Origin: Candidatus Levyibacteriota bacterium
GTDB lineage: Bacteria; Patescibacteriota; Microgenomatia; Levybacterales; UBA12049
Reading direction: 5' to 3'
NCBI GenBank assembly: GCA_052034235.1
Contig: JBPOIT010000011.1
Span: forward strand, 37,756-101,755
DNA length: 64,000 nucleotides
Shown: positions 1 through 64,000 of the stretch, in pieces
Layout of the letters: every line of letters begins with the position of its first letter
Numbering within the stretch: the stretch's first letter is position 1
Translations under genes and position numbers: made by a program
Notes under the pieces: generated by a model
The model's database searches: none
The model's input: only the letters and a program-made list of their open reading frames with translations
Told to the model about the DNA's origin: nothing

Positions 1-656
1 ATTTCATCTATTGATTTTATTTGTTTGGTCCAGCTTGTAAGACTCTTAACTGTTATCGTATCTCTGGTAATTTTAATATCTCGAGGCTGCTGGTCTTGCT
101 GGCGCATGACTGAAAGTCTGACGTCTGTACCTTTTTCTCCTCTAATTTTACTAACAACCTGGTTAAGATTCCATCCTCCTATTGCCTGATCGTCAACTTT
201 TATGATCATATCTCCTGCTCTCACTCCAGCTTTTTGTGCTGGTCCGCCGTCAAGCGGCGCAACAACAATAATTTGTTTACCTTTCATACCGAGTTCTGCT
301 CCTATACCTTCAAATTGACCTGCAAGGCCCTGTTTGAAATCTTTATTTTGAGCTGGCGGCAAATAGACAGTATATGGATCATCAAGACTCGCAACCATAC
401 CGGCTATAGCGCCGTTAAGAAGTTTTTGTGGGTCAATTGCTTTTTTATCGTAATAGGTATTTTCAATTTTGTTAAGAACTGTCCAGAACATGCCAAAATC
501 AAGCTGGGTTACAGAAGGTGGCGGTTCTTTGCTTGAGATTTCAACGTGAGGCTGATAGTTTTTCCAATCAAGCGCTACTTTATTCACACCGATAAAATAG
601 CCGATAAGACCGACAATAATAAGTGAAACAATTAAACGTAATTGTGCTGGTTTCAT
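1..656 (-). CDS. Carboxyl-terminal processing protease (S41 family, PDZ domain). Partial: the C-terminus lies beyond the window start
   Basis: Reverse-strand ORF starting at the ATG at 654-656. It encodes MKPAQLRLIVSLIIVGLIGYF... with an N-terminal TM segment, then a PDZ-like segment GIGAELGMKGKQIIVVAPLDGGPAQKAGVRAGDMIIKVDD typical of CtpA/Prc. The start overlaps the stop of the upstream ORF (ATGA). The ORF track does not list it because it runs off the window edge. Confidence 0.8.
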   Translation of the reverse strand, partial: MKPAQLRLIVSLIIVGLIGYFIGVNKVALDWKNYQPHVEISSKEPPPSVTQLDFGMFWTVLNKIENTYYDKKAIDPQKLLNGAIAGMVASLDDPYTVYLPPAQNKDFKQGLAGQFEGIGAELGMKGKQIIVVAPLDGGPAQKAGVRAGDMIIKVDDQAIGGWNLNQVVSKIRGEKGTDVRLSVMRQQDQQPRDIKITRDTITVKSLTSWTKQIKSIDE

Positions 657-1417
657 ACGTGAAGAAGTATTATCGACCTCGCTTGTCCGTCCAAATAAAT
701 TTTTTTGTTCTTCCATGTTGTTAGCTGTTGCAGAGCATCCTGGTCGACTTGTATAACCGGTACGTCTGCATGTTTTTGTCTTATATATTCAATATCGCCT
801 GGTTCTATTTCAGTTCCAATAAATCCTGCTGCGCCAAGTGCGATACCTTTTGTGAGACTTTCTCTGTTTAAATTGACACCGAGAACTATTTTTCCGATTG
901 CTTTACTGTCCAGAAAAAAGAGTTGGTTCGTTGAAGTTGATCCTTCAAAAAGATAAATTTCACCTTCCCCTTTTGCGTCAGTTGCGTTCAAGCCAAGCAC
1001 GATATTTTTATCAACTGCTATGACGATTTTACCATTATCGCATAAAGTAACTATCCCATCAACCGGCGAAACGAACTCCTTTGTAAGACTTGCGTAAGAG
1101 GTCCTGATATATAAATCTCCCGTGTCTCGCTCGTATTTTACAATGGTGCCTGATATTTTACTGATGACTGATTCTTTCTGAAATCCAAAAAATCTTTTTC
1201 TTATAGCAATAACTTCACCCTGAGCAATAGCATCTCCAGGATTCTTTTTTAATACTTTTTTGACCTTGCGAAGTGATATACCTAGTTCTTTTGCTACATT
1301 GATGATTTCTTCATCGGGATTTGTATTTTGAGCAATTTTTTGCCCAGAGGTGATGACGTCATTTATTTGAACGAGAGGAGAAAAACCATCAGGGAGCAGG
1401 ATAGGCAGATTGGTCAT
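653..1417 (-). CDS. Hypothetical protein (254 aa) with an HTH-like segment near the N-terminus, co-operonic with ctpA
   Basis: Long ORF in the same orientation as its neighbours and translationally coupled to the ctpA-like gene. The segment KIAQNTNPDEEIINVAKELGISLRKVKKVL resembles a helix-turn-helix. I do not recognise a catalytic motif. Confidence 0.5.
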   Translation of the reverse strand: MTNLPILLPDGFSPLVQINDVITSGQKIAQNTNPDEEIINVAKELGISLRKVKKVLKKNPGDAIAQGEVIAIRKRFFGFQKESVISKISGTIVKYERDTGDLYIRTSYASLTKEFVSPVDGIVTLCDNGKIVIAVDKNIVLGLNATDAKGEGEIYLFEGSTSTNQLFFLDSKAIGKIVLGVNLNRESLTKGIALGAAGFIGTEIEPGDIEYIRQKHADVPVIQVDQDALQQLTTWKNKKIYLDGQARSIILLHV

Positions 1418-1443
1418 ACGGAATGTTACACCTTTTTTTTATT

Positions 1444-1683
1444 TTATTCTCTGCCTACAAAAGGCAACAGAGCCAAATGGCGGGCATGCTTTACAGCGGA
1501 GGTTAAACGTCTCTGGTGCTTTGCACAAAGACCGTTTCTTGTACGTGCAACGATCTTGCCGCGATCAGTAACGAATTTTTGTAATGTTGCGGTTTCTGAA
1601 TACCATGGTGTTGTTTCATCTTTGCAGAAGAAACATGTCTTTGGTACTGTTATCTTTCTTTTTGGTAATCGTTTCTTTTTCAT
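1444..1683 (-). CDS. rpsR: 30S ribosomal protein S18
   Basis: 79 aa. Basic N-terminus, a CFFC motif and the conserved C-terminal CAKHQRRLTSAVKHARHLALLP. It sits in the canonical rpsF-ssb-rpsR arrangement. Confidence 0.95.
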   Translation of the reverse strand: MKKKRLPKRKITVPKTCFFCKDETTPWYSETATLQKFVTDRGKIVARTRNGLCAKHQRRLTSAVKHARHLALLPFVGRE

Positions 1684-1688
1684 ATTAT

Positions 1689-2192
1689 TTAAAATGGTAT
1701 ATCATCTGGTGCTACCTCTTCGTCACTATGTGTACTTGGAGGTGGTACCTCTTCATCGCTTTTCTTTTTTTCAACAGGTTTTCTTGCTGGAGCTGCGTGT
1801 CCTTGTGAAGAACCTTCTTCAAATTCTTCTTTTGATCCGCCTGGTGCTCCTCCACCCTGTCTGTTATCAAGAAGGATCATATCATCAATAACTACTTCAG
1901 TTGTTGATTTCTGTGCTCCGTCCTGGCCTGTCCAATTTCTGGTTGAAAGTCGTCCTTCGACATAGACTTTTCTTCCTTTTGTTAAGAACTGGCTGCATAA
2001 TTCTGCTAACTTGTTCCAAGCAACAACTCTATGAAAATCAACTTCTTCGCGCTTCTCGCCTGAATCTGTTGTCCATGATCTGTTAGTTGCTAAACCAAAG
2101 GTACAAACGGCATTACCACTTGGTGTATACCGCAATTCAGGATCTCGTGTCAAATTCCCAATCAATTGTACTCTGTTTAAACTCCTGGCCAT
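1689..2192 (-). CDS. ssb: Single-stranded DNA-binding protein
   Basis: 167 aa. N-terminal OB-fold signature MARSLNRVQLIGNLTRDPELRYTPSGNAV, a Gly-rich linker and the acidic C-terminal tail ending in DDIPF. Confidence 0.95.
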   Translation of the reverse strand: MARSLNRVQLIGNLTRDPELRYTPSGNAVCTFGLATNRSWTTDSGEKREEVDFHRVVAWNKLAELCSQFLTKGRKVYVEGRLSTRNWTGQDGAQKSTTEVVIDDMILLDNRQGGGAPGGSKEEFEEGSSQGHAAPARKPVEKKKSDEEVPPPSTHSDEEVAPDDIPF

Positions 2193-2195
2193 ACC

Positions 2196-2474
2196 TTATT
2201 TGGTTCTTAATAACAAATGTCTAATTATACTGTCATTTCGTAATATTTTGGTTTCGACGTCTGCTGCGACTCCTTCTTCAGATTCAAGTTGAAGCATAAG
2301 ATAATATCCTGCGTCTTCTTTCTTGATTTTGTAAGCAAGCGCTTTTTGTCCCCAATCAAATTCTTTAGCGATTTTAACCTTGCCGAGCCACTCTTTAACT
2401 GTCTCTAAAAGCTTTTTTCGGTCAGCTTCTTTCAGTGAAGGCCTCATCACTAATACCAATTCGTATTTCCTCAT
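2196..2474 (-). CDS. rpsF: 30S ribosomal protein S6
   Basis: 92 aa. MRKYELVLVMRPSL... is typical of S6. It is the first gene of the rpsF-ssb-rpsR triplet. Confidence 0.9.
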   Translation of the reverse strand: MRKYELVLVMRPSLKEADRKKLLETVKEWLGKVKIAKEFDWGQKALAYKIKKEDAGYYLMLQLESEEGVAADVETKILRNDSIIRHLLLRTK

Positions 2475-2479
2475 GCCTG

Positions 2480-5400
2480 CTATTGTACCATACGACCAAA
2501 CTTGAACTCAAGTAGGAGTTTGGGGAAGAAATAAAGTACAGCTGGCAAGAGTGATAAAACAATAAGAACAAGACCGTTTAATTTAAAAAACATATCTGGT
2601 TGCACCATAAGTAACCAGCCGCTGGTCATGAGTATACTGATCGTAATGGTTAACCCGTAAGCGAGCAAATTACTCCTGAGTACATACCTTATAAGAAGTA
2701 TACTGCCTACAACGAGCATTATTTGCTGCAGGAGAGATTTTATAATATCTTCGTTTGATTTATTCTGCGGGAGCGCTAGAAGTATTATCAATAACGCAAC
2801 AACCCCACACGTTTTCTTCCAGGTTTTAAGATATCGCTTTATAAGCAAAAGCATTGCCATAAAGAAGAAAACTCCCCCTAGAATCAAAGGCAGCTCGCCT
2901 ATTGCTGAAAGCGCAGGGAAATATGTATCAAGTTTTGGGAATGTTTCAAAGGTTGTCATTGAGGAGAGCCATTCATTGGTACTTAAAACAGCAATCAGTA
3001 CGCTTGAGAGAGCAATCACAATAAACGGTGTTGCATAACTTGCAAGAATTGCATCTTTTACATAGGTAGTTCTCTTTTCTGCTTTATCAGGTAAGATATG
3101 CCCAAATTGTTCTTTCCAAAGCGTTAAAAATGTGGCACTGACAACCGATACCACAAAGAAGCTCACCACAAAAGCCAAAATGCTGATAAGAATTGATTGG
3201 ACAATATAGGTTTGCATTGGAATTGCTGTATTGTAGTTACTATAAAAATTGGAAAGGCTATTTAAGGTAATCAGTATGTTCACAATGGTAATTAACCCAG
3301 CGATTTTGTAAGACAAACGGAAATTAAGTTTTTTCTCGCGCAAGTACGAAAAGAAGCTTTTAAAACCAAACCATGCTATAACAAGACCAAAAATGCCAAT
3401 GATTCCACCAACAAAAAAATCAAAGTTACTCGTTTCACTTTGTTGACGAATCCAGGTTTCAGGCAATTTTAAATTGCTACTAAACCCTGAAACTTTATCG
3501 CCAACAACCACCACTTCAGTTTGAAATACTGCCTCCCCTATTGCGCTTTTCTTTTCTTCGTAAACGAAAACATGATCTGTTCTCTTTTCCTTTTTATCTT
3601 GCTTACTTTCTATTAACTGATAATTTTGCATGTTAAACCCTTTTTCCATTTTCAAATACTCATTAGCAAGTTTTTGTGCTTGGGTTTGAGACAAATTGGC
3701 GCCTGCAGCTTTTTCATCAAGCGAATAAATGACTTGTTCTACTTTTCCGTCTGGCAGCACATCGACGTCGTATGATTCCTTTTGCAGCGGTTTAAAGTAC
3801 GTTACAGTCCAATATCCAAGCGGCAGTTTTTCAGAATAAACAGATTGTAATTTTTTATAATCTGCCACTTCAAGAATATATTTTTCTTCAGATGAGATAT
3901 CGTTTGGGGTAAAAGTTATGACGCTTGAATAGCCATTGGTATCCACCTGGCGTTTGATGAGAGCTTGATCGGCAATTTTTTTGACCTCTTCCCGACCGAT
4001 TGTGGTTGGCAATTCCTCAGTGGGTGCTTGCGGAAAAAATGGTAATACGCTTACCAAACTAACCAGAGACAATCCGAAGATAAGCATTTTCCGTTTTCGC
4101 GTCAGAGGTTTATAAGCAGTATCAACAACTGCGACAACGTGTGTTTGTTTTTCAAGTTTTTCAGCTTTGAGATTTTCGTTCAGGTCTTCTTTTCGCTCGG
4201 GTGCAAATCCTTTTTTTTGTATTGCCAGTAGCAGTAACCCAACTGCCACAATGAATGGTAAAAGCGAGACAAGCGTACTTGAAACACTTGCATAGAAATT
4301 GCCTGATTGATAAAAAGAAATTGCTGTTTGAAGGGCATTAAACGTGTAATGAGCAGTAAATGAAGCTAAAAATCCGTAGCGGACAAATATCCACCCGAGA
4401 ACAACCCCGATTACGCTAATCTCAATTCCGCGCACAAACCACGGCGACTGCGGATAATTACTATGCAAAAATCCCCACACGATTGCGGTGATAATAATTG
4501 CAACCCATGTGCTTTTGAACATTTTTTTCAAAAACGGTATACCAAAAAGTCTAAAAATCCCCTCTTCTGATGCTGCTGCCAAAAAGCCGATAAAAAGCGG
4601 ATACACCCACGGAAGAAGTGTGCTGTAGATATCAGAATAATTGATCGCCGCTGGCGCCCAAAACCCGACAGATTTACCTAGGAAGTAATACAACAGTTCG
4701 TAGGTAAAAAAGATAATCCCGGCAAACGTCCCGACAAACAATGCCTTATTAACTGCCTTTGTTTGGAGTGCAGTTGTATAAAGTGATTCGAGTGAAAGCT
4801 TTTGAGGAAAAACCTGTCTGAACTTTGCTTCTCCTGCAGTTATGACAAACAGCACCGATGCGCCTTCAAAAAGTCCACCCAAGACGCTTACAAGGACAAT
4901 GCTTGCAATAAAAGCTTCCCAACTCACTGTCGTTGTATAGCCAGCAAGAGAAAGCGGAATTGAATTGAGTGCTGTCAAAAGTGCGATGACTGCGGCAGCG
5001 AGTGCTATGTATCGAAGTGAGTTGATGCGAAGATTATTGTGACGATATTCTTTAAAGTACGTGATAACGATTGCAAGTCCAAAGACAAGAAGCATGAGGA
5101 CTTCAGCGACAACTTGTGCTAAATCGTTATTGGAAGTTTCATTTTCATACGCCCGTTGCCAACTTTCTGGGATTTTAAGATATTCATAATACCCTCCAAT
5201 TTTATCACCAAAGATCTGTACTTCCATCCGATACGTTGCTTCATTTGCCTGAAATCCAATTTTCTCCCAGGTAAAGATATGATCTATGCGGGATTTTTGT
5301 TCACTACTTTCACTGTTGACGAGTTTCCACTTTGTTATATCTGTTTGTATCGTTTTTGTGATGAATGCTTCGGCAGTTTTTTGCGCAGCTTCTTTATCAA

Positions 5401-5836
5401 GCGATGCTCCCGATGCATTTTCAGAAATCTCATGATAATATGCGACAAATTTGCCGCTTGGCAGATACGAAACACTTATTTCTTCCTGTTCTAGTGGTTT
5501 AAAAAACCGAGTGGTGAAATGCCAGACATCGATGTCATTTTGTGCCAGTCGCGCAGTTTCAGTCACGCCGACTTCCCGCTCGAGATACGTTTTACTCGCA
5601 TCATCAATCGTAAAAACCGTCGCCTCTTTAAAAGTATTACTAGCAATCCCCTGTTCCAACGCAAACTGCTTCGCCTTCTCAGCTGCCTGTTCCCGTGTGA
5701 TATCAAAAGATATATTATGTTCAGGAAATGCTAACGTTCTGAAGTTGATGAAGAAAAATAAACTAACTAAGGCAGCAAAAAAAAGGACACCTAAAAATAA
5801 TTTTTCCTTTGTTGAATAAAAGTTTTTTATATTCAC
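2480..5836 (-). CDS. Giant polytopic membrane protein with an internal tandem duplication. Each half has two PepSY-like extracytoplasmic modules and a multi-TM domain. The first TM domain is a CPBP/CAAX-type intramembrane metalloprotease (Abi family)
   Basis: 1118 aa. CPBP motifs in the first membrane block: ASEEGIFR (EExxxR), VWGFLH (FxxxH) and FTAHYTFN (HxxxN). PepSY-like repeats occur at ITREQAAEKAKQFALEQGI and LDKEAAQKTAEAFITK in the first half, and at IGREEVKKIADQAL and LSQTQAQKLANEYLK in the second half. The second membrane block lacks the catalytic motifs. Confidence 0.8.
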   Translation of the reverse strand: MNIKNFYSTKEKLFLGVLFFAALVSLFFFINFRTLAFPEHNISFDITREQAAEKAKQFALEQGIASNTFKEATVFTIDDASKTYLEREVGVTETARLAQNDIDVWHFTTRFFKPLEQEEISVSYLPSGKFVAYYHEISENASGASLDKEAAQKTAEAFITKTIQTDITKWKLVNSESSEQKSRIDHIFTWEKIGFQANEATYRMEVQIFGDKIGGYYEYLKIPESWQRAYENETSNNDLAQVVAEVLMLLVFGLAIVITYFKEYRHNNLRINSLRYIALAAAVIALLTALNSIPLSLAGYTTTVSWEAFIASIVLVSVLGGLFEGASVLFVITAGEAKFRQVFPQKLSLESLYTTALQTKAVNKALFVGTFAGIIFFTYELLYYFLGKSVGFWAPAAINYSDIYSTLLPWVYPLFIGFLAAASEEGIFRLFGIPFLKKMFKSTWVAIIITAIVWGFLHSNYPQSPWFVRGIEISVIGVVLGWIFVRYGFLASFTAHYTFNALQTAISFYQSGNFYASVSSTLVSLLPFIVAVGLLLLAIQKKGFAPERKEDLNENLKAEKLEKQTHVVAVVDTAYKPLTRKRKMLIFGLSLVSLVSVLPFFPQAPTEELPTTIGREEVKKIADQALIKRQVDTNGYSSVITFTPNDISSEEKYILEVADYKKLQSVYSEKLPLGYWTVTYFKPLQKESYDVDVLPDGKVEQVIYSLDEKAAGANLSQTQAQKLANEYLKMEKGFNMQNYQLIESKQDKKEKRTDHVFVYEEKKSAIGEAVFQTEVVVVGDKVSGFSSNLKLPETWIRQQSETSNFDFFVGGIIGIFGLVIAWFGFKSFFSYLREKKLNFRLSYKIAGLITIVNILITLNSLSNFYSNYNTAIPMQTYIVQSILISILAFVVSFFVVSVVSATFLTLWKEQFGHILPDKAEKRTTYVKDAILASYATPFIVIALSSVLIAVLSTNEWLSSMTTFETFPKLDTYFPALSAIGELPLILGGVFFFMAMLLLIKRYLKTWKKTCGVVALLIILLALPQNKSNEDIIKSLLQQIMLVVGSILLIRYVLRSNLLAYGLTITISILMTSGWLLMVQPDMFFKLNGLVLIVLSLLPAVLYFFPKLLLEFKFGRMVQ

Positions 5837-5869
5837 AGTGGGTTAAATTCGGATTGAGAGTTTTCGAAT

Positions 5870-6973
5870 TTATGTTCCTATTTTAAACTCAATAACATCC
5901 CCATCTTTGACAACATAATCCCGGCCTTCCATGCGGGCTTTGCCGAGTTCTCTGGCTTTTTTGCGGCCGCCGAGTGAGATGTAGTCTTCAAATGAGACAA
6001 CTTCTGCTTTGATGAATTTTTTGATGAAATCTGTGTGGATTGCTCCAGCTGCATGTTGTGCATCCAAATCTTTCTCAATTGTCCATGCCTTCACTTCCTT
6101 CTCCCCTGCTGTAAGGAAAGAAATAAGTCCAAGTGTGGTGTAAGCCTTTTGAATAAGTCGCTCAAGTCCTGATGCTTTCAGTCCCAAATCAGCCAAATAT
6201 TCAACAGCCTCTTCATCTGAAAGTGCAGCGAGTTCTGATTCGATCTTGGCGCAAATGACAACAAGTTTTTCTTCTGGTTGATTCAATGTCGCCGCAAATT
6301 TCTTGGTTACTTCAGCAATCCCTTCAGTGTTATATTGATCTTCTGACACATTAAGGACGATGATTTCAGGTTTTGCAGAAAGTAAGAATAAATCAGCAGT
6401 CAATTCTTTTTCTTCTTCAGTCAAAGCAATATCCCGAGCGGCAGTCCCGCTGTTCAGTCCTTTATACAATTTCTCAACCGCCACCTTTTTCTTCGCATCA
6501 GTCTTCACAGCCTTTGACTCACGGGATTTCATAACAGTCGAAAGATCAGCAATGATAAGCTCCGTCACAATGGTCTCATAATCAGATTTCGGATCCACAG
6601 CCCCCTCTTTCACAATATCTTCATCTTCAAACCCCCGCACAACATGCGCCACAATCTTCACTTCCCGAATATGAGACAAAAACTTATTGCCAAGACCCGC
6701 CCCTTCAGACGCACCCTTGACGAGCCCAGCGATATCAACAAACTCAATAATCGCAGGTTTTACAGGAGGCAAGCCACCCATCTTTTCCTCTTCTTTCGTA
6801 GCTTCTGCAAGTTGCGTAAGCCGTGCATCCGGCACAGGAACCGCCCCCACATTGGGTTCAATAGTAGCAAAAGGATAATTAGCCGCCAAAGCCTGCTGTT
6901 TCTTCAAAAGAGCATTAAACAAAGTAGATTTCCCAACATTAGGAAGCCCAACAATTCCAACAGATAGATTCAT
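5870..6973 (-). CDS. ychF: Ribosome-binding ATPase YchF (Obg-family GTPase)
   Basis: [23 protein letters not shown]-loop at the N-terminus, as in E. coli YchF. It has a C-terminal TGS-like end ([16 protein letters not shown]). The ORF track gives a longer ORF (to 7033); I prefer the conserved start (M at 6973). An alternative ATG is at 6982. Confidence 0.92.
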
Positions 6974-7295
6974 AAAGGTCATTATACCAAGAAGCCAGAA
7001 GAAACGAAACAAAGAGAAGGTGCAAGCACACACAGACTTTATGCGACAGTAATGCTATTACATACTAAGTTTATTGTAAGAAGTTTAGAGTAGCTTATGT
7101 GTCGGGGTCATCTGGTTCTGACTTTTGGCAGACTTTCTTGAGCTAATTTTCTATCTGTCAAAATACCCATTGATGACCAAACTTTGGATTCCCCACCTCT
7201 GCAAGTATGCCACTGGTGATCTCCTCCAAGAACATCTATTTGCATCTAAAGAAGCAAATTGAGCCATGGCTGCTTTTATATATCGTTGCTAAGTA

Positions 7296-8651
7296 TCACA
7301 CTTGTGCGGCTTGATCTTTTTTTAAATTCCTTACCCTGGCTTGCTGAATTAACAGAACTCCCTCGTGAGGCACATCCGGCCTTGTTCCCTCAAATCCTTT
7401 TCCTTCCTGAAGTAATGGGAAATGTTTATTTTTCGCTAAGAATTCGAGAAGGCTGCCCCATGGGGCTTCTTTAACAGCATCTTTGCCAGTTTGACTTGTA
7501 TAGGCAATCTCTTCAGGATGAGCATGATGTTCTTTCTGCCCACCAACTTCATCCAGCGTTAACCAACTAAGTAATTTACCAGGTAATCCTGAATGAACAG
7601 TGTCTGTTGTCACTGAACCATCTTCTTCATTCAAATGGATATCATATTTTGTTCTCAGTGCAGCCTGAACTAATCTATTTTGATCAAAAACGCCTGCATG
7701 CCCCATAGAGTTTGTAACATTGCCCCCCACAAGCTCCAGACCTACACGAGCAGCATTTATTGCTGCACCAGTTATTACTGCTTCAGCGACACTCTTCCTA
7801 TCAAACTTTCTTCTCGTAAAAAGCACTGCTGCCGCAGGAATAGCAAAACCTGCAATAACATCACGAGCATGTGTACTTGTATTCTTACCATCAGGATGTT
7901 GCAAATCATCTGGTTTTCTTTCCGGATGATCAGTAAATAGTGCAGCTGCACGTTGATATAAACCGATATTTTTTAAAGCGATTCTCTTTACTCCATTTTC
8001 TCCTCCAGTCAGTACCGGAGAATGCGGATCTGTGAGAAGTATTTGTGCCATATCTTCAGTTGTCCATTCTCCTTTATGATGTTTATAATCGGGGTAAACA
8101 TAACGCGGGCTATGAGGATTTAATATTTCTCTGACTTCATCCGCAGTATAATCAGTTTTTTCCTGGTACACATCTCCTAATTTTTCTTTAATATGGTCTT
8201 TAGCTAAATTTCCTATTGTAACAACTTCATCAAGAGAAAATTCTGGTACAAAGGGGTCAAGATGAGGAAAAGCCTCGGGAACTTCTACTGTTCCGACATT
8301 TTCCGGACGCTGCGCCCACTCTATTGCTCCAGCCATTTGGAAAAAAGGAAAGAGTGAAGCGTCAGTCATTTCATGGTGGATTCTGTGAACAGATGCCCAT
8401 ATCGTTGGATCGCCAACTCCAAGTGAGCTTTGCTCTGCTTTAATAAGTGCCGAGACAACTGGATGAGGCTCCAAACTTCGGTGGGTTAAGTTTCGATGAT
8501 GCTCGATTGTAATTCCTGCAACGCCAATAAACCCTGCTGCCGCTCCTCCACCAATAATTTTCGCTGCTCTGCGCAAACCTTTATGCTTTCCATCTTCTGT
8601 GGAAGCTATTCTCTGTTCTTTTGACATATGATCATTTATTATAATGTACAA
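7296..8651 (-). CDS. Acyl-CoA delta-9 desaturase-like di-iron His-box protein, atypical (long insertions, few TM segments)
   Basis: His boxes HRNLTHRS (HxxxxH) and HRIHH (HxxHH) are 38 aa apart, as in stearoyl-CoA desaturases. NSMGHAGVFD resembles the conserved NSAAHxxG, followed by EHHAHP resembling HNNHHAFP. Alternative start at M9 (8627). GC looks higher than in neighbouring genes. Confidence 0.65.
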   Translation of the reverse strand: MYIIINDHMSKEQRIASTEDGKHKGLRRAAKIIGGGAAAGFIGVAGITIEHHRNLTHRSLEPHPVVSALIKAEQSSLGVGDPTIWASVHRIHHEMTDASLFPFFQMAGAIEWAQRPENVGTVEVPEAFPHLDPFVPEFSLDEVVTIGNLAKDHIKEKLGDVYQEKTDYTADEVREILNPHSPRYVYPDYKHHKGEWTTEDMAQILLTDPHSPVLTGGENGVKRIALKNIGLYQRAAALFTDHPERKPDDLQHPDGKNTSTHARDVIAGFAIPAAAVLFTRRKFDRKSVAEAVITGAAINAARVGLELVGGNVTNSMGHAGVFDQNRLVQAALRTKYDIHLNEEDGSVTTDTVHSGLPGKLLSWLTLDEVGGQKEHHAHPEEIAYTSQTGKDAVKEAPWGSLLEFLAKNKHFPLLQEGKGFEGTRPDVPHEGVLLIQQARVRNLKKDQAAQV

Positions 8652-8715
8652 AAGAGCTTAGTCAAGCTGATAAATAAAGTATAACCACACATGCTTTGAA
8701 ATTTCTAGAGCTTTA

Positions 8716-8758
8716 GTAATTCTAAAACCTTATAAACAACAACTGCTGGCCAGAATAT
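8716..8758. repeat. 43-bp perfect direct repeat, copy 1 (gtaattctaaaaccttataaacaacaactgctggccagaatat). A remnant copy of the 3' end of the small membrane-protein gene
   Basis: Identical to 10079-10121. The flanking ~15 bp are also similar (gaaattt...). On the minus strand it encodes ...IFWPAVVVYKVLELLKL* but is preceded by an in-frame stop, so it is non-coding here. Confidence 0.85.
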
Positions 8759-9092
8759 AATCGACACGCTCAGATTGGCAGATACTCAGGCTTTACCAAA
8801 TTTCCTAACATTTGTAACAGTTAAAGAAGCGCGTTTGAAGATTCAAGCATAACTGAAGAATCACCTACTCGATACGAAGCTTCACCATTCTTTCCGGTAA
8901 ATTCTCTTACCATCTCTACGAGTGTGCCTATTTCTACTTGCTTTTCTTGCATAAACTGCGATTATAACTGCATACTCATCCATAATCAAACAAAGCGCCG
9001 CTTATATTATGCTTTCGACGATTTTCTTATGACAATAGAATCAAAAAGTAGAGGTAATTGTTAATTTATATCTTATAGTATATAATCGTGAG

Positions 9093-10019
9093 ATGACCGA
9101 ACGTTCAGAGGGATTATCTCCGGCAAATGCAGAAACACAAGAATTGACACGAGAGCAATATAATTATCTTTCGAAACAAGCATATTATTTTTTTCCTTTT
9201 TTGAGGAAGTACTATGCCATCTTGAGTCGTTCTAGTGCTGAAGATGAACAGTTTCAGGCGGAAAGCATGCAGCGCATGAAGGATATCGTTTTATATTACG
9301 GTGGTGCTTTTGCACTTGGAGAATTTGCTATTGACCGGGAACAGAGTCTTATTGATAAGTTAAATGGAACCATTCAGAAAAGATATACCGAAGATGAACT
9401 CTATAATAAGTTTTTGATCGTTGGAGAAAATACGGTTGCGAAATCTGACGGAGAAACGGCTGATTATATATATGGCACTATACCATGTAGAGATTTAGTT
9501 AATATAGATCTTCCTGGAGCACCTTTTTATTCCTTAGGATTGTCAGGAGGCATTATAGAAAACAGTGGCAATCGTCGCAAAAATTCTGTCCTCAATGCTT
9601 TAACAAGTTACATCTCTGAACACCATGCAGATCAACCAGTAGCAGTTTGGGGTAATGTCGCTCGCGGATCAATAGAGGCTGCAGCAATCCATAAAAAATT
9701 TGAACAAGCAGGTATTGACTCTTCCTTTCATCTTTTTAGGGCTTCTTCAAAAGCATTTAATGATCGCGAAGCATTTTCAATTGCAGAACCGACTTCTCTT
9801 ACGAATTCATGGAACATTGCTGTTGATACTATGTCAGCAGGTGGAAATAGTGTTCCAATGATGCGATCCTTTTTACAATCCTTAGGTTCCAATCGATCAT
9901 CAGTTTATTTAACTCATGGTGGACGCTTTTGGAATAAGGAAATGCCTGTAGAATTTAAATCTCCAGAATATGAGCGCTTTGGAATGGGAATTCTTTTAGA
10001 AGCAAAACCAGTTCGGTAG
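9093..10019 (+). CDS. Hypothetical protein (308 aa), the orphan cargo ORF between the direct repeats
   Basis: Long ORF with a TATAAT-like element (tatagtatataat) just upstream. No motif recognised. Confidence 0.55.
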   Translation: MTERSEGLSPANAETQELTREQYNYLSKQAYYFFPFLRKYYAILSRSSAEDEQFQAESMQRMKDIVLYYGGAFALGEFAIDREQSLIDKLNGTIQKRYTEDELYNKFLIVGENTVAKSDGETADYIYGTIPCRDLVNIDLPGAPFYSLGLSGGIIENSGNRRKNSVLNALTSYISEHHADQPVAVWGNVARGSIEAAAIHKKFEQAGIDSSFHLFRASSKAFNDREAFSIAEPTSLTNSWNIAVDTMSAGGNSVPMMRSFLQSLGSNRSSVYLTHGGRFWNKEMPVEFKSPEYERFGMGILLEAKPVR

Positions 10020-10067
10020 TAAGCGTGTTTCAACTCGCAAATTATAAATTCTTAAAGCCTAGGAAAT

Positions 10068-10256
10068 TTAAAGTTTGAGTAATTCTAAAACCTTATAAAC
10101 AACAACTGCTGGCCAGAATATGGCCATTATGATACCAATTAGGCCGTCTAGAAATGATGTGGAGGTCTGTAAAAAGTATACAAGCGCTCCAATAACACCC
10201 AAGCCGTAAAGCCCTCCTGTTCCCGCGTTACATTTCATGTTACTCACCCCCTTCAC
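10068..10256 (-). CDS. Small Gly-zipper membrane protein (62 aa), the putative integration target
   Basis: MKGVSNMKCNAGTGGLYGLGVIGALVYFLQ...IFWPAVVVYKVLELLKL has two predicted TM helices. Its 3' end is duplicated as the direct repeat. Confidence 0.5.
   Translation of the reverse strand: MKGVSNMKCNAGTGGLYGLGVIGALVYFLQTSTSFLDGLIGIIMAIFWPAVVVYKVLELLKL
10079..10121. repeat. 43-bp perfect direct repeat, copy 2. Forms the last 14 codons of the small membrane-protein gene
   Basis: Identical to 8716-8758. On the minus strand it encodes IFWPAVVVYKVLEL of ORF 10068..10256. Confidence 0.85.
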
Positions 10257-10351
10257 ACCACTATTCTATACCTGTATATTTACCCACACAATGATCTATC
10301 TCACGATATTATTAATTTTCCATACATTAAGGCTATGGTATAATCTATCTA

Positions 10352-10531
10352 ATGAAAGAACATCCATCAGTAGCAGAACGAAGTAATGGTCGCTTTGCTG
10401 GAATGTTCTTGGTATTTCGACGCAGAAAACCAGAACCTCAAAAATCACGACTAGATTATCATCAACTCCAAGATACTGTTGCTCGTACCGTATTGTCTAT
10501 CGGCCTCCAGCAAAACTCACGTAAACGATAG
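10352..10531 (+). CDS. Small basic hypothetical protein (59 aa)
   Basis: ATG at 10352 is preceded by ggtataat (a -10-like element 8 nt upstream, possibly leaderless). Translation MKEHPSVAERSNGRFAGMFLVFRRRKPEPQKSRLDYHQLQDTVARTVLSIGLQQNSRKR. Below the 60-aa cut-off of the ORF track. Confidence 0.3.
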   Translation: MKEHPSVAERSNGRFAGMFLVFRRRKPEPQKSRLDYHQLQDTVARTVLSIGLQQNSRKR

Positions 10532-10560
10532 TCTCAAATTTTTCGATATACTATACTGCA

Positions 10561-10803
10561 ATGAAGATTTCTGTTATCGTCCATCCAAATGCAAAACAGC
10601 CTAGGGTTGAAAAAGATCTATTGGAAGTGCTGCATGTATATGTATCTCAACCTCCTCTTGAAGGGAAAGCAAATGCAGCAGTTATAAACACCTTGGCTGA
10701 GCATTTAAAGGTAAAACGAAATCAAATACTTCTCATTTCTGGTGAAAAAACAAAATATAAAGTGTTTCAAATTAACTCTGCATTCTTGACAAATTCTTCA
10801 TAA
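10561..10803 (+). CDS. DUF167 (YggU-like, UPF0235) family protein
   Basis: 80 aa. ISVIVHPNAKQPRVEKD...LHVYVSQPPLEGKANAAVINTLAEHLKV matches the DUF167 pattern (V.V.P.A...; PP.EGKAN..L...LA). Confidence 0.75.
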   Translation: MKISVIVHPNAKQPRVEKDLLEVLHVYVSQPPLEGKANAAVINTLAEHLKVKRNQILLISGEKTKYKVFQINSAFLTNSS

Positions 10804-10841
10804 AAAGAGACTATAAATAGAGAAGATAAATATACACACCT

Positions 10842-11777
10842 ATGGATCAAAATATTCCAAACTCTAGCCCAACTGTAAATCCGGTAAAGAATCCCGAACC
10901 TCCGGTTAATCAACCACCAGTTGAACATGAGCAATCCTTTCAGCTAAATCAAACGCCAGCCACAACTCCACCACCTAGTAAAAAGCTTTCGATTCCTGTG
11001 GTGATTGTCCTTTTAATCCTTTCGTTCTTAGGAGGACTTTTCCTTGCAAGTTGGTATTATCAGAATCAGCTCGTAGATCTTAACAAAGCAAAGAAAGAAG
11101 TTGCTCCTGTAACAGCTAAAAATGAACTCATCATCGGAACAGATCCAACTGCGCCACCTATGGAATCATTAAGCGCATCAGGAACACTTATCGGATATGA
11201 CATAGACTTGGGTAATCGCATTGCTGATGGGTTAGATATGAAAGCAAAATTTGTCTCTACACCATGGGATACGATATTTGAGGATTTGGAAAATGGAAAA
11301 ATTGACGTCATTATTTCATCAGTCACCATTAATGAAGAGCGTAAGCAGAAATATGGTTTTTCTGAACCGTATATAAATGCAGGGCAAGTTATTGTATCCA
11401 GAAAGGATAATCAAATCACATCTGTTGAACAGTTGCGTGGAAAACGAATTTCTGTCCAAAAAGGCACGACCAATGAAAATGAAGCTTTAAAATACACCGC
11501 TAAAGAACTTGTCATCAGCTATGACGAGTTCGTAGTTGCTGCAAATGCAGTTTCAGTCGCATCAGCAGAGGCTATGATATCAGACTTAACTATGGCAAAA
11601 GGATTTATTGAAAAATATGATAATTTAAAAATTACGACCGATCCTTTTACAAATGAATATTACGGAGTAGTCATACGGAAAGATAATGTAGAGCTGCAAA
11701 AGAAAGTTAATGATGTATTATCAGTTCTTCGCGTCAATGGTGTCTTAACAGACTTAAAACAAAAATGGCTTGAATAG
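10842..11777 (+). CDS. Membrane-anchored family-3 substrate-binding protein (polar amino-acid ABC-type SBP fold)
   Basis: Pro-rich N-terminus plus a TM segment, then ELIIGTDPTAPPMESL...GYDIDLGNRIADGLDMKAKFVSTPWDTIFEDLENGKIDVIIS, typical of SBP_bac_3. Confidence 0.85.
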   Translation: MDQNIPNSSPTVNPVKNPEPPVNQPPVEHEQSFQLNQTPATTPPPSKKLSIPVVIVLLILSFLGGLFLASWYYQNQLVDLNKAKKEVAPVTAKNELIIGTDPTAPPMESLSASGTLIGYDIDLGNRIADGLDMKAKFVSTPWDTIFEDLENGKIDVIISSVTINEERKQKYGFSEPYINAGQVIVSRKDNQITSVEQLRGKRISVQKGTTNENEALKYTAKELVISYDEFVVAANAVSVASAEAMISDLTMAKGFIEKYDNLKITTDPFTNEYYGVVIRKDNVELQKKVNDVLSVLRVNGVLTDLKQKWLE

Positions 11778-11792
11778 CCTTACCTCGAATGA

Positions 11793-14033
11793 ATGAAATT
11801 AACGATACGAGCAAAATTACTGATAGGATTTACCTTGTTACTCCTTTTGTCTTCACTAGGGCTCGCCTTTTCATTCACAGCAACAGGTGACTACATTTCC
11901 TCACTCACCAAAGATAATCAGGCACAGGAAGCGAAAAAAGGTTCAGTACAAATTCAAAATTTCTTTACCAATATAAATGATATAACTTTTGGACTCGCTC
12001 GAACCTACAAAGATACTTTTTTAAATGCAAGTCAGTCGGCAGCATTTACAGATTTTAGTGCAATCAATCGCTATAGTATTCAAAATAATGAGCAGATCAA
12101 TAAAATAACCTACCTCTTACCTTCAGGACGACAACTCTATCGATTTGATATCCATGGACAAGTACCCCAGGATAGTTTGAATTATGAAGTTTATTCAGAC
12201 GCTTTCACTAATGCAGCACATGGAAAAACATCCATTTCAAAAGTGTACTTTATAGATCAATCATTAGGTCCACATTTAGATGTTTTTTCTCCTATTTATG
12301 ACAACAACCACACGGTGCGAAGTATCGTTAAGATGCAAATCAAACTTGAATCTCTGCGCAAGAAACTCGAAACGATTAAGTATGGTGAAAGGGGGTTTTT
12401 ATATGTTGTCGATGAAGAAGGTCGCCTCATAACACACCCATCCCAGCAATATGTTATACAGCGGCCAAACTTAACATCCCGAAAAATCGTTGCTATGACC
12501 GCACAGAACAAAAAGATAACTAAAAACGATGAAACTTATGTGAACGAAAAAAATATACCTGTTATTGCCAAGGCTGAGAAAATTCCAGGTATCAACTGGA
12601 TTGCAATTATTGAAGAACCACAAGTCGATGCAAATAGCTATCTCATTTTTCTTCGTAATCTTTTTATCAGTACCTTCATTGGAGCCTCACTCTTATTACT
12701 GCTTGTTTCACTCTATCTCAGCGAAAATTTCACACGGCCGATTAGACGATTACAGAAAGACGCTGAGAAAATTGAGAAAAAGCAAATGGACACTATGGAA
12801 ATAATAAAAACCGGAGATGAGATTGAAGCGTTATCGCGATCGTTTAGTTCAATGGTGAACCAATTATTATTACGCGAAAGCTCGATAAAAAATGAAAACC
12901 AAAAAATGATGACCTTACAACAATCCCTTTCAGATGCTGTGATTGGCCTTGATTCAGAATATCAAATTATCGCATTCAATAGAGCAACTGAAAAAATTAC
13001 AGGTTTTAAAGCGGAAGAAGTAAAGGGGAAACATATAAACGAAGTCTTATTGCTTTACTCTGATCACGAGAGAATTATATTTGATACATATAGCGATCAA
13101 AATCCATCAATGAAAGAAAAACTCCGCGAAAAAGGCTTAAGAATGACAAACACACGGGGAGAAAAACTTACTATTTCAATTACTACCTCCCCTATTCTTT
13201 TTGACGATAAAAAGACAGGTTATATCATAGCATTCCATGATATGACGAAAGAGCATGAACTGGAAGAAATGAAACTGGACTTTGTGTCTATGGCTGCACA
13301 TGAACTTCGTACACCTTTAACAGCAATTAGAGGCTATGCATCAATTCTTCAGCAACAGAAACAAGATCTTCTGGATGTTGTAGGAAAAGAAATGCTTCGA
13401 AAACTTATTATCACCGGTGAAAATCTAAGTAACCTGATAGATAATTTGTTAAGCGTTTCACGTATTGAACGCAATATGTTTAGTCTTGATAAAAAACCGG
13501 TAAAGGTAGATATGCTCATTACCAATGTCGTTGATACGCTAAAAAATCAAACGACAATGAAAAAACAACAATTGAACATTAAAGTCCCAGGCGATCTCCC
13601 CGAAATTATGGCTGATCCGTTTCGTATCACGCAGGTAATTTTAAACCTTGCCGCAAATGCGAGTAATTATACTTTTGAGAATGGAAGTATTACTATAGAA
13701 GCGCAAAAAAAGGACGGCTTTATTCAAGTATCTGTAACAGATTCGGGGCAAGGCATTCCAAAAGAAGCATTATCCAAGCTTTTTACTAAGTTCTTTAGAG
13801 TATCGGGCACACTTGAGCAAGGATCCAAAGGGACAGGATTAGGGCTTTATATTTCCAAATCGATAATAGAAATGCATAACGGTAAAATTTGGGTAGAAAG
13901 CGAGGTCGGCAAAGGATCAATATTTACTTTCGAACTTCCAACAGCTACTGATGAAGACATCAAACAATACAACGAACGAAACACAGCTCTCAAACTCTCA
14001 CAAGCAAACACACCTACCATACACCATAGCTAA
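11793..14033 (+). CDS. Sensor histidine kinase (Cache-like extracellular domain, HAMP, PAS, HisKA, HATPase_c)
   Basis: 746 aa. TM, a large periplasmic domain, a second TM, then a HAMP-like region. PAS at SLSDAVIGLDSEYQIIAFNRATEKITG. H-box at FVSMAAHELRTPLTAIRGY. G-boxes at GTGLGLYISKSIIEMHNGKIWVES. It lies 15 nt downstream of the SBP gene. Confidence 0.9.
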   Translation: MKLTIRAKLLIGFTLLLLLSSLGLAFSFTATGDYISSLTKDNQAQEAKKGSVQIQNFFTNINDITFGLARTYKDTFLNASQSAAFTDFSAINRYSIQNNEQINKITYLLPSGRQLYRFDIHGQVPQDSLNYEVYSDAFTNAAHGKTSISKVYFIDQSLGPHLDVFSPIYDNNHTVRSIVKMQIKLESLRKKLETIKYGERGFLYVVDEEGRLITHPSQQYVIQRPNLTSRKIVAMTAQNKKITKNDETYVNEKNIPVIAKAEKIPGINWIAIIEEPQVDANSYLIFLRNLFISTFIGASLLLLLVSLYLSENFTRPIRRLQKDAEKIEKKQMDTMEIIKTGDEIEALSRSFSSMVNQLLLRESSIKNENQKMMTLQQSLSDAVIGLDSEYQIIAFNRATEKITGFKAEEVKGKHINEVLLLYSDHERIIFDTYSDQNPSMKEKLREKGLRMTNTRGEKLTISITTSPILFDDKKTGYIIAFHDMTKEHELEEMKLDFVSMAAHELRTPLTAIRGYASILQQQKQDLLDVVGKEMLRKLIITGENLSNLIDNLLSVSRIERNMFSLDKKPVKVDMLITNVVDTLKNQTTMKKQQLNIKVPGDLPEIMADPFRITQVILNLAANASNYTFENGSITIEAQKKDGFIQVSVTDSGQGIPKEALSKLFTKFFRVSGTLEQGSKGTGLGLYISKSIIEMHNGKIWVESEVGKGSIFTFELPTATDEDIKQYNERNTALKLSQANTPTIHHS

Positions 14034-14053
14034 TATACCAATGATGACTGAGG

Positions 14054-16261
14054 TTAATTGTTTGGGGCAATTGGAATTCCTGCGGTATTGACGTTTGGAA
14101 ATGGTATATCAGTAGGTTGAGGAACTGACGGTTTTTTCATAGGATTAAACGCCAACAGAAATGCTAAACCTTTATTTCTGTCAGGAGAAATATAATTCTG
14201 AAAATCTTTGTCAGTTCGCAATTCTTCAGGCAAACTTTTCCAAAATTCTTGCCAGGTAAAATCATCACCCTTTAACAAGGCTTCAGATAATTTCACCAAA
14301 ATTCCATCATTAATTTTCATGGTTCCCGTACTCTTGGTAGCAATAATTTGATTCTTCAGCACTGCCTCTAAGTTACCATACCCACCGCAAGATCCTAAAA
14401 AAACGAGCTCTACACCAGGTGGGATATGTGAGATAGTTTTCTCAACATGAGTGCTATGTCCGCGATGAGCAGCAACTTTCACCTGCTTACCCGCAACATC
14501 TAAAGCAGTCTCTATATCTTTTATACCCTTAACATCTTCAGAAGGTTTATTTGCCCAAATTTCTACTTTCTTTCCATTTACTTCTTGCGTTAGCACAATA
14601 TAACTTCCTTTATCAACAACCTTTACTCCATTTTTTTCTGTTGTTGGAATTTTGGCTATTATTCCCTGTTCATCCCACACTGCATCAAACCCATAACTAT
14701 TGAGCATATGCTTAAATGAATTATGACCGTCTAGTCGCTCCTCCCCTTTATCATTATAAAAATAGAATTGTTGCACATTTGTGTTATTAGCATCAAAAAA
14801 ATCTGCTGGTTTGACCTGATTCAAACTTGGTAGCGAATATTCCAAGCGAAGTTGTTTAATTATTGGATTCTCACTTCCATTATCTGCCAATACAGCTCCC
14901 AATAAGCCATATAGCTTTCTAGCATCCTTCCCAGTATGTCTATCCTCTGATACTCGTTTATATTCACTAATAATTAAATCTTCAAGCATCCGACGTTGGG
15001 CTGTATCTGAAATTGTTCCGAGAATATCAGCGGCTACCATGCCCTGTTCTGTAGGATTCTCTGCCTGTTCCAATCCCTTAACTGCGGTTAACAAAACCGC
15101 TGTCGCGTCTTCTTTTTTCATTGTACCGAGGAATTCATCAAGACGATTAAACTCTACAAGTTGCTTTACAAAACTGCTACGGCGAACATTACCAACCTGT
15201 GTAAGCAGTTCATTTCCATCTATGTGATTTGTTTGCATATCGGCCATCATTCTATTAAATAAACCATTAAACGATGAGGTATAAATACGACCGTCATTGT
15301 ATGCTATAAGTGGGTAAATTAGTTTTGCGGGTAAGCCCTCTACAACAGAGAATCTTTCAGAATCTTCTTGATCATGAAGATTATTTATATAGCTAACTTT
15401 ATTTTCAGCTATATTTAAAATTTCCCGTTCAACTGCAAAAGCTGCCAGATGATCAGGTACAGACTTAATATCTATAAGTTTTTTTAAGGCTATATTAGGA
15501 TGATTTAGCTGCCAATCCGCTGTGTCTTCATTTAAATTTCCGTTCATCATATCTTCAAGCAATATTCCTGTAGTTGGCATCGATAACGAGGCTATCTTTT
15601 TAACCACAGGGGATGCTTCAGGGTCATTTGCAAGTATTTCATCGAAAAGCTCTCTATAATGATCTTCTGCAATGAGTCGTGGATCTTGTACAAAAGCTGC
15701 TTCTAATAACTTTTTATATTCTTCTTTCACTAATAAACCTTTGAGATTTTTTTCATATTTCATATACGTTTCGGGAGACTGCGCAGTCAGATGCTCTATC
15801 TCCTTTTTAATTTCAGGTGTTATTTTTATGTATGGAACCATTCGTAGAAACTCGTCAGGATCTTTTTTCCTGAGCATTATGAGATCGCCCATAATTTCAG
15901 GGGTTAATACCGGTGGATGCTCTGTTGTAACCATTTGAGGTTCTTTTTTTTGTCCTACCGCATTTATTCTCTCAGTTATACTCTCGATTGTTAAAAATTT
16001 TTGTTCCTGCACCTGCTCAATCCCCTGATTAACTTTAAAGGATGATTCATTACCGGGAGATGAATCGATAGTGGATTTTGAAAAAGGATTAACAAGAGTA
16101 AGAACTGCAAGCCCAGCACTCATAGCTCTCGTTGTTCTATCAAATCTACGAACTGGTGGTTCTCCTCTTGGTGGTGAGGACCGAGCCTCATGTTGTCCAT
16201 GACGTGCTGAATGCTTTGATTTTAATGTCTCGTATATACTATCATCTCGTGTTTCACTCAT
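14054..16261 (-). CDS. Large hypothetical secreted or membrane-anchored protein (about 735 aa from the preferred start)
   Basis: The ORF track extends to 16390; I prefer the start MSETRDD... (ATG at 16259-16261). A single TM or signal anchor occurs at RAMSAGLAVLTLVNPF. The C-terminal VAAHRGHSTHV...VELVFLGSCGGYG weakly suggests a His/Cys hydrolase dyad (speculative). Confidence 0.65.
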   Translation of the reverse strand: MSETRDDSIYETLKSKHSARHGQHEARSSPPRGEPPVRRFDRTTRAMSAGLAVLTLVNPFSKSTIDSSPGNESSFKVNQGIEQVQEQKFLTIESITERINAVGQKKEPQMVTTEHPPVLTPEIMGDLIMLRKKDPDEFLRMVPYIKITPEIKKEIEHLTAQSPETYMKYEKNLKGLLVKEEYKKLLEAAFVQDPRLIAEDHYRELFDEILANDPEASPVVKKIASLSMPTTGILLEDMMNGNLNEDTADWQLNHPNIALKKLIDIKSVPDHLAAFAVEREILNIAENKVSYINNLHDQEDSERFSVVEGLPAKLIYPLIAYNDGRIYTSSFNGLFNRMMADMQTNHIDGNELLTQVGNVRRSSFVKQLVEFNRLDEFLGTMKKEDATAVLLTAVKGLEQAENPTEQGMVAADILGTISDTAQRRMLEDLIISEYKRVSEDRHTGKDARKLYGLLGAVLADNGSENPIIKQLRLEYSLPSLNQVKPADFFDANNTNVQQFYFYNDKGEERLDGHNSFKHMLNSYGFDAVWDEQGIIAKIPTTEKNGVKVVDKGSYIVLTQEVNGKKVEIWANKPSEDVKGIKDIETALDVAGKQVKVAAHRGHSTHVEKTISHIPPGVELVFLGSCGGYGNLEAVLKNQIIATKSTGTMKINDGILVKLSEALLKGDDFTWQEFWKSLPEELRTDKDFQNYISPDRNKGLAFLLAFNPMKKPSVPQPTDIPFPNVNTAGIPIAPNN

Positions 16262-16432
16262 ATTCGTGTACTTAAATAATACCATAACATGATATTTATA
16301 TTTATAACTTGAATTGCTTTTTAATAAAATTAAAAATTCTGGCAGCCAAAAACTATCATGATCTTTATCACGAGGTGAGCAATTTGACAATAAAAATGAT
16401 TCATTGTACCATGCTACATATCATATGATTAG

Positions 16433-17761
16433 ATGTTTACCTCAAACAGCAAATACATATCGCTAGTCGTTTTTATTACCCTTTTATTTACAATTGGCAA
16501 TCTTTTTCTGCTATATAAAAACGTGCAAACGATAAGAGCAAACGCAGCCTCAGTCAACCATACCCACACCGTCAAACAAGAACTAGCAGGAATCTTGCAA
16601 GCCCTGACCGATGCTGAAACTGGTCAGCGCGGTTATTTAATAACAAATGATGAGAGGTATCTAAAGCCTTATATCGATGCTAAACCTACTATGTTTAGGT
16701 ATTTAAACGATGTTGAAAATTTAACCCACGATAACCCAATACAACAAGCCAACGTCGACGAATTAAGAGCATTAGTGCAACAACGTATGAACTGGCTTGA
16801 AGAAGGTGTTAAAATGCGAACTGAACAAAATTACGAATCTGCACAGACTTTTATAACCACTGGTGTTGGTATAACGACAATGATTGAGGTGCGAGAGAAA
16901 GTATCAGCCATGCTGATCGAAGAAGATCGACTCCTGAAAGTGCGTGAAAATCAAACGAATAGCAGTTTTAGAACCCTCAATATTACGAGCGGCATTGGAG
17001 GTTTATTTAATATTGGATTAATACTTTTGTCTTTCTATTTAATAAAAGAAGAACTACAACGGCGTAATCAACTTGAGAAGAACAAAGACGATTTTATCAG
17101 TATGGCGAGTCATGAATTAAAAACGCCAATTACAAGTCTAAATATTTACACACAAATCGCCGTAAAAAATCTTGAGAGAAAAAAGTATACCGAGACAAAA
17201 AAGCTGCTTGAGAAAATAACCAACCAAACAGCTCGACTATCCTCACTCGTTACGGATTTACTGGATATCTCACGTGTTCAGACAGGAAAATTAAAAATTG
17301 AACACTCCCCTTTTGATATCGATGCACTCATTCATGAAACGGTCGAAAGTATCCAGCAAACGACAGCAAAGCATAAAATTACCGTAAAATCTACTATAAA
17401 ACGTCAGGTAAACGGAGATAGATATCGCATTTATCAAGTGTTAACAAACTTGCTAACGAACGCTGTCAAATATTCTCCCAAAGGAAAGAAAATTACCGTA
17501 CATGCGAAATCAACACGTAAAGAAGTAGTTATTGCTATAAAAGATCAAGGTATCGGTATTGAAAAGAAACATCAAAAAAAGATATTTCAAAAACTTTATC
17601 AAGTAACTGACTCTCATGGGAATACCTATCCTGGATTTGGGATCGGACTTTATATCAGTTCACAAATAATCAGGCAGCACCGTGGAAAAATTTGGGTAGA
17701 AAGTAAAAAAGAGAAAGGTTCAACATTCTCTTTTAGCATTCCGTTTAATGATAATGCATGA
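16433..17761 (+). CDS. Sensor histidine kinase with a CHASE3 extracellular domain
   Basis: 442 aa. TM, a CHASE3-like region (TDAETGQRGYLITNDERYLKPY), a second TM, an H-box at FISMASHELKTPITSLNIY and HATPase motifs at GFGIGLYISSQIIRQHRGKIWVES. Confidence 0.9.
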   Translation: MFTSNSKYISLVVFITLLFTIGNLFLLYKNVQTIRANAASVNHTHTVKQELAGILQALTDAETGQRGYLITNDERYLKPYIDAKPTMFRYLNDVENLTHDNPIQQANVDELRALVQQRMNWLEEGVKMRTEQNYESAQTFITTGVGITTMIEVREKVSAMLIEEDRLLKVRENQTNSSFRTLNITSGIGGLFNIGLILLSFYLIKEELQRRNQLEKNKDDFISMASHELKTPITSLNIYTQIAVKNLERKKYTETKKLLEKITNQTARLSSLVTDLLDISRVQTGKLKIEHSPFDIDALIHETVESIQQTTAKHKITVKSTIKRQVNGDRYRIYQVLTNLLTNAVKYSPKGKKITVHAKSTRKEVVIAIKDQGIGIEKKHQKKIFQKLYQVTDSHGNTYPGFGIGLYISSQIIRQHRGKIWVESKKEKGSTFSFSIPFNDNA

Positions 17762-17818
17762 ACCTGCATTTTTAAAAAACTCTTGCCAATTGTTGAGTTG
17801 TGATGTATTATTACGATA

Positions 17819-18325
17819 ATGAGTGATTTTGAAGAAAAGAAAGACCAAGAACCGGAAGAAAAATCAGAGAAAAAAGTTTCTGGTTTTAAAAAACTTCGCG
17901 GTAACCGAAAATTCCGACTTATTTTTATTGGAGTTTTGCTCGTTATAATTGGGGTACTTTTTTACTTCTTTGAAAAGCTTCGTATTGTTCTTGCAATCGC
18001 CTTTATCGCACTTCTCGCAGCATTCGGTCTTGAAGCTTCACAAAATGATTGGGATCTCGGAAAATTATGGGAAACAAAATCTTTCCAGGAATCAAAAGTC
18101 ACTCGTGACGAAAAAGGTAATATTATGTTTGATAAATTGGGTAATATTACTACAGATTCCAGCAAAGGCAAACAAGCAGATGATTATAACTGCAATGACT
18201 TTGCAAACAAACCAGAAGCACAATCCTTCTTTACTAAAGTTGGCGGCACTGGAAACGATTTGAATAGATTAGATGGTGACAAAGACGGCGAAGCTTGTGA
18301 AAGTCTTCCTAAAACAAGTAAATAA
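17819..18325 (+). CDS. Membrane protein with a C-terminal Excalibur (extracellular calcium-binding) domain
   Basis: 168 aa. Acidic N-terminus, a TM segment and C-terminal YNCNDFANKPEAQSFFTKVGGTGNDLNRLDGDKDGEACESLP, which is the Excalibur DxDxDGxxCE signature. Confidence 0.8.
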   Translation: MSDFEEKKDQEPEEKSEKKVSGFKKLRGNRKFRLIFIGVLLVIIGVLFYFFEKLRIVLAIAFIALLAAFGLEASQNDWDLGKLWETKSFQESKVTRDEKGNIMFDKLGNITTDSSKGKQADDYNCNDFANKPEAQSFFTKVGGTGNDLNRLDGDKDGEACESLPKTSK

Positions 18326-19210
18326 TTACCCCTTTTTCTTCATATCTCTACATCCGTGAGGACAAAGAATAACTCCATCTTTAGGTCGACAATCCATACA
18401 CATAATTAAATGTCTGTGGCATTTATCATTACTACAATTTATATACTCCTCACTGATCTTTCCACATTGAGCGCATCTTCCAACAATTTCGTGTTTACTA
18501 CTTTCCGTTTCAAAGCCCATGAGTATGCGATTATCAAAAACATATAATTTACCTTTAAAATCTTCGTTGGGATATTTTGCCATATAGGTCACAATCCCAT
18601 CCTGAAGTTGATAGATATCTTTAAAACCATGTTTGAGTAGTAAACCTGAAGCACGCTCACAACGAATCCCGCCTGTACACACTGTGACAATAGGCCTGTC
18701 ATTATATTTTTTAAGCTTTGGAAGTACCTTTGGTAAATCACGAAATGTTTCAATTGGCGGTAAAATAGAGCCTTCAAATCGACCACTATTATGCTCATAA
18801 TCATTTCGCATATCCATTATGTAAAACTTTTTTTTCTGTTTTATCCACTCGTGCAAATCATCTGCTGTAATATATTTTCCGGTAAGTTGCGAGGGTTCAA
18901 CATCCCACTCTTCAGTCTTATCACTTACCAAATCCTGCCTGACTCTTACTTGGAGTCGTGGAAGCGCATTTCCTGTTCCTTTACTGCGTTTAAACACAAT
19001 GTCAGAAAACCGCTTGTCTTGTTGCATTGCTTCAACATACTTTTCAGTAGATTCAATCGTCCCCTCCACCGTACCATTAATGCCGTTATGGGCAACAATA
19101 ATTCTTCCTTTAAGCCCAAGATCTAGACAAAGTTGTCTCTGACTATCACACACTTTTTGCGGCTCATCAAGAGAAACATATTTATAATAAAGGAGCACCT
19201 GATATATCAT
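18326..19210 (-). CDS. trhO: tRNA uridine(34) hydroxylase TrhO (rhodanese-domain protein, UPF0176/YceA family)
   Basis: MIYQVLLYYKYVSLDEPQ... N-terminus typical of YceA. Rhodanese active site CTGGIRCE. C-terminal Cys-rich tail (CAQCGK...CPHGC). The ORF track extends to 19303; I prefer the start at M32 (19210). Confidence 0.85.
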   Translation of the reverse strand: MIYQVLLYYKYVSLDEPQKVCDSQRQLCLDLGLKGRIIVAHNGINGTVEGTIESTEKYVEAMQQDKRFSDIVFKRSKGTGNALPRLQVRVRQDLVSDKTEEWDVEPSQLTGKYITADDLHEWIKQKKKFYIMDMRNDYEHNSGRFEGSILPPIETFRDLPKVLPKLKKYNDRPIVTVCTGGIRCERASGLLLKHGFKDIYQLQDGIVTYMAKYPNEDFKGKLYVFDNRILMGFETESSKHEIVGRCAQCGKISEEYINCSNDKCHRHLIMCMDCRPKDGVILCPHGCRDMKKKG

Positions 19211-19302
19211 ATTTTGCTTAGATGAATTATAACAATATTTTTGAAGAAGTAAAATGTTGTGTGGAATAAGTATAATTGCTATGCTGTATATAAAGCTCAA
19301 CA

Positions 19303-20235
19303 ATGAAACCTATACTCATTTTCTTTATAGCCACAACCATGCCTCTTGTCATCTTTATTGCAACATTACTCTATGGAGATGTGAGCAATGAACAACTGAA
19401 AAAAGCTCTTAAGGAATCAGGAGTTTATGAACAAATGAGCACATATCTCGTTCGTGGAGATATTGAACTCGATGTGCCCTTCCTTAATGTCGTTAAAGAC
19501 AGGTTCACCGATGAATATTTATATACCAAAACAGAAACGGCATTAGATGTTTCCACAGCCTGGATATCCGGAAAATCACAAACGAGACCCGTCATTTCAT
19601 TTCCGGAACTTAAAGAAGATTTGAATGAGCGTGACCCTGAACTTCTTGCATCATTACAAAAAATTCCTCAGAAAGAAGATTTAGACAAAGCCGGTATAGA
19701 ACCAGAGCAACAGGAAGCATATCTCCAACAAGTAAAGCAAATAAGTGAATTCACAAAAAATGACTTTTCAATAAGACTTGATGACCATTTACAGGGTTTC
19801 AAATTTGCATATGATGGATTAAAAATAGCCTTACCGATACTTGTGCTCCTCATGTTTGGAAGTTTATTTATGGTTTGGAAACTGGCTGACGGATTGCCGG
19901 CAAAATTTAAATGGCTAGGAATTACATTTATTGTTTGTGCTGTCACTGGGTTTAGCGTTATGCTTTCTCATTCGATGATTACCTACGGTATAACAAAAGT
20001 AAGTATGCTTAATGATGCTGAGGTTGTGAAGATGCTTACACCAATTCTGCTTTCTATACTTAACCACTATATGAAACTTTACGCATCGTATCAGGAGCTC
20101 GTAGCTGCTTTCTCACTTATAGTTGCTGTCTTATGCTTTATATTGATGATTGTTACGAGGAAACAAGCGGCCCTAAGTGTGAAACCCCTCAAAGTTCAGC
20201 GCTCCTACTGGGAGAAATCTAATAAGAAGAAGTAA
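19303..20235 (+). CDS. Hypothetical polytopic membrane protein
   Basis: 310 aa. N-terminal TM, a soluble acidic middle region and three C-terminal TM segments. No motif recognised. Confidence 0.55.
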   Translation: MKPILIFFIATTMPLVIFIATLLYGDVSNEQLKKALKESGVYEQMSTYLVRGDIELDVPFLNVVKDRFTDEYLYTKTETALDVSTAWISGKSQTRPVISFPELKEDLNERDPELLASLQKIPQKEDLDKAGIEPEQQEAYLQQVKQISEFTKNDFSIRLDDHLQGFKFAYDGLKIALPILVLLMFGSLFMVWKLADGLPAKFKWLGITFIVCAVTGFSVMLSHSMITYGITKVSMLNDAEVVKMLTPILLSILNHYMKLYASYQELVAAFSLIVAVLCFILMIVTRKQAALSVKPLKVQRSYWEKSNKKK

Positions 20236-20252
20236 GAGCGCCAAAGATTTGA

Positions 20253-20579
20253 TTATACTTTGAGAATTTTGTATTCTCCAATAAGCGGCAATGGTTTCAT
20301 TTCACCATTTGCTGCACTAATAATTCCCATTATCCAAAGGACGAGTCCACCTATACTGACTACACCACTTATCAATGAACCAATAACTGGAATAAAACTT
20401 GAGATTATATTTCCAGCAAAGAAAATAATAAGTATAATCAGCGATTGATTTGCATGAAATATCGCAAACTTTGAATTTTTTGCTGACGTAATTAAAGGGA
20501 TAAAAAATAAAATATACGATAATATCGCCATTGTTTTGTTTTGTGAAACATCACTAGATTCAGATGACATAAAAAACAC
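20253..20579 (-). CDS. DUF4870-like small membrane protein
   Basis: 108 aa. ILSYILFFIPLI...FAIFHANQSL matches the DUF4870 core. 2-3 TM segments. Confidence 0.55.
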   Translation of the reverse strand: MFFMSSESSDVSQNKTMAILSYILFFIPLITSAKNSKFAIFHANQSLIILIIFFAGNIISSFIPVIGSLISGVVSIGGLVLWIMGIISAANGEMKPLPLIGEYKILKV

Positions 20580-20591
20580 CTCCTTTCTTTT

Positions 20592-21497
20592 TTAATATTC
20601 TTCCGGTGCACTATACTCGACCGGAGGCTGAGAATCAAATTCGGATTGAGCAGTATCTGCCTCTTTTTGATATTGTTCCATCATTTTTTGAACATCTTCA
20701 TTATTCATATCCGGAGTGCTGCTATCAAAAGTGTTCGGTTCACCTTCTTTAACAGGTGAAGGTTCAGATATCGATACTTTTCCATAAGTATAAACGGACT
20801 CATTTACCATACCGCTTTTATCTTCCATTCTCATTTTTCTCATTAAATAATCTTTATCATCAAACCAAATATACATTTTGGTATCTGTAGAATCAGGACT
20901 GACCATTTCGTATTTAAAACACGTAAGATCACCACAAGGTTCTTTGGCTATAAATTGATATGTGGTATTGTCCTCGAGCGCAGTATTCTCGTCAAAAGTA
21001 TTCTTATCAATTAACTCTTCAGTTGAAGTTTGCTTTGTATCGTCAACTTTAAATGTTTGCTTCCACCATTTATTATCAGAATAATCTAAGGTATAGGTAA
21101 CATCCCCAATTGAGATTGTGTTCATATTTTCCTTGCCGTTCATTTTTGAAGCCATATGAAACTTATCGGTTCCGTCAATTTCATATATTGATTCTGTTGT
21201 CATCTCATCGAATTTGCCAGTTGATGATACTGCGTAGTTCGTTTGTGCCGGAAAATTATTTATGAATTTACAAAGTTCAGGATCGTTGTATTTGCAATTG
21301 GGATTAAGTGCAGGTTTGACAAATGGCAAAGCTGAGCTTCCAGCTCCTCCACCTTTTTGTGTAAAAAAATAAACACCACCAGCACCCACAAGCACAACGG
21401 CAACGATTGCGACAAGTACAATTTTTGAGATTCCTCGGGGTTTAAACGTAGATTTTCTTCTGACAGTTTTCTGTTTCTTTTTAACTATTTTCTTCAT
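20592..21497 (-). CDS. Hypothetical membrane-anchored extracytoplasmic protein
   Basis: 301 aa. Basic N-terminus plus a TM segment. Two Cys pairs (CKYNDPELC, CGDLTC). Acidic C-terminus. Confidence 0.55.
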   Translation of the reverse strand: MKKIVKKKQKTVRRKSTFKPRGISKIVLVAIVAVVLVGAGGVYFFTQKGGGAGSSALPFVKPALNPNCKYNDPELCKFINNFPAQTNYAVSSTGKFDEMTTESIYEIDGTDKFHMASKMNGKENMNTISIGDVTYTLDYSDNKWWKQTFKVDDTKQTSTEELIDKNTFDENTALEDNTTYQFIAKEPCGDLTCFKYEMVSPDSTDTKMYIWFDDKDYLMRKMRMEDKSGMVNESVYTYGKVSISEPSPVKEGEPNTFDSSTPDMNNEDVQKMMEQYQKEADTAQSEFDSQPPVEYSAPEEY

Positions 21498-21553
21498 TCT
21501 ATATGTAGCATACGCATTTCACGAATCTATTGTCAATACATGAGTTTTGAGAT

Positions 21554-23509
21554 TTAATTTTCCGGGTTATAAACAGAAAGAAATTCTTTAACCTGCTTAT
21601 GCTCCTCCAAAGTCTTTTTGGCAAGAATATCAATTGAAGAGAGTTTCTTTTCAAATATCTCTGTTTGCGCAAAGAAAGGATTTCTTTGAAGTGCTCGTCT
21701 TGCTTTTGTTGTGTGGTTGAGAATATCACTATAAATTGAAATAATATTTTTTTGCCAAAATTGCTCGTTCGTTTTTGCAACAAGAAGATCGATATTTAAT
21801 GCTAATTCCTGTCCTTTTTTCTGCAAATCTAATAATGCTTTTGCTGCAATTGCATTGATATGTCCATGTCTTAGATCCTCTTCAAAATCGTGCGCATCAT
21901 CATTGAGTTGTCGGGCAATTATATAATGATAGAAAAATTTCAAAAGCAACTTTACTTCTGGTGATTTTCTGTTATATCCTAAAGCAAACAAAACGGCAGT
22001 AGGCGCAATTGCATGACCCATTGAACGTTTAGCCAGCATTTCATATTTCCCATATTCAGGCACGTGAATATCGCCGATCCTAACAATCCCTGAAACATTT
22101 ATTCTGCATGTCTTAACCTCCCAACTATTTGCTAATTCTAACTCGTCCATTGTCTGGTGAAAAAATGTAAGAAACTCATCATTGTTTTCTAGAACTGTTG
22201 TGAATATTATGGTTAATTCCCGAAGTGCAATGTTTGCAATTGGCAGCATTTTAGCCTCTCCTTCCCCATCCAAAAAATCATCGTAAATTGTATAGGCAAT
22301 CCAACCATATAAACTTGCAGATCCCAAAATGATTATTTTTTCTATAGGGACTGTTTTATGAGTATTCTTACGACTAGCTAAAATTAAATATGGCAGAGCA
22401 GTTATTTCTGAACCCATCGCTCCATTAATTGTTTGGTTAATAATCGAATGGGCATCAGTTTTTAATTTGCTACTCTCTCGAATAAATCTACGAGAAACAC
22501 GACGAACCACTGCGTCTTGCACACGAACTACTTCAGTTAATTCATCATCAGTTGCGTTTTGTTTACTACTTTTCGTAAGCAATTTGTTATACTTTTCTAT
22601 TGCAAGTAAACAAAATGTAGTCGTTAATGCTTTCGAACCTGCATAATGCTTTTTTCCATCCATGACTGGATCTACGTAAAATCCAAAAGGATTCCATGCT
22701 CCACTTCGTTGTTGTGATACTAAATATTTTATATCTGCTTCAACTTTAGAAGGCGGCATTTTAAAATTAAGAAGCGCTAAAACGATAAGAGCACGAAGCA
22801 TTGGATTATCAATATGTTTATTCTTTAAATTAAGTAATATATCAATAAGTAACTTTTTTTTCTGACCCTTATACCAACGTGAAATAGAATAAATGACGGG
22901 AATTTCAGAATTATAATAAGGTGAGTTTATTTTATTATATTTAATGGCTGTATCGACGAAATTTACGAGACGAGGAAGTTCAATTTCTTGCAACGCAAGG
23001 AAATATGCAATGTTGCTATTAACGACAATATCTACATCCTTCCAAACAGATGATGCGTCTTCTGAAACTAACCATGTTTTATATGGTCCCCCTTCTTTGA
23101 CTTCAAGCACTGTCAATAGTGAAATAATACGTGCTAATGCAGCTCCATCCAATAATTTCGGATTAAATTCGTATAGCGCCGCTAGTGCACAAAAGGTATC
23201 ATCTAAATCATCAGGATAAGGAAATCTTATCGATTCTTTTGAATTACGTTCCCAATAATTAAATGACCAATTTTCTGTTCTTTGTGAAAGTAAATATGAG
23301 GCCGCTTTCTTTTTCATTTTTTTAATTTGCAAATTATCATCAATGTGATTCAAACACGTGAGTATCAACGCCGTTGGAAAAATTGAGTGTAATTTCTTTG
23401 AAGAACTAAAATCATCGGGGTTAGAAGATGAATAACTTATAAAACAACCATTTGCACGCTGTTGGCTTTCAAGAAAAGCAATCCCCTTCTCTATCGATTT
23501 TTTATACAT
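21554..23509 (-). CDS. Two-domain terpenoid-enzyme-like protein. N-terminal class II terpene-cyclase-like alpha/alpha-barrel domain fused to a C-terminal squalene/phytoene-synthase-like (class I isoprenoid synthase fold) domain
   Basis: 651 aa. Three QW-type motifs (KGIAFLESQQRANGCF, AASYLLSQRTENWSF, IKYLVSQQRSGAW) plus PYPDDLDDTFCALAAL, which matches the DxDDTA motif of squalene-hopene/CPP-type cyclases. The C-terminal YTIYDDFLDG (Asp-rich motif 1) and ARQLNDDAHDFEEDLRHGHIN resemble the second Asp-rich motif of CrtM/PSY (QL.N...D..ED...G.I). Its start lies 4 nt after the kinase stop, so the two are translationally coupled. Confidence 0.7.
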   Translation of the reverse strand: MYKKSIEKGIAFLESQQRANGCFISYSSSNPDDFSSSKKLHSIFPTALILTCLNHIDDNLQIKKMKKKAASYLLSQRTENWSFNYWERNSKESIRFPYPDDLDDTFCALAALYEFNPKLLDGAALARIISLLTVLEVKEGGPYKTWLVSEDASSVWKDVDIVVNSNIAYFLALQEIELPRLVNFVDTAIKYNKINSPYYNSEIPVIYSISRWYKGQKKKLLIDILLNLKNKHIDNPMLRALIVLALLNFKMPPSKVEADIKYLVSQQRSGAWNPFGFYVDPVMDGKKHYAGSKALTTTFCLLAIEKYNKLLTKSSKQNATDDELTEVVRVQDAVVRRVSRRFIRESSKLKTDAHSIINQTINGAMGSEITALPYLILASRKNTHKTVPIEKIIILGSASLYGWIAYTIYDDFLDGEGEAKMLPIANIALRELTIIFTTVLENNDEFLTFFHQTMDELELANSWEVKTCRINVSGIVRIGDIHVPEYGKYEMLAKRSMGHAIAPTAVLFALGYNRKSPEVKLLLKFFYHYIIARQLNDDAHDFEEDLRHGHINAIAAKALLDLQKKGQELALNIDLLVAKTNEQFWQKNIISIYSDILNHTTKARRALQRNPFFAQTEIFEKKLSSIDILAKKTLEEHKQVKEFLSVYNPEN

Positions 23510-23513
23510 ACAA

Positions 23514-25004
23514 TTACTTTTTTTTAGATTTATTTTTCGTTTTCTTTTTAAGTTTAAGAGACGGATTAAATATCAAGGTAAACGTTGTTCCTGCACCTTC
23601 TTTACTTATTACTTCTATTGATCCTTTAAATTCTTTTTCTACAATATCTTTACAAAGCGCGAGTCCTATACCCGTTCCTTTTTCAAAACTTTTCGTGGTA
23701 AAAAGAGGATCATAAATTTTAGGAATAATACTTGCAGGAATACCAGAACCCCAATCCTGTATTGAGATAATCACAGATCCTTTACTTTTGTTCATTGTGA
23801 TTTTAATTTTATTATTTTCATGATCTATTTTATCGTAGGAATCTATACCATTTGAAATAATATTTGTGACAAGCTGATTGAACTTTAAAGGATTTCCAAA
23901 GAGTTTCACCTCACTTTGAGACTCATATATGATTTTTATATCCTCATGTGATGCTTTATACGTCAACATTTGAATCACTTGTTTTATTTCATCATTCAGT
24001 GAAAATTCCTGACTGATATCTTGGGTTTGGATTTGTTTCCTGGCTGCTCTTAAATAGCTTTCAATTCTTTCAGTTCCTATTTGTGCGCGATTCAAAGACG
24101 AATAAAGTTTTTCCTGAATTTGTATATGCTCGCTGTTCCTTCGTGCTTGTTCTAAATTTAAGGAGATAACATTTAATGGAGCCACCAATTCATGAAATAA
24201 ACCTGAAGATAATCTACCAAATTCTGCAAAGCGATAAAGCTGCATCAGTTTTTCAACCTGAACTTTTTTCAATTCCTGGGTCCTCTCTGCTACCATGACT
24301 TCTAACTGATCACGCTGTTTTTTCAAAGCAAGTTCTGACGACCGTGCACGTCTTAAAGCCTTTTCCATTTCACGATTATACAGCCATGAAATGAGTGCGA
24401 TTATAAAAAGAATGACTGTATACACAGTAACATCCGCTATAGTCGCTGGTAATTGTGTCCATGAAGTATTAAACGTAATAATGTGGTTCTCATAAGCAAA
24501 TAACAAGACTAATAATGTTAAGGATATAAGAATCGTAGCAAAAAGTGCAAATGATGAACTAATGAGAATTCCACCCATAATAATTACTAGGACATATGTA
24601 AGTAACGCAGAGGGAATATCTATTCCCCAGGTATAACTGGTATAAGTCGCTCCTAGGAAAAAAAGCGTTAGTAGAAAATAAGCAGCATATCGGTATTTGC
24701 CTTTATGCGAGAAATAATAATTAAGAAGTAATACAAAAAAAATACAGGAAGGAATTATTGATGATTCACCAACGAAAGCACTCCCTGTATTAGAATCTAC
24801 AACATCCGTAATAAGAGCAGATATAACTGCAACAAAGGTCAAACCTAATGCTGAGGTAAGAAGGATATTCAAAATGAATTTTCTTCTTGCCACATCCTTA
24901 TTATTTGATTTCGACTCAATAAATACTTTATATAATTTCTTTAATTTATAAAGTACGACGTGAGCTATATCAGATGATGTAAATGTATTCTTTATTATTG
25001 CCAT
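23514..25004 (-). CDS. Sensor histidine kinase, intramembrane-sensing type (6 TM, no large extracytoplasmic domain)
   Basis: 496 aa. N-terminal polytopic membrane region. H-box at LSSGLFHELVAPLNVISLNLE. HATPase motifs at QDWGSGIP and GTGIGLALCKDIVEK. Confidence 0.9.
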   Translation of the reverse strand: MAIIKNTFTSSDIAHVVLYKLKKLYKVFIESKSNNKDVARRKFILNILLTSALGLTFVAVISALITDVVDSNTGSAFVGESSIIPSCIFFVLLLNYYFSHKGKYRYAAYFLLTLFFLGATYTSYTWGIDIPSALLTYVLVIIMGGILISSSFALFATILISLTLLVLLFAYENHIITFNTSWTQLPATIADVTVYTVILFIIALISWLYNREMEKALRRARSSELALKKQRDQLEVMVAERTQELKKVQVEKLMQLYRFAEFGRLSSGLFHELVAPLNVISLNLEQARRNSEHIQIQEKLYSSLNRAQIGTERIESYLRAARKQIQTQDISQEFSLNDEIKQVIQMLTYKASHEDIKIIYESQSEVKLFGNPLKFNQLVTNIISNGIDSYDKIDHENNKIKITMNKSKGSVIISIQDWGSGIPASIIPKIYDPLFTTKSFEKGTGIGLALCKDIVEKEFKGSIEVISKEGAGTTFTLIFNPSLKLKKKTKNKSKKK

Positions 25005-25102
25005 GGTCTTGCGACAACTGGAGTTACCAACGCAACTAATGTCAACGCTGTAACACTTCTGGCAGCTTTACTTGTTAGGGTTTTCTTTAATATTTCTTTC
25101 AT
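24995..25102 (-). CDS. Micro-ORF (35 aa) with a signal-peptide-like or TM peptide, between the response regulator and the kinase
   Basis: The sequence aggaggtgataaaATG gives a strong Shine-Dalgarno. Translation MKEILKKTLTSKAARSVTALTLVALVTPVVARPWQ*. Its stop overlaps the kinase start by about 10 nt. Confidence 0.4.
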   Translation of the reverse strand: MKEILKKTLTSKAARSVTALTLVALVTPVVARPWQ

Positions 25103-25146
25103 TTTATCACCTCCTTTCTATTATACTATTTGTTCTAGAATAAGTG

Positions 25147-25815
25147 TTAAGCTTCTAATTTGTAACCCATACCGTGAACTGTTTTTATAAGTTTTTTGTC
25201 AAAAGCTTTATCAATGTGATCTCGGAGGTATTTAATGTGAACATCAATAGTGTTCGTTGAGGGCTCCTCGACTGTACTCCATACATGATCCAGAATCATT
25301 TCTCTCGTAATAATTCTTCCAACATTCCTAGCAAGGTATTCAAGTAAATAAAACTCTTTCTTTCTCAGTGAAATTCTTTTTCCCTCTCTTGATACCCTCT
25401 GATTATTTAAATCAATTTCAAGATCAGCGATCGAAATTATATTTGACTGAAGTGCTTGAGCAGGTCTTCTAAGCAAAGCACGTATCCGCGCTAATAATTC
25501 GTCCATATGAAAGGGTTTTGTGAGGTAATCATCAGCACCGGCGTTGAGTGCATCCACTTTTTTTGCAACAGCATCTTCTCCAGTTAACATTAATACAGGG
25601 ATAGTTTTCCCACCTTCTCTAATAATTCTACAAACTTCCAACCCACTCATGCCTGGCAGATTAAAATCAACAATAATGATGTCATATTCATTAACAAATG
25701 CTGCATATTCTCCTTCTTCCCCAGATAGAGCTATATCAACAACATAATTTTCTTCTAACTCTTCTTTAAGAGTCTGGGCTAAAACATTATCATCTTCTAT
25801 CAACAATATTTTCAT
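25147..25815 (-). CDS. OmpR/PhoB-family response regulator (receiver plus winged-helix DNA-binding domain)
   Basis: MKILLIEDD...IIIVDFNLPGMSGLEVC...DDYLTKPFHMDELLARIRALLRR, then the C-terminal winged helix (DVHIKYLRDHID...TVHGMGYKL). Confidence 0.95.
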   Translation of the reverse strand: MKILLIEDDNVLAQTLKEELEENYVVDIALSGEEGEYAAFVNEYDIIIVDFNLPGMSGLEVCRIIREGGKTIPVLMLTGEDAVAKKVDALNAGADDYLTKPFHMDELLARIRALLRRPAQALQSNIISIADLEIDLNNQRVSREGKRISLRKKEFYLLEYLARNVGRIITREMILDHVWSTVEEPSTNTIDVHIKYLRDHIDKAFDKKLIKTVHGMGYKLEA

Positions 25816-26120
25816 GAGTAAAATTCGGTATCAGTATACCAGATGAAACACTACTAAAACTTTATTAAATTTTTATTAAATGATGAATTATTTACATAAA
25901 TATTACATTTCTGTCATGCTTTTACAATATCAAAGGTATATAGTTAAATTTAAGAATGATACTTAAAGCACAAGGAAAATTTGTGTTTAATTGTTGTTTT
26001 CTTTTTAAGATTGTTTAATCTCTTATGTCGAATTCTTATTTTAATTTAGTTCAATTTGTTGTATACGGGGCAATATTCAGTTTTTATTTTATTATACTGG
26101 AATCAATATTTAACTAAATA

Positions 26121-27155
26121 TTATAGTCCTGAAAGGTCACGAATTTCTTTTTCGCTAAAAGGAGTTATCTTACTTGTAAGTACCGTATTTAATTTTGTGA
26201 TCACAGCATTTGCTATAAATCCATTCACAACCGTGCCTGTATGAACACCATCTTCAAGATAAAAATTATTAGGATTATTGCTTAACATTACTCGCTCAAT
26301 CTGAACTCCGTCAACCGTAAACTGACCACTATCATCCTTTCTGAATAACTCTTTATAGACAGCATTTATATCCACCGTCATCAGATTTTCTTCCTGAGCA
26401 AACTTGTCAATTTCTGCATTCGTATCATTTATAACTTCTGTTACAAAAATTCGCTGTTGTGGCAACGGAAAAGCAACCTTCACTCCTAGATGATTGCCCC
26501 AATCAGGAATTTTGATAAGTACAATTCTGACATCCCCTGCATCTTTGAGCGTGTATACTATTGTTTTAATATCTGCAAGGATATGGTTCTCAATGCTTTT
26601 TTTTGCTGAGTTAGTAAGGTTACCGCTATAAATAGCTTCGTAATGTTCATGTGGCATATAAGGCGAAAAATCAAGCGCCCCTATAAAAACAACGACGACA
26701 TTAACTTTACCTTCTTTTATTTGTTGTGCAGCTCCTATATGCTGCCCGCTTTCTATCACACTATTCGAAGTCGCACCTGTTCTTGCCCAGTTATATTCAT
26801 AACCGTCTCGTCTAGGCTCTTCACGCCTCCCCCACTCACCGACGTTTACATTTCTATATTTGGATAACAGTTCAACCCAGTTATATGTCGTAGAAGCATA
26901 ATTACTCCCCCGCCAGTCATCAGCACGGTATTCGTCCGATTGACTGTCTCCAAGTACCGCCATGCCCTTCATAGTGAGCGGTGCGGGGGTCGCTGACGGA
27001 ATGAGGTATTGAAGTCTATCACTCACCAAACCAGGATTCTGAAATGTGAAAATCGTAGCAGCTAATGAACCTAAGCTAATCACTGCCATCAAAAAAATGC
27101 CGAGAATTTTTATGACTCTTATAACGTGATTAATGTTTTTATTATTTTTCTTCAC
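26121..27155 (-). CDS. Membrane-anchored SGNH/GDSL-family hydrolase (esterase/lipase-like)
   Basis: N-terminal TM, then VLGDSQSD (GDSxxD block I) and a C-terminal DGVHTG (DxxH block V). Confidence 0.7.
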   Translation of the reverse strand: MKKNNKNINHVIRVIKILGIFLMAVISLGSLAATIFTFQNPGLVSDRLQYLIPSATPAPLTMKGMAVLGDSQSDEYRADDWRGSNYASTTYNWVELLSKYRNVNVGEWGRREEPRRDGYEYNWARTGATSNSVIESGQHIGAAQQIKEGKVNVVVVFIGALDFSPYMPHEHYEAIYSGNLTNSAKKSIENHILADIKTIVYTLKDAGDVRIVLIKIPDWGNHLGVKVAFPLPQQRIFVTEVINDTNAEIDKFAQEENLMTVDINAVYKELFRKDDSGQFTVDGVQIERVMLSNNPNNFYLEDGVHTGTVVNGFIANAVITKLNTVLTSKITPFSEKEIRDLSGL

Positions 27156-27207
27156 ATATCTATTCTACCAAAAAAAAATTCTTCGTATTGTATGCTAGAA
27201 TACGATC

Positions 27208-27528
27208 ATGGCCTCAAAGCAGACTACTGTCGATTTTATTACAGAACAAATTGCTGGAGCAGGACAAATTCGCTCAAGGAAAATGTTTGGCGAATATACA
27301 ATTTATTGTAATGAAAAAGTCGTAGCACTCGTTTGTGATGATAAATTATTTGTAAAACCAACCAAAGCCGGCAGACTTTTTATCGAAACTGTTGAAGAAG
27401 GTGAACCATATCCCGGCGCCAAAGCTTACTTTCATATATCTGGAGACTACTGGGAAGACAGACAATGGCTTACTGAATTAATTGCAAAAACCGCCGAAGA
27501 ACTACCACTTCCAAAACCAAAAAAATAG
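27208..27528 (+). CDS. TfoX N-terminal-domain protein (Sxy/TfoX_N only)
   Basis: 106 aa. RKMFGEYTIYCNEKVVALVCDDKLFVK matches TfoX_N. Extended -10 tgctagaat lies 9 nt upstream of the ATG. Confidence 0.75.
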   Translation: MASKQTTVDFITEQIAGAGQIRSRKMFGEYTIYCNEKVVALVCDDKLFVKPTKAGRLFIETVEEGEPYPGAKAYFHISGDYWEDRQWLTELIAKTAEELPLPKPKK

Positions 27529-27530
27529 CA

Positions 27531-27560
27531 AAAAGGCGGGTGTTACCCCGCCTTTTTAAA
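27531..27560. terminator. Bidirectional rho-independent terminator (aaaaggcgggtgttaccccgccttttt)
   Basis: GC-rich 6-bp stem flanked by an A-run and a T-run. It sits between the convergent TfoX (+) and YcnI-like (-) genes. Confidence 0.8.
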
Positions 27561-27584
27561 AGCTCTAAGTAAAAAAACCCCAAA

Positions 27585-28223
27585 CTATTTCTTCTTTCGT
27601 GAACTCAGAAAGAGAGCTCCACCGGATAGCGCAAGTGCAACAACACTGAGTGCTGTTGGCAGACTTGCATCTGTCGAGGCTGGTTTTTCCGTTTCGGAAT
27701 GACTGCCTTCAGCTAAAGCGAGATCATTAACGATCTTCGTTTCAGAATATGGCTTTACATCGTGATCGTCATGATCCTGGCTCGGTGCCTGATCCCAAGC
27801 AACCACTTCTCCATCCGAATAGGTTTGATATGCCTTCCATTGCAATGTTGTTTCTTCAGCAGGTACTTGTGCACTGAATAGAAATTCATCACGCTGACCA
27901 GCAGGAATAGATCCGCCCGTCCAGATAATCTCTGTAACAACTGCTGCTTCTCCTTCTCCAGATTTTTTGACTTCAATCGTCCATCCCGGTTTTACATTGG
28001 GAGTCACATACTGCAGCCCGCTAGGAATAACAAGACGCAACGCAACTGTAGGTACATCTTTTTCATTAGGAACCCCTGTCGTAAATGTTTGGAATGCAGC
28101 TGAACCAACTTGATTTGGTTTTACTGTGACATGCGCTGAAACAAAGGCCGCACTCATTAAAAAGACGCCAGTCAATGCAACACTTACTACTGTTTTTGTT
28201 ATATTCTTTTTTTGATTTTTCAT
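27585..28223 (-). CDS. YcnI-like DUF1775 copper-binding protein with a C-terminal TM anchor
   Basis: Signal peptide, then AHVTVKPNQVGSAAFQTFTTGVPNE...VIPSGLQYVTPNVKPGW, the DUF1775 pattern with His as the first mature residue. C-terminal hydrophobic anchor plus KKK. Confidence 0.7.
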   Translation of the reverse strand: MKNQKKNITKTVVSVALTGVFLMSAAFVSAHVTVKPNQVGSAAFQTFTTGVPNEKDVPTVALRLVIPSGLQYVTPNVKPGWTIEVKKSGEGEAAVVTEIIWTGGSIPAGQRDEFLFSAQVPAEETTLQWKAYQTYSDGEVVAWDQAPSQDHDDHDVKPYSETKIVNDLALAEGSHSETEKPASTDASLPTALSVVALALSGGALFLSSRKKK

Positions 28224-28317
28224 TTATATACACACCTCCTTTCTTTTCCTCATGTGATATGAGTTTTAGACTCGATAAGTTGTTACTTACCGGTGAAAAC
28301 CTTAGAGCTTTTGGGAA

Positions 28318-28677
28318 TTACACAATTTCTGGTGGAGACCGAGGAGAATGATGAAGAGTAACGAAAGGAATATATCTTTGCGGCTGGCATGTTAACTTAT
28401 ATCCATTTAATAAATCACTTTGTGAAAAATCTAAAATATTTGTAATAACCGCAAATTGAGGTAAACAACATGCATGCACTTGTACGTGAGATATCGTTTC
28501 ATCATGAGCCATAAAAAGCATCATCACCGGCACATGATGAAAAGCTATAAAGACGAGCAAGACGCATGAAAGCAAGGCGTGTTGCGTATGAAGTATGTTT
28601 ATTTTATCGCGGAAAAGCCAAAGAAGTAAAACAGCAGGTACAGCAGAAAAAATGATGTGATAAACGTGTTCGTGCAT
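28318..28677 (-). CDS. His-rich small membrane protein (possible metal-handling)
   Basis: 119 aa, about 3 TM. HHVPVMMLFMAHDETISHVQVHACC. Context only. Confidence 0.45.
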   Translation of the reverse strand: MHEHVYHIIFSAVPAVLLLWLFRDKINILHTQHALLSCVLLVFIAFHHVPVMMLFMAHDETISHVQVHACCLPQFAVITNILDFSQSDLLNGYKLTCQPQRYIPFVTLHHSPRSPPEIV

Positions 28678-28680
28678 GTA

Positions 28681-29229
28681 TTATCGTTTTGCCTTTTTTG
28701 TGTGTTTTTTGTAGAGTACCAATGAGACAAGTGAAAAACCAATAATTCCCACACTAAAATGAGGCAAATGATCTAAGAACCAGTTACTCTTCTTTTCTGT
28801 CACGGTATCACTGTTCCGTTCCACTCGCTGGTTAAAAGAAAGCGTAAAATCATCAAATGCTCCAGCAGACAAAGGCTTACCTGTAATTTTTATAACGTAC
28901 ACGCCTCGTTTGGGGAATGCATAATAAACGCTGGCATTTGTAAGACTCGGCTGTGAATTATTTTGAAACAATGGCTGGCTGTAAAGTTCTTGGCCGTTAC
29001 TTGTAACTGAAAATGTACATTCACATAACTTGGGATCAAAAGTATTTTTTTTATCTTTGAATTCAAAATAGAAACTACTTTCCTCCCCGACGACTGGATC
29101 GTCTTCTGGTTGAATATGCATAACTGCACCAATCGATTCATCAATTTTAAGGACATGCGCTAAATTTGATTGTGGGAATGCCAAGAAAACTGCTAAGAAG
29201 AAAACTATATGAAGAATTATTCTTTTCAT
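28681..29229 (-). CDS. Secreted, C-terminally anchored protein. A stand-alone copy of the HxHP-type domain found duplicated in the neighbouring large membrane protein
   Basis: Signal peptide ending in AHV. Contains AVMHIQPEDDP and AFPKRGVYVIKITGKP, similar to FNHIHPDASED and FPKAGEYHLYLDF of ORF 29249..30796. Confidence 0.55.
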   Translation of the reverse strand: MKRIILHIVFFLAVFLAFPQSNLAHVLKIDESIGAVMHIQPEDDPVVGEESSFYFEFKDKKNTFDPKLCECTFSVTSNGQELYSQPLFQNNSQPSLTNASVYYAFPKRGVYVIKITGKPLSAGAFDDFTLSFNQRVERNSDTVTEKKSNWFLDHLPHFSVGIIGFSLVSLVLYKKHTKKAKR

Positions 29230-29248
29230 TACTTTGCCTTATTGTGAA

Positions 29249-30796
29249 TTATTTTACCGTAACTGTAAAGTCTGCTGTAAACAGTTTTGCATCAGGATTA
29301 AACTGAGCAAAGACTCGGTATATTCCTGGTTTTATCGGGCCGTAGAGACCGAGCGGCATAAATTCAACAGTTGGGCCGCCATTGGCGTTTGGTTCTGGTG
29401 GTGTTATATTTGTCGGATGCACATGCAAATATTCAAATGTCTCCTGATTAATCATCACCAAATGGCCATAGGCAGCTAAATATGGTTTAAGCGTCGTTAC
29501 TGGTTTGCCAGATTTATCTTGAATAGTAAATGTCATCAGTTGTTTACCTATTGAGAGTTGCGACGCGAGAAGCGGCTTGGGAGCCTGCAAACTGACTTGG
29601 TAATCGCCAAATGCTTTTTTAAATGATTCATCAGGCACACTCGTTGCTTTAATGGCAGTCCCCTTCGAACCAACGGTTACTGTGAAAGCCATTTGTTGTT
29701 CAATTGCTCCCAATGGTTGAAAATCAAGATAAAGATGATATTCCCCTGCTTTTGGAAATTGCGTCGTTATCACAAAACCATCTTCACTTGCATCAGGATG
29801 AATGTGATTAAAATATGTCAGTGAACTATCTACGATAATTAAATGTACTGGTTTATCATAAAGTGTTTTGAAATAACGCACAGGATTGCCGGAACTTGCA
29901 TCAAAAACTTTAAACTGCAATTGTGTCTTTTGATTTGGTTTGATAGTGTCTTCGTATAGAAAACTTGTTGTGAAGCGTTTTGTTTTGTCACCATCCATTC
30001 CTGGCAGTTTGGGGGTATTTTGGGTAGTGTTCCCCTGTTGAGCCTCTTTCGCTAGTTGAATATGCTGACTGTGGACACTAAAAGGAGATTCTTTCTGCGG
30101 CATCACAACAGATGTTATATAAAAAGTAAGAACAGAAGCCACTACTATGATTGTTACCATACCAAACTTAGGGATTGATGGAAATTTATTATATAAAAAG
30201 GAATCAAATCGTATCGCTTCAAGTATAACTAAAAATGTTAATGCCCCAAAGAAAATCTGTGGGATGAATTCAGAGAAGGACCTGAAATGAGTTCCAAGCA
30301 TAAGTGCATGGATAACAATAAACAAACCTGCAAAATAGATAATTTGCTCCCACACTTTTGCTCTAAAAAAACGAAACCTCTTAACCAGAATCTCTATAGA
30401 CAGAAGCGAAACTATCGTAAGAATGGCTAACGCACAAAAACCAAGCACAGCGTTGAGGACATAACGATCGCTCAAAAAGAAAAGGCCCTCCCAGCCACCT
30501 AATAACCCGTAAAAAGCGATAGCTGCATGAATGGCTGCAAAATACCATGCTACGGCAATCGCGGGTTTATAAATACTTTTGTAAATGTTAAGCCAAGGAA
30601 GTGTGGGAAACGAATAATTGAGAGGTCTATATAGTAAAGCTATGTATAAACTTGTCAGTGCACTTAATGCATAGACTTGCGCAAGTCTGATAAGAAAAAC
30701 TGATCCATCTGAATAAACTAGCTGCAACAAACCAAAAACCAAGGCTGAATAAAGTACACAAGAGAAGAGCAGAGACAGTTTGCTTTTGTTGAGCAT
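29249..30796 (-). CDS. Polytopic membrane protein (ferric-reductase/CopD-like His-containing TM core) with two C-terminal extracytoplasmic HxHP-motif domains
   Basis: 515 aa. About 7 TM, with His in helices (AAIHAAIAFY, IVIHALMLGTHF). Duplicated ~110-aa domains carry FNHIHP / YLHVHP and FPKAGEY / IKPGIYRVF. Confidence 0.6.
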   Translation of the reverse strand: MLNKSKLSLLFSCVLYSALVFGLLQLVYSDGSVFLIRLAQVYALSALTSLYIALLYRPLNYSFPTLPWLNIYKSIYKPAIAVAWYFAAIHAAIAFYGLLGGWEGLFFLSDRYVLNAVLGFCALAILTIVSLLSIEILVKRFRFFRAKVWEQIIYFAGLFIVIHALMLGTHFRSFSEFIPQIFFGALTFLVILEAIRFDSFLYNKFPSIPKFGMVTIIVVASVLTFYITSVVMPQKESPFSVHSQHIQLAKEAQQGNTTQNTPKLPGMDGDKTKRFTTSFLYEDTIKPNQKTQLQFKVFDASSGNPVRYFKTLYDKPVHLIIVDSSLTYFNHIHPDASEDGFVITTQFPKAGEYHLYLDFQPLGAIEQQMAFTVTVGSKGTAIKATSVPDESFKKAFGDYQVSLQAPKPLLASQLSIGKQLMTFTIQDKSGKPVTTLKPYLAAYGHLVMINQETFEYLHVHPTNITPPEPNANGGPTVEFMPLGLYGPIKPGIYRVFAQFNPDAKLFTADFTVTVK

Positions 30797-30840
30797 AAGA
30801 TTATTATACTAAATTTACATGCAATGGTATAATTATTTAT

Positions 30841-31992
30841 ATGGTGAAAAGAGTCATATATCTCATCCTTGTCCTTGTATTCATACTGCTGCTGATAATT
30901 GTACTGATACCGTGGTTGAACAGGACAAAAAATGCCGAGGCGTTGCCAGCACCAACCGGATCAATAATTACAAAAGACAAAATCTCTGCAGATCTACCGA
31001 GAGTTTCAGTCGTTGCATCAGGACTTGAAGTGCCGTGGGCTTTGGCCTTTCTACCGGATAATAGTTTACTTATAACCGAGCGCCCGGGAAAAGTTCGCTT
31101 GATAACTAGTGACGGTAAATTGCTCGCTGATCCCTTATTAAGCTTACCAGTCGTTCAAAAGATACAAGGTGAAGGTGGACTCCATGGAATTGTCCCTCAT
31201 CCGAATTTCACTGAAAACAACTATATATACCTCTATTATACGTATGAAAACACGGGGACAGGTTCACTTAATAGGGTCTCACGTTTTACTTTTGAAAAGA
31301 ATAAACTCGTTGATGAAACCACTATCGTAGACAAAATACCAGGAGCACTTTTTCATGATGGTGGAAGAATAAAATTTGGGCCTGATGATTTCCTCTATAT
31401 TACAACCGGTGATGCTCAAGAGCCATCATTTGCTCAAGACAAAAATTCACTTGCCGGAAAAATTCTTCGTGTCACTGACGACGGCCGCCCTGCACCTGAT
31501 AATCCTTTTAAGACTATGATTTATTCATACGGACACCGCAATCCCCAAGGGATCGCATGGGATGACACAAACAAACTTTGGCAGACAGAGCACGGAAGAT
31601 CAAATCCTTCCGGATACGATGAAGTCAACCTCATTCTCGCTGGCAAAAATTATGGCTGGCCTGAAATTGAAGGCGATGAAACAAAAACCGATATGGAAAC
31701 ACCGAAAAGCCAATCAGGACAGTCATTAGCATGGGCTCCTGGAGGCGCGACGTTTATAAATAATTCATTCTTTTTTACTGGACTTCGGGGACAAACACTC
31801 TATGAAGCAATAATTCAGAAAGATAACGTTGTCTCTTTTAAAGAGCATTTCGCTGGAGAATATGGTCGATTAAGAGACGTCATAACAGGTCCAGACGGTA
31901 TGTTGTATATGACGACAAGTAACAGAGACGGCAGGGGTATACCGGCAGGAAACGACGACAAAATTCTGAGAATTAACCCAGATAAATTATAG
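30841..31992 (+). CDS. PQQ-dependent sugar dehydrogenase (soluble glucose/sorbosone dehydrogenase family), membrane-anchored
   Basis: N-terminal TM. GLEVPWALAFLPDNSLLITERPGKV, GHRNPQGIAWD and the beta-propeller pattern typical of the YliI/Asd family. Confidence 0.85.
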   Translation: MVKRVIYLILVLVFILLLIIVLIPWLNRTKNAEALPAPTGSIITKDKISADLPRVSVVASGLEVPWALAFLPDNSLLITERPGKVRLITSDGKLLADPLLSLPVVQKIQGEGGLHGIVPHPNFTENNYIYLYYTYENTGTGSLNRVSRFTFEKNKLVDETTIVDKIPGALFHDGGRIKFGPDDFLYITTGDAQEPSFAQDKNSLAGKILRVTDDGRPAPDNPFKTMIYSYGHRNPQGIAWDDTNKLWQTEHGRSNPSGYDEVNLILAGKNYGWPEIEGDETKTDMETPKSQSGQSLAWAPGGATFINNSFFFTGLRGQTLYEAIIQKDNVVSFKEHFAGEYGRLRDVITGPDGMLYMTTSNRDGRGIPAGNDDKILRINPDKL

Positions 31993-32013
31993 CCTCCCGT
32001 TTATATTTTTGAG

Positions 32014-32436
32014 CTACATCAAACCTAACACAACTCCCATAGCAAGCATTGATGCGAGTTGATAACCTGTATGAATAGCAAATAATGCCCATTTCTTTCC
32101 ACCAAAAATAACATCTGTTGCCTGAACTGGCATGATAAAACCTATCCACATCCAGAAAGCTGAACCAACTCCTGCGAGCAACATGTTATATTGATAAAAA
32201 TTTTGTGAGAGTGCCATGACATGGGATAAAACATATACTGTAAGTAACGAAAGAATAAAACTGACACCATACATCGGTCCCATTTTTTTCTGTGCTTCTT
32301 TCAAGCTTTCTTTGGTGTAACCCATGAGTTTCATCCAGGGCTTACCAAATAATGCATACGAATACCACAAAAAACCAATTGCCATACTCACAACGCCAGC
32401 GAGAATAACTGCCAAATAATTAACCTGAACATCCAT
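32014..32436 (-). CDS. DUF1761 family membrane protein
   Basis: 140 aa. YLAVILAGVVSMAIGFLWYSYALFGKPW matches the DUF1761 N-terminus. 4 TM. Confidence 0.7.
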   Translation of the reverse strand: MDVQVNYLAVILAGVVSMAIGFLWYSYALFGKPWMKLMGYTKESLKEAQKKMGPMYGVSFILSLLTVYVLSHVMALSQNFYQYNMLLAGVGSAFWMWIGFIMPVQATDVIFGGKKWALFAIHTGYQLASMLAMGVVLGLM

Positions 32437-32547
32437 AAAACCTCACCCCCTCCCAAAGTGAAAAACACTTCAACTTGAGAGTAACATACTGTGCTAGAAA
32501 GAAAAAGTGTGAAATATATATAAATGTAGTCTCAGATTATTACTTGA

Positions 32548-33297
32548 TCAATATTTGGTGAGTTTGAGGAATTCGTTGAGGTAGGTAATGAGCATGGTTT
32601 CGAATTGTTTTTTTGTTACTTCTTCAGGCATGAGAAGCATGAATTTTTTGAAGAATTCATATTTTGCTGCCATAGGCTTATTAACTTGTGTGAGAAAAGT
32701 TCGTACTGCTTTCTCAACATGTCCACCTTTGTCGGCGATATTATGGCGCTGCAGATTAGCTTGTGCAAACGCAGTACCCAGAAGTGCATCAGCATTTTCC
32801 CATTGTTGCACCTGAGTCTTAGGTTTTTTATGTGGCGTATGAATCCAGCTTAAGAAAAATTCATTGAGATCGATCTCCGGAGAATTCTCGTTGAATATCT
32901 TAAATGAGATATCATCTGCGTAGAGATCTTGTAAATGATTAAGAATTGAATGCAAGATTTTCTCCTGATATTCTTCAACTGCTTGTCCATGCATTACCCA
33001 AGCAGTGATTGCTGTTAACAATTGATAATCGTGGGATGGATGATTGTGTAATGAATGATACACATGACTGAGTTCATGAATGAGCAAATTTATCGCAGCG
33101 CCTGACGCAAGCGCATCACCTGACACAACGATAACTGGTCTGCCATTTTGTTCTGTTGTATATCCCATATATGGGAGATTTTCATCCAAAATAACATCAA
33201 CATGCTCAGGGACAGGAAAGCCAGCATCGTCCATCATCGCAAGTGCCTGTTCTTTCACAATCAATAAATCTTCGTTAATAGATGTTTTCTTTTTCAT
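32548..33297 (-). CDS. Putative zinc metallopeptidase (HExxH motif), otherwise hypothetical
   Basis: 249 aa. LLIHELSHVYH. No further motif recognised. Confidence 0.5.
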   Translation of the reverse strand: MKKKTSINEDLLIVKEQALAMMDDAGFPVPEHVDVILDENLPYMGYTTEQNGRPVIVVSGDALASGAAINLLIHELSHVYHSLHNHPSHDYQLLTAITAWVMHGQAVEEYQEKILHSILNHLQDLYADDISFKIFNENSPEIDLNEFFLSWIHTPHKKPKTQVQQWENADALLGTAFAQANLQRHNIADKGGHVEKAVRTFLTQVNKPMAAKYEFFKKFMLLMPEEVTKKQFETMLITYLNEFLKLTKY

Positions 33298-33350
33298 AGA
33301 AGTGGTGTGATTATAACAAATGTAGCGAAAAAATGGCGGACGAAGACTTT

Positions 33351-33419
33351 TTTACAAAAAAAAGAGCATCGCTTTCGTTATGTTAAAGATAAGTTCAAAA
33401 TACGAGAAGCAATGCTCTT
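33351..33419 (-). terminator. Candidate rho-independent terminator downstream of the helicase gene (hairpin plus T-run on the minus strand)
   Basis: 8-bp stem aagagcat/atgctctt with a long loop, followed on the minus strand by a 9-nt T-run (the A-run at 33352-33360 on the plus strand). A second 9-bp hairpin gtacttaat/attaagtac lies at 33428-33466. Confidence 0.4.
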
Positions 33420-33606
33420 AGGGTAAAGTACTTAATCCTTCAGATAAGAGAATAAAATTAAGTACATATATATTAAATCAAATTTTTCACAGCGCTGTCA
33501 AGGTAAAAATCTGAAGCTAAATAACACGAATTGCATTGCTAATCCAACGAAAATTTTCACAACTGCAGAGTTACGCACATAAGACAATTTTCTTACAATA
33601 AACTAC

Positions 33607-34992
33607 TTATTTCTCCTTCAAAAATGTTAAAAAGTCTTTTTGCATCTTCTCTACTTTTTCAGTTCCCATTTTATGTAAATCCATAACAGCTTCGTTTGAT
33701 TCATTTATAAACTTTCGGTCCATCTCAGCAACATCCTGATTCACCACAAGAGCCATTTGGTTCATGCCCATGAGTTTGAGACCATTTAAACTCCGTACAC
33801 GTGAGAGTGCGACATATCCCATCCCAGGAACAAATGAACGACTAAGGTCAATTTCTGCAGCGTCCAAACTCATACCCTGACTTTTGTGAACGGTAATCGC
33901 CCAAGCAAGCCGCAAAGGCAGTTGAGATATACCTGCAAGTTCTTTATCATCCTCTTTTACTGTCCAATCCTCTTTTGAAACAGTAATTTCAGCACCATCA
34001 AATGTTCGCACTTTTGGCAAACCACTATCATCAAACCCAATTACCTCGCCCAATGTTCCATTTACATAACCCGCTTCCCAATTATTTTTAACAAACATAA
34101 CTTGCGCATTTTTTTTGAGGATCAATGTTTCAGGTGCAAGACAACTTCGACGCAAACCCTCAGTTAAACCCAAACTTCCCCTCCATGTCATATAATATTC
34201 CTTTACCTCCCCTTCAATCTGCTCCAAATGTTTGAGATTAATCGCATCGACATCGGTATTATGACTAAAAAGTCGTGTCGGCTTTGAATACCCTTGCACA
34301 TCTTTATCCAAGCGCTCGGATAAATACTCAACAGTCATTTCAGTTACATCACTATTTCTAATGTCGTTGAGAACACGTAAAAAAGCGCCATCATCTTGTC
34401 GATGTTGCTCATCCAAATAGCAAATTCGCAAATTCATATCATTCCAAATATCTGATTCAGTGACAAAATCAGCTTTGGGCTCTTTGGGTGGTACTTGCGA
34501 TTCAAATGAATCATCAAATGTTTGCTGGTTAGTTTGCACGGGAATTTTCTTTTTTGTAACTGGCGGCAGTTGGAAAAAATCACCACACATAATGACCTGC
34601 AAACCGCCAAATGGCGCACTATTCCCACGAAACGCTTTGGTAAGCATATCAATCATATCCAACTGATGAGCATGCAGCATTGAAATTTCGTCTATTATTA
34701 ATACTTTTGTTCTTTGCAGATTTTTACGCAGATACGGCCGTTTCATAAGTTCTGTTACATCGTGTTCATGAATCACATCTCGTATCCCAATCCCCGACCA
34801 ACTATGAATAGTTGTACCGCCCATATGTGTCGCAGCAATGCCTGTGGATGCAGTCACACCTACTGGGATTTTGTGTTCTTTCAGATACTTTATATATTGA
34901 TTAAGTAAATACGTTTTCCCAGAGCCAGCAGGTCCTGTGAGAAACACATTGTTGCCAAGTTTTAAAATATCAAGGGCTTCTTTCTGGGTCAT
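33607..34992 (-). CDS. PIF1/RecD-like ATP-dependent DNA helicase (AAA_30 / Pif1 family)
   Basis: Walker A at FLTGPAGSGKT. LIIDEISMLHAHQLD. PIF1 motif GGLQVIMCGDFFQLPPV. C-terminal ITVHKSQGMSLD. The ORF track extends to 35037; I prefer the start MTQKEALDILK (34992). Confidence 0.85.
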   Translation of the reverse strand: MTQKEALDILKLGNNVFLTGPAGSGKTYLLNQYIKYLKEHKIPVGVTASTGIAATHMGGTTIHSWSGIGIRDVIHEHDVTELMKRPYLRKNLQRTKVLIIDEISMLHAHQLDMIDMLTKAFRGNSAPFGGLQVIMCGDFFQLPPVTKKKIPVQTNQQTFDDSFESQVPPKEPKADFVTESDIWNDMNLRICYLDEQHRQDDGAFLRVLNDIRNSDVTEMTVEYLSERLDKDVQGYSKPTRLFSHNTDVDAINLKHLEQIEGEVKEYYMTWRGSLGLTEGLRRSCLAPETLILKKNAQVMFVKNNWEAGYVNGTLGEVIGFDDSGLPKVRTFDGAEITVSKEDWTVKEDDKELAGISQLPLRLAWAITVHKSQGMSLDAAEIDLSRSFVPGMGYVALSRVRSLNGLKLMGMNQMALVVNQDVAEMDRKFINESNEAVMDLHKMGTEKVEKMQKDFLTFLKEK

Positions 34993-35050
34993 AAAAAGTA
35001 AGGGTATCACGGGTACACCGAGTATCACAAGTAGCACATGCCATTAAGCT

Positions 35051-35920
35051 TTATCCGAGAACAATTATCACCACACCAATAACCATAATTGCAGCTCCAA
35101 AAAAACGCTCTTTAATATTATCCTCTTTAAATAATAATTTACCCCAGAGGATACCAAACAAGGCGCTCGTACGCTTTACTGCTGTAACATGTGGAACCAT
35201 AGTCAGTGAATAAGCTAACGAATAAGAAAGCATCGAAAGCCCTGTAAAGATACCAATTGGCACCAAAATGTGTATTTTTTTAAACACCGGCTGAAAAGAA
35301 ACTCTTTTGAAAAGGATAACGCATGTTAACAGAATGCTCGTCATACATGCTGAAGCGAATGCATAGATAAAAGAGTTTGCATTTACTATTGCCATTCTGT
35401 CAAAATTTGACGAAATACTCCAAGTAAAGGCAATAATCAGCATCATCCTTGACCCTTTATCTTTGACTAAACTCAATAATGGCTGCCATACACCATCTAC
35501 TCGTTTACTTAGGTTAAGAATATAAGACCCAACCACGGTAATAACAATCCCAAAGACACCGAAAACACTTGGGAACTCTCCAAGAATTATCGGTGAAGTA
35601 ATCAGTGCAAATATAGGTACAAAAGAAAGTATGGGCAAGGTGAGTGAAATTGGGCTTTCCTTCATCGCCTTAAAAAAGAGAATAGATGTGTATGAATAGA
35701 GAATCGAAGAAATAACAAGTGCTGTTAAAAATGTTGTATTAACAGGCTGCATGGAATGTGTGAGCATACATAAGGGAAAAAGGATCAGTAAAGAAAAAAT
35801 ATATTGAGACCATGCCATAAGTAAAGGATCAATTTTTTGAGTACCCCTTTTGCCAAAGATTGCAATAATCGACTGACAAAAAGCAGATAAAAGTGAAAAG
35901 ACAAACCACTGCATAGGCAT
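35051..35920 (-). CDS. EamA/DMT-superfamily transporter
   Basis: 10 TM, with two EamA-like halves. The start is trimmed to MPMQWFV (about 35920) because the upstream MgtC-like gene ends at 35949. Confidence 0.7.
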   Translation of the reverse strand: MPMQWFVFSLLSAFCQSIIAIFGKRGTQKIDPLLMAWSQYIFSLLILFPLCMLTHSMQPVNTTFLTALVISSILYSYTSILFFKAMKESPISLTLPILSFVPIFALITSPIILGEFPSVFGVFGIVITVVGSYILNLSKRVDGVWQPLLSLVKDKGSRMMLIIAFTWSISSNFDRMAIVNANSFIYAFASACMTSILLTCVILFKRVSFQPVFKKIHILVPIGIFTGLSMLSYSLAYSLTMVPHVTAVKRTSALFGILWGKLLFKEDNIKERFFGAAIMVIGVVIIVLG

Positions 35921-35948
35921 CATTATAGCAGTATAAATAGAAAAAAAT

Positions 35949-37295
35949 TTAGCGGACGAAAAGTACTCCAAACAGACTTGCAACGATGATAAGTGCCATA
36001 CTGATGCCAAATTTGATCGTAAACTCTCGTGTTCCCATTGCATAGCTATACACTGTCTTTCCTGCGAGGTTTACAAAGTTTGCGAGAATAAATGCCCAAA
36101 CAGCAAGCTGTGTATCAATACTTTTACCTACAAGTTGTGCAGTGTTAATAATAACTGCGTCCAAACCAATCAGCGCGCCGATACCCGTTGCAACTAAAAA
36201 TCCGCTGTTACCAAAAAATTCCAAGGCAATTTTTGAAAAGATACTTATCACGAGAAACAAACTCGTAAACTTCAATGCGCCTTTTAAATTAATAATTTCT
36301 GAACTCTTGGCAGTTTCTTTTTCAGAAGCACTACTCTGTTTCGTCTTTTCTTTTGACCTGAGAAAATAAATCAGTGTTATCAAAGCTGCTGCAATCATCA
36401 AACCTAAAACCGGCAGTAAAGAAATAAGAAACATGCTGCTTAACGCGGCGATGATAAAAGCAATTTGGAAAAAACTGACCATGTTGGCAAGAACCGCTGC
36501 CGCCACAAGATGATTGACTCCCCTATTTGAACGGCTTTCCTGCGCAAGTGATTGCGTCGTTGCAGTAGAAGAAATAAACCCACCTGCTGCACTTGCGAGT
36601 AACCATCCACGTTTTTGTCCAATTGTTCGCTCAAGAACATAGCCAATCAAATCAACTCCTGTGACCAAAGCAACAATGAGCCATAATTTGAACGGATTAA
36701 AAAGTTCAAGTTCGGCAATCTTTTTTATATTCACACCAACATTTGCAAGAAGATCACGCATGACTGGGATATCTGCAATTGAATAACTCGTGTTAGGCAA
36801 AAACGGCAAAATAACAAGCGCAATAATGGCAAAACTTATAAAAGCGTTTAGCTCGGTTTTTTTGATATCTTCAACGACATTTTTAATTCTCGCTTTTTGT
36901 GAGAGAAGAAGAATAATAAGTACAGTCAAAGCCAGTACCAACTGGATTGGCACGACTTCTAACATTAACAGAAGACCAATTAGAAAACTGTAAAGTACTG
37001 CAATTTCTGTTGTAAAACCATGATCTTTTGTTTTTTGTACATCAAGAAAATAAAACAGCAGAAGCATTAATATAAATCCACCCGCGATTAGAATTGCTAA
37101 TGGTAAAAATTTGAGATACAAAAGTCCCGCAATTGCTCCCAAACCCGTAACAAGAGAAAACGTCCGAATACCTAACACTGCCGAAGGTTTATTGTGGTAA
37201 TTGCCTTCCTTCTCATTTATTTCTCTTTCAAGGCCGATTACGCCGCCGAGAATAAACGCCATAAATAATTTAACACCTTCAGAAATATTTTCCAT
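35949..37295 (-). CDS. MgtC/SapB-family N-terminal domain fused to a DUF4010 membrane domain
   Basis: MENISEGVKLFMAFILGGVIGLEREIN is the MgtC signature. A long polytopic C-terminal region follows, typical of DUF4010 fusions. Confidence 0.7.
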   Translation of the reverse strand: MENISEGVKLFMAFILGGVIGLEREINEKEGNYHNKPSAVLGIRTFSLVTGLGAIAGLLYLKFLPLAILIAGGFILMLLLFYFLDVQKTKDHGFTTEIAVLYSFLIGLLLMLEVVPIQLVLALTVLIILLLSQKARIKNVVEDIKKTELNAFISFAIIALVILPFLPNTSYSIADIPVMRDLLANVGVNIKKIAELELFNPFKLWLIVALVTGVDLIGYVLERTIGQKRGWLLASAAGGFISSTATTQSLAQESRSNRGVNHLVAAAVLANMVSFFQIAFIIAALSSMFLISLLPVLGLMIAAALITLIYFLRSKEKTKQSSASEKETAKSSEIINLKGALKFTSLFLVISIFSKIALEFFGNSGFLVATGIGALIGLDAVIINTAQLVGKSIDTQLAVWAFILANFVNLAGKTVYSYAMGTREFTIKFGISMALIIVASLFGVLFVR

Positions 37296-37387
37296 GGGGC
37301 TATTATAGTAAAATTATTGAGAATTGCAAATCTTATAGGGTTTATTGCAAATCTAGGACTGCTGATGTATAAATAGCTCACATCAAT

Positions 37388-40165
37388 ATGCGTAGACTTT
37401 TTTCCTGGACTGTCATAGCTGTTTTAGCTTTTAGCTTTTTCTTTGCGTCCAGTATTATCAATTTCATCACTGATTGGTGGTGGTTTAGTGAAGTTAAATT
37501 CACAGAGATTTTCATTAAATCTTTAACAACCCAATTAATCGTTGGAGTCGGAGCTGGGCTTTTTGCTCTCATTTTTCTCCTGACAAATTTCCTCATTGCA
37601 GCAAATTCTCGAATTCCCTGGTTTGCAATTTTGCCAGAATCGCTTTTTGGCCGACCTCTCACTATCAATGATCGTGTAGTAAAGAGAATCTTTATACCGC
37701 TAAGTATTATCTTTTCTTTTCTCATTGGTTTAATCGTTTCAAGTTTTTGGCCTGAATTCCTCAAATTTTTCGCAGCAACCCCTTTCACTCAAAAAGACCC
37801 GCTTTTTAACCAAAACATAGGTTTTTACGTTTTCACTCTCCCCGTTTATTCAATTATCTTAGGAATCCTTAAAGTGCTAATTGTCGTTTCGCTTATTGGC
37901 TGCGCGCTTATTTACGTCTTACGTAGAATATTTAACTTCAAAGAAATTTTCGGCAAACTTTCATCAAAAAATGGCTTTTCATCCTTGCATGATTCAGTAA
38001 AGACGCATCACGGTGCACGTTTACACCTGGCACTTCTCCTCTCACTCTTTTTGTTAATAACCGCAGGGAGTACATACCTTTCAATATACGATTTACTTAT
38101 CACACAAAGCGGACCAGTTTTTGGAGCAGCATTTACTGACTCGACAATTCTCATTCCAATTCTCAAAGCTTCAGCATTTATCTATGTACTTACCGCAGTA
38201 TTTGCATTTCTTTATGGTATTAGCGGAAGAATTTCTCCACTTATCGGTGCCTTTGGGCTTATCATTATTACCAATGTGATCTCAGTAATAGTTCCCCCAG
38301 TTGTCCAACGATTTATCGTAGCACCAAACGAACTCGTTAAAGAAACACCTTTTATCAAAAATAATATAGCGGCAACACGAGAAGCATATAATTTGAAGAA
38401 TGTCGAGGTTCGTAGGATTTCTGCGGATCAACCGCTTACTCCTGAGGATATCGCAGAAAATAATCCCACTATTAAAAACGTCAGACTGTGGGATCGTGAT
38501 CCGCTTCTTTCTACATTCTCTCAGATTCAGGAAATCCGTACCTATTATGAATTTGCATCAGTTGATAATGATCGTTATATGCTAAATGGAGAACTTCGCC
38601 AAATCATGCTCTCACCGCGCGAACTTCAATCAAATAGTCTCCCAAACAGAAACTGGATAAATGAACACCTGACATTTACTCATGGTTACGGCATTGCGGC
38701 AGGTCCTGTAAATCAAGTGACACCAGAAGGTTTACCTGTACTTTTTGTTAAGAATCTTCCCCCGGTCACTGATGTAAAAGAACTTGCGGTAACAAGACCG
38801 GAGATCTATTTTGGAGAAATCACAAATGACTATGTCATAGTCAATTCAAGCTCGAAAGAATTTGATTTCCCCAAAGGTGAAGAAAATGTGTATGCAAAAT
38901 ATGCAGGAAAAGGCGGTGTGCAAACAGATTCGTTCCTAAAGCGACTTCTTTTTGCGATTCAGTTTAATGAATTAAAAATGATTCTTTCAAGTGATGTGAC
39001 CAACCAAAGCAGAATAATTTATAACCGTAATATTAAAGAGCGCGTCGAAAAAATTGTTCCATTCCTCACGTTTGATCGTGACCCATATCTTGTTGTTGCT
39101 GACGGCAAACTTTACTGGATACTTGATGCGTATACAACAACTGATAGATATCCCTATGCTGAACAAACTCAAACAGAGAAAGGCTCTGTTAACTACATCC
39201 GCAACTCAGTCAAAGCAGTTGTTGATGCGTATAACGGAGACGTTAACCTTTATATAGCTGACGATAAAGATCCGATTATAAAAACATACAGTACTATTTT
39301 CCCAAATTCCTTCAAGCCTCTTAGTTCAATGCCTAAGAGTTTGCTTTCACATTTACGTTATCCTGAAGATATTTTTACACTTCAAACACAAATATATACA
39401 ACCTATCATATGGATGATCCACAGATTTTCTATAACAAAGAAGATCAATGGGAAATTCCTGGAGTTTCTCCCGCTACTGGTTCAACTGAAACCACAGAAA
39501 CTGCTATGACACCACGGCACATGATTATGAAGCTTCCAAATGTTGAAAAAGAAGAATTTATTCTCATGCTTCCGTTTACACCACGGGCTAAAGATAATTT
39601 GTCTGCTTGGATGGTTGCACGAAATGACGGCGCTGAATATGGAAAGTTGCTCGTTTATGCATTCCCTAAAGATAAACTTATTTTTGGCCCCAAACAGATT
39701 GTCGGGCGAATCAATCAGGATCCTGAAGTCAGCCGCCAAATTGCACTTTGGGATCAGCGAGGTTCGCAAGTCATTCAAGGTTCCCTTCTTGTTATCCCGA
39801 TTGAAGAATCACTCGTCTATGTGCGTCCACTTTATCTTAAGGCAGAAAGTGGAAAAATTCCTGAACTCAAACGCGTCATTGTTGCTTATGAAAATAAAAT
39901 TGCAATGGAAGAAACGCTTGAGAGAGGTTTGGCAAAAATCTTTGGCGCAGGAGCAAATGAACCAGCACCGACTGTACAACCTGGTCAAGGGACACAGCCA
40001 ACTCCAACACCAGCTCAGAACACCTCCTCAACTCCTTCAAATGAAGATTTGAGTGCAGCATCAGATGCATACGATGCAGCTCTTGAAGCGCAGCGAAACG
40101 GTGATTGGGCAAAATACGGAGAAGAAATAAAACGCCTCGGAGAAATTCTTCAGCGACTAAACTAA
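37388..40165 (+). CDS. UPF0182-family large membrane protein
   Basis: 925 aa. N-terminal 7-TM block beginning FITDWWWFSEVKF (compare TDWLWFDSLGY of UPF0182), a large extracytoplasmic region, and a C-terminal Thr/Pro-rich segment plus coiled tail. Confidence 0.7.
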   Translation: MRRLFSWTVIAVLAFSFFFASSIINFITDWWWFSEVKFTEIFIKSLTTQLIVGVGAGLFALIFLLTNFLIAANSRIPWFAILPESLFGRPLTINDRVVKRIFIPLSIIFSFLIGLIVSSFWPEFLKFFAATPFTQKDPLFNQNIGFYVFTLPVYSIILGILKVLIVVSLIGCALIYVLRRIFNFKEIFGKLSSKNGFSSLHDSVKTHHGARLHLALLLSLFLLITAGSTYLSIYDLLITQSGPVFGAAFTDSTILIPILKASAFIYVLTAVFAFLYGISGRISPLIGAFGLIIITNVISVIVPPVVQRFIVAPNELVKETPFIKNNIAATREAYNLKNVEVRRISADQPLTPEDIAENNPTIKNVRLWDRDPLLSTFSQIQEIRTYYEFASVDNDRYMLNGELRQIMLSPRELQSNSLPNRNWINEHLTFTHGYGIAAGPVNQVTPEGLPVLFVKNLPPVTDVKELAVTRPEIYFGEITNDYVIVNSSSKEFDFPKGEENVYAKYAGKGGVQTDSFLKRLLFAIQFNELKMILSSDVTNQSRIIYNRNIKERVEKIVPFLTFDRDPYLVVADGKLYWILDAYTTTDRYPYAEQTQTEKGSVNYIRNSVKAVVDAYNGDVNLYIADDKDPIIKTYSTIFPNSFKPLSSMPKSLLSHLRYPEDIFTLQTQIYTTYHMDDPQIFYNKEDQWEIPGVSPATGSTETTETAMTPRHMIMKLPNVEKEEFILMLPFTPRAKDNLSAWMVARNDGAEYGKLLVYAFPKDKLIFGPKQIVGRINQDPEVSRQIALWDQRGSQVIQGSLLVIPIEESLVYVRPLYLKAESGKIPELKRVIVAYENKIAMEETLERGLAKIFGAGANEPAPTVQPGQGTQPTPTPAQNTSSTPSNEDLSAASDAYDAALEAQRNGDWAKYGEEIKRLGEILQRLN

Positions 40166-40168
40166 ACG

Positions 40169-40756
40169 CTATTTGTCCTCAATATAATAACGAATTTCCT
40201 CTTTTTGTGGATTGAGTGTATTAAAAAGAAAGGTTATATCTTTATCAGAATGACGTATACATCCTGAGCTGCCTGGGTTTTCTTTTGATAAACGCGTCTC
40301 ATCACCGTTTACCCCATGAAGACCAAATGCGCCCGGTAACACCCAATTACACTGCCCACTACATTCATTATACGGTGAAGGTCCAAACGGCTCTTCTTCA
40401 ATACCTGGCACATTAAGTGTTAAAAAATATGGAGCTGTTTCAGGGTTTTCTTCAGAAGATTCTTTTTTTATAAGAACCCAATACTCTCTTCCAACCAACT
40501 GCGGCAACGGTGTCGGTCTTTCACCCGGAATCCCAGTTTTAACTTTAAATGTTTTTAAAAGTTCACTTTTTTCTTTGTCCCCTGCCACACCATAATAAAA
40601 GTATTCAACATTTGATTTCCTGTGTAACACAAACCAATGTGTTCTCTTTTCACTTATAGTCACTCTTTCAGTGTCTTTCAAATTTATAAACAAATATGCG
40701 CCAAGAGAAAGACATGCTGTAACAAATAATAAAATCCAAACACTCCATTTTTTCAT
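40169..40756 (-). CDS. L,D-transpeptidase (YkuD-domain) protein with a signal anchor
   Basis: C-terminal HGVNGDETRLSKENPGSSGCIRHSDKDITFLF, the His ... SxGC(I/V)R catalytic motif. Start chosen at MKKWSVWILLF (40756). Confidence 0.85.
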   Translation of the reverse strand: MKKWSVWILLFVTACLSLGAYLFINLKDTERVTISEKRTHWFVLHRKSNVEYFYYGVAGDKEKSELLKTFKVKTGIPGERPTPLPQLVGREYWVLIKKESSEENPETAPYFLTLNVPGIEEEPFGPSPYNECSGQCNWVLPGAFGLHGVNGDETRLSKENPGSSGCIRHSDKDITFLFNTLNPQKEEIRYYIEDK

Positions 40757-40837
40757 GATGCAATTATAACATTTAAGCTCAATTCTGCTATTAAACACAT
40801 TTGCCGATTTTGATTTCTCCTGCTACAATATTGCTTC

Positions 40838-41923
40838 ATGATTATTCGTCCCTTTATTATTGTCGTTTTGATTGTATTGGCAGGGTTTATTGTTGAGTTT
40901 ATTCCCCAGGAAAAGCACGAAGTTCTTTCAGCAGCACGCAGTATCACACCTACACTACCAGTTCCAACAACCACACCAATACCAGATAAAAAAATCTTAT
41001 CCAACAATTATCATATTTTTCAGTCATTTAATAACTGCGGACCAGCTTCACTTTCGATGGCACTTTCCTATTTCGGCATTAATAAATCACAAGAAGAATT
41101 AGGGCAAGAACTCAGACCATGGCAGCATCCCGAAGGCATACAAGATGATAAATCAGTAACGCTTGCAGAACTTGAAAATAAAGCTAAAGAATATGATCTC
41201 ATTGCATATCATCGCCCAAACGGCAACATAGAAATAATGGAACAACTTATTGCAGCAGATATTCCAGTCATAACTCGAACATGGCTTCATGCAGATGAAG
41301 ATATTGGCCACTACCGTGTCGTTAAGGGATACGATAAAAGTTCGCAAACTATAGTGCAGGATGATTCTTTCCAAGATAAAAATCTTGTCTATACCTATGA
41401 TGAATTTAATGAGATTTGGGAAAAATTCAACTATGAATATCTCGTAATCTTTCCAAAAGAAAAAGAGCAAATCGTCTCATCAATTTTAGGAGAAAATGTT
41501 AATAAAGAATATTCATGGGAGCAAGCAAAAAATGCAAGTTTGAATGCTACTCAAAAAGATCCGGATAATATTTATAATTACTTTAATCTATCAGTCGCAT
41601 ATTTCAATTTAAAAGAATATAAAAATGCTGTTGATGCATATGAAAAAGTTTCAACACAACTTCCCTTCCGCACTCTATGGTATCAAAGTGAACCGATTAT
41701 GGCATATTATGAAATTGGAAATTTCGACAAGGTATTTGCAATAACTGATGAAATACTAAACGGAGAAAATAGCGCATACTCTGAATTGTATTTCCTCCGC
41801 GGAAATATCTACAAAAAACAGGACAATCTCGAAGCAGCAAAAGCTGAATATGAAAAAGCAGTCTACTACAACAGTAACTACAAAGAAGCACAACTAGCTC
41901 TTCAGTCTCTTTCTTCTCAGTGA
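40838..41923 (+). CDS. Membrane-anchored C39-like papain-fold peptidase domain fused to TPR repeats
   Basis: N-terminal TM. FQSFNNCGPASLSMALSYFG has the catalytic Cys context of Peptidase_C39_2. The C-terminal half shows TPR-like repeats (NYFNLSVAYFNLKEYKNAVDAYEKV...). Confidence 0.7.
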   Translation: MIIRPFIIVVLIVLAGFIVEFIPQEKHEVLSAARSITPTLPVPTTTPIPDKKILSNNYHIFQSFNNCGPASLSMALSYFGINKSQEELGQELRPWQHPEGIQDDKSVTLAELENKAKEYDLIAYHRPNGNIEIMEQLIAADIPVITRTWLHADEDIGHYRVVKGYDKSSQTIVQDDSFQDKNLVYTYDEFNEIWEKFNYEYLVIFPKEKEQIVSSILGENVNKEYSWEQAKNASLNATQKDPDNIYNYFNLSVAYFNLKEYKNAVDAYEKVSTQLPFRTLWYQSEPIMAYYEIGNFDKVFAITDEILNGENSAYSELYFLRGNIYKKQDNLEAAKAEYEKAVYYNSNYKEAQLALQSLSSQ

Positions 41924-41949
41924 AGTTCTGAGTTTTTCTTTTGAATATT

Positions 41950-43296
41950 CTATAACTTTGTGGGTAAAGAAGATATAGATGTTGAAAGTTTGTAGTCCCA
42001 ATTAGTATCGCCTATTTCTTTTTCGGTTCCAGGAATATTTATTCTGTCAGTTGTCAGGAGCCAATCTTGCATTGGGATGATGACTATTTTAGAAGGTGAA
42101 GAAATAACTTCATTTCTAAGATTTTTGGCAAACGATATATCATCTGTATACTCAATATTAATCGAAGTACCAAGTACCGTTTTTTGTTTTTGGGTTAATG
42201 ACTGTATATACCCAAGGAGCGTTTCAGTATCATGGGTTGTTGTGTACGCGACAGAATTCTCAGGATATGAATTAATAATGGAATATCGTTTATTTACCTC
42301 ATCCCCTTTTATCGCAAAACGAAAAATTCTCAGTCCAGGAATATGCATCTCTTCCATCGCTTTTCTAAGTACTTTCGTTTTATCACCGCTGTCTTCTGCA
42401 AAAATAGAAATTCCGTGATGCTGAGCATAACATACGAGTTCTGTGAAGACATCCACGCCCGGACCATTCACATATTTATCGTGCAAAGGATTTGCCATAT
42501 CTATGACACCGTATGCGAAAAAGGCTTTTGCATGATCAAATCTGAGATGATCAAAAATTGAGGCGAGGTATTTTAACCTCAGTTTCCAAAATGAAATCAC
42601 CTGCTCTTTTTGCTCATCCCAATTATAAAGTGGATGCCCCCATACTTGCCTTCCAAAATGTGTGTTAGGCGTATCAGGAATGCCTGATACAAAAGGCATT
42701 TTACCATCCGCAGTAATCTGAAAAACTTCCTGATGCGCCCACACGAGCGAACTTCTAAATGATGGATAATAAGGGATATCCCCAATTAAGACTATCCCCT
42801 TTTCAGAAGCCCTTTTATGTAACAAAATATAACTTTCATGCAATTCCCATTGCTCTTTGATATATCTTAAAATTTCTGATTTCAATTTTTCATTCCAATT
42901 GGCAACAGCATGTTCTTCTTTTTTGCTAATCATACTATCCCATAGTGTCCAGTCGTCAGTATCAAAATGATCTCTCAACGCGCAAAAAAGTGCATAATCA
43001 TGAATCCACTCGCTATGCTTCCGGACAAATAATTCGAATTTCTCTTTATCAAATGAAATTTTAGAGGCGGCATGATATTTGGGATCCAAACCTATACCAT
43101 AACTTTTGTAAGGTGATGGAACATGTTTGGTTTTTGATCCCTGTTCAAGTTGCGTTTCATGCAGTGGGAGTAGAAGCCAAGCATTTTGGTTGGTTTTTTC
43201 AAGCCAATCCAGAAAAGTCTGTGCTGAGAAAAAGTCAGACTCTGGTAGAGCAAACAGCGGCATCAGTGTCCCAACAATTTTATCCCTTTTTTGCAT
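41950..43296 (-). CDS. malQ: 4-alpha-glucanotransferase (amylomaltase, GH77)
   Basis: LIGDIPYYPSFRSSLVWAH (compare LIGDLPIxVxxDSADVW), LRFDHAKAF (RxDHxxG) and TTTHDTET (T-HD-) match GH77 blocks. Confidence 0.85.
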   Translation of the reverse strand: MQKRDKIVGTLMPLFALPESDFFSAQTFLDWLEKTNQNAWLLLPLHETQLEQGSKTKHVPSPYKSYGIGLDPKYHAASKISFDKEKFELFVRKHSEWIHDYALFCALRDHFDTDDWTLWDSMISKKEEHAVANWNEKLKSEILRYIKEQWELHESYILLHKRASEKGIVLIGDIPYYPSFRSSLVWAHQEVFQITADGKMPFVSGIPDTPNTHFGRQVWGHPLYNWDEQKEQVISFWKLRLKYLASIFDHLRFDHAKAFFAYGVIDMANPLHDKYVNGPGVDVFTELVCYAQHHGISIFAEDSGDKTKVLRKAMEEMHIPGLRIFRFAIKGDEVNKRYSIINSYPENSVAYTTTHDTETLLGYIQSLTQKQKTVLGTSINIEYTDDISFAKNLRNEVISSPSKIVIIPMQDWLLTTDRINIPGTEKEIGDTNWDYKLSTSISSLPTKL

Positions 43297-43356
43297 GAAG
43301 CTATTATACTAGAGTTGAAGGAATACGATAATAGGTAATCTCATTGACAAACTCAA

Positions 43357-44385
43357 GTGAATCTCGTTATTATGAAAGGGTCTATGAAAATCACACTGAC
43401 CTCACGTGCACTTTTTGGAATTCTTTTCGTCCTCGCAGCACTCGTGGGAACCCCAATTGCAATTTTCCAACTTCAACAACAACAAGAAATCAGACAACGT
43501 GCTGATACTGGCATTGCTTGGTCCACAAGCCAATCAGCATCATCAAGTTGTCCCACAACCGGATCAGGAGCAATCATTACCGCCACTTTTAACAACACAG
43601 AACCTGACAGGTCAAACTATGCAATGAATGTTGTTGCGAAAGATAGACAAACTGGTAAGTCAGTTAATTTGGGTAGTATAAGGGGCGGCCAAAGTAAGTC
43701 AGGAGTTATTCAGACTGGAAGGACATCACTTAGTGCTGGCACTGTTGACTTTGCACTGACCTGGACTGATGGTCATAGCGGTATAGATAGTAGATCTGCA
43801 GGATATCAAACAATCAGCAATTGTAATACACCAACTCCAACACCACCACAAAGTGAACCTGTTTGTCCAGCTGGCACTGATCAGGTTGACGTCATAACTG
43901 GAGGTCCACTCCTTGCTAATGGGACTCCGTCGAGTAAAACACATACATTAACGCTTGATAACGCAGCCAAACTGATCTTTAGCGGATTCTTAAAAGAAGG
44001 TCATCCCGAGGATTGTCCAAATGGTCCAAGCTGCAATCAAGGCCAACTCTATGAGGAAATTACGCTTTCTGTTAATGGCACCAAGATCGGCGAAAGCACA
44101 GACACAGGCGGACCAGTTGACGCATGGGTTCCTATCGGTCCATGGGAAACATCATCAACAATAAATAAAGGCTCTGTTTCAGTCGTTATTAATCACCGTA
44201 AAAGAAGTACAAAAGGTCCAGAATCAGTAGATTACAAATTGGCAGTATGTGCACAAAAACCACAATCAACGCCAGTTCCTTCGGCTTCGCCTACTCCAAC
44301 GAAGCCAAATGATCCTACGCCAACCGTTTGCCCAACGCTGGCACCAGTAAAGAATGTCCGGATTGATTGTCCTAATTGTCCTTGA
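43357..44385 (+). CDS. Secreted/anchored Cys-containing surface protein, paralogue A
   Basis: N-terminal TM. The domain at aa ~40-150 is homologous to the N-terminal domain of the next ORF (WSTSQSASSSCP...FALTWTDGHSG versus [13 protein letters not shown]...[11 protein letters not shown]). Pro/Thr-rich C-terminus ending in a CPNCP motif. Confidence 0.6.
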   Translation: MNLVIMKGSMKITLTSRALFGILFVLAALVGTPIAIFQLQQQQEIRQRADTGIAWSTSQSASSSCPTTGSGAIITATFNNTEPDRSNYAMNVVAKDRQTGKSVNLGSIRGGQSKSGVIQTGRTSLSAGTVDFALTWTDGHSGIDSRSAGYQTISNCNTPTPTPPQSEPVCPAGTDQVDVITGGPLLANGTPSSKTHTLTLDNAAKLIFSGFLKEGHPEDCPNGPSCNQGQLYEEITLSVNGTKIGESTDTGGPVDAWVPIGPWETSSTINKGSVSVVINHRKRSTKGPESVDYKLAVCAQKPQSTPVPSASPTPTKPNDPTPTVCPTLAPVKNVRIDCPNCP

Positions 44386-44392
44386 ATAATGC

Positions 44393-45796
44393 GTGAAGAC
44401 TTTGACACTACATAAACTATCACCGAGAACATCACTGATAATTGTTTTGGTACTCCTTTTACTAGGAATACCTCTTGCATTGTATCAATCTCAAATCCAG
44501 CAAATTTTTAAACAATTTGCATGGCAAACATCTCAATCAGCAGCAGCGGTCTGTTCTCCTCAAAATGGTAAGATTTTTATCAGCGTTCAATTTACAAATA
44601 AAGAGACATCACGAGCCATGGATGTCACCGCTAAAGATGTGCAAAGTGGACAGGAAATAACGTTAGGAACTGTTAGACGTGGAGAGACCAAAACCGGAGA
44701 TATTATTATTGAGAAAACAAAAATCAATGCAGGCTCTGTCATTTTCAATCTCGCATGGACTGATGGCTCAAAAGGAACGGATTCTTTTACTGCCAATTAT
44801 AAAGCAGTCGATGGATGTAGCAGCCCAAGTCCCACACCCTCGGCTCCTTTCTGTCCTTCAGATGCTCCAAAAAATCAAGGTTTTTGCAGATGGGATCCTC
44901 AAAATAGCGCGGTAGAATATAAAGTTGTTATTACTGATGTTGAATCTGGAGAAAAAATAAAAGAAGAAACAGTCAAACATCCAGCTGCGGAAAGTGACTT
45001 TATTATGGAACCAAATAAAGCTTACCAATGCAGCATAACTGCGGTAAACGCATGCGGCAATAGCACACAAGTGGAAAGTCCAGAAAAAGTATGTACAGTT
45101 CCTACGCCGACGCCTTATTGTCCAGCTGAGCCACTTAAAGAATCGTCATGCGTCTGGGATCCACTGCCTGGAGCAATGTTTTATAAAGTCGAAATCCTCG
45201 ATGCAGATGAAAATGTGCTTAAAACAGAAAAGGTAAATCATCCTAACAACCGTGTGACATTCCCTTCAGAACCTGGACAAGCATACAGCTGCCGTGTTAC
45301 ACCTACCGGAAAATGCAGTGAAGGCAAACCTACCACTAGCGAACCTAAAGTCTGTGTTAATCCATCTGGGACACCTGCTCCTACAGTCACACCAACAGAT
45401 GAACCAACGCCAACTCCTACTGAGGAGCCAACGCCGACATTGACACCAACAGAAACTCCTACTCCAACCATGACGCCGACACCGACGTTAACACCTAGCC
45501 CAACACCAACAAATGCACCAACGCCAACACGTGCACCAACGCCAACACGACTACCGACGCCAACACCGCGCATAGTGCAGCAGCCGGGACAAACAATCGT
45601 GCAGCGTGGTGGTGTAAGAGTTGTACAACAACCAGGTCAGACAGTCGTACAACAGCAACCAAACAACGTTGTCGTCGTCCAGACAACACCAGGACCAACT
45701 GTTGCCCCTACTGGGGATAACACGATGCCAGTCATCGCAGGTGGAATCACACTTATCATGGCTCTCGCCGGAGCAATCCTCTTCTTCGCACTATAG
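44393..45796 (+). CDS. Surface protein, paralogue B. Shared N-domain, three tandem ~70-aa four-Cys repeats, a PT-rich linker and a C-terminal hydrophobic anchor
   Basis: Repeats begin [31 protein letters not shown] and [15 protein letters not shown] linker [22 protein letters not shown].... Tail [31 protein letters not shown]. Confidence 0.65.
45370..45565 (+). repeat. Low-complexity Pro-Thr (PT) repeat coding region inside ORF 44393..45796
   Basis: acncc(a/g) periodicity encoding (P-T)n with E/N/A/R/L substitutions. The antisense frame gives the spurious GVGVG ORF 45238..45573. Confidence 0.8.
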
Positions 45797-45837
45797 TGTC
45801 TCACAGGGTGTAGTGTTGTATCGTTCTTTTAAGAACC

Positions 45838-47241
45838 CTATGTCGTTTTTGGTGTGGTTACTAACTTCGAATACACTTTGACTATTTTCCCATTCATTTC
45901 TTCAGGTGTAACTCCACCGCCTGCATCCCGTACAACATTCGTAACCTGCGTGACCTCAGCTGTACCGATACCAACTCCTCTGGTTATAACTGGTGATATA
46001 CTAATTCTTGCACCTTCTGGGCCTATATCTGATCCCTCTGGTATAAATTCAATTCCCATCGCTGATCCAGCAGGCATGCGAAGTAATCCTCTATCACGCA
46101 AATCATAAATTCTCCGCAATACTGTGGGATTTGTAATATAGTTTTCATTAACCTCACTTTCCCTGCTGTGTTCAAAATATTTTTGGAATATTACATCAGA
46201 AAATACACCTTGAGCACATGCACCTTGCATGTATCTAATAACATCTTGTCTTTCAGAGTGAAACGCTGTTCTATGTACCCTATCTAACTGACGATCAGTC
46301 TCTACATCAATAGGCTGCAATAGGCCGTCTATAATTGTTTTCCCTTTCTTATTGTCTAAAAGATGTTCTGGAGTAAACCCTGGCAACCAGATTGTAGTCC
46401 CCATATTATCTGCAAATACCTCTGCTGTGTCCCAATATTCAGATGCAGGTGCACGAAGATCATATGCCATCTCTTGCCCAAGATAAGCACTTACCCCACC
46501 ATCATATCCTTCTTGTTTATCACGCAAATCAAGTGCTTGTTCAGGTGAATAGTTATGCCCATTTCTCCACGAGTGGACATGCAATCTATAAATAGAACGC
46601 AAACCACCATCTTTTACTGAATATGAACGATTAATTCCCATTTTGACATCTCTCTGTTCTCCATCTTCTACACCTTCTTCATTTAATTTCTGCAAATGTT
46701 GCAGCATATTAACTTGCTGTTTTAAATAGAGATTCTTTGCATAATTCGGCAAATTGGGTAAACCATCCACATCCTCTTTAAAATACATATACATCATATG
46801 ATGAGGTCCATAAGTACTTACTGGAACAATCCATGCTCCATCGATGCTGTTAAAGAGTGTTTCATCAACTGTTTCTTTCTTGCGACCGTCAGCAGCAGTT
46901 GTCGTTTCTCTGAATTTTGTGACTCCTTCATCTGTAACGAGATACTGCGTGACTCGATTTTCAACCGATTCTGTTACTAGACCAGCAACAGTTCCTTCTC
47001 TATCGTGCACGGCAACTGCGTTATTGAGAAGACTTAATTTTGCTTTTCTTGCACGTTCAATACTCTCTGCTGGTGTTACCTTTTCAGATGTAAATCCTGT
47101 GGGGAAAATTTGTGAGGGAGTCACAATTGAGTCAGTAGTAATAAGTAATTTTTCACCTATATGACTCCCTAAAGGAGGCATGCCATCCCGCTGCCGTACT
47201 GGCGATTGCTCTTTTGATCCAACTTCTATTCTTGTTGCCAT
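45838..47241 (-). CDS. Hypothetical cytoplasmic protein (467 aa), last gene of the nuclease operon
   Basis: Long ORF. No signal peptide. His-rich patches (GPHHMMYMYF, RLHVHSWRNGHNY) are not assignable by eye. GC somewhat higher than neighbouring genes. Confidence 0.6.
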   Translation of the reverse strand: MATRIEVGSKEQSPVRQRDGMPPLGSHIGEKLLITTDSIVTPSQIFPTGFTSEKVTPAESIERARKAKLSLLNNAVAVHDREGTVAGLVTESVENRVTQYLVTDEGVTKFRETTTAADGRKKETVDETLFNSIDGAWIVPVSTYGPHHMMYMYFKEDVDGLPNLPNYAKNLYLKQQVNMLQHLQKLNEEGVEDGEQRDVKMGINRSYSVKDGGLRSIYRLHVHSWRNGHNYSPEQALDLRDKQEGYDGGVSAYLGQEMAYDLRAPASEYWDTAEVFADNMGTTIWLPGFTPEHLLDNKKGKTIIDGLLQPIDVETDRQLDRVHRTAFHSERQDVIRYMQGACAQGVFSDVIFQKYFEHSRESEVNENYITNPTVLRRIYDLRDRGLLRMPAGSAMGIEFIPEGSDIGPEGARISISPVITRGVGIGTAEVTQVTNVVRDAGGGVTPEEMNGKIVKVYSKLVTTPKTT

Positions 47242-47308
47242 AATTGTCTATAGGCCTATATTATAGCAACTCTTCAATAAAATACCTGACAATCCTGACA
47301 TTATTTGC

Positions 47309-47944
47309 TTAATTTTTGCATATGTTATCTTCCCAAAGACCCCTTTTATATGTTTGGGCTTGCTGTTGTGCTCGTTTGTATTCAGTTTGATATCGATAGG
47401 GCAAATCGTAAGTATACTCATAGCCGAATCCCTCCTGAATTGCCACCTTGCCATAATCTGAATTATCTTCTAAAAACACAAATCTTAAAAGCCTTCCATA
47501 TTTGTCACGTTCAGATTGGCTTGCATCTGGTTCAAGATAGACTGTTTTTCCGCTTAGTGTTTGTTTTGCAAACGCTGAAGCTTCCCGCCCAAAACATTCT
47601 ACCCCTTTTCTTGGATCAACTGTTTCAGGCGTATTTAAACCGATAATTCTAATGGTATCCGTTGTTCCATTTATCGAAACCGTAATCGTATCGCCGTCAA
47701 CAACTTTTACGACGTGAGCAATTTGCCTTTCAACTTTTGCTCCCTCAACCTTTTGATCAGCTTCTTGTTGTACTGTTTGATCCTGGACGCTTTCAGCAAC
47801 TGTAGGTACGAGGGTTGGTTTTGGAGTTAAGATCTTTGACAGAGTACTATCAGCAGTTTGTAATGAAGAATATACAAGAAATAGTAATGCGACAAGCAAT
47901 GCCAAGACGATATTTCTACCGTTGAAAAAAGTACGGACAGTCAT
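47309..47944 (-). CDS. Secreted thermonuclease (staphylococcal-nuclease/SNase fold)
   Basis: N-terminal signal anchor. VVKVVDGDTITVSINGTTDTIRIIGLNTPE, DKYGRLLRFVF and YKRGLWED match the SNase catalytic core. Confidence 0.85.
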   Translation of the reverse strand: MTVRTFFNGRNIVLALLVALLFLVYSSLQTADSTLSKILTPKPTLVPTVAESVQDQTVQQEADQKVEGAKVERQIAHVVKVVDGDTITVSINGTTDTIRIIGLNTPETVDPRKGVECFGREASAFAKQTLSGKTVYLEPDASQSERDKYGRLLRFVFLEDNSDYGKVAIQEGFGYEYTYDLPYRYQTEYKRAQQQAQTYKRGLWEDNICKN

Positions 47945-47950
47945 GATAGA

Positions 47951-48751
47951 TTATTTGAGTGAGCGAAGTTTCTTGGTAAGTCGCTCTTGCACATCTGTTA
48001 AAGGCGCAAGCGAAACATGTGCAGCTTCTTTCTCATCTTCATAATAATCAAACGGATTATCAAGATCTTTAATAAGTGCAATCATGTACAGCATCAAAAA
48101 TGTGGCAATACCGACAAAAAAGACAGACTCATAAAATGGATCAAACTTCGCAAGAAGGAAGCCCAACGTTAAGAGAAATGTTGTGATTTCAGCAATGGCA
48201 TAGCCAACTGATACAAAATTAGTTTCACGGATTGTTCTCACTCGTATAATCATATTGCGAAGAGCATGTTGTTCTTGTTTGAGACGAACAATAAAGTTAG
48301 GCTGAGTTAATTTTTCGAAAGCTAAATAATAGGTATTCAAACCATTAAGTTGGTCAAAAAGTTGATTAGTATGTGCTTTTTTATAAAACCATTTATGTAG
48401 AGTACCGAGAAATTCGTTGAGATGTATGAGCGCAGCTTTTGCTTCTTTTGCCTTTTTATTTTTATAGGTAATCTCCATTTCATCACTGATTGTTTCAATA
48501 CTTGCTGCAAGCTGTCCAGGAAGACGTTCACTTTCTTTATAATCTGATAATGTGCCGGCTAAGAGAAAACCTAAGAGAAAAACATTCGCTGAAATAATAC
48601 TATTAAAAAGCGAGCTTAGTGAAATAATTTCCCATCCAAGTTCATGAACAACTAATTTCAAAACGAGAATAATGATAATAAGCGGCAAAATTTTAATTGC
48701 TAAAGTCCATTTTCGCGCGATAATATTTTTCATAATGATTTCGGTTTCCAC
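47951..48751 (-). CDS. Hypothetical 4-TM membrane protein (possibly bestrophin/UPF0187-like, weak)
   Basis: 266 aa, two TM pairs separated by a soluble helical region. The DLDNPFDYYEDE acidic motif lies after the last TM. Confidence 0.5.
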   Translation of the reverse strand: METEIIMKNIIARKWTLAIKILPLIIIILVLKLVVHELGWEIISLSSLFNSIISANVFLLGFLLAGTLSDYKESERLPGQLAASIETISDEMEITYKNKKAKEAKAALIHLNEFLGTLHKWFYKKAHTNQLFDQLNGLNTYYLAFEKLTQPNFIVRLKQEQHALRNMIIRVRTIRETNFVSVGYAIAEITTFLLTLGFLLAKFDPFYESVFFVGIATFLMLYMIALIKDLDNPFDYYEDEKEAAHVSLAPLTDVQERLTKKLRSLK

Positions 48752-49047
48752 AGTGACAAAGTAAGATCTACTTTATCGTTGTGAAATTTCACTCCTTCCT
48801 TTTGCAGTATCTGCTTCTTTGTCACTATTCCCTCCCCTGCTGAATAACCAGTTAAATTTCCATTTGAAGCGACTACTCTGTGACACGGAATGATTTTCAT
48901 ATTAGGATTTGTCTTCATACACATCCCCACAGCGCGGGCAGCGCCAGGACTTCCAGCTAAAGCAGCGAGTTGTCCATATGTTACTACTTTACCTTGGGGA
49001 ATTTGTTTTGCAATGTTGTAGACACGATCTCTAAACGTAGATTGCAT
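48730..49047 (-). CDS. Methylated-DNA-[protein]-cysteine S-methyltransferase DNA-binding/active-site domain protein (MGMT family, short form)
   Basis: YGQLAALAGSPGAARAVGMCMKTNPNMKIIPCHRVV contains the PCHRV active site. The start is trimmed to MQSTFRDRVY. Confidence 0.8.
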   Translation of the reverse strand: MQSTFRDRVYNIAKQIPQGKVVTYGQLAALAGSPGAARAVGMCMKTNPNMKIIPCHRVVASNGNLTGYSAGEGIVTKKQILQKEGVKFHNDKVDLTLSLWKPKSL

Positions 49048-49095
49048 GCAAGTATTGTAAAATAACACCTTACATAATGCAACCCAAAAACCGAG

Positions 49096-49572
49096 CTATT
49101 TTAAACTAATAACTGTGTAAACTTTTTTACCTGCAGGGATTTCCATAACAACTTCATCACCAACTTTTTTGTTGGTAACAGCTTTGCCAAGTGGTGAGAG
49201 TAAAGAAATTTTACCTGCTGAAGGATCTGCTTCCCAATCTCCTACTATTTCATAAACTCGTTCTCTCTCCCCATCAGAAAGCGTCACTGTTTTTCCAATC
49301 TCAACAACTGGATCAGCACTGCTTTCAATAATTTGTGCATATTTCAGAGCATACTCCGTCCTACGAATTTGACCATCGATAAAATTGAGTTTTTGACGTG
49401 ATGCTTTGTAATACCCATTTTCACTCAAATCCCCCATCTCGCGAGCTTTTTTGAGTTCTGAAACAGCATGAGGCCGCTGGTCAATCAAATCAGCATGCTC
49501 TTTTTTAAGTTTCTCAAATCCTTCCTGCGTAAATCGTATTGGGTCTGGTTGTAGCCTAACTGCTTTTTTCAT
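49096..49572 (-). CDS. greA: Transcription elongation factor GreA
   Basis: 158 aa. N-terminal coiled coil with EMGDLSENGYYKASRQKL (the conserved D..EN..Y motif). C-terminal FKBP-like domain. Confidence 0.95.
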   Translation of the reverse strand: MKKAVRLQPDPIRFTQEGFEKLKKEHADLIDQRPHAVSELKKAREMGDLSENGYYKASRQKLNFIDGQIRRTEYALKYAQIIESSADPVVEIGKTVTLSDGERERVYEIVGDWEADPSAGKISLLSPLGKAVTNKKVGDEVVMEIPAGKKVYTVISLK

Positions 49573-49574
49573 AA

Positions 49575-50453
49575 TTAAAAATTTTTAATTCGCTCTATAA
49601 AGGAAATCACTTTCCCAATTTTTGTCTTCTGGCGTATAGTATACGCTATTGCATCTTGAATTTGTGGAAGCATTTCCTGAGCAGCTTGCTCCCCAGCTTC
49701 AATAATCGTTTTAGCCTTATCGTTACTGAAAAAATAATTCCATCCCAAGAATCCTACTTGAAGCACATCTTTTGGAGAGATAACAACGTCCGCAGTTTTA
49801 ACTGCATGCAAAGCCAAATTATGCCGCAATATATTTATCGAATAAACAGGTATTTTTGAAAGTGGTGGAATCACCGATAATTCATTTTCATAATACACAG
49901 TATCCAAATTCACTGCAATGACAATATCAGCACCCATGCTCCTTACAATATCACCAGGAACTGGGTTTGAAAGTCCACCATCTGAAAGCAATCTTTTATG
50001 AAATATCACGGGTTGAAAAAAAGCTGGAGCTGAGATACTAACACGAATTGCTTTTACGAGATCGCCGTCACTCAAAACTACAGCCTCCGCAGTATTTAAA
50101 TCAGTGGCAACTGCCGCATAAGGAATTTTAAGATCTTCAAATTTTGCACCCTCAAGAATTTCTTTTATAAACTCTTCAGCTTTTTTACCTTTAATTAGTC
50201 CACCTTTCCAAGTCGGATCAAACAGCTGAAAACCCTTACTTCTATTAAAGCCAAGGATCAGCTCTTCCAATTTTTTCGTATTCCGATGAGCTGCATAATG
50301 AGCACCTATAAGTGAGCCAATGCTTGATCCTGCAATGTAATCAATGGGTATGTTGTTTTCCTCCAGAGTTTTAAGAACGCCAATGTGTGCAAGTCCTTTT
50401 GCTCCACCGCTCCCCAACGCTAAACCTATTTTTGGTAACAAACTAATAGCCAT
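49575..50453 (-). CDS. Patatin-like phospholipase
   Basis: LALGSGGAKGLAHIGVLK (oxyanion GGxK/R), GSSIGSLIG (GxSxG) and a downstream DGG. Start chosen at MAISLLPKIG. Confidence 0.85.
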   Translation of the reverse strand: MAISLLPKIGLALGSGGAKGLAHIGVLKTLEENNIPIDYIAGSSIGSLIGAHYAAHRNTKKLEELILGFNRSKGFQLFDPTWKGGLIKGKKAEEFIKEILEGAKFEDLKIPYAAVATDLNTAEAVVLSDGDLVKAIRVSISAPAFFQPVIFHKRLLSDGGLSNPVPGDIVRSMGADIVIAVNLDTVYYENELSVIPPLSKIPVYSINILRHNLALHAVKTADVVISPKDVLQVGFLGWNYFFSNDKAKTIIEAGEQAAQEMLPQIQDAIAYTIRQKTKIGKVISFIERIKNF

Positions 50454-50515
50454 ATTTTTATTATACTCTTTTAGTAACCGCTGCAAAGTAGACAGGGCGT
50501 GCTATAATAACTCAT

Positions 50516-51349
50516 ATGATAAACGTACTGAAAACATTTGTGCTCCTAGGAATACTAAGCGTTATTTTTATCACTATCGGTGGCTATTTTGGTGGGAGAA
50601 GCGGTATTTATACAGCGTTTTTCTTCTCGCTTCTGATGAATGGAGGCATGTACTTTTTCTCAGACAAGCTGGCACTTAAAATGAGCGGTGCAAAACCTCT
50701 TGATCCGCATAAGTACAAAGATCTTTATACAATGATTGAGGAATTAACTCACAAAATGAAGCTACCGATGCCAAAGCTCTATATAACGCCGGAAAGACAA
50801 GCTAATGCATTTGCAACAGGTCGTGACCCATCACATGCATCAGTTGCTGTGACGCAAGGTATTCTTGATACGCTGTCTAAAGACGAACTTCGAGCGGTTC
50901 TCGCCCATGAAATGGGACACGTCAAAAATCGTGATATTCTTGTCGCCTCAGTCGCTGCTGTCTTAGCAAGCGCAATTTCGTTTATCGCCAATATGGCAAT
51001 GTGGGGAGGCTTTTCAAACAATAATGAAAATAGAGGAAGCGGTGCACTTGGTATTGTTGTTGCACTTCTTGTTCCTATTGCAGCATCTGTCATTCAAATG
51101 GCAATTTCCCGCCAACGAGAATACGGTGCAGATGAAACAGGTGCAAAAACCATTGGTGACGGTGAACCTCTCGCAAAAGCATTACTTGCAATTCATGACA
51201 CAACGAGACGCGCACCTATGAAAACCAACCCAGCATTTTCATCGCTCTACATTGATAACCCACTGGGTGGACTTGGCGGCAGTATGGTAAATCTCTTTTC
51301 GACCCATCCTCCAGTTGAGGAACGCGTTAAACGCTTAAGAAAAATATAA
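50516..51349 (+). CDS. htpX: Protease HtpX (M48 family zinc metalloprotease)
   Basis: TM pairs, VLAHEMGHVKNRD (HExxH) and a downstream EYGADE (the EAD motif region). Confidence 0.95.
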   Translation: MINVLKTFVLLGILSVIFITIGGYFGGRSGIYTAFFFSLLMNGGMYFFSDKLALKMSGAKPLDPHKYKDLYTMIEELTHKMKLPMPKLYITPERQANAFATGRDPSHASVAVTQGILDTLSKDELRAVLAHEMGHVKNRDILVASVAAVLASAISFIANMAMWGGFSNNNENRGSGALGIVVALLVPIAASVIQMAISRQREYGADETGAKTIGDGEPLAKALLAIHDTTRRAPMKTNPAFSSLYIDNPLGGLGGSMVNLFSTHPPVEERVKRLRKI

Positions 51350-51370
51350 TACAATTTCTCCTTTGAACTG

Positions 51371-51616
51371 CTAATACAGACTTGTAACAAAAAAGAAAAT
51401 TATAAGAACTACCGTAAAGAGGGCAGTAAAAATGCTTGCCTTGACTAGTACACTGATGTTTTTAGGGGGATGTATATCTGTATCTTCTCGAGAAGAAAAA
51501 ACACGTACCAAATATATCCAGTTATAAAAAACGATGATAAGAGCTATAAAAAGGGATATGAGTAAAACTGAAAATTTTATTCCTTGCGTTAATACTTCGC
51601 CATTTATTATATTCAT
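51371..51616 (-). CDS. Small hypothetical membrane protein (81 aa)
   Basis: Three hydrophobic segments. No motif recognised. Confidence 0.4.
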   Translation of the reverse strand: MNIINGEVLTQGIKFSVLLISLFIALIIVFYNWIYLVRVFSSREDTDIHPPKNISVLVKASIFTALFTVVLIIFFFVTSLY

Positions 51617-51693
51617 ACACGGTACTCCCTACCTGACTACATAAAGTCCAACGTTGATTGTGAACTCTCGCTCAAGTATCGTGTAACTCTTTT

Positions 51694-52314
51694 TTAACTT
51701 TTTGCCACACTCACATCTCGATTGTAAGATTTAAACCAAATTGGCTGAATGTTAACATTTTGTCTTTGTGAACTTCGATCAAGTAATTTCTGGGTTAAAA
51801 AGACTCCTAGTTTGTAAGATTTACTGATATCTCCAAAGACGAATTCTTCCTGATGTGTCGGTCTGTCAAAAGTCAGAACAACATCTCCCATATCAATCAG
51901 CTCATTTAAGAAACCGCTTCTCCTAAAATCTATCTGCGTGCAGTTAACTTGGTCTAGAAGAACGTCATTCATAACGTGTGAATAAAGCGGCGCATACCAT
52001 ACCTCAAGAATTTTTCTGCTCGTCAAAATGTAGAGATGGAAATGCCAATCCATAATGCTTTTGGTAATAAAGGTGAGCAGCAGACTAATAAAAAGCAGCA
52101 CTGTTGTAATAAACAGCGAAGGAGATGGGAATAATGTGGTGAAAAGAATTGCCGAGCAGAAAATCATCAGGCAGATAATAAATGTGATCAGTAATATAGG
52201 GAAGAAAATGGTGAATGGATGTTTTCGTTTGACGAGTAATAATTCTTCTCCATTAAGTGTAAGAAATTTGTCCCAGTTACCTTGTGTTATCATTGATTTT
52301 TCGTCGGTATCCAT
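51694..52314 (-). CDS. Bacterial PH-domain (YdbS/YdbT-like) membrane protein
   Basis: 2 TM, then KSIMDWHFHLYILTSRKILEV...FDRPTHQEEFVFGDI, typical of bPH_2. aaggagg lies 7 nt upstream of the ATG at 52314 (M12 of the track ORF). Confidence 0.6.
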   Translation of the reverse strand: MDTDEKSMITQGNWDKFLTLNGEELLLVKRKHPFTIFFPILLITFIICLMIFCSAILFTTLFPSPSLFITTVLLFISLLLTFITKSIMDWHFHLYILTSRKILEVWYAPLYSHVMNDVLLDQVNCTQIDFRRSGFLNELIDMGDVVLTFDRPTHQEEFVFGDISKSYKLGVFLTQKLLDRSSQRQNVNIQPIWFKSYNRDVSVAKS

Positions 52315-52533
52315 AACTGTTCCTCCTTTCTTTTTATGAGAAGTCAACTGCCTGGTCTTTTTGATATTCGCCTTGGTGCAGTTGACTTTAAGTTTATTTA
52401 TTCTGGCATCATTACTGTTTTGTCTAATTCATTTTCTTTTCTTTCATCGTATCAAGCATGCCGGAATTATATAAGGATTATATGAAGATATTGTGAGAAA
52501 GAGATAAGAAAAATATCCGTTTGGACTGGTATA

Positions 52534-52932
52534 TCAAGAAAATCGTTGTCGCAATTTGACAAAGGGGTTTAAAGAATGTCGCTGTTCTTCTGGATCATGT
52601 GCTTCTTCATCATATACTTGTCCCTCGTCACGTAACCGCAAATTTTCCAGTTCAAGCTGATGATTTCGCTCTTCGAGCTTGTGAATCTGTTCTTCTGCAC
52701 TGTGGATTCTCCCCTCGTTTCCTCGTAATCTCATTGATGTAGAAACAAACCCAACAATACTAATGAGCCAACTTACAAAGATACCGATCAGCATTGCACC
52801 TAAAACGACTGCATATAAAGGAATATCAAAAAAACCATATTGCCACAAAATAACCGACGTTGGTTGCGTATTTTGGGTAGCGAAAAAGGCTACGCCAACA
52901 CCGAATAGTATTAATATAAATAAACTAATCAT
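52534..52932 (-). CDS. LapA/YciS-like (DUF1049) inner-membrane protein with a C-terminal coiled coil
   Basis: Two N-terminal TM segments (ISLFILILFGVGVAFF, LYAVVLGAMLIGIFVSWLI), then a charged helix. Confidence 0.55.
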   Translation of the reverse strand: MISLFILILFGVGVAFFATQNTQPTSVILWQYGFFDIPLYAVVLGAMLIGIFVSWLISIVGFVSTSMRLRGNEGRIHSAEEQIHKLEERNHQLELENLRLRDEGQVYDEEAHDPEEQRHSLNPFVKLRQRFS

Positions 52933-53059
52933 ATGAATATATCTATTATGTGATATGTGTTTGAGAAATACTTGAGTATATCGTTAAAGAAGTGTAAGAA
53001 TATTTGCGTTAATATGCTTGTCAGCGCATATTAAAGTTGTTACACTTATATTACTGTCC

Positions 53060-54346
53060 ATGGGATACATTAAAAATTACGATTCTCTCGCAACAAGTGT
53101 GCAGCGTAAAATAGTTTTGGAACTCGTTGAAGCTGCATTTGCTTCGGTCGCGCCTCAAGAGGTCTTTAAGAATGGCTTTTCATTTGAAAACAAAATTCTT
53201 AAAATTCAGGATCAAACATTTGACCTAAATAAGTATGAGCGTGTGTTTCTTGTTGGATTTGGAAAAGGCAGTGCGGGAAATGCAAAAATGCTTGAAGATA
53301 AATTGGGTGATGTCATAACAGACGGTTGGGTCAATGATGTCGTTGAGGAGCAATTTGCCAAACTGCACGCTACAAAAGGCACCCACCCACTTCCCTCTCA
53401 GGAAAATTTTGATTTTACAAACACTGTTCTTGAAAAACTCACTGGCTTAACTGAAAAAGATTTTGTCATTCTTATCACTTGTGGAGGCGGTTCTGTGTTG
53501 TTTGAAGCACCTAACTCATTTACGCTTGAGCAAATGATTGCAGTTAACAAAGCACTTCTCCAATCAGGTGCAAACATCACTGAAATGAATGTGATCAGAA
53601 AACATCTCTCCAAAGTAAAAGGTGGAGGTCTCGCAAAACATTTGTACCCGGCAACCGTTGCCAACCTTATTTTCTCAGATGTACCGGGTAATGATTTGTC
53701 AGTTATCGCATCAGGTCCACTTGTGAAAGATAAATCATCACAAGAAGAAGCAACTGAAATTTATAAAAAATATAACCTCGAATCCTATCATGCTTTTACC
53801 CCAGCAGATTTTGTTGAAACACCCAAAGAAGATAAATATTTTGAGAAAACATCCAATATTCTTATGCTGAGTAATTTAACAGCCATCAACGCTATGGAAA
53901 AACTTATCAGGGAAAAAGGTTATACACCGTATGTTATGACTGACAGACTCCAAGGTGATGCACGAAAGCTTGGTGAGCAATTGATAAACGAAACGTTGCC
54001 TGGACATATTCTGGTCGCAGGTGGTGAATCAACAGTTAAAGTAACCGGTAAAGGATTGGGAGGCCGCAATCAGGAACTCGTTCTTAGTGCACTCCCCTTT
54101 ATCAAAGAAGGCACAGTTCTTGCAACATTTAGTACAGACGGTTGGGATTTTTATTGGTTCTGCGGAGCAATTGCAGATATGGAGACTATTAAAAAAGTGC
54201 AGGAAAAGGAAGTTGATGTAGAGTCTTACCTCGCTGATGATAACAGCTACGGTTTCTTCGAACACATCGGCGACGGTATCCAAACCGGCAAACAAGAATC
54301 AAACGTCTCAGATCTGTTTATCGTCCTCAAAGACGAACGTCCATAA
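53060..54346 (+). CDS. Glycerate 2-kinase, MOFRL family (DUF4147 plus MOFRL domains)
   Basis: VFLVGFGKGSAGNA, ILITCGGGSVLFE, KGGGLAKHL, and LVAGGESTVKVTGKGLGGRNQELVLS match the MOFRL signature. Start chosen at MGYIKNY (53060). Confidence 0.85.
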   Translation: MGYIKNYDSLATSVQRKIVLELVEAAFASVAPQEVFKNGFSFENKILKIQDQTFDLNKYERVFLVGFGKGSAGNAKMLEDKLGDVITDGWVNDVVEEQFAKLHATKGTHPLPSQENFDFTNTVLEKLTGLTEKDFVILITCGGGSVLFEAPNSFTLEQMIAVNKALLQSGANITEMNVIRKHLSKVKGGGLAKHLYPATVANLIFSDVPGNDLSVIASGPLVKDKSSQEEATEIYKKYNLESYHAFTPADFVETPKEDKYFEKTSNILMLSNLTAINAMEKLIREKGYTPYVMTDRLQGDARKLGEQLINETLPGHILVAGGESTVKVTGKGLGGRNQELVLSALPFIKEGTVLATFSTDGWDFYWFCGAIADMETIKKVQEKEVDVESYLADDNSYGFFEHIGDGIQTGKQESNVSDLFIVLKDERP

Positions 54347-54430
54347 TAGGCTACAAACGTTCTCTCCTCCACGATTTTTGTCATAGCGAAAAATATAGTC
54401 GGTGGTATAATAGTACTTCATTTTACTATT

Positions 54431-56260
54431 GTGAATTCTTTACAAGAGTTAACAAAACTCATCCGCTATTATATTTTGCTCTCAACTACTGAGGCAGGAT
54501 CTGGACATCCGACCTCATCCCTTTCTGCGGTCGAACTTATGACAGTACTCTTTTTTGACGGTATCCTCAAATATGACCTAAAGAATCCTGACAATCCGCT
54601 CAATGATAAAATTATCTTTTCCAAAGGCCATGCCTCCCCGCTTTTTTATGCACTTTTTGCTGCAGCTGGAAAAGTAACAGAAGATGAACTCAAAACCCTT
54701 AGAAAATTCGGGAGCAGACTTGAAGGTCATCCAACCCTTGCCTTTCCCTACACACTTACACCAACAGGATCGCTTGGACAAGGTCTATCCGTGGGAATTG
54801 GAACGGCACTTAACGCTAAATATTTAGACAAAACTATGTATAACACCTATGTACTGCTTGGTGATAGTGAAATTGCTGAAGGATCGGTTTGGGAAGCAAT
54901 ACAACTAGCAGCTCATTACAAACTAAACAATCTCATCGGTATTTTGGATGTGAACAGACTCGGACAAAGTACCCAAACACTCTATGGTCATGATGTAAAA
55001 ACTATCGCTAAAAAGGTCGAGGCATTCGGCTGGAACGTTATAACAATCGACGGTCATTCGATCCCTGAAATCCAAAAAGCATTTGCGAAAGCCAAAGAAT
55101 CAACAGACTCGCCTGTTATGATTGTTGCCAAAACATTTAAAGGCAACGGCGTCTCACTTGTCCAAAACAAAGATAATTGGCATGGCAAAGCACTAAACAA
55201 AGAACAATTTGAAGAAGCACTGAAAGAACTTGGAACTATTAATAAAGATCTCATAGGCAAAGTACTCAAACCAAAAACGACTTCCATTGCAAAACAAAAA
55301 AGTACACAAGTCCCCCAGCCTCATTATGAAAAGGGCATTAACGTTGCAACGCGCAAAGCGTATGGCGACGCCTTAACAAGGATTCTCCCACAATATCCTG
55401 AAGCCGTTGTGCTTGATGCGGAAACAAGCAATTCAACATATTCAGCAAAAGCACGTGATGTCGACCCAAACAGATATTTTGAAATCTATATAGCTGAGCA
55501 AAATATGGTAGGTATTGCGATAGGATTATCACGCGTCGGTAAGATACCATTTCTTTCAACTTTTGCTGCTTTCCTCTCGAGGGCTTTTGATCAAATTAGA
55601 ATGTCTCAATATGCAAACGCCAACATAAAAGTTGTAGGATCACATGCAGGAGTTTCAATCGGTGAAGACGGCGCCTCACAAATGGGACTTGAAGATATCA
55701 CGATGTTTCGAACACTCATTGGTAGTGTTGTTCTCTATCCGAGTGATGCAGTATCGTCTGAACGATTACTCGAAGAAGCAGCCAAACATACTGGGCTTGT
55801 TTACATTCGTGAAACTCGCAGCGAAACACCAGTTATTTATGACAATAATGAACTCTTCTCTATAGGCGGAAGTAAAACTTTGAAGAAAAGTCCTACAGAT
55901 GTCGTTACGGTAGTTTCTGCAGGTATCACCCTTCACGAAGCTCTCAAAGCATACGAAGAGCTTAAAGCGGAAGGTATTATAATACGTGTTATTGACCTTT
56001 ATAGTATTAAACCGCTTGATGAAAAAACACTGAAAAAAGCAGGTAAAGAAACCCAAGCACTCATCGTCGTTGAAGATCACTACGAAGCAGGAGGCATCGG
56101 TGAAGCAGTTGCGAGTGCACTTTCAGAAGAAGCAATTCCCGTCTATTCACTCGCAGTTCGCAAAATGCCAAGAAGCGGTAAACCGCTCGAACTCCTAGAC
56201 TACGAAGACATTTCAGCCCGCGCAATTGTTAAAAAAGTAAAAACTCTTCTGAAAAAATAA
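54431..56260 (+). CDS. tkt: Transketolase, single-polypeptide form (TPP-binding, pyrimidine-binding and C-terminal domains)
   Basis: 609 aa. GSGHPTSSLSAVELMTVLFF and GDSEIAEGSVWEA (TPP-binding). EQNMVGIAIGLS (Pyr domain). C-terminal domain present. Confidence 0.9.
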   Translation: MNSLQELTKLIRYYILLSTTEAGSGHPTSSLSAVELMTVLFFDGILKYDLKNPDNPLNDKIIFSKGHASPLFYALFAAAGKVTEDELKTLRKFGSRLEGHPTLAFPYTLTPTGSLGQGLSVGIGTALNAKYLDKTMYNTYVLLGDSEIAEGSVWEAIQLAAHYKLNNLIGILDVNRLGQSTQTLYGHDVKTIAKKVEAFGWNVITIDGHSIPEIQKAFAKAKESTDSPVMIVAKTFKGNGVSLVQNKDNWHGKALNKEQFEEALKELGTINKDLIGKVLKPKTTSIAKQKSTQVPQPHYEKGINVATRKAYGDALTRILPQYPEAVVLDAETSNSTYSAKARDVDPNRYFEIYIAEQNMVGIAIGLSRVGKIPFLSTFAAFLSRAFDQIRMSQYANANIKVVGSHAGVSIGEDGASQMGLEDITMFRTLIGSVVLYPSDAVSSERLLEEAAKHTGLVYIRETRSETPVIYDNNELFSIGGSKTLKKSPTDVVTVVSAGITLHEALKAYEELKAEGIIIRVIDLYSIKPLDEKTLKKAGKETQALIVVEDHYEAGGIGEAVASALSEEAIPVYSLAVRKMPRSGKPLELLDYEDISARAIVKKVKTLLKK

Positions 56261-56297
56261 CTTGACTCAAAACGAGTTTTCCCGCATGATAAGATAA

Positions 56298-57161
56298 GTG
56301 CTGCAAGATCTCTACGAAGACAAATTAAAAGACTTAGAAAAGAAAGCTGAAAAAGCTCGTGAACTGCTGATAAGTACATTACTTGAAGCTGGTTCAGGCC
56401 ATTCTGCCGGCCCACTAGGCATGGCTGATATTTTTACAGCTTTTTATTTTCATATCCTCAATCACGATCCGAAAAACCCGGAATGGGAAGATCGCGACCG
56501 ACTCATACTTTCCAACGGACATATATGCCCTATTCGATATGTTTCGATGGCGCAAGCTGGATATTTTCCAGTCGATGAACTTAAGACACTTAGAAAAATA
56601 AATTCACGCCTCCAAGGCCATCCTCATCGAACTGTTCTTGCAGGTCTTGAAACAACATCAGGCCCACTGGGGGAAGGATTGGGACAAGGTATCGGCATCG
56701 CGCTTGCTGCAAAGATGGACAACAAAAAATATTATACATACGTCATAACTGGAGACGGTGAGCTTAACGAAGGCAATATTTGGGAATCGGTTATGTTTGC
56801 AGGTAAAAATAAAATGAATAATCTCATCATGGTTGTAGACCGCAATAATATTCAAATAGACGGGTTTACTGAAGATGTTATGCCGCTAGAACCTTTGAAA
56901 GAAAAGTTTGAAGCATTTGGCTGGCATGTTTTGGAATCCGACGGCCAGAATATTAAACAATTCGTCGACGCAATCGCTGAGGCACATGCAATTTATGAGA
57001 AACCGACAGTCATTATTGCTCACACAATCCCTGGCTTCGGCGTTGATTTTATGGAGAAAGATTTCCATTGGCACGGCAAACCACCAAATGCCGAAGAAGC
57101 AAAGATTGCACTTGATGAATTGAGAACGCTTAAGGGAAAAATTGTTGGAGAACACAAATAA
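56298..57161 (+). CDS. Transketolase N-terminal (TPP-binding) subunit, split form
   Basis: 287 aa. AGSGHSAGPLGMADIFTAFYFHIL and ITGDGELNEGNIWESVMFAG are paralogous to the N-half of the preceding gene. Confidence 0.9.
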   Translation: MLQDLYEDKLKDLEKKAEKARELLISTLLEAGSGHSAGPLGMADIFTAFYFHILNHDPKNPEWEDRDRLILSNGHICPIRYVSMAQAGYFPVDELKTLRKINSRLQGHPHRTVLAGLETTSGPLGEGLGQGIGIALAAKMDNKKYYTYVITGDGELNEGNIWESVMFAGKNKMNNLIMVVDRNNIQIDGFTEDVMPLEPLKEKFEAFGWHVLESDGQNIKQFVDAIAEAHAIYEKPTVIIAHTIPGFGVDFMEKDFHWHGKPPNAEEAKIALDELRTLKGKIVGEHK

Positions 57162-57164
57162 TCT

Positions 57165-58157
57165 ATGCTTAACCCGAAACTTAAACTCAATCCTAAATTA
57201 TTTGATGAAAAAGTTGAAACTGCGCCAACTCGAGCTGGTTTTGGCACAGGGCTTTTGACATTGGGCGAAATTAATCCCAATGTCGTTGCGCTTTCTGCTG
57301 ATCTCACCGAATCAACACAAACCCATAAATTTGCAGAAAAATTTCCTGAACGATTTATCCAAACAGGAATTGGAGAGCAGAATATGGCAACCATTGCAGC
57401 AGGACTTGGGGTTACAGGAAAAGTTGCTTTTATCTCTTCTTACGCAACGTTCTCTCCTGGCAAAAATTGGGAAACACTCAGAACAACTGCTGTTTATAAC
57501 AGAGCCAATGTCAAAATTGCAGGCCATCATTCAGGTATTATGACTGGCCCTGACGGTGCAACGCATCAGGCTACTGAAGATATCGCCATCACCCGCTGCT
57601 GGCCTGATATTCACATTTATGTCCCCTGTGATAGCATTGAAGCTCACAAGGCAACTATTGCCGCAGCAGATATAGATACGCCAGTCTATCTACGGTATTC
57701 TAGAGATAAAACTCCTGTCATAACAACAGATAAAACACCGTTTGAAGTTGGCAAAATGCAGGAATTCTGGACACATGAAAGTCCCCAAGCAACGATCTTT
57801 GCAACCGGATATATGCTCTACTACGCACTCGTTGCAGCAAAGGAGCTCGAAGAAGAAGGATTCCCTGTGCTGGTTATTAATGTTGCGACAATCAAACCAC
57901 TTGATATGGATGGACTTATGCGTTTTACTGGGCATACGAGAGCTGTCGTCACCGTTGAAGATCATCAGGTAACAGGCGGACTTGGCAGTGCAATTGCCGA
58001 AGCTCTTGCAAAGACCAATCCCCTTCCGATAGAATTTATAGGCCTGCAAGATACATTTGCCGAATCCGGAACTCCAAAAGAGATTCTGGAAAAATATCAT
58101 ATGGATCCAAAGGCAATCAAAAAAGCTGTAAAAAAAGTTGTCGGACGGAAAAAATAA
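57165..58157 (+). CDS. Transketolase C-terminal (pyrimidine-binding) subunit, split form
   Basis: 330 aa. TRAGFGTGLLTLGEINPNVVALSADLTEST and GEQNMATIAAGLG. It starts 4 nt after the N-subunit stop. Confidence 0.9.
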   Translation: MLNPKLKLNPKLFDEKVETAPTRAGFGTGLLTLGEINPNVVALSADLTESTQTHKFAEKFPERFIQTGIGEQNMATIAAGLGVTGKVAFISSYATFSPGKNWETLRTTAVYNRANVKIAGHHSGIMTGPDGATHQATEDIAITRCWPDIHIYVPCDSIEAHKATIAAADIDTPVYLRYSRDKTPVITTDKTPFEVGKMQEFWTHESPQATIFATGYMLYYALVAAKELEEEGFPVLVINVATIKPLDMDGLMRFTGHTRAVVTVEDHQVTGGLGSAIAEALAKTNPLPIEFIGLQDTFAESGTPKEILEKYHMDPKAIKKAVKKVVGRKK

Positions 58158-58158
58158 T

Positions 58159-59817
58159 ATGAACGCTGCCCTAATCGAAGAACTCAAAAGCATCCTAGAC
58201 GGTGATGTGGCTACTGATGAAGAAACTCTCATCAAATATAACCATGACGCTAGTATTTTTGCGGTTAAACCACAAATTGTTGTTTTCCCAAAAAATGATG
58301 ATGATATAAAAAAACTAGTAAATATTGTCGCGAAATACAAACACGCATTTCCAGATCTCTCACTCACCGCTCGTGCTGCAAGTACGTGCATGTCTGGAGG
58401 CGGCCTTACTGATTCAATCCTTGTTGCCTTCCAAAAATATTTTAATCACAAACCAAAAGTTGACGTTAAAGCAAGAACAGCAAGCGTTGAGCCAGGAGTT
58501 TTTTATAGAGACTTTGAAAAGGAAACCGTCAAACACAAACTGCTCTACCCTGCTTATCCATCATCTCGTGAACTCTGCGCGATTGGCGGGATGATTAACA
58601 ACAACGCCGGTGGTGAAAAATCCCTCGAATTCGGAAAGGCCGAAGACTATGTCCATTCATCAAAAATGGTGCTCGCAGACGGCAACGAATATACTTTCAG
58701 CAAACTCAACGAAACTGAGCTTCATAAAAAAATGAAGCAGCAGGATTTTGAAGGAGAAATTTACCGTGAGATTTTTAAACTTATCGATGACAATTACGAA
58801 ATACTCCAAAGCGCCAAACCAGATGTGAGCAAAAATTCAGCGGGCTATTATCTCTGGAACGTTTATGACCGTGAGAAAAAAACATTTGATTTGAATAAAT
58901 TATTTGTAGGGGCACAAGGAACACTCGGACTCATGACAGAAGTGGAACTCAAACTTGTCCCGGTTACCAAACACTCAGAAATGCTCGTAATCCTTCTTAA
59001 TGATTTTTCTCACCTGTCAGATATCGTTAATGCGGTACTCCCACTGAAACCAAATAGTTTTGAGACCTATGATGATAAAACATTGAAGCTTGCGCTGCGT
59101 TTCTTCCCGGAATTTGCAAAAAAACTTGGTACAAGAAGTCTCCTTACAACCGCACTTAAATTCTTACCTGAACTTGAATTGTTTGAAAAAAATAAGCTGC
59201 CTAAACTTGTTCTACAAGTTGAATTTACCGGAGATGATAAAAAAGAATTGCAGGATAAAATTTATGAACTGCAAAAAAGACTTGCGCCTCTTCATCCTGA
59301 TACTCGGGTTGTTCTTGAAGAAGATGAGAAAAAATATTGGCTTATCCGCCGCGACAGTTTTGGACTTTTACGAAGCCATATTAAAGACATGTATTCATCA
59401 CCTTTTATTGATGATATTATCGTCAAACCCGAATTTCTACCCGAATTCCTCCCACGATTTAACAAAATACTCAAGCGCTATCCCTCATTCATTGCGACAT
59501 TCGCAGGCCATATCGGAAACGGTAATTTCCACGTCATTCCACTTGTGAAGCTAACCGATCCAAATCAGCAGCGCCTCATTCCAAAATTGAGTGAGGAAGT
59601 TTTTGCGCTTGTTATGGAATACAAAGGCTCAACAAGCGGTGAACACAATGATGGTCTTATCCGTACTCCCTATCTGCCTATGCAGTTTGACCACATCATT
59701 CTTGAGCTTTTTGAAAAAACCAAACACATTTTTGATCCGCACGGCATCTTCAACCCTAGAAAAAAAGTCAAAGGCGACCTAGCTTACGCCATGCGCCACA
59801 TTAGAACTTCCTGGTAA
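58159..59817 (+). CDS. FAD-linked oxidase (FAD_binding_4 plus C-terminal domain; GlcD/D-lactate dehydrogenase-like)
   Basis: FAD-binding PCMH-type region (FPKNDDDIKKLVNIVAKYK...TARAASTCMSGGG). The C-terminal HIGNGNFHV is typical of FAD-oxidase C domains. Start at MNAALIEEL (58159), 2 nt after the tkt-C stop. Confidence 0.85.
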   Translation: MNAALIEELKSILDGDVATDEETLIKYNHDASIFAVKPQIVVFPKNDDDIKKLVNIVAKYKHAFPDLSLTARAASTCMSGGGLTDSILVAFQKYFNHKPKVDVKARTASVEPGVFYRDFEKETVKHKLLYPAYPSSRELCAIGGMINNNAGGEKSLEFGKAEDYVHSSKMVLADGNEYTFSKLNETELHKKMKQQDFEGEIYREIFKLIDDNYEILQSAKPDVSKNSAGYYLWNVYDREKKTFDLNKLFVGAQGTLGLMTEVELKLVPVTKHSEMLVILLNDFSHLSDIVNAVLPLKPNSFETYDDKTLKLALRFFPEFAKKLGTRSLLTTALKFLPELELFEKNKLPKLVLQVEFTGDDKKELQDKIYELQKRLAPLHPDTRVVLEEDEKKYWLIRRDSFGLLRSHIKDMYSSPFIDDIIVKPEFLPEFLPRFNKILKRYPSFIATFAGHIGNGNFHVIPLVKLTDPNQQRLIPKLSEEVFALVMEYKGSTSGEHNDGLIRTPYLPMQFDHIILELFEKTKHIFDPHGIFNPRKKVKGDLAYAMRHIRTSW

Positions 59818-59863
59818 CACATGCCGTGATTGATATCACAGCGCGTAGAACACCTTTTCATAT

Positions 59864-60307
59864 ATGCTAAATTCTAGGATGAAAAAATGGATTGCGATTA
59901 TTGTTTTAGTTTTGGGGACAATCGGGATAGTTTTTTTCTACTTTCAAATAGGCAATAATACAAACACTATGCAAACAAACCAAGCGACATCAGATCGTTT
60001 ACAACCTGCGGACTTTCAAAAAGCCCTTGCCAGCGGAGAGTATACATTGCTGGACATCCGCACAATCGAAGAATATAACGAAGGCCATTTGAAAGATGCC
60101 ATTCAAAAAGACTTTTATCTAACTGACTCATTCACACAATATCTTCAGTCACTTGATAAAAACAAAAAATATTTAATTTATTGCAGGTCTGGAAATAGAT
60201 CAGGTAAAGCACTGACACAAATGAAAGGCATGGGCTTTACCAACGTCGCGGACTTAGAAGGCGGTATTGGTGCATGGACAGCCGCGAATCTCCCCCTCGA
60301 AAAATAA
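59864..60307 (+). CDS. Rhodanese-domain protein (sulfurtransferase-like), membrane-anchored
   Basis: N-terminal TM. YTLLDIRTIEEYNEGHLKDAI...YLIYCRSGNRSGKA has the catalytic Cys loop. Confidence 0.85.
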   Translation: MLNSRMKKWIAIIVLVLGTIGIVFFYFQIGNNTNTMQTNQATSDRLQPADFQKALASGEYTLLDIRTIEEYNEGHLKDAIQKDFYLTDSFTQYLQSLDKNKKYLIYCRSGNRSGKALTQMKGMGFTNVADLEGGIGAWTAANLPLEK

Positions 60308-60337
60308 TAGAACCTCGCTTGTAGTATAATCAAAAGC

Positions 60338-61525
60338 ATGAAAAAGACTGTTGTCCTTGGCGTTACAAGCGGCATTGCCGCATTTAAAAGCGTTGAGCTG
60401 GTAAAACTACTTAAAGAGGAAAATATCGATGTCCACGTCATTCTGACTGAAAAAGCAGCAAGTATTGTTTCACCTGCAGAACTTGAGACTATTTCTGGTA
60501 ATAAAGTTCACCGTGAGCTGTTTGAGAAAGATTTCGATTATAAAAAAATCCTCAATACTCGAAAAGTTGATCACATAGCACTAGCCGATTCAGCCGATGC
60601 TTTTGTGATTGCACCAGCAACCGCTAATACACTCGCAAAAATCGCTCATGGTTTTGCTGACGACTTCCTCACAACAACTCTTCTCGCGGTGACCAAACCC
60701 GTCATCATTTGTCCCTCGATGAACGTGCATATGTGGAACAACCCGATAGTCAAAGAAAATCTGGAAAAAATAAAAAAGTTAGGCTATGTAATCGTCAAAC
60801 CCGCATCAGGCATGCTTGCTTGTGGTTATGAAGGTGAAGGCAAACTTGAAGAATTGGAAGTCATAAAAAGCGAAATCATGTGCCAACTTGAACGTTCAAC
60901 CGCTTTGAAAGGTAAAAAGTTCATCGTCACTGCCGGTGGTACAAAAGAGAAAATTGATGATGTGAGGTTTATTACCAATAGAAGTTCAGGCAAAATGGGT
61001 GCTGCTATTGTAGAGGCATTATTTCTCCGCGGTGCCGATGTACTTCTCATCAGGGCAAAAGATGCCGTAAAACCTCGCTATGTTGTAAATGAGCTCACTT
61101 TTGAAACATCTGCAGAACTTTCGAATTTAATACAACAAAATGTACCAAACTATGACGTTATCTATCATGCTGCTGCTGTTTCAGATTTTCAAGTTGCTGA
61201 TCCGCACGCAGGTAAAATTTCAAGTAAAGAGGGCTTCACCCTGAGAATGGAACCACAAGCTAAAATCATCAATATAATCAAAGAGTGGAATCACAACATA
61301 AAACTCGTAGCATTTAAAGCAAGTGATGAAACAAACGAAGAGAAATTAATTGAAATTGTAAAAACGAAACTTACTGACAGCAAAGCGGATGCTATCGTTG
61401 CAAATGGGATGAACGCATTTGATAATGACACCAACGAAGTACTCATCGTACTCTCAAACGGAGACATAAAAAAACTGACAATGGCATCCAAACAAGAAAT
61501 TGCAAAACAACTTATTGATCTCTAA
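60338..61525 (+). CDS. coaBC: Bifunctional phosphopantothenoylcysteine decarboxylase / phosphopantothenate-cysteine ligase
   Basis: N-terminal flavoprotein domain (VLGVTSGIAAFKSVELVKLL...PAT-ANTLAKIAHGFADD). C-terminal DFP/CoaB domain (VTAGGTKEKIDDVRFITNRSSGKMG). Confidence 0.95.
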   Translation: MKKTVVLGVTSGIAAFKSVELVKLLKEENIDVHVILTEKAASIVSPAELETISGNKVHRELFEKDFDYKKILNTRKVDHIALADSADAFVIAPATANTLAKIAHGFADDFLTTTLLAVTKPVIICPSMNVHMWNNPIVKENLEKIKKLGYVIVKPASGMLACGYEGEGKLEELEVIKSEIMCQLERSTALKGKKFIVTAGGTKEKIDDVRFITNRSSGKMGAAIVEALFLRGADVLLIRAKDAVKPRYVVNELTFETSAELSNLIQQNVPNYDVIYHAAAVSDFQVADPHAGKISSKEGFTLRMEPQAKIINIIKEWNHNIKLVAFKASDETNEEKLIEIVKTKLTDSKADAIVANGMNAFDNDTNEVLIVLSNGDIKKLTMASKQEIAKQLIDL

Positions 61526-61582
61526 TTGTCTGGTTTTTGTCTTGCAAAAAAGTTTGGTAACCGCTAGTATAGGTAACATACT

Positions 61583-62554
61583 ATGGCTCTTATTACACTT
61601 CGCAAACTCCTCGACAAAGCAGCAGAAGGCAATTACGGCGTTGGCGGATTTAACGTTAACAACATGGAGCAAATTCAGGCAATTATGGAAGCTGCCAAAG
61701 AAACTGACTCTCCTGTCATTCTCCAGGCTTCACGCGGCGCAAGGCAATATGCCAATGATAAATTTCTCTATCACCTCATGCTCGCAGCAGTTGAACTGTA
61801 TCCCGATATACCAATCGTCCTTCATCAAGATCATGGCAGCGTTGAAGCGTGCAAATCAGCAATTGATATGGGATATACCAGTGTCATGATTGACGGCTCC
61901 CTCAAAGACGATCATAAAACACCAGCATCATACGAAGAAAATATCGCTGTGACCAAAGAAGTTGTCGCCTATGCACGAGATAAAGGAGTTTCTGTCGAAG
62001 CAGAACTCGGTGTGATTGGTGGGATTGAGGACGGTGCAGGAACTGGCGATATGAAGAGCGAATACCTCACTGACCCAGACCAGGCTGTTGAATTTGTAAA
62101 AGAGACAGGCGTTGATGCGCTCGCTGTTGCAGTCGGTACAAGTCACGGTGTCTATAAATTCTCAAAAAAGCCAGATCGATCTGTTCTTGTGATGGATCGC
62201 ATTGTTGAAATTCATAAGCGTTTACCAACCACGCATTTGGTTATGCACGGCTCATCAAGTATTCCTCAAGAATTATTACAAATCATCAATCAATACGGCG
62301 GACAAATAAAACCGACGTTCGGCGTACCCGTTGAAGAAATCCAACTTGGCATCCAGCACGGCGTTCGCAAAGTAAATGTCGACACAGACACTCGCCTTGC
62401 GGTTACCGCTGCAATACGAAAATTCTTTATCGAACATCCTGAAAAATTTGATCCTCGCGAATACATGACTGAAGCACGAGAAGCAAACAAACAAATGATC
62501 CTCGATAGAATGAAAGCCTTCGGCCAAGCAGGCCATGCAGGAGATTTTAGATAA
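61583..62554 (+). CDS. fba: Class II fructose-bisphosphate aldolase
   Basis: [44 protein letters not shown] and GTSHG are class II FBA/TBP aldolase signatures. Confidence 0.95.
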
Positions 62555-62565
62555 ATTAAAGAGTT

Positions 62566-63555
62566 TTAACTGAGGAGTTCCTTCATTTCGTCTTTTTTGA
62601 GAAGTCCGGCTTGTGCACCAATGTGTGACACGACTGATGAAGCATTAATTGCGCCCCAGAGCATAGAATCAGGAAGACCGATGCCTTGTACAGCAGCAGC
62701 CAAAAATCCAGCTGAGAATGCATCACCTGCACCAGTTCGTTCCACGAGTTCACCTGGATACATTTCTTGAAAATAGATTTCTTTTTTCTCATCAATCGCA
62801 TACGAGCCATGTCGACCATTTGTCATCACAATTGTTTTCGGACCAAGTTTTTGAAGCTTTTGCATAAGTTCGACCATATATTCTCTATTATCAGGTGAAT
62901 CAGCAGCTACTTTTTGATTAATTAAATGTTCGCCTTCTTCTTTGTTGAGAATTAAGATATCGGTCGACTTCATCACATGATGCACCGTTTCGCGACCTTC
63001 ATGAATTTGTCTTGAGCCTGGATTAAAAACGAGACATGCTTTTTGCTCTTTTACGAAATCAACAATTTTCCTATACGGTTCCTGCCACTTATTACCCATA
63101 CTTGTCAGATATACCATATCTGTTGTTACGTCATTCAGCTGAAAATCATGTTCTCGCTCAACATTTTGGACAAAGACAGTACGTTCGTTATGATAATTGA
63201 TAATAACTGAGAAGTTTGAGGCTCCGTGCACTTGATTAACAAATAGTCGTTCAACTTGCTCACTGGCGAGAAGATTACGGATTTTTATTGAGAATTCATC
63301 ATCACCTGTTTCTGAACATAACGTTGCTTTGACACCAAGTCTATTTAAACCAACAGCAACATTGGTAGCATTACCGCCAATCGTGAAATCATATCGCTCA
63401 ACATCAATTTTATCTCCGTGGGAAAAACTTAACAAACTGTGCTCAGCATCATATGAAATACTGTCACTTGAACGAGGCAATGTCATATACGCATCAATCG
63501 TTGACTCGCCAACTGTTATTACTTTATAGTGTCTTATGACACGTTGTGAATCCAT
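62566..63555 (-). CDS. PfkB-family carbohydrate kinase (ribokinase-like fold)
   Basis: GGNATNVAVGLNRLG (N-terminal GG motif) and TGAGDAFSAGFLAA (C-terminal DTxGAGD anion hole). Start trimmed to MDSQRVIRHYKVITVG (63555). It lies next to fba. Confidence 0.85.
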   Translation of the reverse strand: MDSQRVIRHYKVITVGESTIDAYMTLPRSSDSISYDAEHSLLSFSHGDKIDVERYDFTIGGNATNVAVGLNRLGVKATLCSETGDDEFSIKIRNLLASEQVERLFVNQVHGASNFSVIINYHNERTVFVQNVEREHDFQLNDVTTDMVYLTSMGNKWQEPYRKIVDFVKEQKACLVFNPGSRQIHEGRETVHHVMKSTDILILNKEEGEHLINQKVAADSPDNREYMVELMQKLQKLGPKTIVMTNGRHGSYAIDEKKEIYFQEMYPGELVERTGAGDAFSAGFLAAAVQGIGLPDSMLWGAINASSVVSHIGAQAGLLKKDEMKELLS

Positions 63556-63619
63556 ACTTCTAGCATAGAATATCCGTGAAAACAAATGCAAGAAGGAGAA
63601 TTTCTGTATAATAGAAAGT

Positions 63620-64000
63620 ATGTTCAAAAAAGTCTTATTAGTACTCGCTATTGTACTAATTGCAGCATCCGCCGCTTATTTTTATCTTTCACAAACCTAT
63701 CCTGGAACTTCACCATTTCTTACAGGTTCGTATTATATTGAAAGCATTATGAAGCCACATAGTAAACTTAACAAACATGTCATGGGATTTTTGCCTTATT
63801 GGCGTGTTGATGATATCGACAATATCAAACCACAGCATCTTTCAGAAATTAACTATTTCAGCATCTCACCAGATACTGATGGAAAAATTACCAAACAGAT
63901 AAACGGTGAAACAGAACCAGGCTTTCGCGAATGGAATACTGAAAAGATGAAAAACTTTAAAACGAAAAGCCAAATTATGGGCACCGACTTCACAATTACT
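63620..64000 (+). CDS. Partial secreted protein, possibly glycoside-hydrolase-18-like. Truncated by the window end
   Basis: ATG at 63620. Signal anchor MFKKVLLVLAIVLIAASAAYF. HVMGFLPYWRVDD resembles the start of GH18 barrels (weak). Confidence 0.45.
   Translation, partial: MFKKVLLVLAIVLIAASAAYFYLSQTYPGTSPFLTGSYYIESIMKPHSKLNKHVMGFLPYWRVDDIDNIKPQHLSEINYFSISPDTDGKITKQINGETEPGFREWNTEKMKNFKTKSQIMGTDFTIT

Follow-up and report, generated by a model that had tools for sequence, protein, structure and literature searches.

Integrating elements that enter the 3′ end of a gene and supply a replacement gene end are exemplified by prophage e14 and phage 21, which use icd, and by ICEs and IMEs in fda, guaA, and similar genes. 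CIMEs are recombinase-less derivatives of integrative elements and are cis-mobilizable (PMC5704250). In addition, homology-facilitated illegitimate recombination, or gene-end displacement, has been proposed for T6SS effector-immunity arrays and for Rhs/CDI orphan modules (PMC5361080). Here, we analyzed a locus of a Candidatus Levyibacteriota bacterium within a 64-kb stretch of DNA, the whole of which is called the window. As observed, a 1,363-bp unit sits within the final 18 codons of a gene for a 56-aa membrane protein and contains a 43-codon ORF, back-to-back promoters, a gene for a 308-aa protein (the cargo), and a second end of the small gene (17 codons plus the stop codon). The original prediction was site-specific integration into a gene 3′ end with regeneration of that end. 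The footprint of such an insertion is present, in that both copies encode the same gene end with synonymous tails, but a site-specific mobile cassette bounded by attL and attR is unproven, as no recombinase was found in the window and no second copy or strain-level empty site was encountered.

The unit is delimited by a perfect direct repeat of 44 bp at positions 8715–8758 and 10078–10121, with a spacing of 1,363 bp. The identical copies had been described as 43 bp long; they are real, but base 8715 is, like base 10078, an A, which adds 1 bp to the block. Similarly, a mismatched extension of about 15 bp had been proposed, and the similarity does continue, but by BLAST for ~18 nt beyond the perfect block, to approximately 8698 and 10063, giving ~62 nt overall. 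BLAST aligned the two copies in 61 columns, with one gap of 2 nt and 91.8% identity, and a repeat search scored the pair as 53 nt with 94% identity and a spacing of 1363. The 43-mer occurred exactly twice in the 64 kb with up to three mismatches permitted, whereas matches were obtained in 0 of 100 shuffled sequences. It does not form a dispersed repeat family in the window, where the pair was the sole long near-perfect direct repeat, and no further partial copy, as a third att site or accretion would leave, was detected. These results confirmed that the direct repeat is real and not due to chance. The right perfect copy encodes I-F-W-P-A-V-V-V-Y-K-V-L-E-L plus 2 nt, and the left one is a non-coding remnant, whose frame is closed by a TGA at 8786–8788; this stop is the 10th codon upstream, not the 8th as first described.

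The target gene, which encodes a small conserved membrane protein (10068–10238, minus strand; 56 aa from the ATG at 10238), is intact as judged from its ORF and sequence. Right-copy sequence had been assigned to the 3′ end of an ORF spanning 10068–10256, and it is indeed the gene end, but the start codon is most likely the ATG at 10238 and less likely the GTG at 10256, because an RBS-like AAGGGGGTGA lies upstream of the former and 56 aa is the usual length of the family. Homologues of the small gene formed 90 clusters, mostly of 56 aa, with the highly conserved C-terminus FWPAVxxYKVLELLK. The last 17 codons and the stop of the gene lie within the right repeat plus its extension, and codon-by-codon comparison on the minus strand showed that both copies read ...IFWPAVVVYKVLELLKL-stop and encode the same 17 residues and stop, ending in ...ELLKL-stop. 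Only the last three codons differ, all by synonymous third-position changes. The right tail (10063–10077, minus strand; context GAATTACTCAAACTTTAAATTTCC) reads CTC AAA CTT TAA followed by ATTTC, and now ends the functional gene. The left tail (8698–8714, minus strand) reads CTA AAG CTC TAG followed by AAATTTC, such that it departs from the right one by three synonymous changes and by 2 additional nt; the stop region thereby differs by a 2-nt indel (TAA-ATTTC versus TAGAAATTTC). Third-position differences were thus found in 3 of 3 tail codons and in none of the 14 complete core codons, and we calculated that random placement among 17 codons would put all three differing codons in the tail with a chance of ~1 in 680. 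The closest homologue (L008) differs from the 44-nt core at 7 of 44 nt, indicating that the core is unconstrained at the DNA level and that the perfect block reflects a recombination event or a later conversion, not conservation. Identity over 44 nt followed by synonymous divergence indicates two independently evolved ends of the small gene, not a simple target-site duplication. As the copies differ only synonymously and by the 2-nt indel, one is taken to be a foreign surrogate end, that is, the incoming tail on the right, and the other the displaced resident end, retained on the left (8698–8758) as an orphan closed by the in-frame stop upstream.

Similarity to the small gene ends abruptly at 8758/8759, where the left non-coding part of the insert (8759–9092) begins. 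This part carries the back-to-back promoters, and the promoter-like sequence proposed for the segment was found as one promoter each for the cargo gene and the 43-codon ORF. The cargo gene (9093–10019, plus strand) has a −35 TTGTTA from 9058 and a −10 TATAAT ending at 9086, 6 nt ahead of its ATG. The divergent ORF of 43 codons (8821–8952, minus strand) has a promoter-like site at 8989–8961, with the −10 ending 8 nt before the ATG; gene callers predicted the ORF on every contig, in agreement with its earlier description, and its product had no family match in Pfam, PADLOC, PHROG, or NCBIfam. The region 8500–10500 contained no Rfam match and the window no tRNA gene, and a riboswitch, ncRNA, or tRNA as the insertion target was therefore rejected. 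A foreign composition of the cargo gene was also rejected, as its GC3 (0.26 versus 0.31 ± 0.04 for the host), GC content, and codon use were unremarkable and within the host range.

The cargo protein had been called an orphan, but ~20 distant relatives with 30–59% identity were found. A structure predicted with an alignment consists of a helical N-terminal domain and a C-terminal domain with a type I phosphoribosyltransferase fold, so that the predicted fold is that of a phosphoribosyltransferase and not of a recombinase. The closest fold is that of the type I enzymes HPRT, PyrR, and OPRT, from which the cargo differs by its extra 150-residue helical N-terminal domain, by the lack of a Pfam Pribosyltran match, and by an identity of only ~10% to solved phosphoribosyltransferases; no other Pfam or NCBIfam match was obtained either. 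The family conserves IAVD(S/T)xxAGGxSV, which is similar to a PRPP loop but contains only one acidic residue. Elsewhere, the cargo family is an ordinary chromosomal gene: the homologue in L023 follows pyrF-pyrE-pyrC, that in L072 follows the end of a dihydroorotase-like gene (by our reading of the translation), and that in Roizmanbacteria lies between SOD/YtxH genes and groEL. None of these loci had flanking repeats. Two of the cargo's closest family members adjoin pyrimidine-biosynthesis genes.

When the insert and the window ORFs of 150 aa or longer were searched against Pfam, no domain of an integrase, resolvase, or transposase was revealed. It was thereby borne out that the segment lacks a recombinase, and no candidate for a recombinase acting in trans was present among those ORFs. 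Terminal inverted repeats were not found at the ends of the insert, and no relatives of the cargo were found in PADLOC, PHROG, NCBIfam, or phage, plasmid, or viral contigs; a phage or plasmid origin was rejected for want of a PHROG, phage, or plasmid match, and a defence-island reading for want of a PADLOC match. No second copy of the element turned up, and the cargo protein itself was found only in this context. Furthermore, a degenerate-codon scan for the gene end gave 0 matches in viral contigs and, in JGI metagenomes, a duplicated 3′ end in 0 of 44 loci carrying the small gene. There was no sign that the inserted piece is able to move by itself.

The surroundings of the insert are variable. 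On its left, as described before, the left repeat copy adjoins a desaturase-like gene (7296–8665, minus strand; 443 aa from the ATG at 8627), which has its own promoter (TTGACT-16-TATAAT, 8665–8638) and whose 443-aa product was also called on the strain contigs. Beyond it, the variable interval is bounded at its far end by the conserved ychF GTPase gene (5870–6973, minus strand). The order small gene to ychF was seen in L053, L058, and L029, with an interval of 441 bp in L053, a distant relative in which ychF directly follows the small gene, a Fic cassette in L058, and ~4.6 kb in L029; the Fic cassette is bracketed by 64-nt repeats of 83% identity. A scan of GTDB genomes with the desaturase-like protein yielded one relative (L005), the nearest genome, in which the gene order differs, the desaturase-like gene lies on the opposite side of ychF, and the small gene is missing from that place. 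A second, independent strain-level indel was observed at 7029–7073, where 45 bp is replaced by ~2.5 kb with three genes in L002, L013, and L073; this indel of co-occurring strains lies 1.6 kb from the insert and has no flanking repeats. We read this small-gene-to-ychF interval as a hotspot of gene turnover in the lineage. Since the interval varies between strains and lineages while its bounding genes are conserved, routes through host recombination are at least as plausible as an integrase.

Among strains, the insert was present in all contigs spanning the site, and the empty site expected in related genomes was not encountered at strain level by exact-protein look-ups with the cargo, the desaturase-like protein, the 59-aa neighbour, and a ychF variant; every contig that these returned was either occupied or interrupted at the repeat. 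Logan contigs (k = 31) all break at the repeat and cannot tell occupied from empty sites. One of them (L004) closes on itself (1393 = 1363 + 30); it was rejected as a circular form, because a 44-nt repeat, being longer than k = 31, yields the same graph cycle from the occupied site alone. In the sample of L004, the right-flank contig begins only at 10244, indicating low coverage. SNPs among four sequences (0 in the cargo gene and 5–6 in the desaturase-like gene) were too few to date the insertion.

Our leading explanation, held with somewhat less than even confidence, is a Campbell-type or homology-anchored insertion by host recombination at the hotspot, which is now fixed. Before the event, the desaturase-like gene would have lain directly downstream of the small gene. 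The donor would have been a relative of similar composition whose cargo gene stood tail-to-tail to a homologue of the small gene, and the anchor common to incoming and resident DNA comprises ~62 nt, namely, the 44-nt perfect block plus the diverged tail. A crossover inside the block of perfect identity would have joined the incoming DNA to the chromosome, either through Campbell-type integration of a circularised fragment or through the homologous anchor combined with a single illegitimate joint at 8758/8759, and the host homologous-recombination machinery would be preferred over a dedicated integrase for this step. The copy at 10063–10121 beside the cargo now completes the small gene, and 8698–8758 is a dead remnant before the desaturase-like gene; because the incoming DNA carried its own copy of the gene end, the small gene stayed intact. 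Now fixed, the segment is probably immobile, but looping-out via the 44-nt repeats could still occur, leaving a gene for the same protein. Against the host-recombination view, 44 nt is short for RecA-type crossovers. The donor arrangement, with the cargo tail-to-tail to a small-gene homologue, was not present at L023, L071, L072, or L024–26, which is a very thin sampling.

By a slight margin, host recombination seems likelier than a trans-acting integrase, which would make the segment a tiny, non-autonomous, CIME-like element with retained att sites and an integrase that was lost or never there; a tyrosine or serine recombinase encoded elsewhere would have recombined its attP, containing a surrogate gene end, with the 3′ end of the small gene. 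This is possible but, on balance, unlikely. The 44-nt perfect repeats stand exactly at the insert boundaries, the surrogate tail differs synonymously only, and the insertion falls in the most strongly conserved part of a gene with a wide distribution, all of which fit such an element, and CIMEs are already a described class (PMC5704250). Two further observations favor it and at the same time count against host recombination: identity is perfect at the junction and decays outward, as in an attP borne by an integrase element, and the identity block stops exactly at the border of the 7-nt spacer in a 5-7-5 dyad, TGGCC-AGAATAT-GGCCA (10110–10126, reconstructed attB), which resembles a recombinase core. 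However, the reconstructed attP side (…AGAATAT|AATCG…) is without the second dyad arm. The self-closing Logan contig would also suit this explanation, yet it is expected from an occupied site at k = 31. Moreover, neither the element nor the screened 64 kb contains a recombinase; no second copy, empty site, or relative in viral contigs, phages, or plasmids was found; the gene end is duplicated at none of the 44 other loci with the small gene; and, outside this locus, members of the cargo family are ordinary chromosomal genes.

Less probable still is that the left copy is the remnant of a paralogue, such that tandem small genes once flanked the cargo, the left one was deleted down to its last ~60 nt, and conversion made 44 nt identical. 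Tandem full-length duplicates do exist in L049 and internally deleted copies in L043, and the divergence of the tail appears older than that of the core. Nevertheless, at least three events (duplication, deletion, and conversion) would be needed instead of one, the gene body has left no trace, in whatever frame, beyond 8759, and the intermediate state was seen in no relative. Conversion between 60-nt homeologous patches is inefficient, which also counts against a paralogue. Equally improbable, in our estimate, is that the segment is one member of a class of mini-cassettes, so far undescribed, that lack a recombinase and occur in uncultured bacteria with small genomes. Such cassettes would each comprise one or two genes with their own leaderless-type promoters and a 45–65-nt copy of the sequence adjoining the landing site, and would pass from strain to strain, looping out and integrating again at the hotspot between the small gene and ychF, with the Fic cassette of L058 as a second, older example.

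A transposition or staggered-cut insertion, in which the repeats would be a long target-site duplication of host sequence, is very improbable. It would account for perfect direct repeats right at the boundaries, but beyond the perfect block the homology persists for 18 nt that contain synonymous differences and an indel, unlike a fresh duplication, and this diverged tail effectively refutes the target-site-duplication reading. Neither terminal inverted repeats nor a transposase was found, and, to our knowledge, the target-site duplications of known transposons are far shorter than 44 bp, which likewise counts against transposition. An assembly artefact, in which strain variants were chimerically joined at the shared 44-mer, can be dismissed almost entirely, because, although the Logan contigs, with their short k of 31, are all interrupted at the repeat, the window and three ENA assemblies made independently from different samples (L001, L002, and L003) cross both copies in the same order.

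The insert offers a clean, datable case of a single accessory gene entering the small genome of an uncultured bacterium while leaving the landing gene undisrupted, and it identifies the stretch from the small gene to ychF as a hotspot where genes turn over in the lineage. Furthermore, a rare, unannotated family of ~20 members now becomes assignable, on its predicted structure, to the phosphoribosyltransferase fold. If reads showed ongoing excision, the locus would serve as a minimal model of gene shuttling that is independent of an integrase or mobilised in trans; otherwise, the insert is a genuine insertion scar, though a fairly ordinary one.

Compared with the known systems, the locus shares features with each. 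Like the integrative elements of gene 3′ ends, the insert is bounded by direct repeats with perfect identity at the junction, and a synonymously diverged end keeps the target intact; like a CIME, it is without an internal recombinase. In contrast to both, a cognate integrase was not seen in the 64 kb, neither a parent ICE, IME, or prophage nor another copy was found, an empty site and signs of excision were lacking, and the unit is only 1.36 kb long with a metabolic-type cargo. The small-gene end was also no recurrent integration site in the 44 other loci, unlike the targets of integrative elements. The displacement proposed for T6SS, Rhs, and CDI modules is similar in its conserved coding anchor, in a resident fragment pushed downstream as an orphan, in needing no dedicated recombinase, and in its strain-variable locus. 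It differs in that the anchor here is ~60 nt at a gene 3′ end instead of a long conserved 5′ region, and in that, unlike in those arrays, a single displacement is observed here.

The 1.36-kb segment entered a small membrane-protein gene through one insertion event, the arriving DNA bringing its own gene end, and the junctions coincide with the two limits of a 44-nt block of identity. The direct repeat formed by this block was found where the original prediction had put it, and its copies were identical as claimed, but sequence reading and BLAST of the strain contigs gave a perfect repeat of 44 bp instead of 43 bp (8715-8758 = 10078-10121), with a spacing of 1,363 bp. The 43-mer occurred twice in the 64 kb, with no further copy at up to three mismatches, and 0 of 100 shuffled sequences gave a match. 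Among the direct repeats of the window, this pair was the sole long near-perfect one; the other families were 60-76% identical, one of them sitting in two histidine-kinase genes. BLAST further showed that similarity beyond the block reached leftwards to approximately 8698/10063 (91.8% over 61 columns, with a 2-nt gap). To the right, similarity ended abruptly (8758/8759 versus 10121/10122).

The small gene (minus strand, 10068..10238) likely starts at the ATG at 10238, preceded by AAGGGGGTGA, giving 56 aa, the usual length in its family (at least 90 clusters), in which the C-terminus FWPAVxxYKVLELLK is almost invariant. The right copy reads ATA TTC TGG CCA GCA GTT GTT GTT TAT AAG GTT TTA GAA TTA CT, then C AAA CTT TAA, and the left copy has the identical 44 nt, then A AAG CTC TAG; these codon readings indicated that both copies encode ...IFWPAVVVYKVLELLKL-stop. 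The third position differed in 3/3 tail codons versus 0/14 complete core codons, a split expected about once in 680 by our own calculation if differences were placed randomly. In the stop region and the following bases, the copies were also separated by a 2-nt indel (TAGAAATTTC versus TAAATTTC). The closest homologue (locus L008; 93% protein and 82% DNA identity) differed at 7 of the 44 core positions, so constraint at the DNA level does not keep the core constant. From this contrast between core and tail and from the unconstrained core, we conclude that the two copies are independently evolved ends of one gene, and that the 44-nt identity is a record of the recombination itself or of later conversion. 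Target-site duplication of host DNA was thus excluded by the tail differences (3/3 codons plus the 2-nt indel). The copy that adjoins the desaturase-like gene with its promoter (8665-8638) is the displaced resident end, and the one adjoining the cargo gene is the incoming end.

Other forms of the small gene were also observed. One metagenomic contig (L049:406-1005) carried two complete tandem copies, 559 bp apart, and another (L043, around 2137) carried the gene with an in-frame internal deletion, MKNN-KAIFWPGVMLYKVLELLKM. Across 7315-10813, the window and strain contig L001 differed at only 3 positions (10232, 10239, 10243), grouped where the small gene begins; among them are Cys3->Ser and two changes immediately before its ATG.

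Within the insert, 8759-9092 is described as non-coding DNA with back-to-back promoter-like sites, and two ORFs diverge. The leftward 43-codon ORF (8952-8821), which had been proposed as a possible micro-ORF, was called by gene callers on all contigs, and it had no family match in Pfam, PADLOC, PHROG or NCBIfam. The rightward cargo ORF (9093-10019) encodes a 308-aa phosphoribosyltransferase-fold protein, and 6 nt separate its -10 box from the ATG. No terminal inverted repeats were present at the insert ends, the insert had no Rfam match, and its composition and codon use were not unusual. For the cargo gene (9058-9095), the 43-codon ORF (8989-8950) and the desaturase-like gene (8665-8625), the promoter-like -10 boxes end only 6-10 nt short of the ATG, which suggests that this organism commonly makes leaderless or near-leaderless transcripts.

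The 308-aa protein had been called an orphan, which agreed with a word-indexed search returning only itself, but an exhaustive HMMER search gave approximately 20 relatives. A profile search identified one of these as a hypothetical protein encoded by a Candidatus Roizmanbacteria genome. Elsewhere, the family occupies ordinary contexts. In Roizmanbacteria, the gene lies between SOD/YtxH genes and groEL/ES. In locus L023, the family member lies downstream of pyrF-pyrE-pyrC, and in L072 downstream of an apparent dihydroorotase gene end, as read from the translation; L071 and L072 share alike ends of the genes downstream of the homologue. No flanking repeats were found at any of these loci, and the cargo had no relatives among phages, plasmids, PHROG or PADLOC. 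The closest partial relative (L071, Logan SRR22387889; 59% identity) contains stops or a frameshift mid-gene, reflecting either a pseudogene or a low-coverage error. Two family members, P0100 and P0105 (546 and 558 aa), carry an extra N-terminal domain of ~230 aa with the motif VGGHEG...VVM.DP and no Pfam match.

Comparison with related strains for an empty site returned only occupied ones: three independent ENA assemblies (L001-L003; 99.2-99.8% identical) all contained the insert with its two repeats. Among the ENA and Logan contigs, no empty site was seen at the strain level; the Logan contigs (k = 31) end at the repeat, as expected with a 44-nt repeat. One Logan contig (L004, SRR10932012) equals window 8715-10107 (1,393 nt = 1363 + 30, or k-1) and closes on itself. 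This is compatible with an excised circle, but we rejected it as evidence since a k=31 graph of the occupied site gives an equal cycle. The right-flank contig of the same sample begins only at 10244.

The order small gene to ychF (GTPase gene, 5870..6973, minus strand) was kept across more distant lineages, and the content between them varied. The interval holds nothing but a 441-bp spacer in L053:6628-8334, a 58-aa ORF and a Fic-domain gene in L058, and ~4.6 kb with seven ORFs, including PNPOx-like, MFS, OmdA/DUF1801 and DUF998 genes, in L029:2572-8446. In the window, it holds the cargo insert and the desaturase-like gene. In the nearest GTDB genome (L005; ychF 82% identical), the desaturase-like gene lies on the other side of ychF and the small gene is absent there. 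Between ychF and the desaturase-like gene, co-occurring strains (L002, 1-2600; L013; L073) have ~2.5 kb where the window has 45 bp (7029-7073). This replacement carries three genes (187, 252 and 210 aa) that matched nothing in Pfam records, PADLOC or NCBIfam, apart from a single marginal PHROG match, and it has no flanking direct repeats; the adjacent 7074-7230 is only 78% identical between strain types. The variable content in relatives and this strain replacement make the interval a gene-turnover hotspot.

Desaturase models match only residues 33-94 of the desaturase-like protein (7296-8627, minus strand; Pfam E 0.011, NCBIfam DesA family 2e-6), in which three His-box-like motifs (HRNLTH, HRIHH, HHAH) were seen by eye. 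In strain L002, a 1-nt deletion (window position 7723) splits the gene, and its product has a ~100-aa N-terminal extension in L005:9734-11377. The L005 record (OZ246394.1) is labelled 'uncultured Gammaproteobacteria bacterium', a label that may be wrong; small-gene and cargo-gene homologues are labelled Daviesbacteria and Roizmanbacteria, which are candidate-phyla-radiation groups. In L058:2068-3168 (JGI Ga0180012_1001097), the 58-aa ORF and Fic gene are bracketed by ~64-nt direct repeats (G-rich, 83% identical, 1,020 bp apart) with no other copy in the fetched loci and no Rfam match. These repeats may be the trace of another, older insertion, or a regulatory leader that was duplicated. It seems improbable that recombinase-less mini-cassettes form a class of their own that shuttles at this hotspot, with the Fic cassette as its second member.

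As to mechanism, we tentatively favor insertion mediated by host recombination. The observed geometry is what results when a circular molecule joins the chromosome by one Campbell-type crossover; a homologous anchor combined with one illegitimate joint gives it as well. The 44-nt repeats could still mediate loop-out, leaving the gene with its old tail and an identical protein. The comparison with a site-specific recombinase (integrase) acting in trans, which we consider slightly less likely, depends on several points. The identity is perfect at the junction with synonymous drift farther off, as an integrase would leave it, and the reconstructed empty site, i.e., the uninterrupted gene, holds a dyad, TGGCC-AGAATAT-GGCCA (10110-10126, codons A-I-F-W-P), with the block ending exactly at the last base of its 7-nt spacer (10121). 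The dyad may represent a core-like site for a recombinase, or the coding sequence may form it by coincidence; in L008, one arm reads TGGCAA. However, the attP-side sequence is without the dyad's second arm, the cargo is ordinary, no second copy of the element was found, and the hotspot contains other indels of different kinds. As originally predicted, no integrase, resolvase or transposase domain was detected in the insert, and the search for enzymes acting in trans likewise found none in any ORF of 150 aa or longer in the 64-kb window, which contains no tRNA gene. Nor was the site used recurrently: a degenerate-codon search for the conserved small-gene end gave no matches in viral contigs and 44 loci in JGI metagenomes, of which 0/44 had a duplicated 3' end. 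A paralogue remnant with conversion is improbable, and other or artefactual explanations make up the remainder. Of the earlier interpretation, the insertion with gene-end regeneration is supported, and the site-specific attL/attR cassette is unproven and slightly disfavored.

A surrogate gene end is likewise brought in by integrative elements whose target is the 3' end of a protein gene, and the closest among them are the recombinase-less CIMEs (cis-mobilizable elements), a described class (PMC5704250). The insert differs from such att-flanked elements in that the screen of the window gave no cognate recombinase and that no recurrence was seen. Its footprint also resembles the homology-facilitated gene-end displacement at hotspots that has been put forward for orphan arrays of T6SS and Rhs (PMC5361080), although no donor locus was found for the insert. 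The insert adds one more case to a type of event that is already known.

Follow-up and report, generated by a model that had tools for sequence, protein, structure and literature searches.

Why would a bacterium with a small genome encode a two-component system next to a terpenoid enzyme? The question is raised by a gene cluster in a 64,000-nt stretch of DNA (the window) from Candidatus Levyibacteriota bacterium (GCA_052034235.1, contig JBPOIT010000011.1, positions 37,756-101,755 of the forward strand). The host is a CPR (Patescibacteria) bacterium, which bears out the small-genome organism supposed in an earlier note on this DNA. That note was aware of no described system wiring a two-component system to a terpenoid-type enzyme, and thereby overlooked ComQXPA and the PalP/PalX/PalQ cluster (PMC10853753).

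Gene layout of the locus

The six minus-strand ORFs were recovered with all of the coordinates and gaps originally given for them (Table 1). The response regulator (RR) gene is separated by 44 nt from a micro-ORF that overlaps the histidine kinase (HK) gene by 10 nt, and the HK gene is followed after 4 nt by the gene encoding a 651-aa enzyme. Further along, 56 nt separate the 651-aa and 301-aa protein genes and 12 nt separate the latter from the gene of a 108-aa protein. A promoter scan of the locus gave matches no more numerous than in shuffled sequence, and no terminator was found in the same scan.

Table 1 Features of the locus, in window positions.
Feature	Positions	Strand	Evidence
Direct repeat, candidate RR operator	25851-25881	(-)	Sequence and repeat statistics; RR binding inferred
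OmpR/PhoB-type response regulator, 222 aa	25147-25815	(-)	Response_reg and Trans_reg_C
Shine-Dalgarno of peptide gene, GGAGGTGA	25107-25114	(-)	Read from sequence
Precursor-peptide gene, 35 aa	24995-25102	(-)	Family HMM
Sensor histidine kinase, 496 aa	23514-25004	(-)	HATPase_c, hydropathy, orthologs
651-aa enzyme fusion gene	21554-23509	(-)	ORF coordinates
Enzyme N-domain, residues 1-315, predicted single-domain class II terpene cyclase	22565-23509	(-)	
Enzyme C-domain, residues 323-651, trans-IDS-like, candidate Trp prenyltransferase	21554-22543	(-)	
301-aa anchored protein	20592-21497	(-)	Lineage-specific neighbour
108-aa DUF4870-like protein	20253-20579	(-)	Lineage-specific neighbour

A four-gene module is conserved across CPR lineages

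In all 77 related loci having upstream DNA the enzyme gene is preceded, on its own strand, by an orthologous HK gene, and the HK stop and enzyme start overlap at 37 of 62 measured junctions, 4 nt being the commonest. This synteny and the overlapping junctions argue that the HK-enzyme arrangement is non-random, and the link between a two-component system and a terpenoid enzyme first noticed in a single locus is real and strongly conserved. An RR ortholog (42-63% identity) is found on the same strand upstream of HK in most loci, and comparison of the neighbourhoods showed that the gene order RR, peptide, 6-TM kinase, enzyme is kept across CPR lineages. The conserved unit is four genes, encoding an OmpR-type RR, a precursor peptide of ~35 aa, a 6-TM HK and the putative cyclase-prenyltransferase enzyme, together with a candidate operator. 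No protease or exporter conserved with the module was found across the loci.

Both signalling proteins are of the types originally assigned to them. The RR is an OmpR-type regulator (Response_reg 3.8e-27, Trans_reg_C 4.7e-26). The HK contains HATPase_c (1e-20), and its H-box is at His271. Before residue 215 it has five to six hydrophobic segments, and the protein is read as having about six transmembrane helices and no large external domain. Its orthologs are 29-48% identical and in most loci the alignment spans the transmembrane region.

The two distal genes, which the earlier note had included in the system, were dropped from it. Neither the 301-aa nor the 108-aa protein had a tblastn match in the 80 distant loci at E <= 1e-5, and the genes are retained only in close relatives in which the enzyme is 82% and 50% identical, alongside other local synteny. 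The description of the 301-aa protein as membrane-anchored with Cys pairs was accurate (N-terminal hydrophobic anchor; Cys at 68/76 and 188/193), and the domain search gave no family match for it. The 108-aa protein scored 24.6 bits against DUF4870, just under the 25-bit cut-off.

The N-domain resembles single-domain class II terpene cyclases

The 651-aa protein contains DDLDDT, two QW-like segments, DDFLD and QLNDDAHDFEED, all of which are invariant or nearly so family-wide. It had been read as a fusion of a class II cyclase to a class I enzyme of the SQS/PSY type, of which the fusion of a class II cyclase to an isoprenoid-synthase-fold domain stands and the SQS/PSY type does not. In fold comparison the (alpha/alpha)6 barrel of the N-domain resembles terpene cyclases more closely than it does other toroid enzymes. 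Profile alignment with the drimenol synthase AsDMS (E = 3.4e-13) placed YPDDLDDT opposite FPDDLDTT, such that D103 of the DxDD motif (D100-D-L-D103-D-T105, at 23195-23212) aligns with the Asp replaced in the AsDMS D333N structures. Across 43 sequences D100, D101, D103 and T105 do not vary, and a DxDD-type motif is present in ~240 of the 266 family members. The supposed match to class II cyclase motifs held for DxDD; for the QW repeats there are two QW-like segments, at residues 8-23 (with F instead of the final W) and 262-272. Homologs scored 25.8-25.9 bits against SQHop_cyclase_C, just under the 26.1-bit cut-off. From these alignments and the modelled fold we assign the N-domain as a single beta-domain class II terpene cyclase of the MstE/drimenyl-diphosphate synthase type with predicted cyclase activity.

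A squalene-hopene or oxidosqualene cyclase, which would be a beta-gamma didomain protein of ~620-730 aa, was considered and rejected. There is only one barrel (residues 1-315), the rest of the protein has the alpha isoprenoid-synthase fold, and the TIGR01787 score was 17 bits versus a 323-bit cut-off.

The C-domain is a candidate Trp prenyltransferase

The C-domain has a predicted all-alpha fold of the trans-isoprenyl-diphosphate-synthase (trans-IDS) type, for which the best structural matches were polyprenyl-diphosphate synthases and Ord1. The SQS/PSY identity was rejected because there was no Pfam SQS_PSY match and the fold is of the ComQ-like trans-IDS type. A FARM-like motif, D410-D-F-L-D414 (22268-22282), has D410 and D414 invariant in the family and D, N or A as its middle residue; it aligned with the FARM of the neighbouring polyprenyl synthases without statistical significance. 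In the second Asp motif, Q534-L-N-D537-D-A-H-D541-x-x-x-D545 (21875-21910), Q534-x-x-D537-D538-x-x-D541 is kept in all 266 members, with the Gln one helical turn before DDxxD. A Gln before the second Asp motif is a trait of ComQ, StheQ, PalQ and Ord1 (PMC13290415; 10.64898/2026.08.29.745113). The trait fits Trp prenyltransferases but is not diagnostic, because canonical trans-IDS also carry FQxxDD. Moreover, the second motif of the C-domain is a full DDxxD, as in chain-elongating enzymes, whereas the ComQ version is degenerate.

The C-domain matched no family in Pfam or NCBIfam and hhalign against polyprenyl synthases gave a non-significant E of 0.12, so that its assignment as a prenyltransferase rests on predicted fold and motifs. 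On that footing we consider it a candidate Trp prenyltransferase of the kind represented by ComQ, PalQ, the ChrPC P-domain and Ord1.

In 15 loci a genuine polyprenyl synthase gene (PF00348, 1e-58) immediately follows the enzyme gene, and in 18 it is in the vicinity; about a fifth of loci have it adjacent. Its position suggests that it may supply the prenyl donor, and we counted it in favour of a prenylated peptide. Counted against were the lack of a polyprenyl synthase in the 64-kb window and the fact that many CPR genomes are not known to have isoprenoid precursor pathways.

A Trp-peptide gene accompanies the enzyme gene

The micro-ORF encodes MKEILKKTLTSKAARSVTALTLVALVTPVVARPWQ, a 35-aa peptide in which the N-terminal region is conserved and Trp34 is invariant. 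The earlier note had named it only in passing. Besides the window, a peptide-family HMM matched 67 loci at E <= 2.3e-4, in every case immediately before HK; the next best of 16,012 small ORFs had E = 0.8, and the window peptide scored 1.1e-11 in a leave-one-out test. Manual translation recovered three apparently missing peptides, giving a peptide gene in 70 of the 70 related loci with enough upstream DNA. The micro-ORF is thus a conserved Trp-peptide gene that co-occurs universally with the enzyme.

Residues M1, L9, R15 and W34 are invariant in the peptide family. The invariant Trp is always followed by 1-6 residues, Pro directly precedes Trp in 56 of 68 peptides, and 64 of the 68 contain exactly one Trp. 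The peptide centre differs between lineages and in Saccharimonadia is polar, and therefore not a membrane helix. The peptide matched no family in Pfam or NCBIfam. In the window a strong Shine-Dalgarno sequence lies 4 nt before the peptide ATG (7 nt from the GGAGG core), and GAAAGGAG-type k-mers are enriched before the peptide ORF (15-23 of 38 loci versus a null maximum of 5-9). In the window the HK ATG sits within the Pro33-Trp34 codons of the peptide (CC-ATG-G, at 25001-25006).

An 11-bp direct repeat marks the RR promoter

The repeat preceding the RR gene consists of ATTTAATAAAA and ATTTAATAAAG in direct orientation with an 11-bp period, then a degenerate third half-site, and ends ~45 nt before the RR gene's start codon. 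The perfect site TTTAATAA-N3-TTTAATAA is the only one in the 64-kb window, where 0.39 would be expected by chance. Upstream of RR genes an 11-bp spacing was seen in 17 pairs of sites, with no other spacing seen more than three times, and of the 40 sites in ~1.1 Mb of locus DNA, 26 precede the RR gene of the module by 6-47 nt. Specific to the promoter of that gene, the 11-bp direct repeat is, judged by its sequence and position, a candidate operator that the RR would bind.

A proposed lipid-peptide signal cassette

What, then, does the module do? With modest confidence, we consider it most likely a self-regulated lipid-peptide signal cassette akin to ComQXPA and PalPXQ, having an NctPC/ChrPC-like maturase. 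We infer the chemical and signalling steps from the gene content, conservation, folds, motif alignments and repeat described above. The C-domain would ionise a C15-C20 prenyl diphosphate at its Asp-rich motifs and alkylate the indole of the conserved Trp of the peptide, in the manner of ComQ, PalQ and the ChrPC P-domain. Asp103 of the N-domain DxDD motif would protonate the terminal double bond and the terpene would become cyclised, either once the prenyl group has been transferred or beforehand at the diphosphate stage, as happens when drimenyl or copalyl diphosphate is made. The lipidated peptide, whether or not its conserved N-terminal region is removed, would be released or partition into the membrane, and the polytopic kinase whose gene immediately follows that of the peptide would sense it. 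Phosphorylated RR would then bind TTTAATAA-N3-TTTAATAA before its own gene, resulting in autoinduction. The peptide might instead act on the kinase in another way.

It is also possible, although we advance this tentatively, that the module is an ancient, nearly CPR-wide system of cell-cell or host sensing in which a ribosomal peptide bearing a polycyclic terpenoid on its single Trp is sensed inside the membrane by a dedicated 6-TM kinase and controls its own operon. If so, Patescibacteria would have their first peptide-pheromone circuit, and a cyclised-terpene peptide would for the first time be seen to serve as a signal and not just as a natural-product curiosity; the system could govern attachment to, or growth on, host cells. 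We found no description of such a cassette in CPR in the literature.

The modified peptide could instead be mainly an effector, such as an antimicrobial or host-directed lipopeptide, with the two-component system regulating its production or self-protection and possibly a nisin-like dual use. We think this unlikely. A peptide gene directly before and overlapping the kinase gene, behind a seemingly autoregulated RR promoter, is the layout of a pheromone circuit, and a nearly universal, single-copy module with a conserved peptide frame is unlike the typical variable toxin locus. There is also no conserved immunity gene or exporter. The host-attached lifestyle of CPR bacteria and the lineage-variable central region of the peptide do speak for an effector, and the work of Hubrich and colleagues in 2024 is said to include one prenyltransferase-cyclase product with modest anti-cyanobacterial activity. 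The maturase architecture, shared with enzymes that make bioactive RiPPs (PMC13290415), points the same way.

The membrane-lipid product put forward in the earlier note we judge less likely than a prenylated peptide, given that the micro-ORF proved to be a universally co-occurring Trp-peptide gene. As a full account, the protein would be a bifunctional class II plus class I synthase making a free membrane terpenoid, with a kinase that senses membrane state and a peptide that serves as accessory kinase regulator. CPR bacteria are not known to make their own lipids, and a membrane modulator is plausible for that reason; both catalytic motif sets are intact, the second (DDxxDxxxD) is also NSE/DTE-triad-like, a polyprenyl synthase adjoins in some loci and the kinase has about six transmembrane helices. 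We nevertheless regard this account as decidedly unlikely, since the structural matches of the C-domain are trans-IDS and Ord1 rather than class I cyclases or SQS/PSY, the polar centre of the Saccharimonadia peptides is no membrane helix, and the one additional partner present throughout, a peptide conserved in its single Trp and leader-like N-terminus, is what Trp prenyltransferases need.

That the C-domain is a chain-elongating prenyl-diphosphate synthase feeding the fused cyclase, with the peptide outside the chemistry, seems extremely improbable, for although its trans-IDS fold, both DDxxD-type motifs and upstream Gln are those of canonical synthases, the alignment showed apparently no counterpart in it of the IPP-binding GGKxxR-type motif and other conserved basic residues, PF00348 was absent even at E <= 1, and a separate genuine polyprenyl synthase adjoining in 15 loci would be redundant.

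Comparison with known systems

The signal cassette that we favour would fill, within a single locus, the four roles of the Bacillus quorum-sensing cassette ComQXPA, in which ComQ is the prenyltransferase, ComX the Trp peptide, ComP the polytopic kinase and ComA the regulator. Both have a trans-IDS-fold enzyme bearing a FARM and, ahead of its second motif, a Gln; both have a short precursor with a conserved internal Trp near its C-terminus and a multi-pass membrane kinase; and neither encodes a dedicated exporter or protease. The differences are the gene order (comQ-comX-comP-comA versus RR, peptide, HK, enzyme), the regulator (NarL/LuxR versus OmpR type), the kinase (8-10 transmembrane helices versus ~6), the host (Bacillota versus CPR), and the enzyme, which in the CPR module has an additional class II cyclase domain and a second motif that is a full DDxxD. 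No sequence similarity of the CPR enzyme to the ComQ family models of Pfam and NCBIfam was detectable. Membership in the ComQXPA family was rejected on the grounds of the OmpR regulator, the ~6-TM kinase and the gene order; the likeness would be one of function.

In Paenibacillus alvei PalP, PalX and PalQ are a kinase, a Trp peptide and a prenyltransferase encoded in one cluster (PMC10853753). In this cluster and StheQ/StheX (10.64898/2026.08.29.745113), as in the CPR module, a distant trans-IDS-like enzyme for Trp prenylation is clustered with a Trp peptide and a kinase, and the PalQ and StheQ enzymes were formerly annotated merely as terpene synthases or hypothetical proteins. They differ in that PalQ and StheQ have no cyclase domain and PalX is an NHLP-type precursor requiring a C-terminal Trp, whereas the CPR peptide is ~35 aa with 1-6 residues after Trp. 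The three-component peptide-pheromone circuits agrBDCA, comCDE and plnABCD of Gram-positive bacteria likewise place a peptide gene directly before that of a polytopic kinase and include a cognate regulator and direct repeats in a promoter under autoregulation, but they use HPK10 kinases, LytTR regulators and peptides that are unmodified or thiolactones rather than prenylated.

As for the enzyme, the N-domain finds its best structural match, and its only significant one by sequence, in the single beta-domain class II cyclases AsDMS (9mhs, 9m7d) and MstE (6sbb); the catalytic Asp of DxDD is aligned, and no gamma domain is needed for such a domain to work. In AsDMS, which uses FPP, the fusion partner is a HAD phosphatase, and MstE acts on a meroterpenoid. 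Neither enzyme carries a trans-IDS-like domain or has an associated peptide or kinase. NctPC and ChrPC are bifunctional prenyltransferase-cyclase RiPP maturases, which first attach a prenyl group to Trp and afterwards cyclise it (Hubrich et al. 2024, Chem 10:3224, as reviewed in PMC13290415). That review reports no two-component system linked to these enzymes; in the CPR loci the link is universal. In the CPR enzyme the cyclase domain is N-terminal. According to the same review (PMC13290415), these proteins join a Trp prenyltransferase to a single-domain class II cyclase of MstE-like kind, and the ChrPC P-domain is trans-IDS-like; a prenyltransferase-type domain and an MstE-like cyclase domain in one polypeptide are also found in the 651-aa protein. 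Likened by this published description, NctPC/ChrPC would be the closest match to the architecture and probable chemistry of the CPR enzyme.

Genomic context of the module

The six minus-strand ORFs described in the earlier note were recovered in an ORF check of the window with exactly the same coordinates and spacings. HMM searches bore out the assignments of the OmpR-type regulator (Response_reg, 3.8e-27; Trans_reg_C, 4.7e-26) and of the third ORF as a histidine kinase (HATPase_c, 1e-20) with His271 in the H-box. Hydropathy analysis placed five to six hydrophobic segments before kinase residue 215. A scan for promoters and terminators gave matches not above the level of shuffled sequence, and neither Rfam families (gathering thresholds) nor tRNA genes were found across the window (1-64000).

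The strongest evidence that the regulator, a 35-aa peptide, the kinase and the 651-aa enzyme form a module is genomic context. We compared 80 related loci (L numbers) from species-representative genomes of Microgenomatia-type lineages, Paceibacteria, Moranbacteria, Doudnabacteria, Colwellbacteria, CPR2 and Saccharimonadia. All 77 loci having upstream DNA carried a kinase ortholog (29-48% identity) 5' of the enzyme gene and in the same orientation, which upholds the proposed link between a two-component system and the enzyme. These orthologs covered the membrane region in most loci, and the regulator usually precedes the kinase. At 37 of 62 junctions the stop codon of the kinase gene overlaps the start codon of the enzyme gene, most commonly as ATGA. 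Upon clustering of all neighbor genes the only recurrent partners of the enzyme were the kinase, the regulator and a polyprenyl synthase. The last, a genuine one (PF00348, 1e-58), occurs in 18 loci and immediately downstream in 15; none was found within the window. No protease or exporter conserved near the module was found in the related loci.

The two downstream neighbors, previously counted as parts of the system, drop out of it, being absent from 80 of 80 related loci and not conserved past close relatives. Only relatives with enzymes of 82% and 50% identity retain the two genes, and other local synteny is kept there as well. The 301-aa protein has two Cys pairs, an N-terminal anchor and zero Pfam/NCBIfam family matches, and the DUF4870 score of the 108-aa protein is slightly below the cut-off.

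Two further observations concern the related loci. In L018, L024, L034 and L019 the cognate regulator gene is 3' of the enzyme gene on the opposite strand, with the peptide-kinase-enzyme core retained. Many module-bearing records (L002, L006, L010, L016, L048, L051, L078, L080 and others) are titled Gammaproteobacteria, Methylomirabilota, Vitreimonas, Sulfotelmatobacter, Dormiibacterota or Bacillota; these are binchicken and SMAG third-party assemblies, and the titles probably do not match the real taxonomy.

Features of the module and its surroundings (window coordinates unless a related locus is named)
Feature	Position	Strand	Remark
1118-aa CPBP-domain protein	2480-5836	-	
dCache-HAMP-PAS sensor kinase	11793-14033	+	
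CHASE3 sensor kinase	16433-17761	+	
301-aa and DUF4870-like genes	20253-21497	-	downstream neighbors
651-aa enzyme	21554-23509	-	
Histidine kinase	23514-25004	-	
35-aa peptide	24995-25102	-	
OmpR-type regulator	25147-25815	-	
Candidate operator	25851-25881	-	direct repeat, 11-bp period
Perfect repeat site	25862-25880	-	unique in 64 kb, 0.39 expected by chance
GDSL-like lipase/acylhydrolase	26121-27155	-	
Regulator-kinase gap of L082	4355-4567		left empty by public calls; encodes conserved peptide MKEMIVEALTNKAARSTADLSAVANETAFTPWGGDVS
Extra TTTAATAA repeat copies	L020 7938, L013 5227, L076 4813, L078 4851		before enzyme, polyprenyl synthase and Crp/FNR-like regulator genes

A conserved one-tryptophan peptide

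The spacer between the regulator and kinase genes is never shorter than 106 nt across the loci because a conserved small gene sits inside it. A peptide HMM constructed from 26 peptides was searched against 16,012 ORFs of 18-90 aa from the loci and the window. At E <= 2.3e-4 it matched the window peptide and those of 67 loci, the next-best value being E = 0.8, and all matches were on the same strand directly upstream of the kinase. When left out of the model the window peptide was still matched at E = 1.1e-11. Three loci with upstream DNA gave no HMM match and their peptides were found by manual translation, for a total of 70/70.

The peptides are 34-42 aa long, with M1, L9, R15 and one Trp invariant (exactly one Trp in 64 of 68), and have the consensus MKxxxxKxLTDKxAR followed by about 15 variable residues, PW and a further 1-6 residues. 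In the window the gene has the Shine-Dalgarno sequence GGAGGTGA, and the kinase ATG lies within its Pro-Trp codons. No Pfam or NCBIfam model matched the peptide. Gene callers mostly omit it, called copies are named 'hypothetical protein' with no Pfam family, and a database of 5.8 billion protein clusters contains only 63 of these peptides. Microgenomatia/Paceibacteria-type loci encode a hydrophobic peptide center and those of Saccharimonadia a polar one rich in Ala and Gln (e.g., AAVEDALMQQAAAVPW), lineage differences that resemble pherotype-like divergence.

A two-domain enzyme family

The 651-aa protein gave only weak alpha/alpha-toroid matches at its N-terminus (Pfam/NCBIfam) and none to any Pfam or NCBIfam family in its C-terminal half; a PDB search with the single full sequence found no match. 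Its homologs (P numbers) constitute a large family of full-length proteins of ~650 aa, nearly all named hypothetical and all from Patescibacteria/CPR. An exhaustive profile search at E <= 1e-30 returned 1,397 representatives of 50%-identity clusters, which is a lower bound (at least 1,397 clusters). When a cultivated Saccharibacterium carrying the enzyme was sought, the matches bore environmental MAG names only. PF28380.1 is precomputed on homologs P0026, P0035, P0056, P0063, P0093, P0105 and P0117; this accession may stand for a family, curated only recently, that spans part of the enzyme.

Alignment of 43 sequences gave invariant Y98-P-D-D-x-D103-x-T105 and GGPY motifs and several invariant aromatic residues in the N-terminal half. 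In the C-terminal half D410 and D414 of YDDFLDxEG and Q534, D537, H540, D541 and D545 of QLNDDAHDxExD were invariant. QxxDxxxDxxx[D/E] was present in 266 of 266 members and a DxDD-type motif in ~240 of the 266. In the AlphaFold2 model, a confident one (pLDDT 91.3), a disordered linker at residues 316-322 connects two domains. A full SHC-like didomain is ruled out, as there is only a single barrel. The SQS/PSY identity once proposed for the C-domain did not hold, given the lack of a family match and contrary fold evidence. Profile-profile alignment of the C-domain with polyprenyl synthases was not significant, globally or locally, and was used only to locate motifs. We propose that the C-domain is a prenyltransferase, based on its predicted fold and motifs.

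A candidate operator and other nearby genes

Upstream of the regulator gene, k-mers of the ATTTAATAA type were enriched. The direct repeat TTTAATAA-N3-TTTAATAA gave 17 pairs at 11-bp spacing and three or fewer at each other spacing, and control intergenic segments gave 7 pairs in 410 at the 11-bp spacing. With both strands of all loci considered there are 40 sites, 26 of them positioned 6-47 nt 5' of the module regulator gene. Single further sites precede the genes for the enzyme, a polyprenyl synthase and a Crp-like regulator adjacent to the module, and the module regulator may act on these extra copies too. Activators of the OmpR/PhoB family usually bind an 11-bp direct repeat over the -35 region. 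As the repeat fits this geometry, it is reasonable to infer that the regulator controls its own operon there.

The density of signaling genes in the window is high for a small-genome CPR bacterium, with two more sensor kinases, dCache-HAMP-PAS and CHASE3, within 14 kb of the module. Directly upstream of the module promoter is a GDSL-like lipase/acylhydrolase gene (below the Pfam cut-off, N-terminal anchor), which was not found among the 80 related loci. In the 1118-aa protein a YcdB/YcdC repeat occurs together with a CPBP domain of the Rce1-like CAAX prenyl-endopeptidase type (PF02517, 1.7e-12). The protein attracts notice in a window with a putative prenyl-peptide system because in eukaryotes the Rce1-like family cleaves prenylated proteins; it is ~17 kb from the module, and a similar gene recurs near the module in no other locus.

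Proposed mechanism

Given a kinase, a regulator, a one-Trp precursor and a trans-IDS-fold enzyme, and the Pal and NctPC/ChrPC precedents, we propose that the module is a self-regulating cassette for a prenylated-peptide signal, a model to which we give slightly better than even credence. The enzyme would put a prenyl group on Trp34 of the peptide and the same protein would cyclize the terpene, either before or after the transfer. The adjacent kinase would sense the modified peptide, and the regulator would switch on the operon via the direct repeat. It is also possible, although we think it unlikely, that the two-component system controls production of an effector lipopeptide. A free membrane terpenoid, the product favored in the earlier note, seems to us a distinctly doubtful outcome. 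That the C-domain is a chain-elongating enzyme would accord with its second Asp motif, a complete DDxxD as in such enzymes, but we consider this very improbable.

Significance and relation to known systems

The CPR/Patescibacteria comprise a large part of bacterial diversity and have tiny genomes and few regulators; to our knowledge almost no secondary metabolism or signaling has been described in them. In the literature searched, which included a Saccharibacteria genetics paper, a 2024 perspective, a TM7x transcriptome and a CPR gene-content study, we found no CPR module of the ComX-like, prenylated-peptide or two-component-terpenoid kind described. The same holds for a CPR survey of quorum-sensing genes, which reports small-molecule systems only, and for a 2025 cyclase-diversity survey that limited MstE-like matches to 300-400 aa.

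The breadth and conservation of the module make it of high interest, as does the fact that it renders CPR signaling directly testable. About 4.4 kb of conserved genes with putative autoregulation accompany the enzyme in Microgenomatia, Paceibacteria, Saccharimonadia, Doudnabacteria and CPR2. If the signal-cassette model is true, hard-to-culture organisms would have a concrete, testable signal molecule, possibly a cue for their cultivation or manipulation, and terpenoid-RiPP chemistry would gain a new branch of very large size. The decisive gene would then be one missed by annotation pipelines, mostly uncalled and always unnamed. The predicted operator sequence also makes in silico mapping of the regulon feasible.

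Hubrich et al. in 2024 reportedly predicted cyclic-terpene RiPPs in diverse bacteria. Since every element of the module has a precedent, we do not regard it as a system of a new kind. It shares with ComQXPA the logic of a kinase, a regulator, a short one-Trp precursor and an enzyme of the trans-IDS fold. The Paenibacillus PalP/PalX/PalQ cluster follows the same logic, its kinase, Trp peptide and distant 'terpene synthase' having proved to be a Trp-prenylation system (PMC10853753). NctPC and ChrPC are fused prenyltransferase-cyclase maturases that transfer C10-C20 prenyl groups to Trp, which are then cyclized; the P-domain of ChrPC is trans-IDS-like and its cyclase domain MstE-like (PMC13290415). 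The class II domain added to the CPR enzyme has its direct precedent in these two proteins.

Follow-up and report, generated by a model that had tools for sequence, protein, structure and literature searches.

A candidate terpene cyclase-prenyltransferase fusion encoded with a single-tryptophan peptide and a two-component system in Patescibacteria

The 64-kb stretch of DNA analyzed here (the window) encodes a protein that, as modeled, is a genuine fusion of a terpene cyclase with a prenyltransferase, the chemistry of each domain being predicted. Its gene, here called gene X, stands last in a four-gene module with the order response regulator, precursor peptide, six-TM histidine kinase, gene X (Table 1). 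We consider it probable that gene X encodes a bifunctional maturase that prenylates the Trp residue of the peptide and cyclizes the prenyl chain, and that the kinase senses the product. The gene context, namely the Trp peptide, the kinase, and the regulator, makes a peptide signal more likely than a bulk terpenoid.

Table 1. Features of the gene X module in the window
Feature	Position	Strand	Details
Gene X, fusion enzyme (predicted chemistry)	21554..23509 (including stop codon)	minus	651-aa ORF, ATG to stop
Class II terpene cyclase beta domain (by sequence), N-terminal	22562..23509	minus	residues 1-316
trans-Isoprenyl-diphosphate-synthase fold (modeled), all-alpha, C-terminal	21557..22549	minus	residues 321-651
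DDLDDT, DxDD general-acid motif	23195..23212	minus	residues 100-105; D103 is the "middle" Asp
DDFLD, first Asp-rich motif	22268..22282	minus	residues 410-414; end of helix 389-413
QLNDDAHDFEED, Gln and second Asp-rich motif, Q-x-x-D-D-x-x-D	21875..21910	minus	residues 534-545
Histidine kinase	23514..25004	minus	496 aa; ~6 TM segments, short loops; HATPase_c E 1e-20
Small unannotated ORF, precursor-like peptide	24995..25102	minus	35 aa, MKEILKKTLTSKAARSVTALTLVALVTPVVARPWQ; strong RBS, AAAGGAGGTGATAAAATG
OmpR-type response regulator	25147..25815	minus	222 aa; Response_reg E 3.8e-27, Trans_reg_C E 4.7e-26

The AlphaFold model of the fusion protein has a mean pLDDT of 91.4 and a pTM of 0.79, with pLDDT below 50 only at residues 316-320, in agreement with an earlier sequence-only reading that had divided the protein into two domains at about residue 320. 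The ORF and the motifs quoted in that reading were all found, and the motifs are almost invariant across 302 nonredundant full-length homologs, the set from which all residue conservation counts given here are taken. There are at least 784 homologs of ∼650 aa, and identities within the family range from 33 to 50%, a span over which the metal-binding and general-acid Asp residues are 97-100% conserved, as is expected of active enzymes; the literature searched holds no wet-lab work on any member of the family. Pfam, NCBIfam, and PDB searches with the single sequence gave marginal N-terminal matches only (TED_complement, 1.4e-6; squalene_cyclas, 0.0016). TED_complement was rejected as a functional lead, being a generic alpha/alpha-toroid resemblance.

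Residues 1-316 form a single (alpha/alpha)6 beta domain with the expected barrel fold. The three QW-motif-like repeats that had been proposed for this region can each be located in the translation, as K8-G-x-x-F-L-x-x-x-Q17-x-x-x-G21-x-F23, K68-A-x-x-Y-L-x-x-Q76...W81, and Y261-L-x-x-x-Q266-x-x-G269-x-W271, and the catalytic Asp motif put forward with them, PYPDDLDDTFCALAAL, is present with its DDLDDT at the position listed in Table 1. Asp is found at position 101 in 293 of the 302 homologs and at position 103 in the same number, and Thr-105 is kept in 295. Searched against the PDB, the family profile matches the cyclase domain of drimenol synthase over residues 34-310 (E 1.1e-12), with D101-L-D103-D104-T105 aligned on the DLDTT of AsDMS; matches to TIGR01787 and SQHop_cyclase_C are weak. 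The best sequence and structure matches, AsDMS (PDB 9mhs and 9m7d) and MstE (6sbb), share with this domain the beta-only class II architecture and the DxD(D/T)T acid motif, of which gene X keeps the canonical DxDD in place of the DxDT of AsDMS and the DxD of MstE. By sequence, the N-terminal domain is thus a class II TC-beta domain of the AsDMS/MstE type, for which cyclization activity is predicted. In AsDMS, too, the cyclase is joined to a second catalytic domain, which handles the diphosphate, although that partner is a HAD phosphatase and the partner in gene X is an IPPS-fold domain. At the mouth of its cyclase domain, AsDMS retains the diphosphate with Arg-368, Arg-370, and Arg-415 (PMC12232559), whereas the aligned positions in gene X are occupied by Trp-156, Asp-158, and Pro-197, which fits a cyclase substrate that already lacks a diphosphate.

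The C-terminal domain, as modeled, belongs to the isoprenoid-synthase fold superfamily. The YDDFLD motif noted earlier is borne out by a DDFLD at the end of a long helix, in which Asp-410 and Asp-414 are present in all 302 homologs and position 411 is Asp in 245 and Asn in 50; the conserved core of this first Asp-rich motif is DxxxD. The second-motif stretch that had been singled out, ARQLNDDAHDFEEDLRHGHI, is there as well with its QLNDDAHDFEED, and here Gln-534, Asp-537, Asp-541, and Asp-545 are found in 302 of 302 homologs and His-540 in 300, giving a full DDxxD accompanied by an invariant His and a third Asp (Asp-545). The stretch had been compared with the second motif of CrtM/PSY/SQS, but its spacing instead fits the second Asp-rich motif of IPPS enzymes, Q-x-x-D-D-x-x-D. 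The remark that a His replaces the Ser/Thr of the class I NSE/DTE motif is literally true but moot, because the Glu at i+8 (position 544) is not conserved (Glu in 106, Lys in 63, and Asp in 53 of the 302). Judged by its closest fold and by the motif pair DDxxD plus (N,D)Dxx(S,T)xxxE, the domain is not a class I terpene cyclase alpha domain. The broader suggestion of a bifunctional terpenoid enzyme is a fair reading in view of the isoprenoid-synthase fold and the two conserved Asp-rich motifs, although FPP, GGPP, or squalene as the only substrate is disfavored by the gene context.

Within residues 321-429, where basic residues that bind IPP were sought, no position is Lys or Arg in 80% or more of the homologs, which we read as absence of the IPP (homoallylic) site of chain-elongating enzymes. 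The RRG that would follow the first Asp-rich motif is likewise absent from the family. GKxxR and RRG belong to the trans-isoprenyl diphosphate synthases (polyprenyl_synt) and are invariant in the polyprenyl synthases encoded in related operons, whereas gene X lacks both and has also deleted the Lys-bearing loop that follows the second motif in those enzymes. An hhalign comparison of the C-terminal domain with the polyprenyl synthases of the operons returned a nonsignificant probability of 1.9%, and this same nonsignificant alignment places the second motif of gene X on their AFQIxDD. The domain has no Pfam or NCBIfam match, its sequence and profile comparisons with PDB chains, including Ord1, gave only noise, and no significant sequence similarity to ComQ, Ord1, or StheQ was found. 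When its profile was run against 1.84 billion representatives, the matches listed were the same fusion, the short ones being fragments at contig ends, so that no bridge to another family was seen among them. With no significant sequence similarity to draw on, the placement of the domain in the Trp-prenyltransferase branch rests on the fold, the missing IPP residues, and the gene context, from which we infer it.

The histidine kinase, whose TM segments were placed by hydropathy and conservation, ends 4 nt before gene X. Wherever a related locus includes DNA upstream of gene X, an ortholog of the kinase directly precedes gene X, usually overlapping it or a few bases away, with junctions mostly between -4 and +5 nt. 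In the closest relative (P0002), the contig ends inside the kinase. The small ORF overlaps the start of the kinase by 10 nt, and when an HMM of the peptide was applied to 33,055 small ORFs from the six frames of 82 loci, 70 of the 82 loci were matched, with exactly one match each, in every case just upstream of the kinase and on the same strand. Among the peptides are 69 distinct sequences of 34-40 aa, which combine a conserved leader, MKxLIKKILTDKxxR (L[TVSKE]xxxxR in 65 of 69), with a variable middle and, in all except one, exactly one Trp, which stands 1-6 residues from the C terminus and is preceded by Pro in 57. In the copy within the window it is Trp-34. In many of the Microgenomates and Parcubacteria copies the middle is hydrophobic and resembles a signal peptide or a TM segment, and the peptide could be a membrane partner of the kinase instead of a substrate.

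Elsewhere in the neighborhood, 64 of 81 loci have an OmpR-type regulator, which in most cases lies upstream on the same strand, and a genuine polyprenyl diphosphate synthase lies inside the module in 16 of 80 (∼20%), where it would supply the prenyl donor. No polyprenyl synthase was detected by tblastn within the 64-kb window. Transketolase-like genes at 54-58 kb of the window were considered as isoprenoid genes and discarded, since they are not DXS. The gene X neighborhoods show no conserved exporter or leader protease, an Rfam scan of the whole window found no family, and a promoter and terminator scan of the window gave counts at the level of shuffled sequence.

Precedents for this arrangement are found in ComQXPA and StheQ/StheX (bioRxiv 10.64898/2026.08.29.745113) and in PalP/PalX/PalQ, which are a kinase, a Trp-peptide, and a prenyltransferase, respectively (PMC10853753). 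As with ComX, StheX, and PalX, the gene X loci encode an adjacent small precursor with a variable core and a conserved Trp close to the C terminus, and as in ComQXPA this is accompanied by a multi-TM histidine kinase and a response regulator, so that enzyme, precursor, membrane kinase, and regulator are encoded together. Like ComQ, StheQ, and PalQ, the gene X C-terminal domain is predicted to be an IPPS-fold prenyltransferase without IPP chemistry, and it has in common with the ComQ type its first Asp-rich motif and a Gln that precedes the second motif, although this Gln (Gln-534) is not discriminating because ordinary IPPS enzymes (FQxxDD) have it too. StheQ uses the first and last Asp of its first motif, Asp-85 and Asp-89 (bioRxiv 10.64898/2026.08.29.745113), and the counterparts Asp-410 and Asp-414 are invariant in gene X. 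The differences are nonetheless considerable. By sequence gene X is not a member of the ComQ family proper (IPR033965), which has a pseudo-SARM, NDxxx, where gene X has a full DDxxD; ComQ-type enzymes do not carry a class II cyclase domain; and precursors of ∼55-69 aa in ComQXPA-type systems compare with 34-40 aa here. The order of the genes also differs from that in ComQXPA-type loci, and the regulator is OmpR-type, not NarL-type as in ComQXPA, where ComA is the NarL-type regulator.

The architecture had at first been taken as novel, a view that no longer holds, as peptide maturases that fuse a prenyltransferase to a terpene cyclase have been known since 2024: ChrPC, with a trans-IDS-like P domain, and NctPC, with an ABBA P domain, as summarized in a review (PMC13290415) that cites Hubrich et al., Chem 2024. 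According to the review, these RiPP maturases combine a peptide-Trp prenyltransferase and an MstE-like single-domain class II cyclase in one polypeptide, the activities predicted here for gene X, and the characterized trans-IDS-like prenyltransferases are stated all to target Trp (PMC13290415). A short ribosomal peptide with the target Trp is encoded beside the enzyme, as one with a candidate Trp is beside gene X, and the P domain of ChrPC is described as being of the trans-IDS fold class, like the modeled gene X C-terminal domain. There are also differences: gene X has the cyclase N-terminal and the prenyltransferase C-terminal, whereas the name "PC" suggests the opposite for ChrPC; the gene X peptide forms its own family and is not a proteusin, Nif11, or lasso precursor; and gene X differs in having Patescibacteria as hosts and in being hard-wired to a two-component system.

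If gene X is a peptide maturase of this kind, its C-terminal domain would use Mg2+ coordinated by Asp-410 and Asp-414 together with Asp-537, Asp-538, and Asp-541 to bind an allylic prenyl diphosphate of C10-C20, and would then ionize this donor and move the prenyl cation onto the indole of the single Trp of the peptide, with ComQ, PalQ, StheQ, and the P domain of ChrPC as models for the transfer. In the N-terminal cyclase Asp-103 would protonate the distal double bond of the peptide-bound chain to give rings, as the MstE-like C domains do in ChrPC and NctPC. Once released, the processed peptide would be recognized by the co-transcribed membrane kinase, and the kinase would signal to the OmpR-type regulator. 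The resulting circuit would be a ComQXPA-like autoinducer loop. We infer all of the chemical steps in this scheme, as well as the chain length, the order of the reactions, peptide export and cleavage, and the kinase ligand. The full DDxxD with its invariant His and Asp-545, set against the pseudo-SARM of ComQ and StheQ, makes a different reaction possible.

One such alternative, which we regard as rather unlikely, is that gene X encodes a free-standing bifunctional terpene synthase acting only on a polyprenyl diphosphate under the control of the adjacent two-component system, with a small cyclic terpenoid, a membrane lipid, or a diffusible signal as its product and the small peptide unrelated to the chemistry. 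Class II cyclization in the beta domain could then precede ionization or removal of the diphosphate in the alpha domain, as in the HAD-TC-beta drimenol synthase and abietadiene synthase, or the order could be reversed, as with YtpB and SqhC in Bacillus. The invariance of both catalytic motifs, the FPP-cyclizing enzyme as best match of the N-terminal domain, and the polyprenyl synthase in the operon at 16 loci would all suit such a synthase, as would the full DDxxD, which with the face formed by Asp-537, Asp-541, and Asp-545 comes nearer to a complete trinuclear metal site than does the ComQ pseudo-SARM. An elongating C-terminal domain, which would make prenyl diphosphates for the class II cyclase in the manner of a minimal bacterial counterpart of the fungal PvCPS (GGPP synthase plus copalyl diphosphate synthase), appears improbable to us. 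Conserved basic residues are missing at the GKxxR and RRG positions, the profile-profile comparison with real polyprenyl synthases gives a probability of just 1.9%, a separate genuine polyprenyl synthase occurs in the same operon at 16 loci, and the beta domain has no diphosphate site.

The missing diphosphate site in the beta domain would, on the other hand, be in keeping with the squalene/phytoene-synthase-like C-terminal domain of the sequence-only reading, a head-to-head condensing domain making a squalene-like hydrocarbon for the cyclase to cyclize. So would the DxxxD core of the first motif and the likeness, by eye, of ARQLNDDAHDFEEDLRHGHI to the second DxxED...GRxY motif of CrtM/PSY. 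However, no member of the family matches Pfam SQS_PSY, and neither its closest fold nor its profile makes the gene X domain an SQS/PSY (PF00494) enzyme, so we give this proposal very little credence. We think it equally doubtful, and indeed very improbable, that the protein serves the kinase as a noncatalytic accessory or sensor, such as a receptor that binds prenyl diphosphates or lipid II-cycle intermediates in the cytoplasm; the strict genetic coupling to the kinase and the apparent translational coupling are what such a role would predict, but the near-complete conservation of the general-acid and metal Asp residues in so divergent a family argues against it. A membrane-lipid or hopanoid-surrogate role with DesK-like logic was dropped as a lead after the Trp-peptide ORF came to light.

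Patescibacteria account for much of bacterial diversity, have tiny genomes, and live mostly attached to other cells; to our knowledge, they are considered to have almost no secondary metabolism. The four-gene module is present in at least 192 species representatives and spans Microgenomates, Parcubacteria, Saccharibacteria, Doudnabacteria, and CPR2, and the C-terminal domain profile recovers ∼1,650 representatives of 50%-identity protein clusters at E ≤0.001. We rate the module as restricted to Patescibacteria, some of the carrier MAGs being labeled non-CPR. A search for cultured or named hosts among the Saccharibacteria homologs gave only MAG proteins labeled hypothetical or "prenyltransferase/squalene oxidase repeat." Squalene-hopene cyclases have been reported absent from Patescibacteria (PMC7306690), and biosynthetic clusters are rarely reported in them (PMC7298704).

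We tentatively propose, as a possibility worth serious consideration, that the module is a vertically conserved pheromone circuit found throughout the CPR, in which a 35-aa peptide is prenylated on Trp, the chain is made polycyclic by one fusion enzyme, and the product is sensed by the six-TM kinase. Gene X would enlarge the recently discovered group of maturases that attach cyclized isoprenoids to peptides, and for enzymology it would offer a compact, soluble cyclase-prenyltransferase fusion with a predicted 35-aa substrate. If the proposal is correct, Patescibacteria would gain their first assigned cell-cell (or symbiont-host) signaling system and their first terpenoid-modified peptide, and a class II terpene cyclase would for the first time be seen to shape a quorum-sensing signal. 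Should a terpenoid-decorated peptide indeed be made and sensed by these organisms, it would provide a testable handle on how Patescibacteria communicate or sense their density.

Translation of gene X (651 residues; N-domain, 1-316; C-domain, 321-651) recovers, at its coordinates, every string that the sequence-only reading had quoted, and three QW-like repeats are legible in the same frame. The family is large, with at least 784 matches to full-length homologues of ~650 aa, and among the matches listed the closest share 100%, 82% and 50% identity with X, followed by a long tail at 39-46%. Across 302 non-redundant full-length homologues, the acid-motif residues are nearly invariant (D101 and D103 in 293 each, T105 in 295), D410, D414, Q534, D537, D541 and D545 are each present in all 302, and H540 is found in 300. 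Because the strings are present and the motif residues are near- or fully invariant, the original observation is confirmed and goes beyond a chance pattern. Seven homologues carry a precomputed match to PF28380.1, a Pfam entry that may already cover part of the family.

For the N-domain, single-sequence searches returned marginal matches alone (TED_complement, Prenyltrans and squalene_cyclas). A profile of 31 family members matched the cyclase domain of AsDMS, a HAD-like drimenol synthase (9mhs, 9m7d; E 1e-12, residues 34-310), and in the profile alignment PDDLDDT of X falls on PDDLDTT of AsDMS and the C-terminal GSxALTTAFCLEAL on GSRELSTAFALEAL. The AlphaFold model of X is confident (pLDDT 91.4, pTM 0.79), with disorder confined to residues 316-320 between the two domains; a Foldseek search with this model ranks AsDMS first (E 1.5e-11), and MstE, a monodomain meroterpenoid cyclase, is the second-best structural match of the cyclase domain. 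The N-domain lacks a gamma domain and forms a single (alpha/alpha)6 barrel that bears a canonical DxDD acid motif; the earlier assignment as a class II cyclase stands, rather than one as a non-catalytic PFTB-repeat protein. In AsDMS, R368, R370 and R415 hold the phosphate where the cyclase pocket opens (PMC12232559). Since these arginines align with W156, D158 and P197 of X, which are conserved across the family, the cyclase domain has no obvious diphosphate site, which is what a prenylated-peptide substrate would predict.

Every sequence method applied (Pfam, NCBIfam and PDB searches, and a C-domain profile against PDB sequences) left the C-domain unassigned. Structure searches with full-length X gave trans-isoprenyl diphosphate synthases (IPPS) as a second set of matches, and in the model this fold is structurally unambiguous. 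Within that set, match scores were 20.2 for the indole prenyltransferase Ord1, 19.9 for the prenyltransferase domain of PvCPS and 17.9 for MoeN5; values were lower for terpene synthases of class IB (14.1) and class I (~13) and for the squalene synthase HpnC (12.9). Given this ranking, the earlier description "squalene/phytoene-synthase-like" names the right superfamily and the wrong subfamily. The motif spacing fits IPPS: helix 389-413 carries DDFLD at its end, and helix 517-547 likewise carries RQLNDDAHD, corresponding to FQxxDDxxD. In these enzymes GKxxR and RRG bind IPP. Both are invariant in the genuine polyprenyl synthases of related operons, with which hhalign aligned the C-domain in the same motif columns at a non-significant probability of 1.9%. 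Within C-domain residues 321-429, no position reaches 80% Lys/Arg across the family, and nothing RRG-like follows the first Asp-rich motif. The C-domain is predicted to bind and ionise an allylic diphosphate and, lacking these basic residues, should not condense it with IPP. A C-domain profile searched against 1.84 billion representatives matched 1,653 proteins (1,157 below 1e-30); practically all of those listed are the same fusion, and one short match that we checked is a contig-end fragment.

The genes upstream of two distant homologues are those of the window, namely a histidine kinase and a response regulator of the OmpR type. We sampled 80 of 192 matching loci, from species-representative genomes, and assessed neighbours by tblastn and all-against-all clustering of every ORF; three only are conserved. 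Wherever a locus includes upstream DNA, the kinase gene immediately precedes X in the same orientation, mostly with a junction of -4 to +5 nt, and clustering places it in 77 of 81 loci, the rest being truncated. The kinase comprises about six hydrophobic segments joined by short loops and followed by a coiled coil and a HisKA-like H-box. The regulator occurs in 64 clustered loci, mostly upstream of the kinase. A genuine polyprenyl diphosphate synthase, placed directly after X or between regulator and kinase, ranks fourth in frequency (16 loci); tblastn found none in the 64-kb window. These synthases (cluster 3; L003/L004 1080-6329) are of two sequence types, DWLLIHDD(V/I/F)ED...ERR between regulator and kinase and LLIHDDIID...RRG right after X, and in locus L003 a Caroten_synth (PF04240) gene and one encoding an HD domain lie close by. 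All hosts with informative names in the sampled loci are Patescibacteria (Levy-, Davies-, Shapiro-, Colwell-, Morani- and Doudna-bacteria, Paceibacterota, Saccharimonadales and CPR2). At least nine loci come from MAGs whose labels read Gammaproteobacteria, Methylomirabilota, Sulfotelmatobacter, Vitreimonas, Dormibacterota or Bacillota. The module has the same synteny there, some of the contigs measure 1.3-1.4 Mb, as large as a CPR genome, and the labels are probably automatic or mis-binned.

Gene calls of two loci contain ORFs of 35-38 aa between regulator and kinase. An HMM built from 27 such peptides was searched against all 33,055 small ORFs that 82 loci contain, taken in six frames and from every start; it matched 70 loci, exactly once each, at constant position and strand. 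The others lack upstream DNA, except L021, where the same frame is intact (6230-6520; …KKLLKKVFINKVIRD…TTLVWS; …TKKLLKKVFINKVIRDTMAISAFVVIIMETTLVWS and stop) with no ATG, GTG or TTG ahead of the leader; the start codon may be non-canonical, the sequence may contain an error or the copy may be decaying. The 69 distinct peptides, of 34-40 aa, have in common an N-terminal leader, MKxLIKKILTDKxxR (L[TVSKE]xxxxR in 65), and a variable middle region; 68 have exactly one Trp, followed by 1-6 residues and, in 57, directly preceded by Pro. Judged by these patterns, the small ORF is a conserved protein-coding gene, mostly missed by automated annotation.

The module joins a regulator and a multi-TM kinase to a short peptide whose single Trp lies near the C-terminus and to an IPPS-fold enzyme, predicted to bind a prenyl diphosphate, that lacks an IPP site, and its logic is that of the Bacillus ComQXPA pheromone system, of which StheQ/StheX are recently characterised relatives (bioRxiv 10.64898/2026.08.29.745113), and of PalP/PalX/PalQ (PMC10853753). 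According to a 2026 review, all characterised trans-IDS-like prenyltransferases target Trp (PMC13290415). With reference to Hubrich et al., Chem 2024, that review also describes two maturases in which a prenyltransferase is fused to a cyclase, ChrPC with a trans-IDS-like and NctPC with an ABBA P domain; once the prenyl group has been transferred to Trp, their MstE-like C domain cyclises it. X has the folds of both activities in one chain. Given the module logic, the two folds, the MstE match and the apparent lack of a diphosphate site, we propose that the C-domain would prenylate the Trp of the peptide, the N-domain would cyclise the prenyl chain through D103, and the modified peptide would be the ligand of the kinase. 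Of this scheme, the domain identities and the synteny are direct results, and each chemical or signalling step is an inference.

The main rival, that X is a free bifunctional terpene synthase leaving the peptide untouched, seems to us improbable, if still the most serious. No significant sequence similarity ties the C-domain to ComQ, Ord1 or StheQ. Where ComQ has a pseudo-SARM, X carries a full DDxxD as its second motif, plus an additional invariant His and Asp; this could imply a complete trinuclear metal site and different chemistry. In many Microgenomates and Parcubacteria the peptide has a hydrophobic middle region and could act either as a signal peptide or as a small membrane-bound kinase partner. 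Among the neighbouring ORFs of the sampled loci there is no conserved exporter or protease; ComQXPA, likewise, is not known to have one nearby. A chain-elongating synthase joined to a cyclase, as in PvCPS, is unlikely in a family without the basic IPP-site residues; the squalene-synthase model of the sequence-only reading is unlikely for a domain that HpnC matches so much less well than Ord1; and a non-catalytic accessory protein is unlikely with both sets of motif residues so conserved.

The genome also encodes a member of the CPBP prenyl-peptide protease family, which is suggestive with regard to pheromone processing; its gene lies 17 kb from the module and shows no synteny with it in other loci. 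The C39-like and M48 families, also encoded in the window, both include leader-peptide or prenyl-protein proteases. Neither of the two further sensor kinases adjoins a response regulator. The DUF1775 region may be a metal-handling cluster; its 515-aa ORF, the sole one of three scanned, has no Pfam match. The fused 609-aa transketolase-like gene was rejected as a DXP synthase (DXP_synthase_N 2.7e-10 versus Transketolase_N 1.7e-45). Long ORFs of 778, 451, 342, 467 and 467 aa at 14054-16390 (-), 7296-8651 (-) and 43357-47241 match no Pfam family at E ≤0.001-0.01.

Features of the module and of other genes in the window
Feature	Position	Strand	Remarks
Gene X ORF, ATG start, 651 codons	21554-23509	-	translation
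DDLDDT, gene X	23195-23212	-	translation
DDFLD, gene X	22268-22282	-	translation
QLNDDAHDFEED, gene X	21875-21910	-	translation
Small peptide ORF MKEILKKTLTSKAARSVTALTLVALVTPVVARPWQ	24995-25102	-	preceded by AAAGGAGG; 10-nt overlap with kinase start codon
1118-aa protein	2480-5836	-	Rce1-like CAAX prenyl-endopeptidase (CPBP) domain, residues 409-502, and YcdB/YcdC repeat
dCache/HAMP/PAS sensor kinase	10842-14033	+	behind family-3 solute-binding protein gene
CHASE3 sensor kinase	16433-17761	+	
DUF1775 (YcnI-like) secreted protein and ORFs after it	27585-30796	-	then 119-, 182- and 515-aa ORFs, mostly hydrophobic
C39-like cysteine peptidase	40838-41923	+	stand-alone, with TPR repeats
M48 (HtpX/Ste24-type) peptidase	50516-51349	+	
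Transketolase-like genes	54431-58157	+	fused 609-aa gene directly beside a split pair (N-half and C-half)

Both peptide maturases that fuse a prenyltransferase to a cyclase and pheromone loci of the ComQ type are already known. In the searchable literature, no paper connects Patescibacteria with ComQ-like enzymes, prenyltransferases or terpene cyclases, and squalene-hopene cyclase was reported not found in CPR bacteria (PMC7306690). As far as that literature shows, the combination of maturase and pheromone locus, the apparent cyclase-first domain order and the precursor family are new, as are the restriction of the module to, and its breadth within, Patescibacteria.
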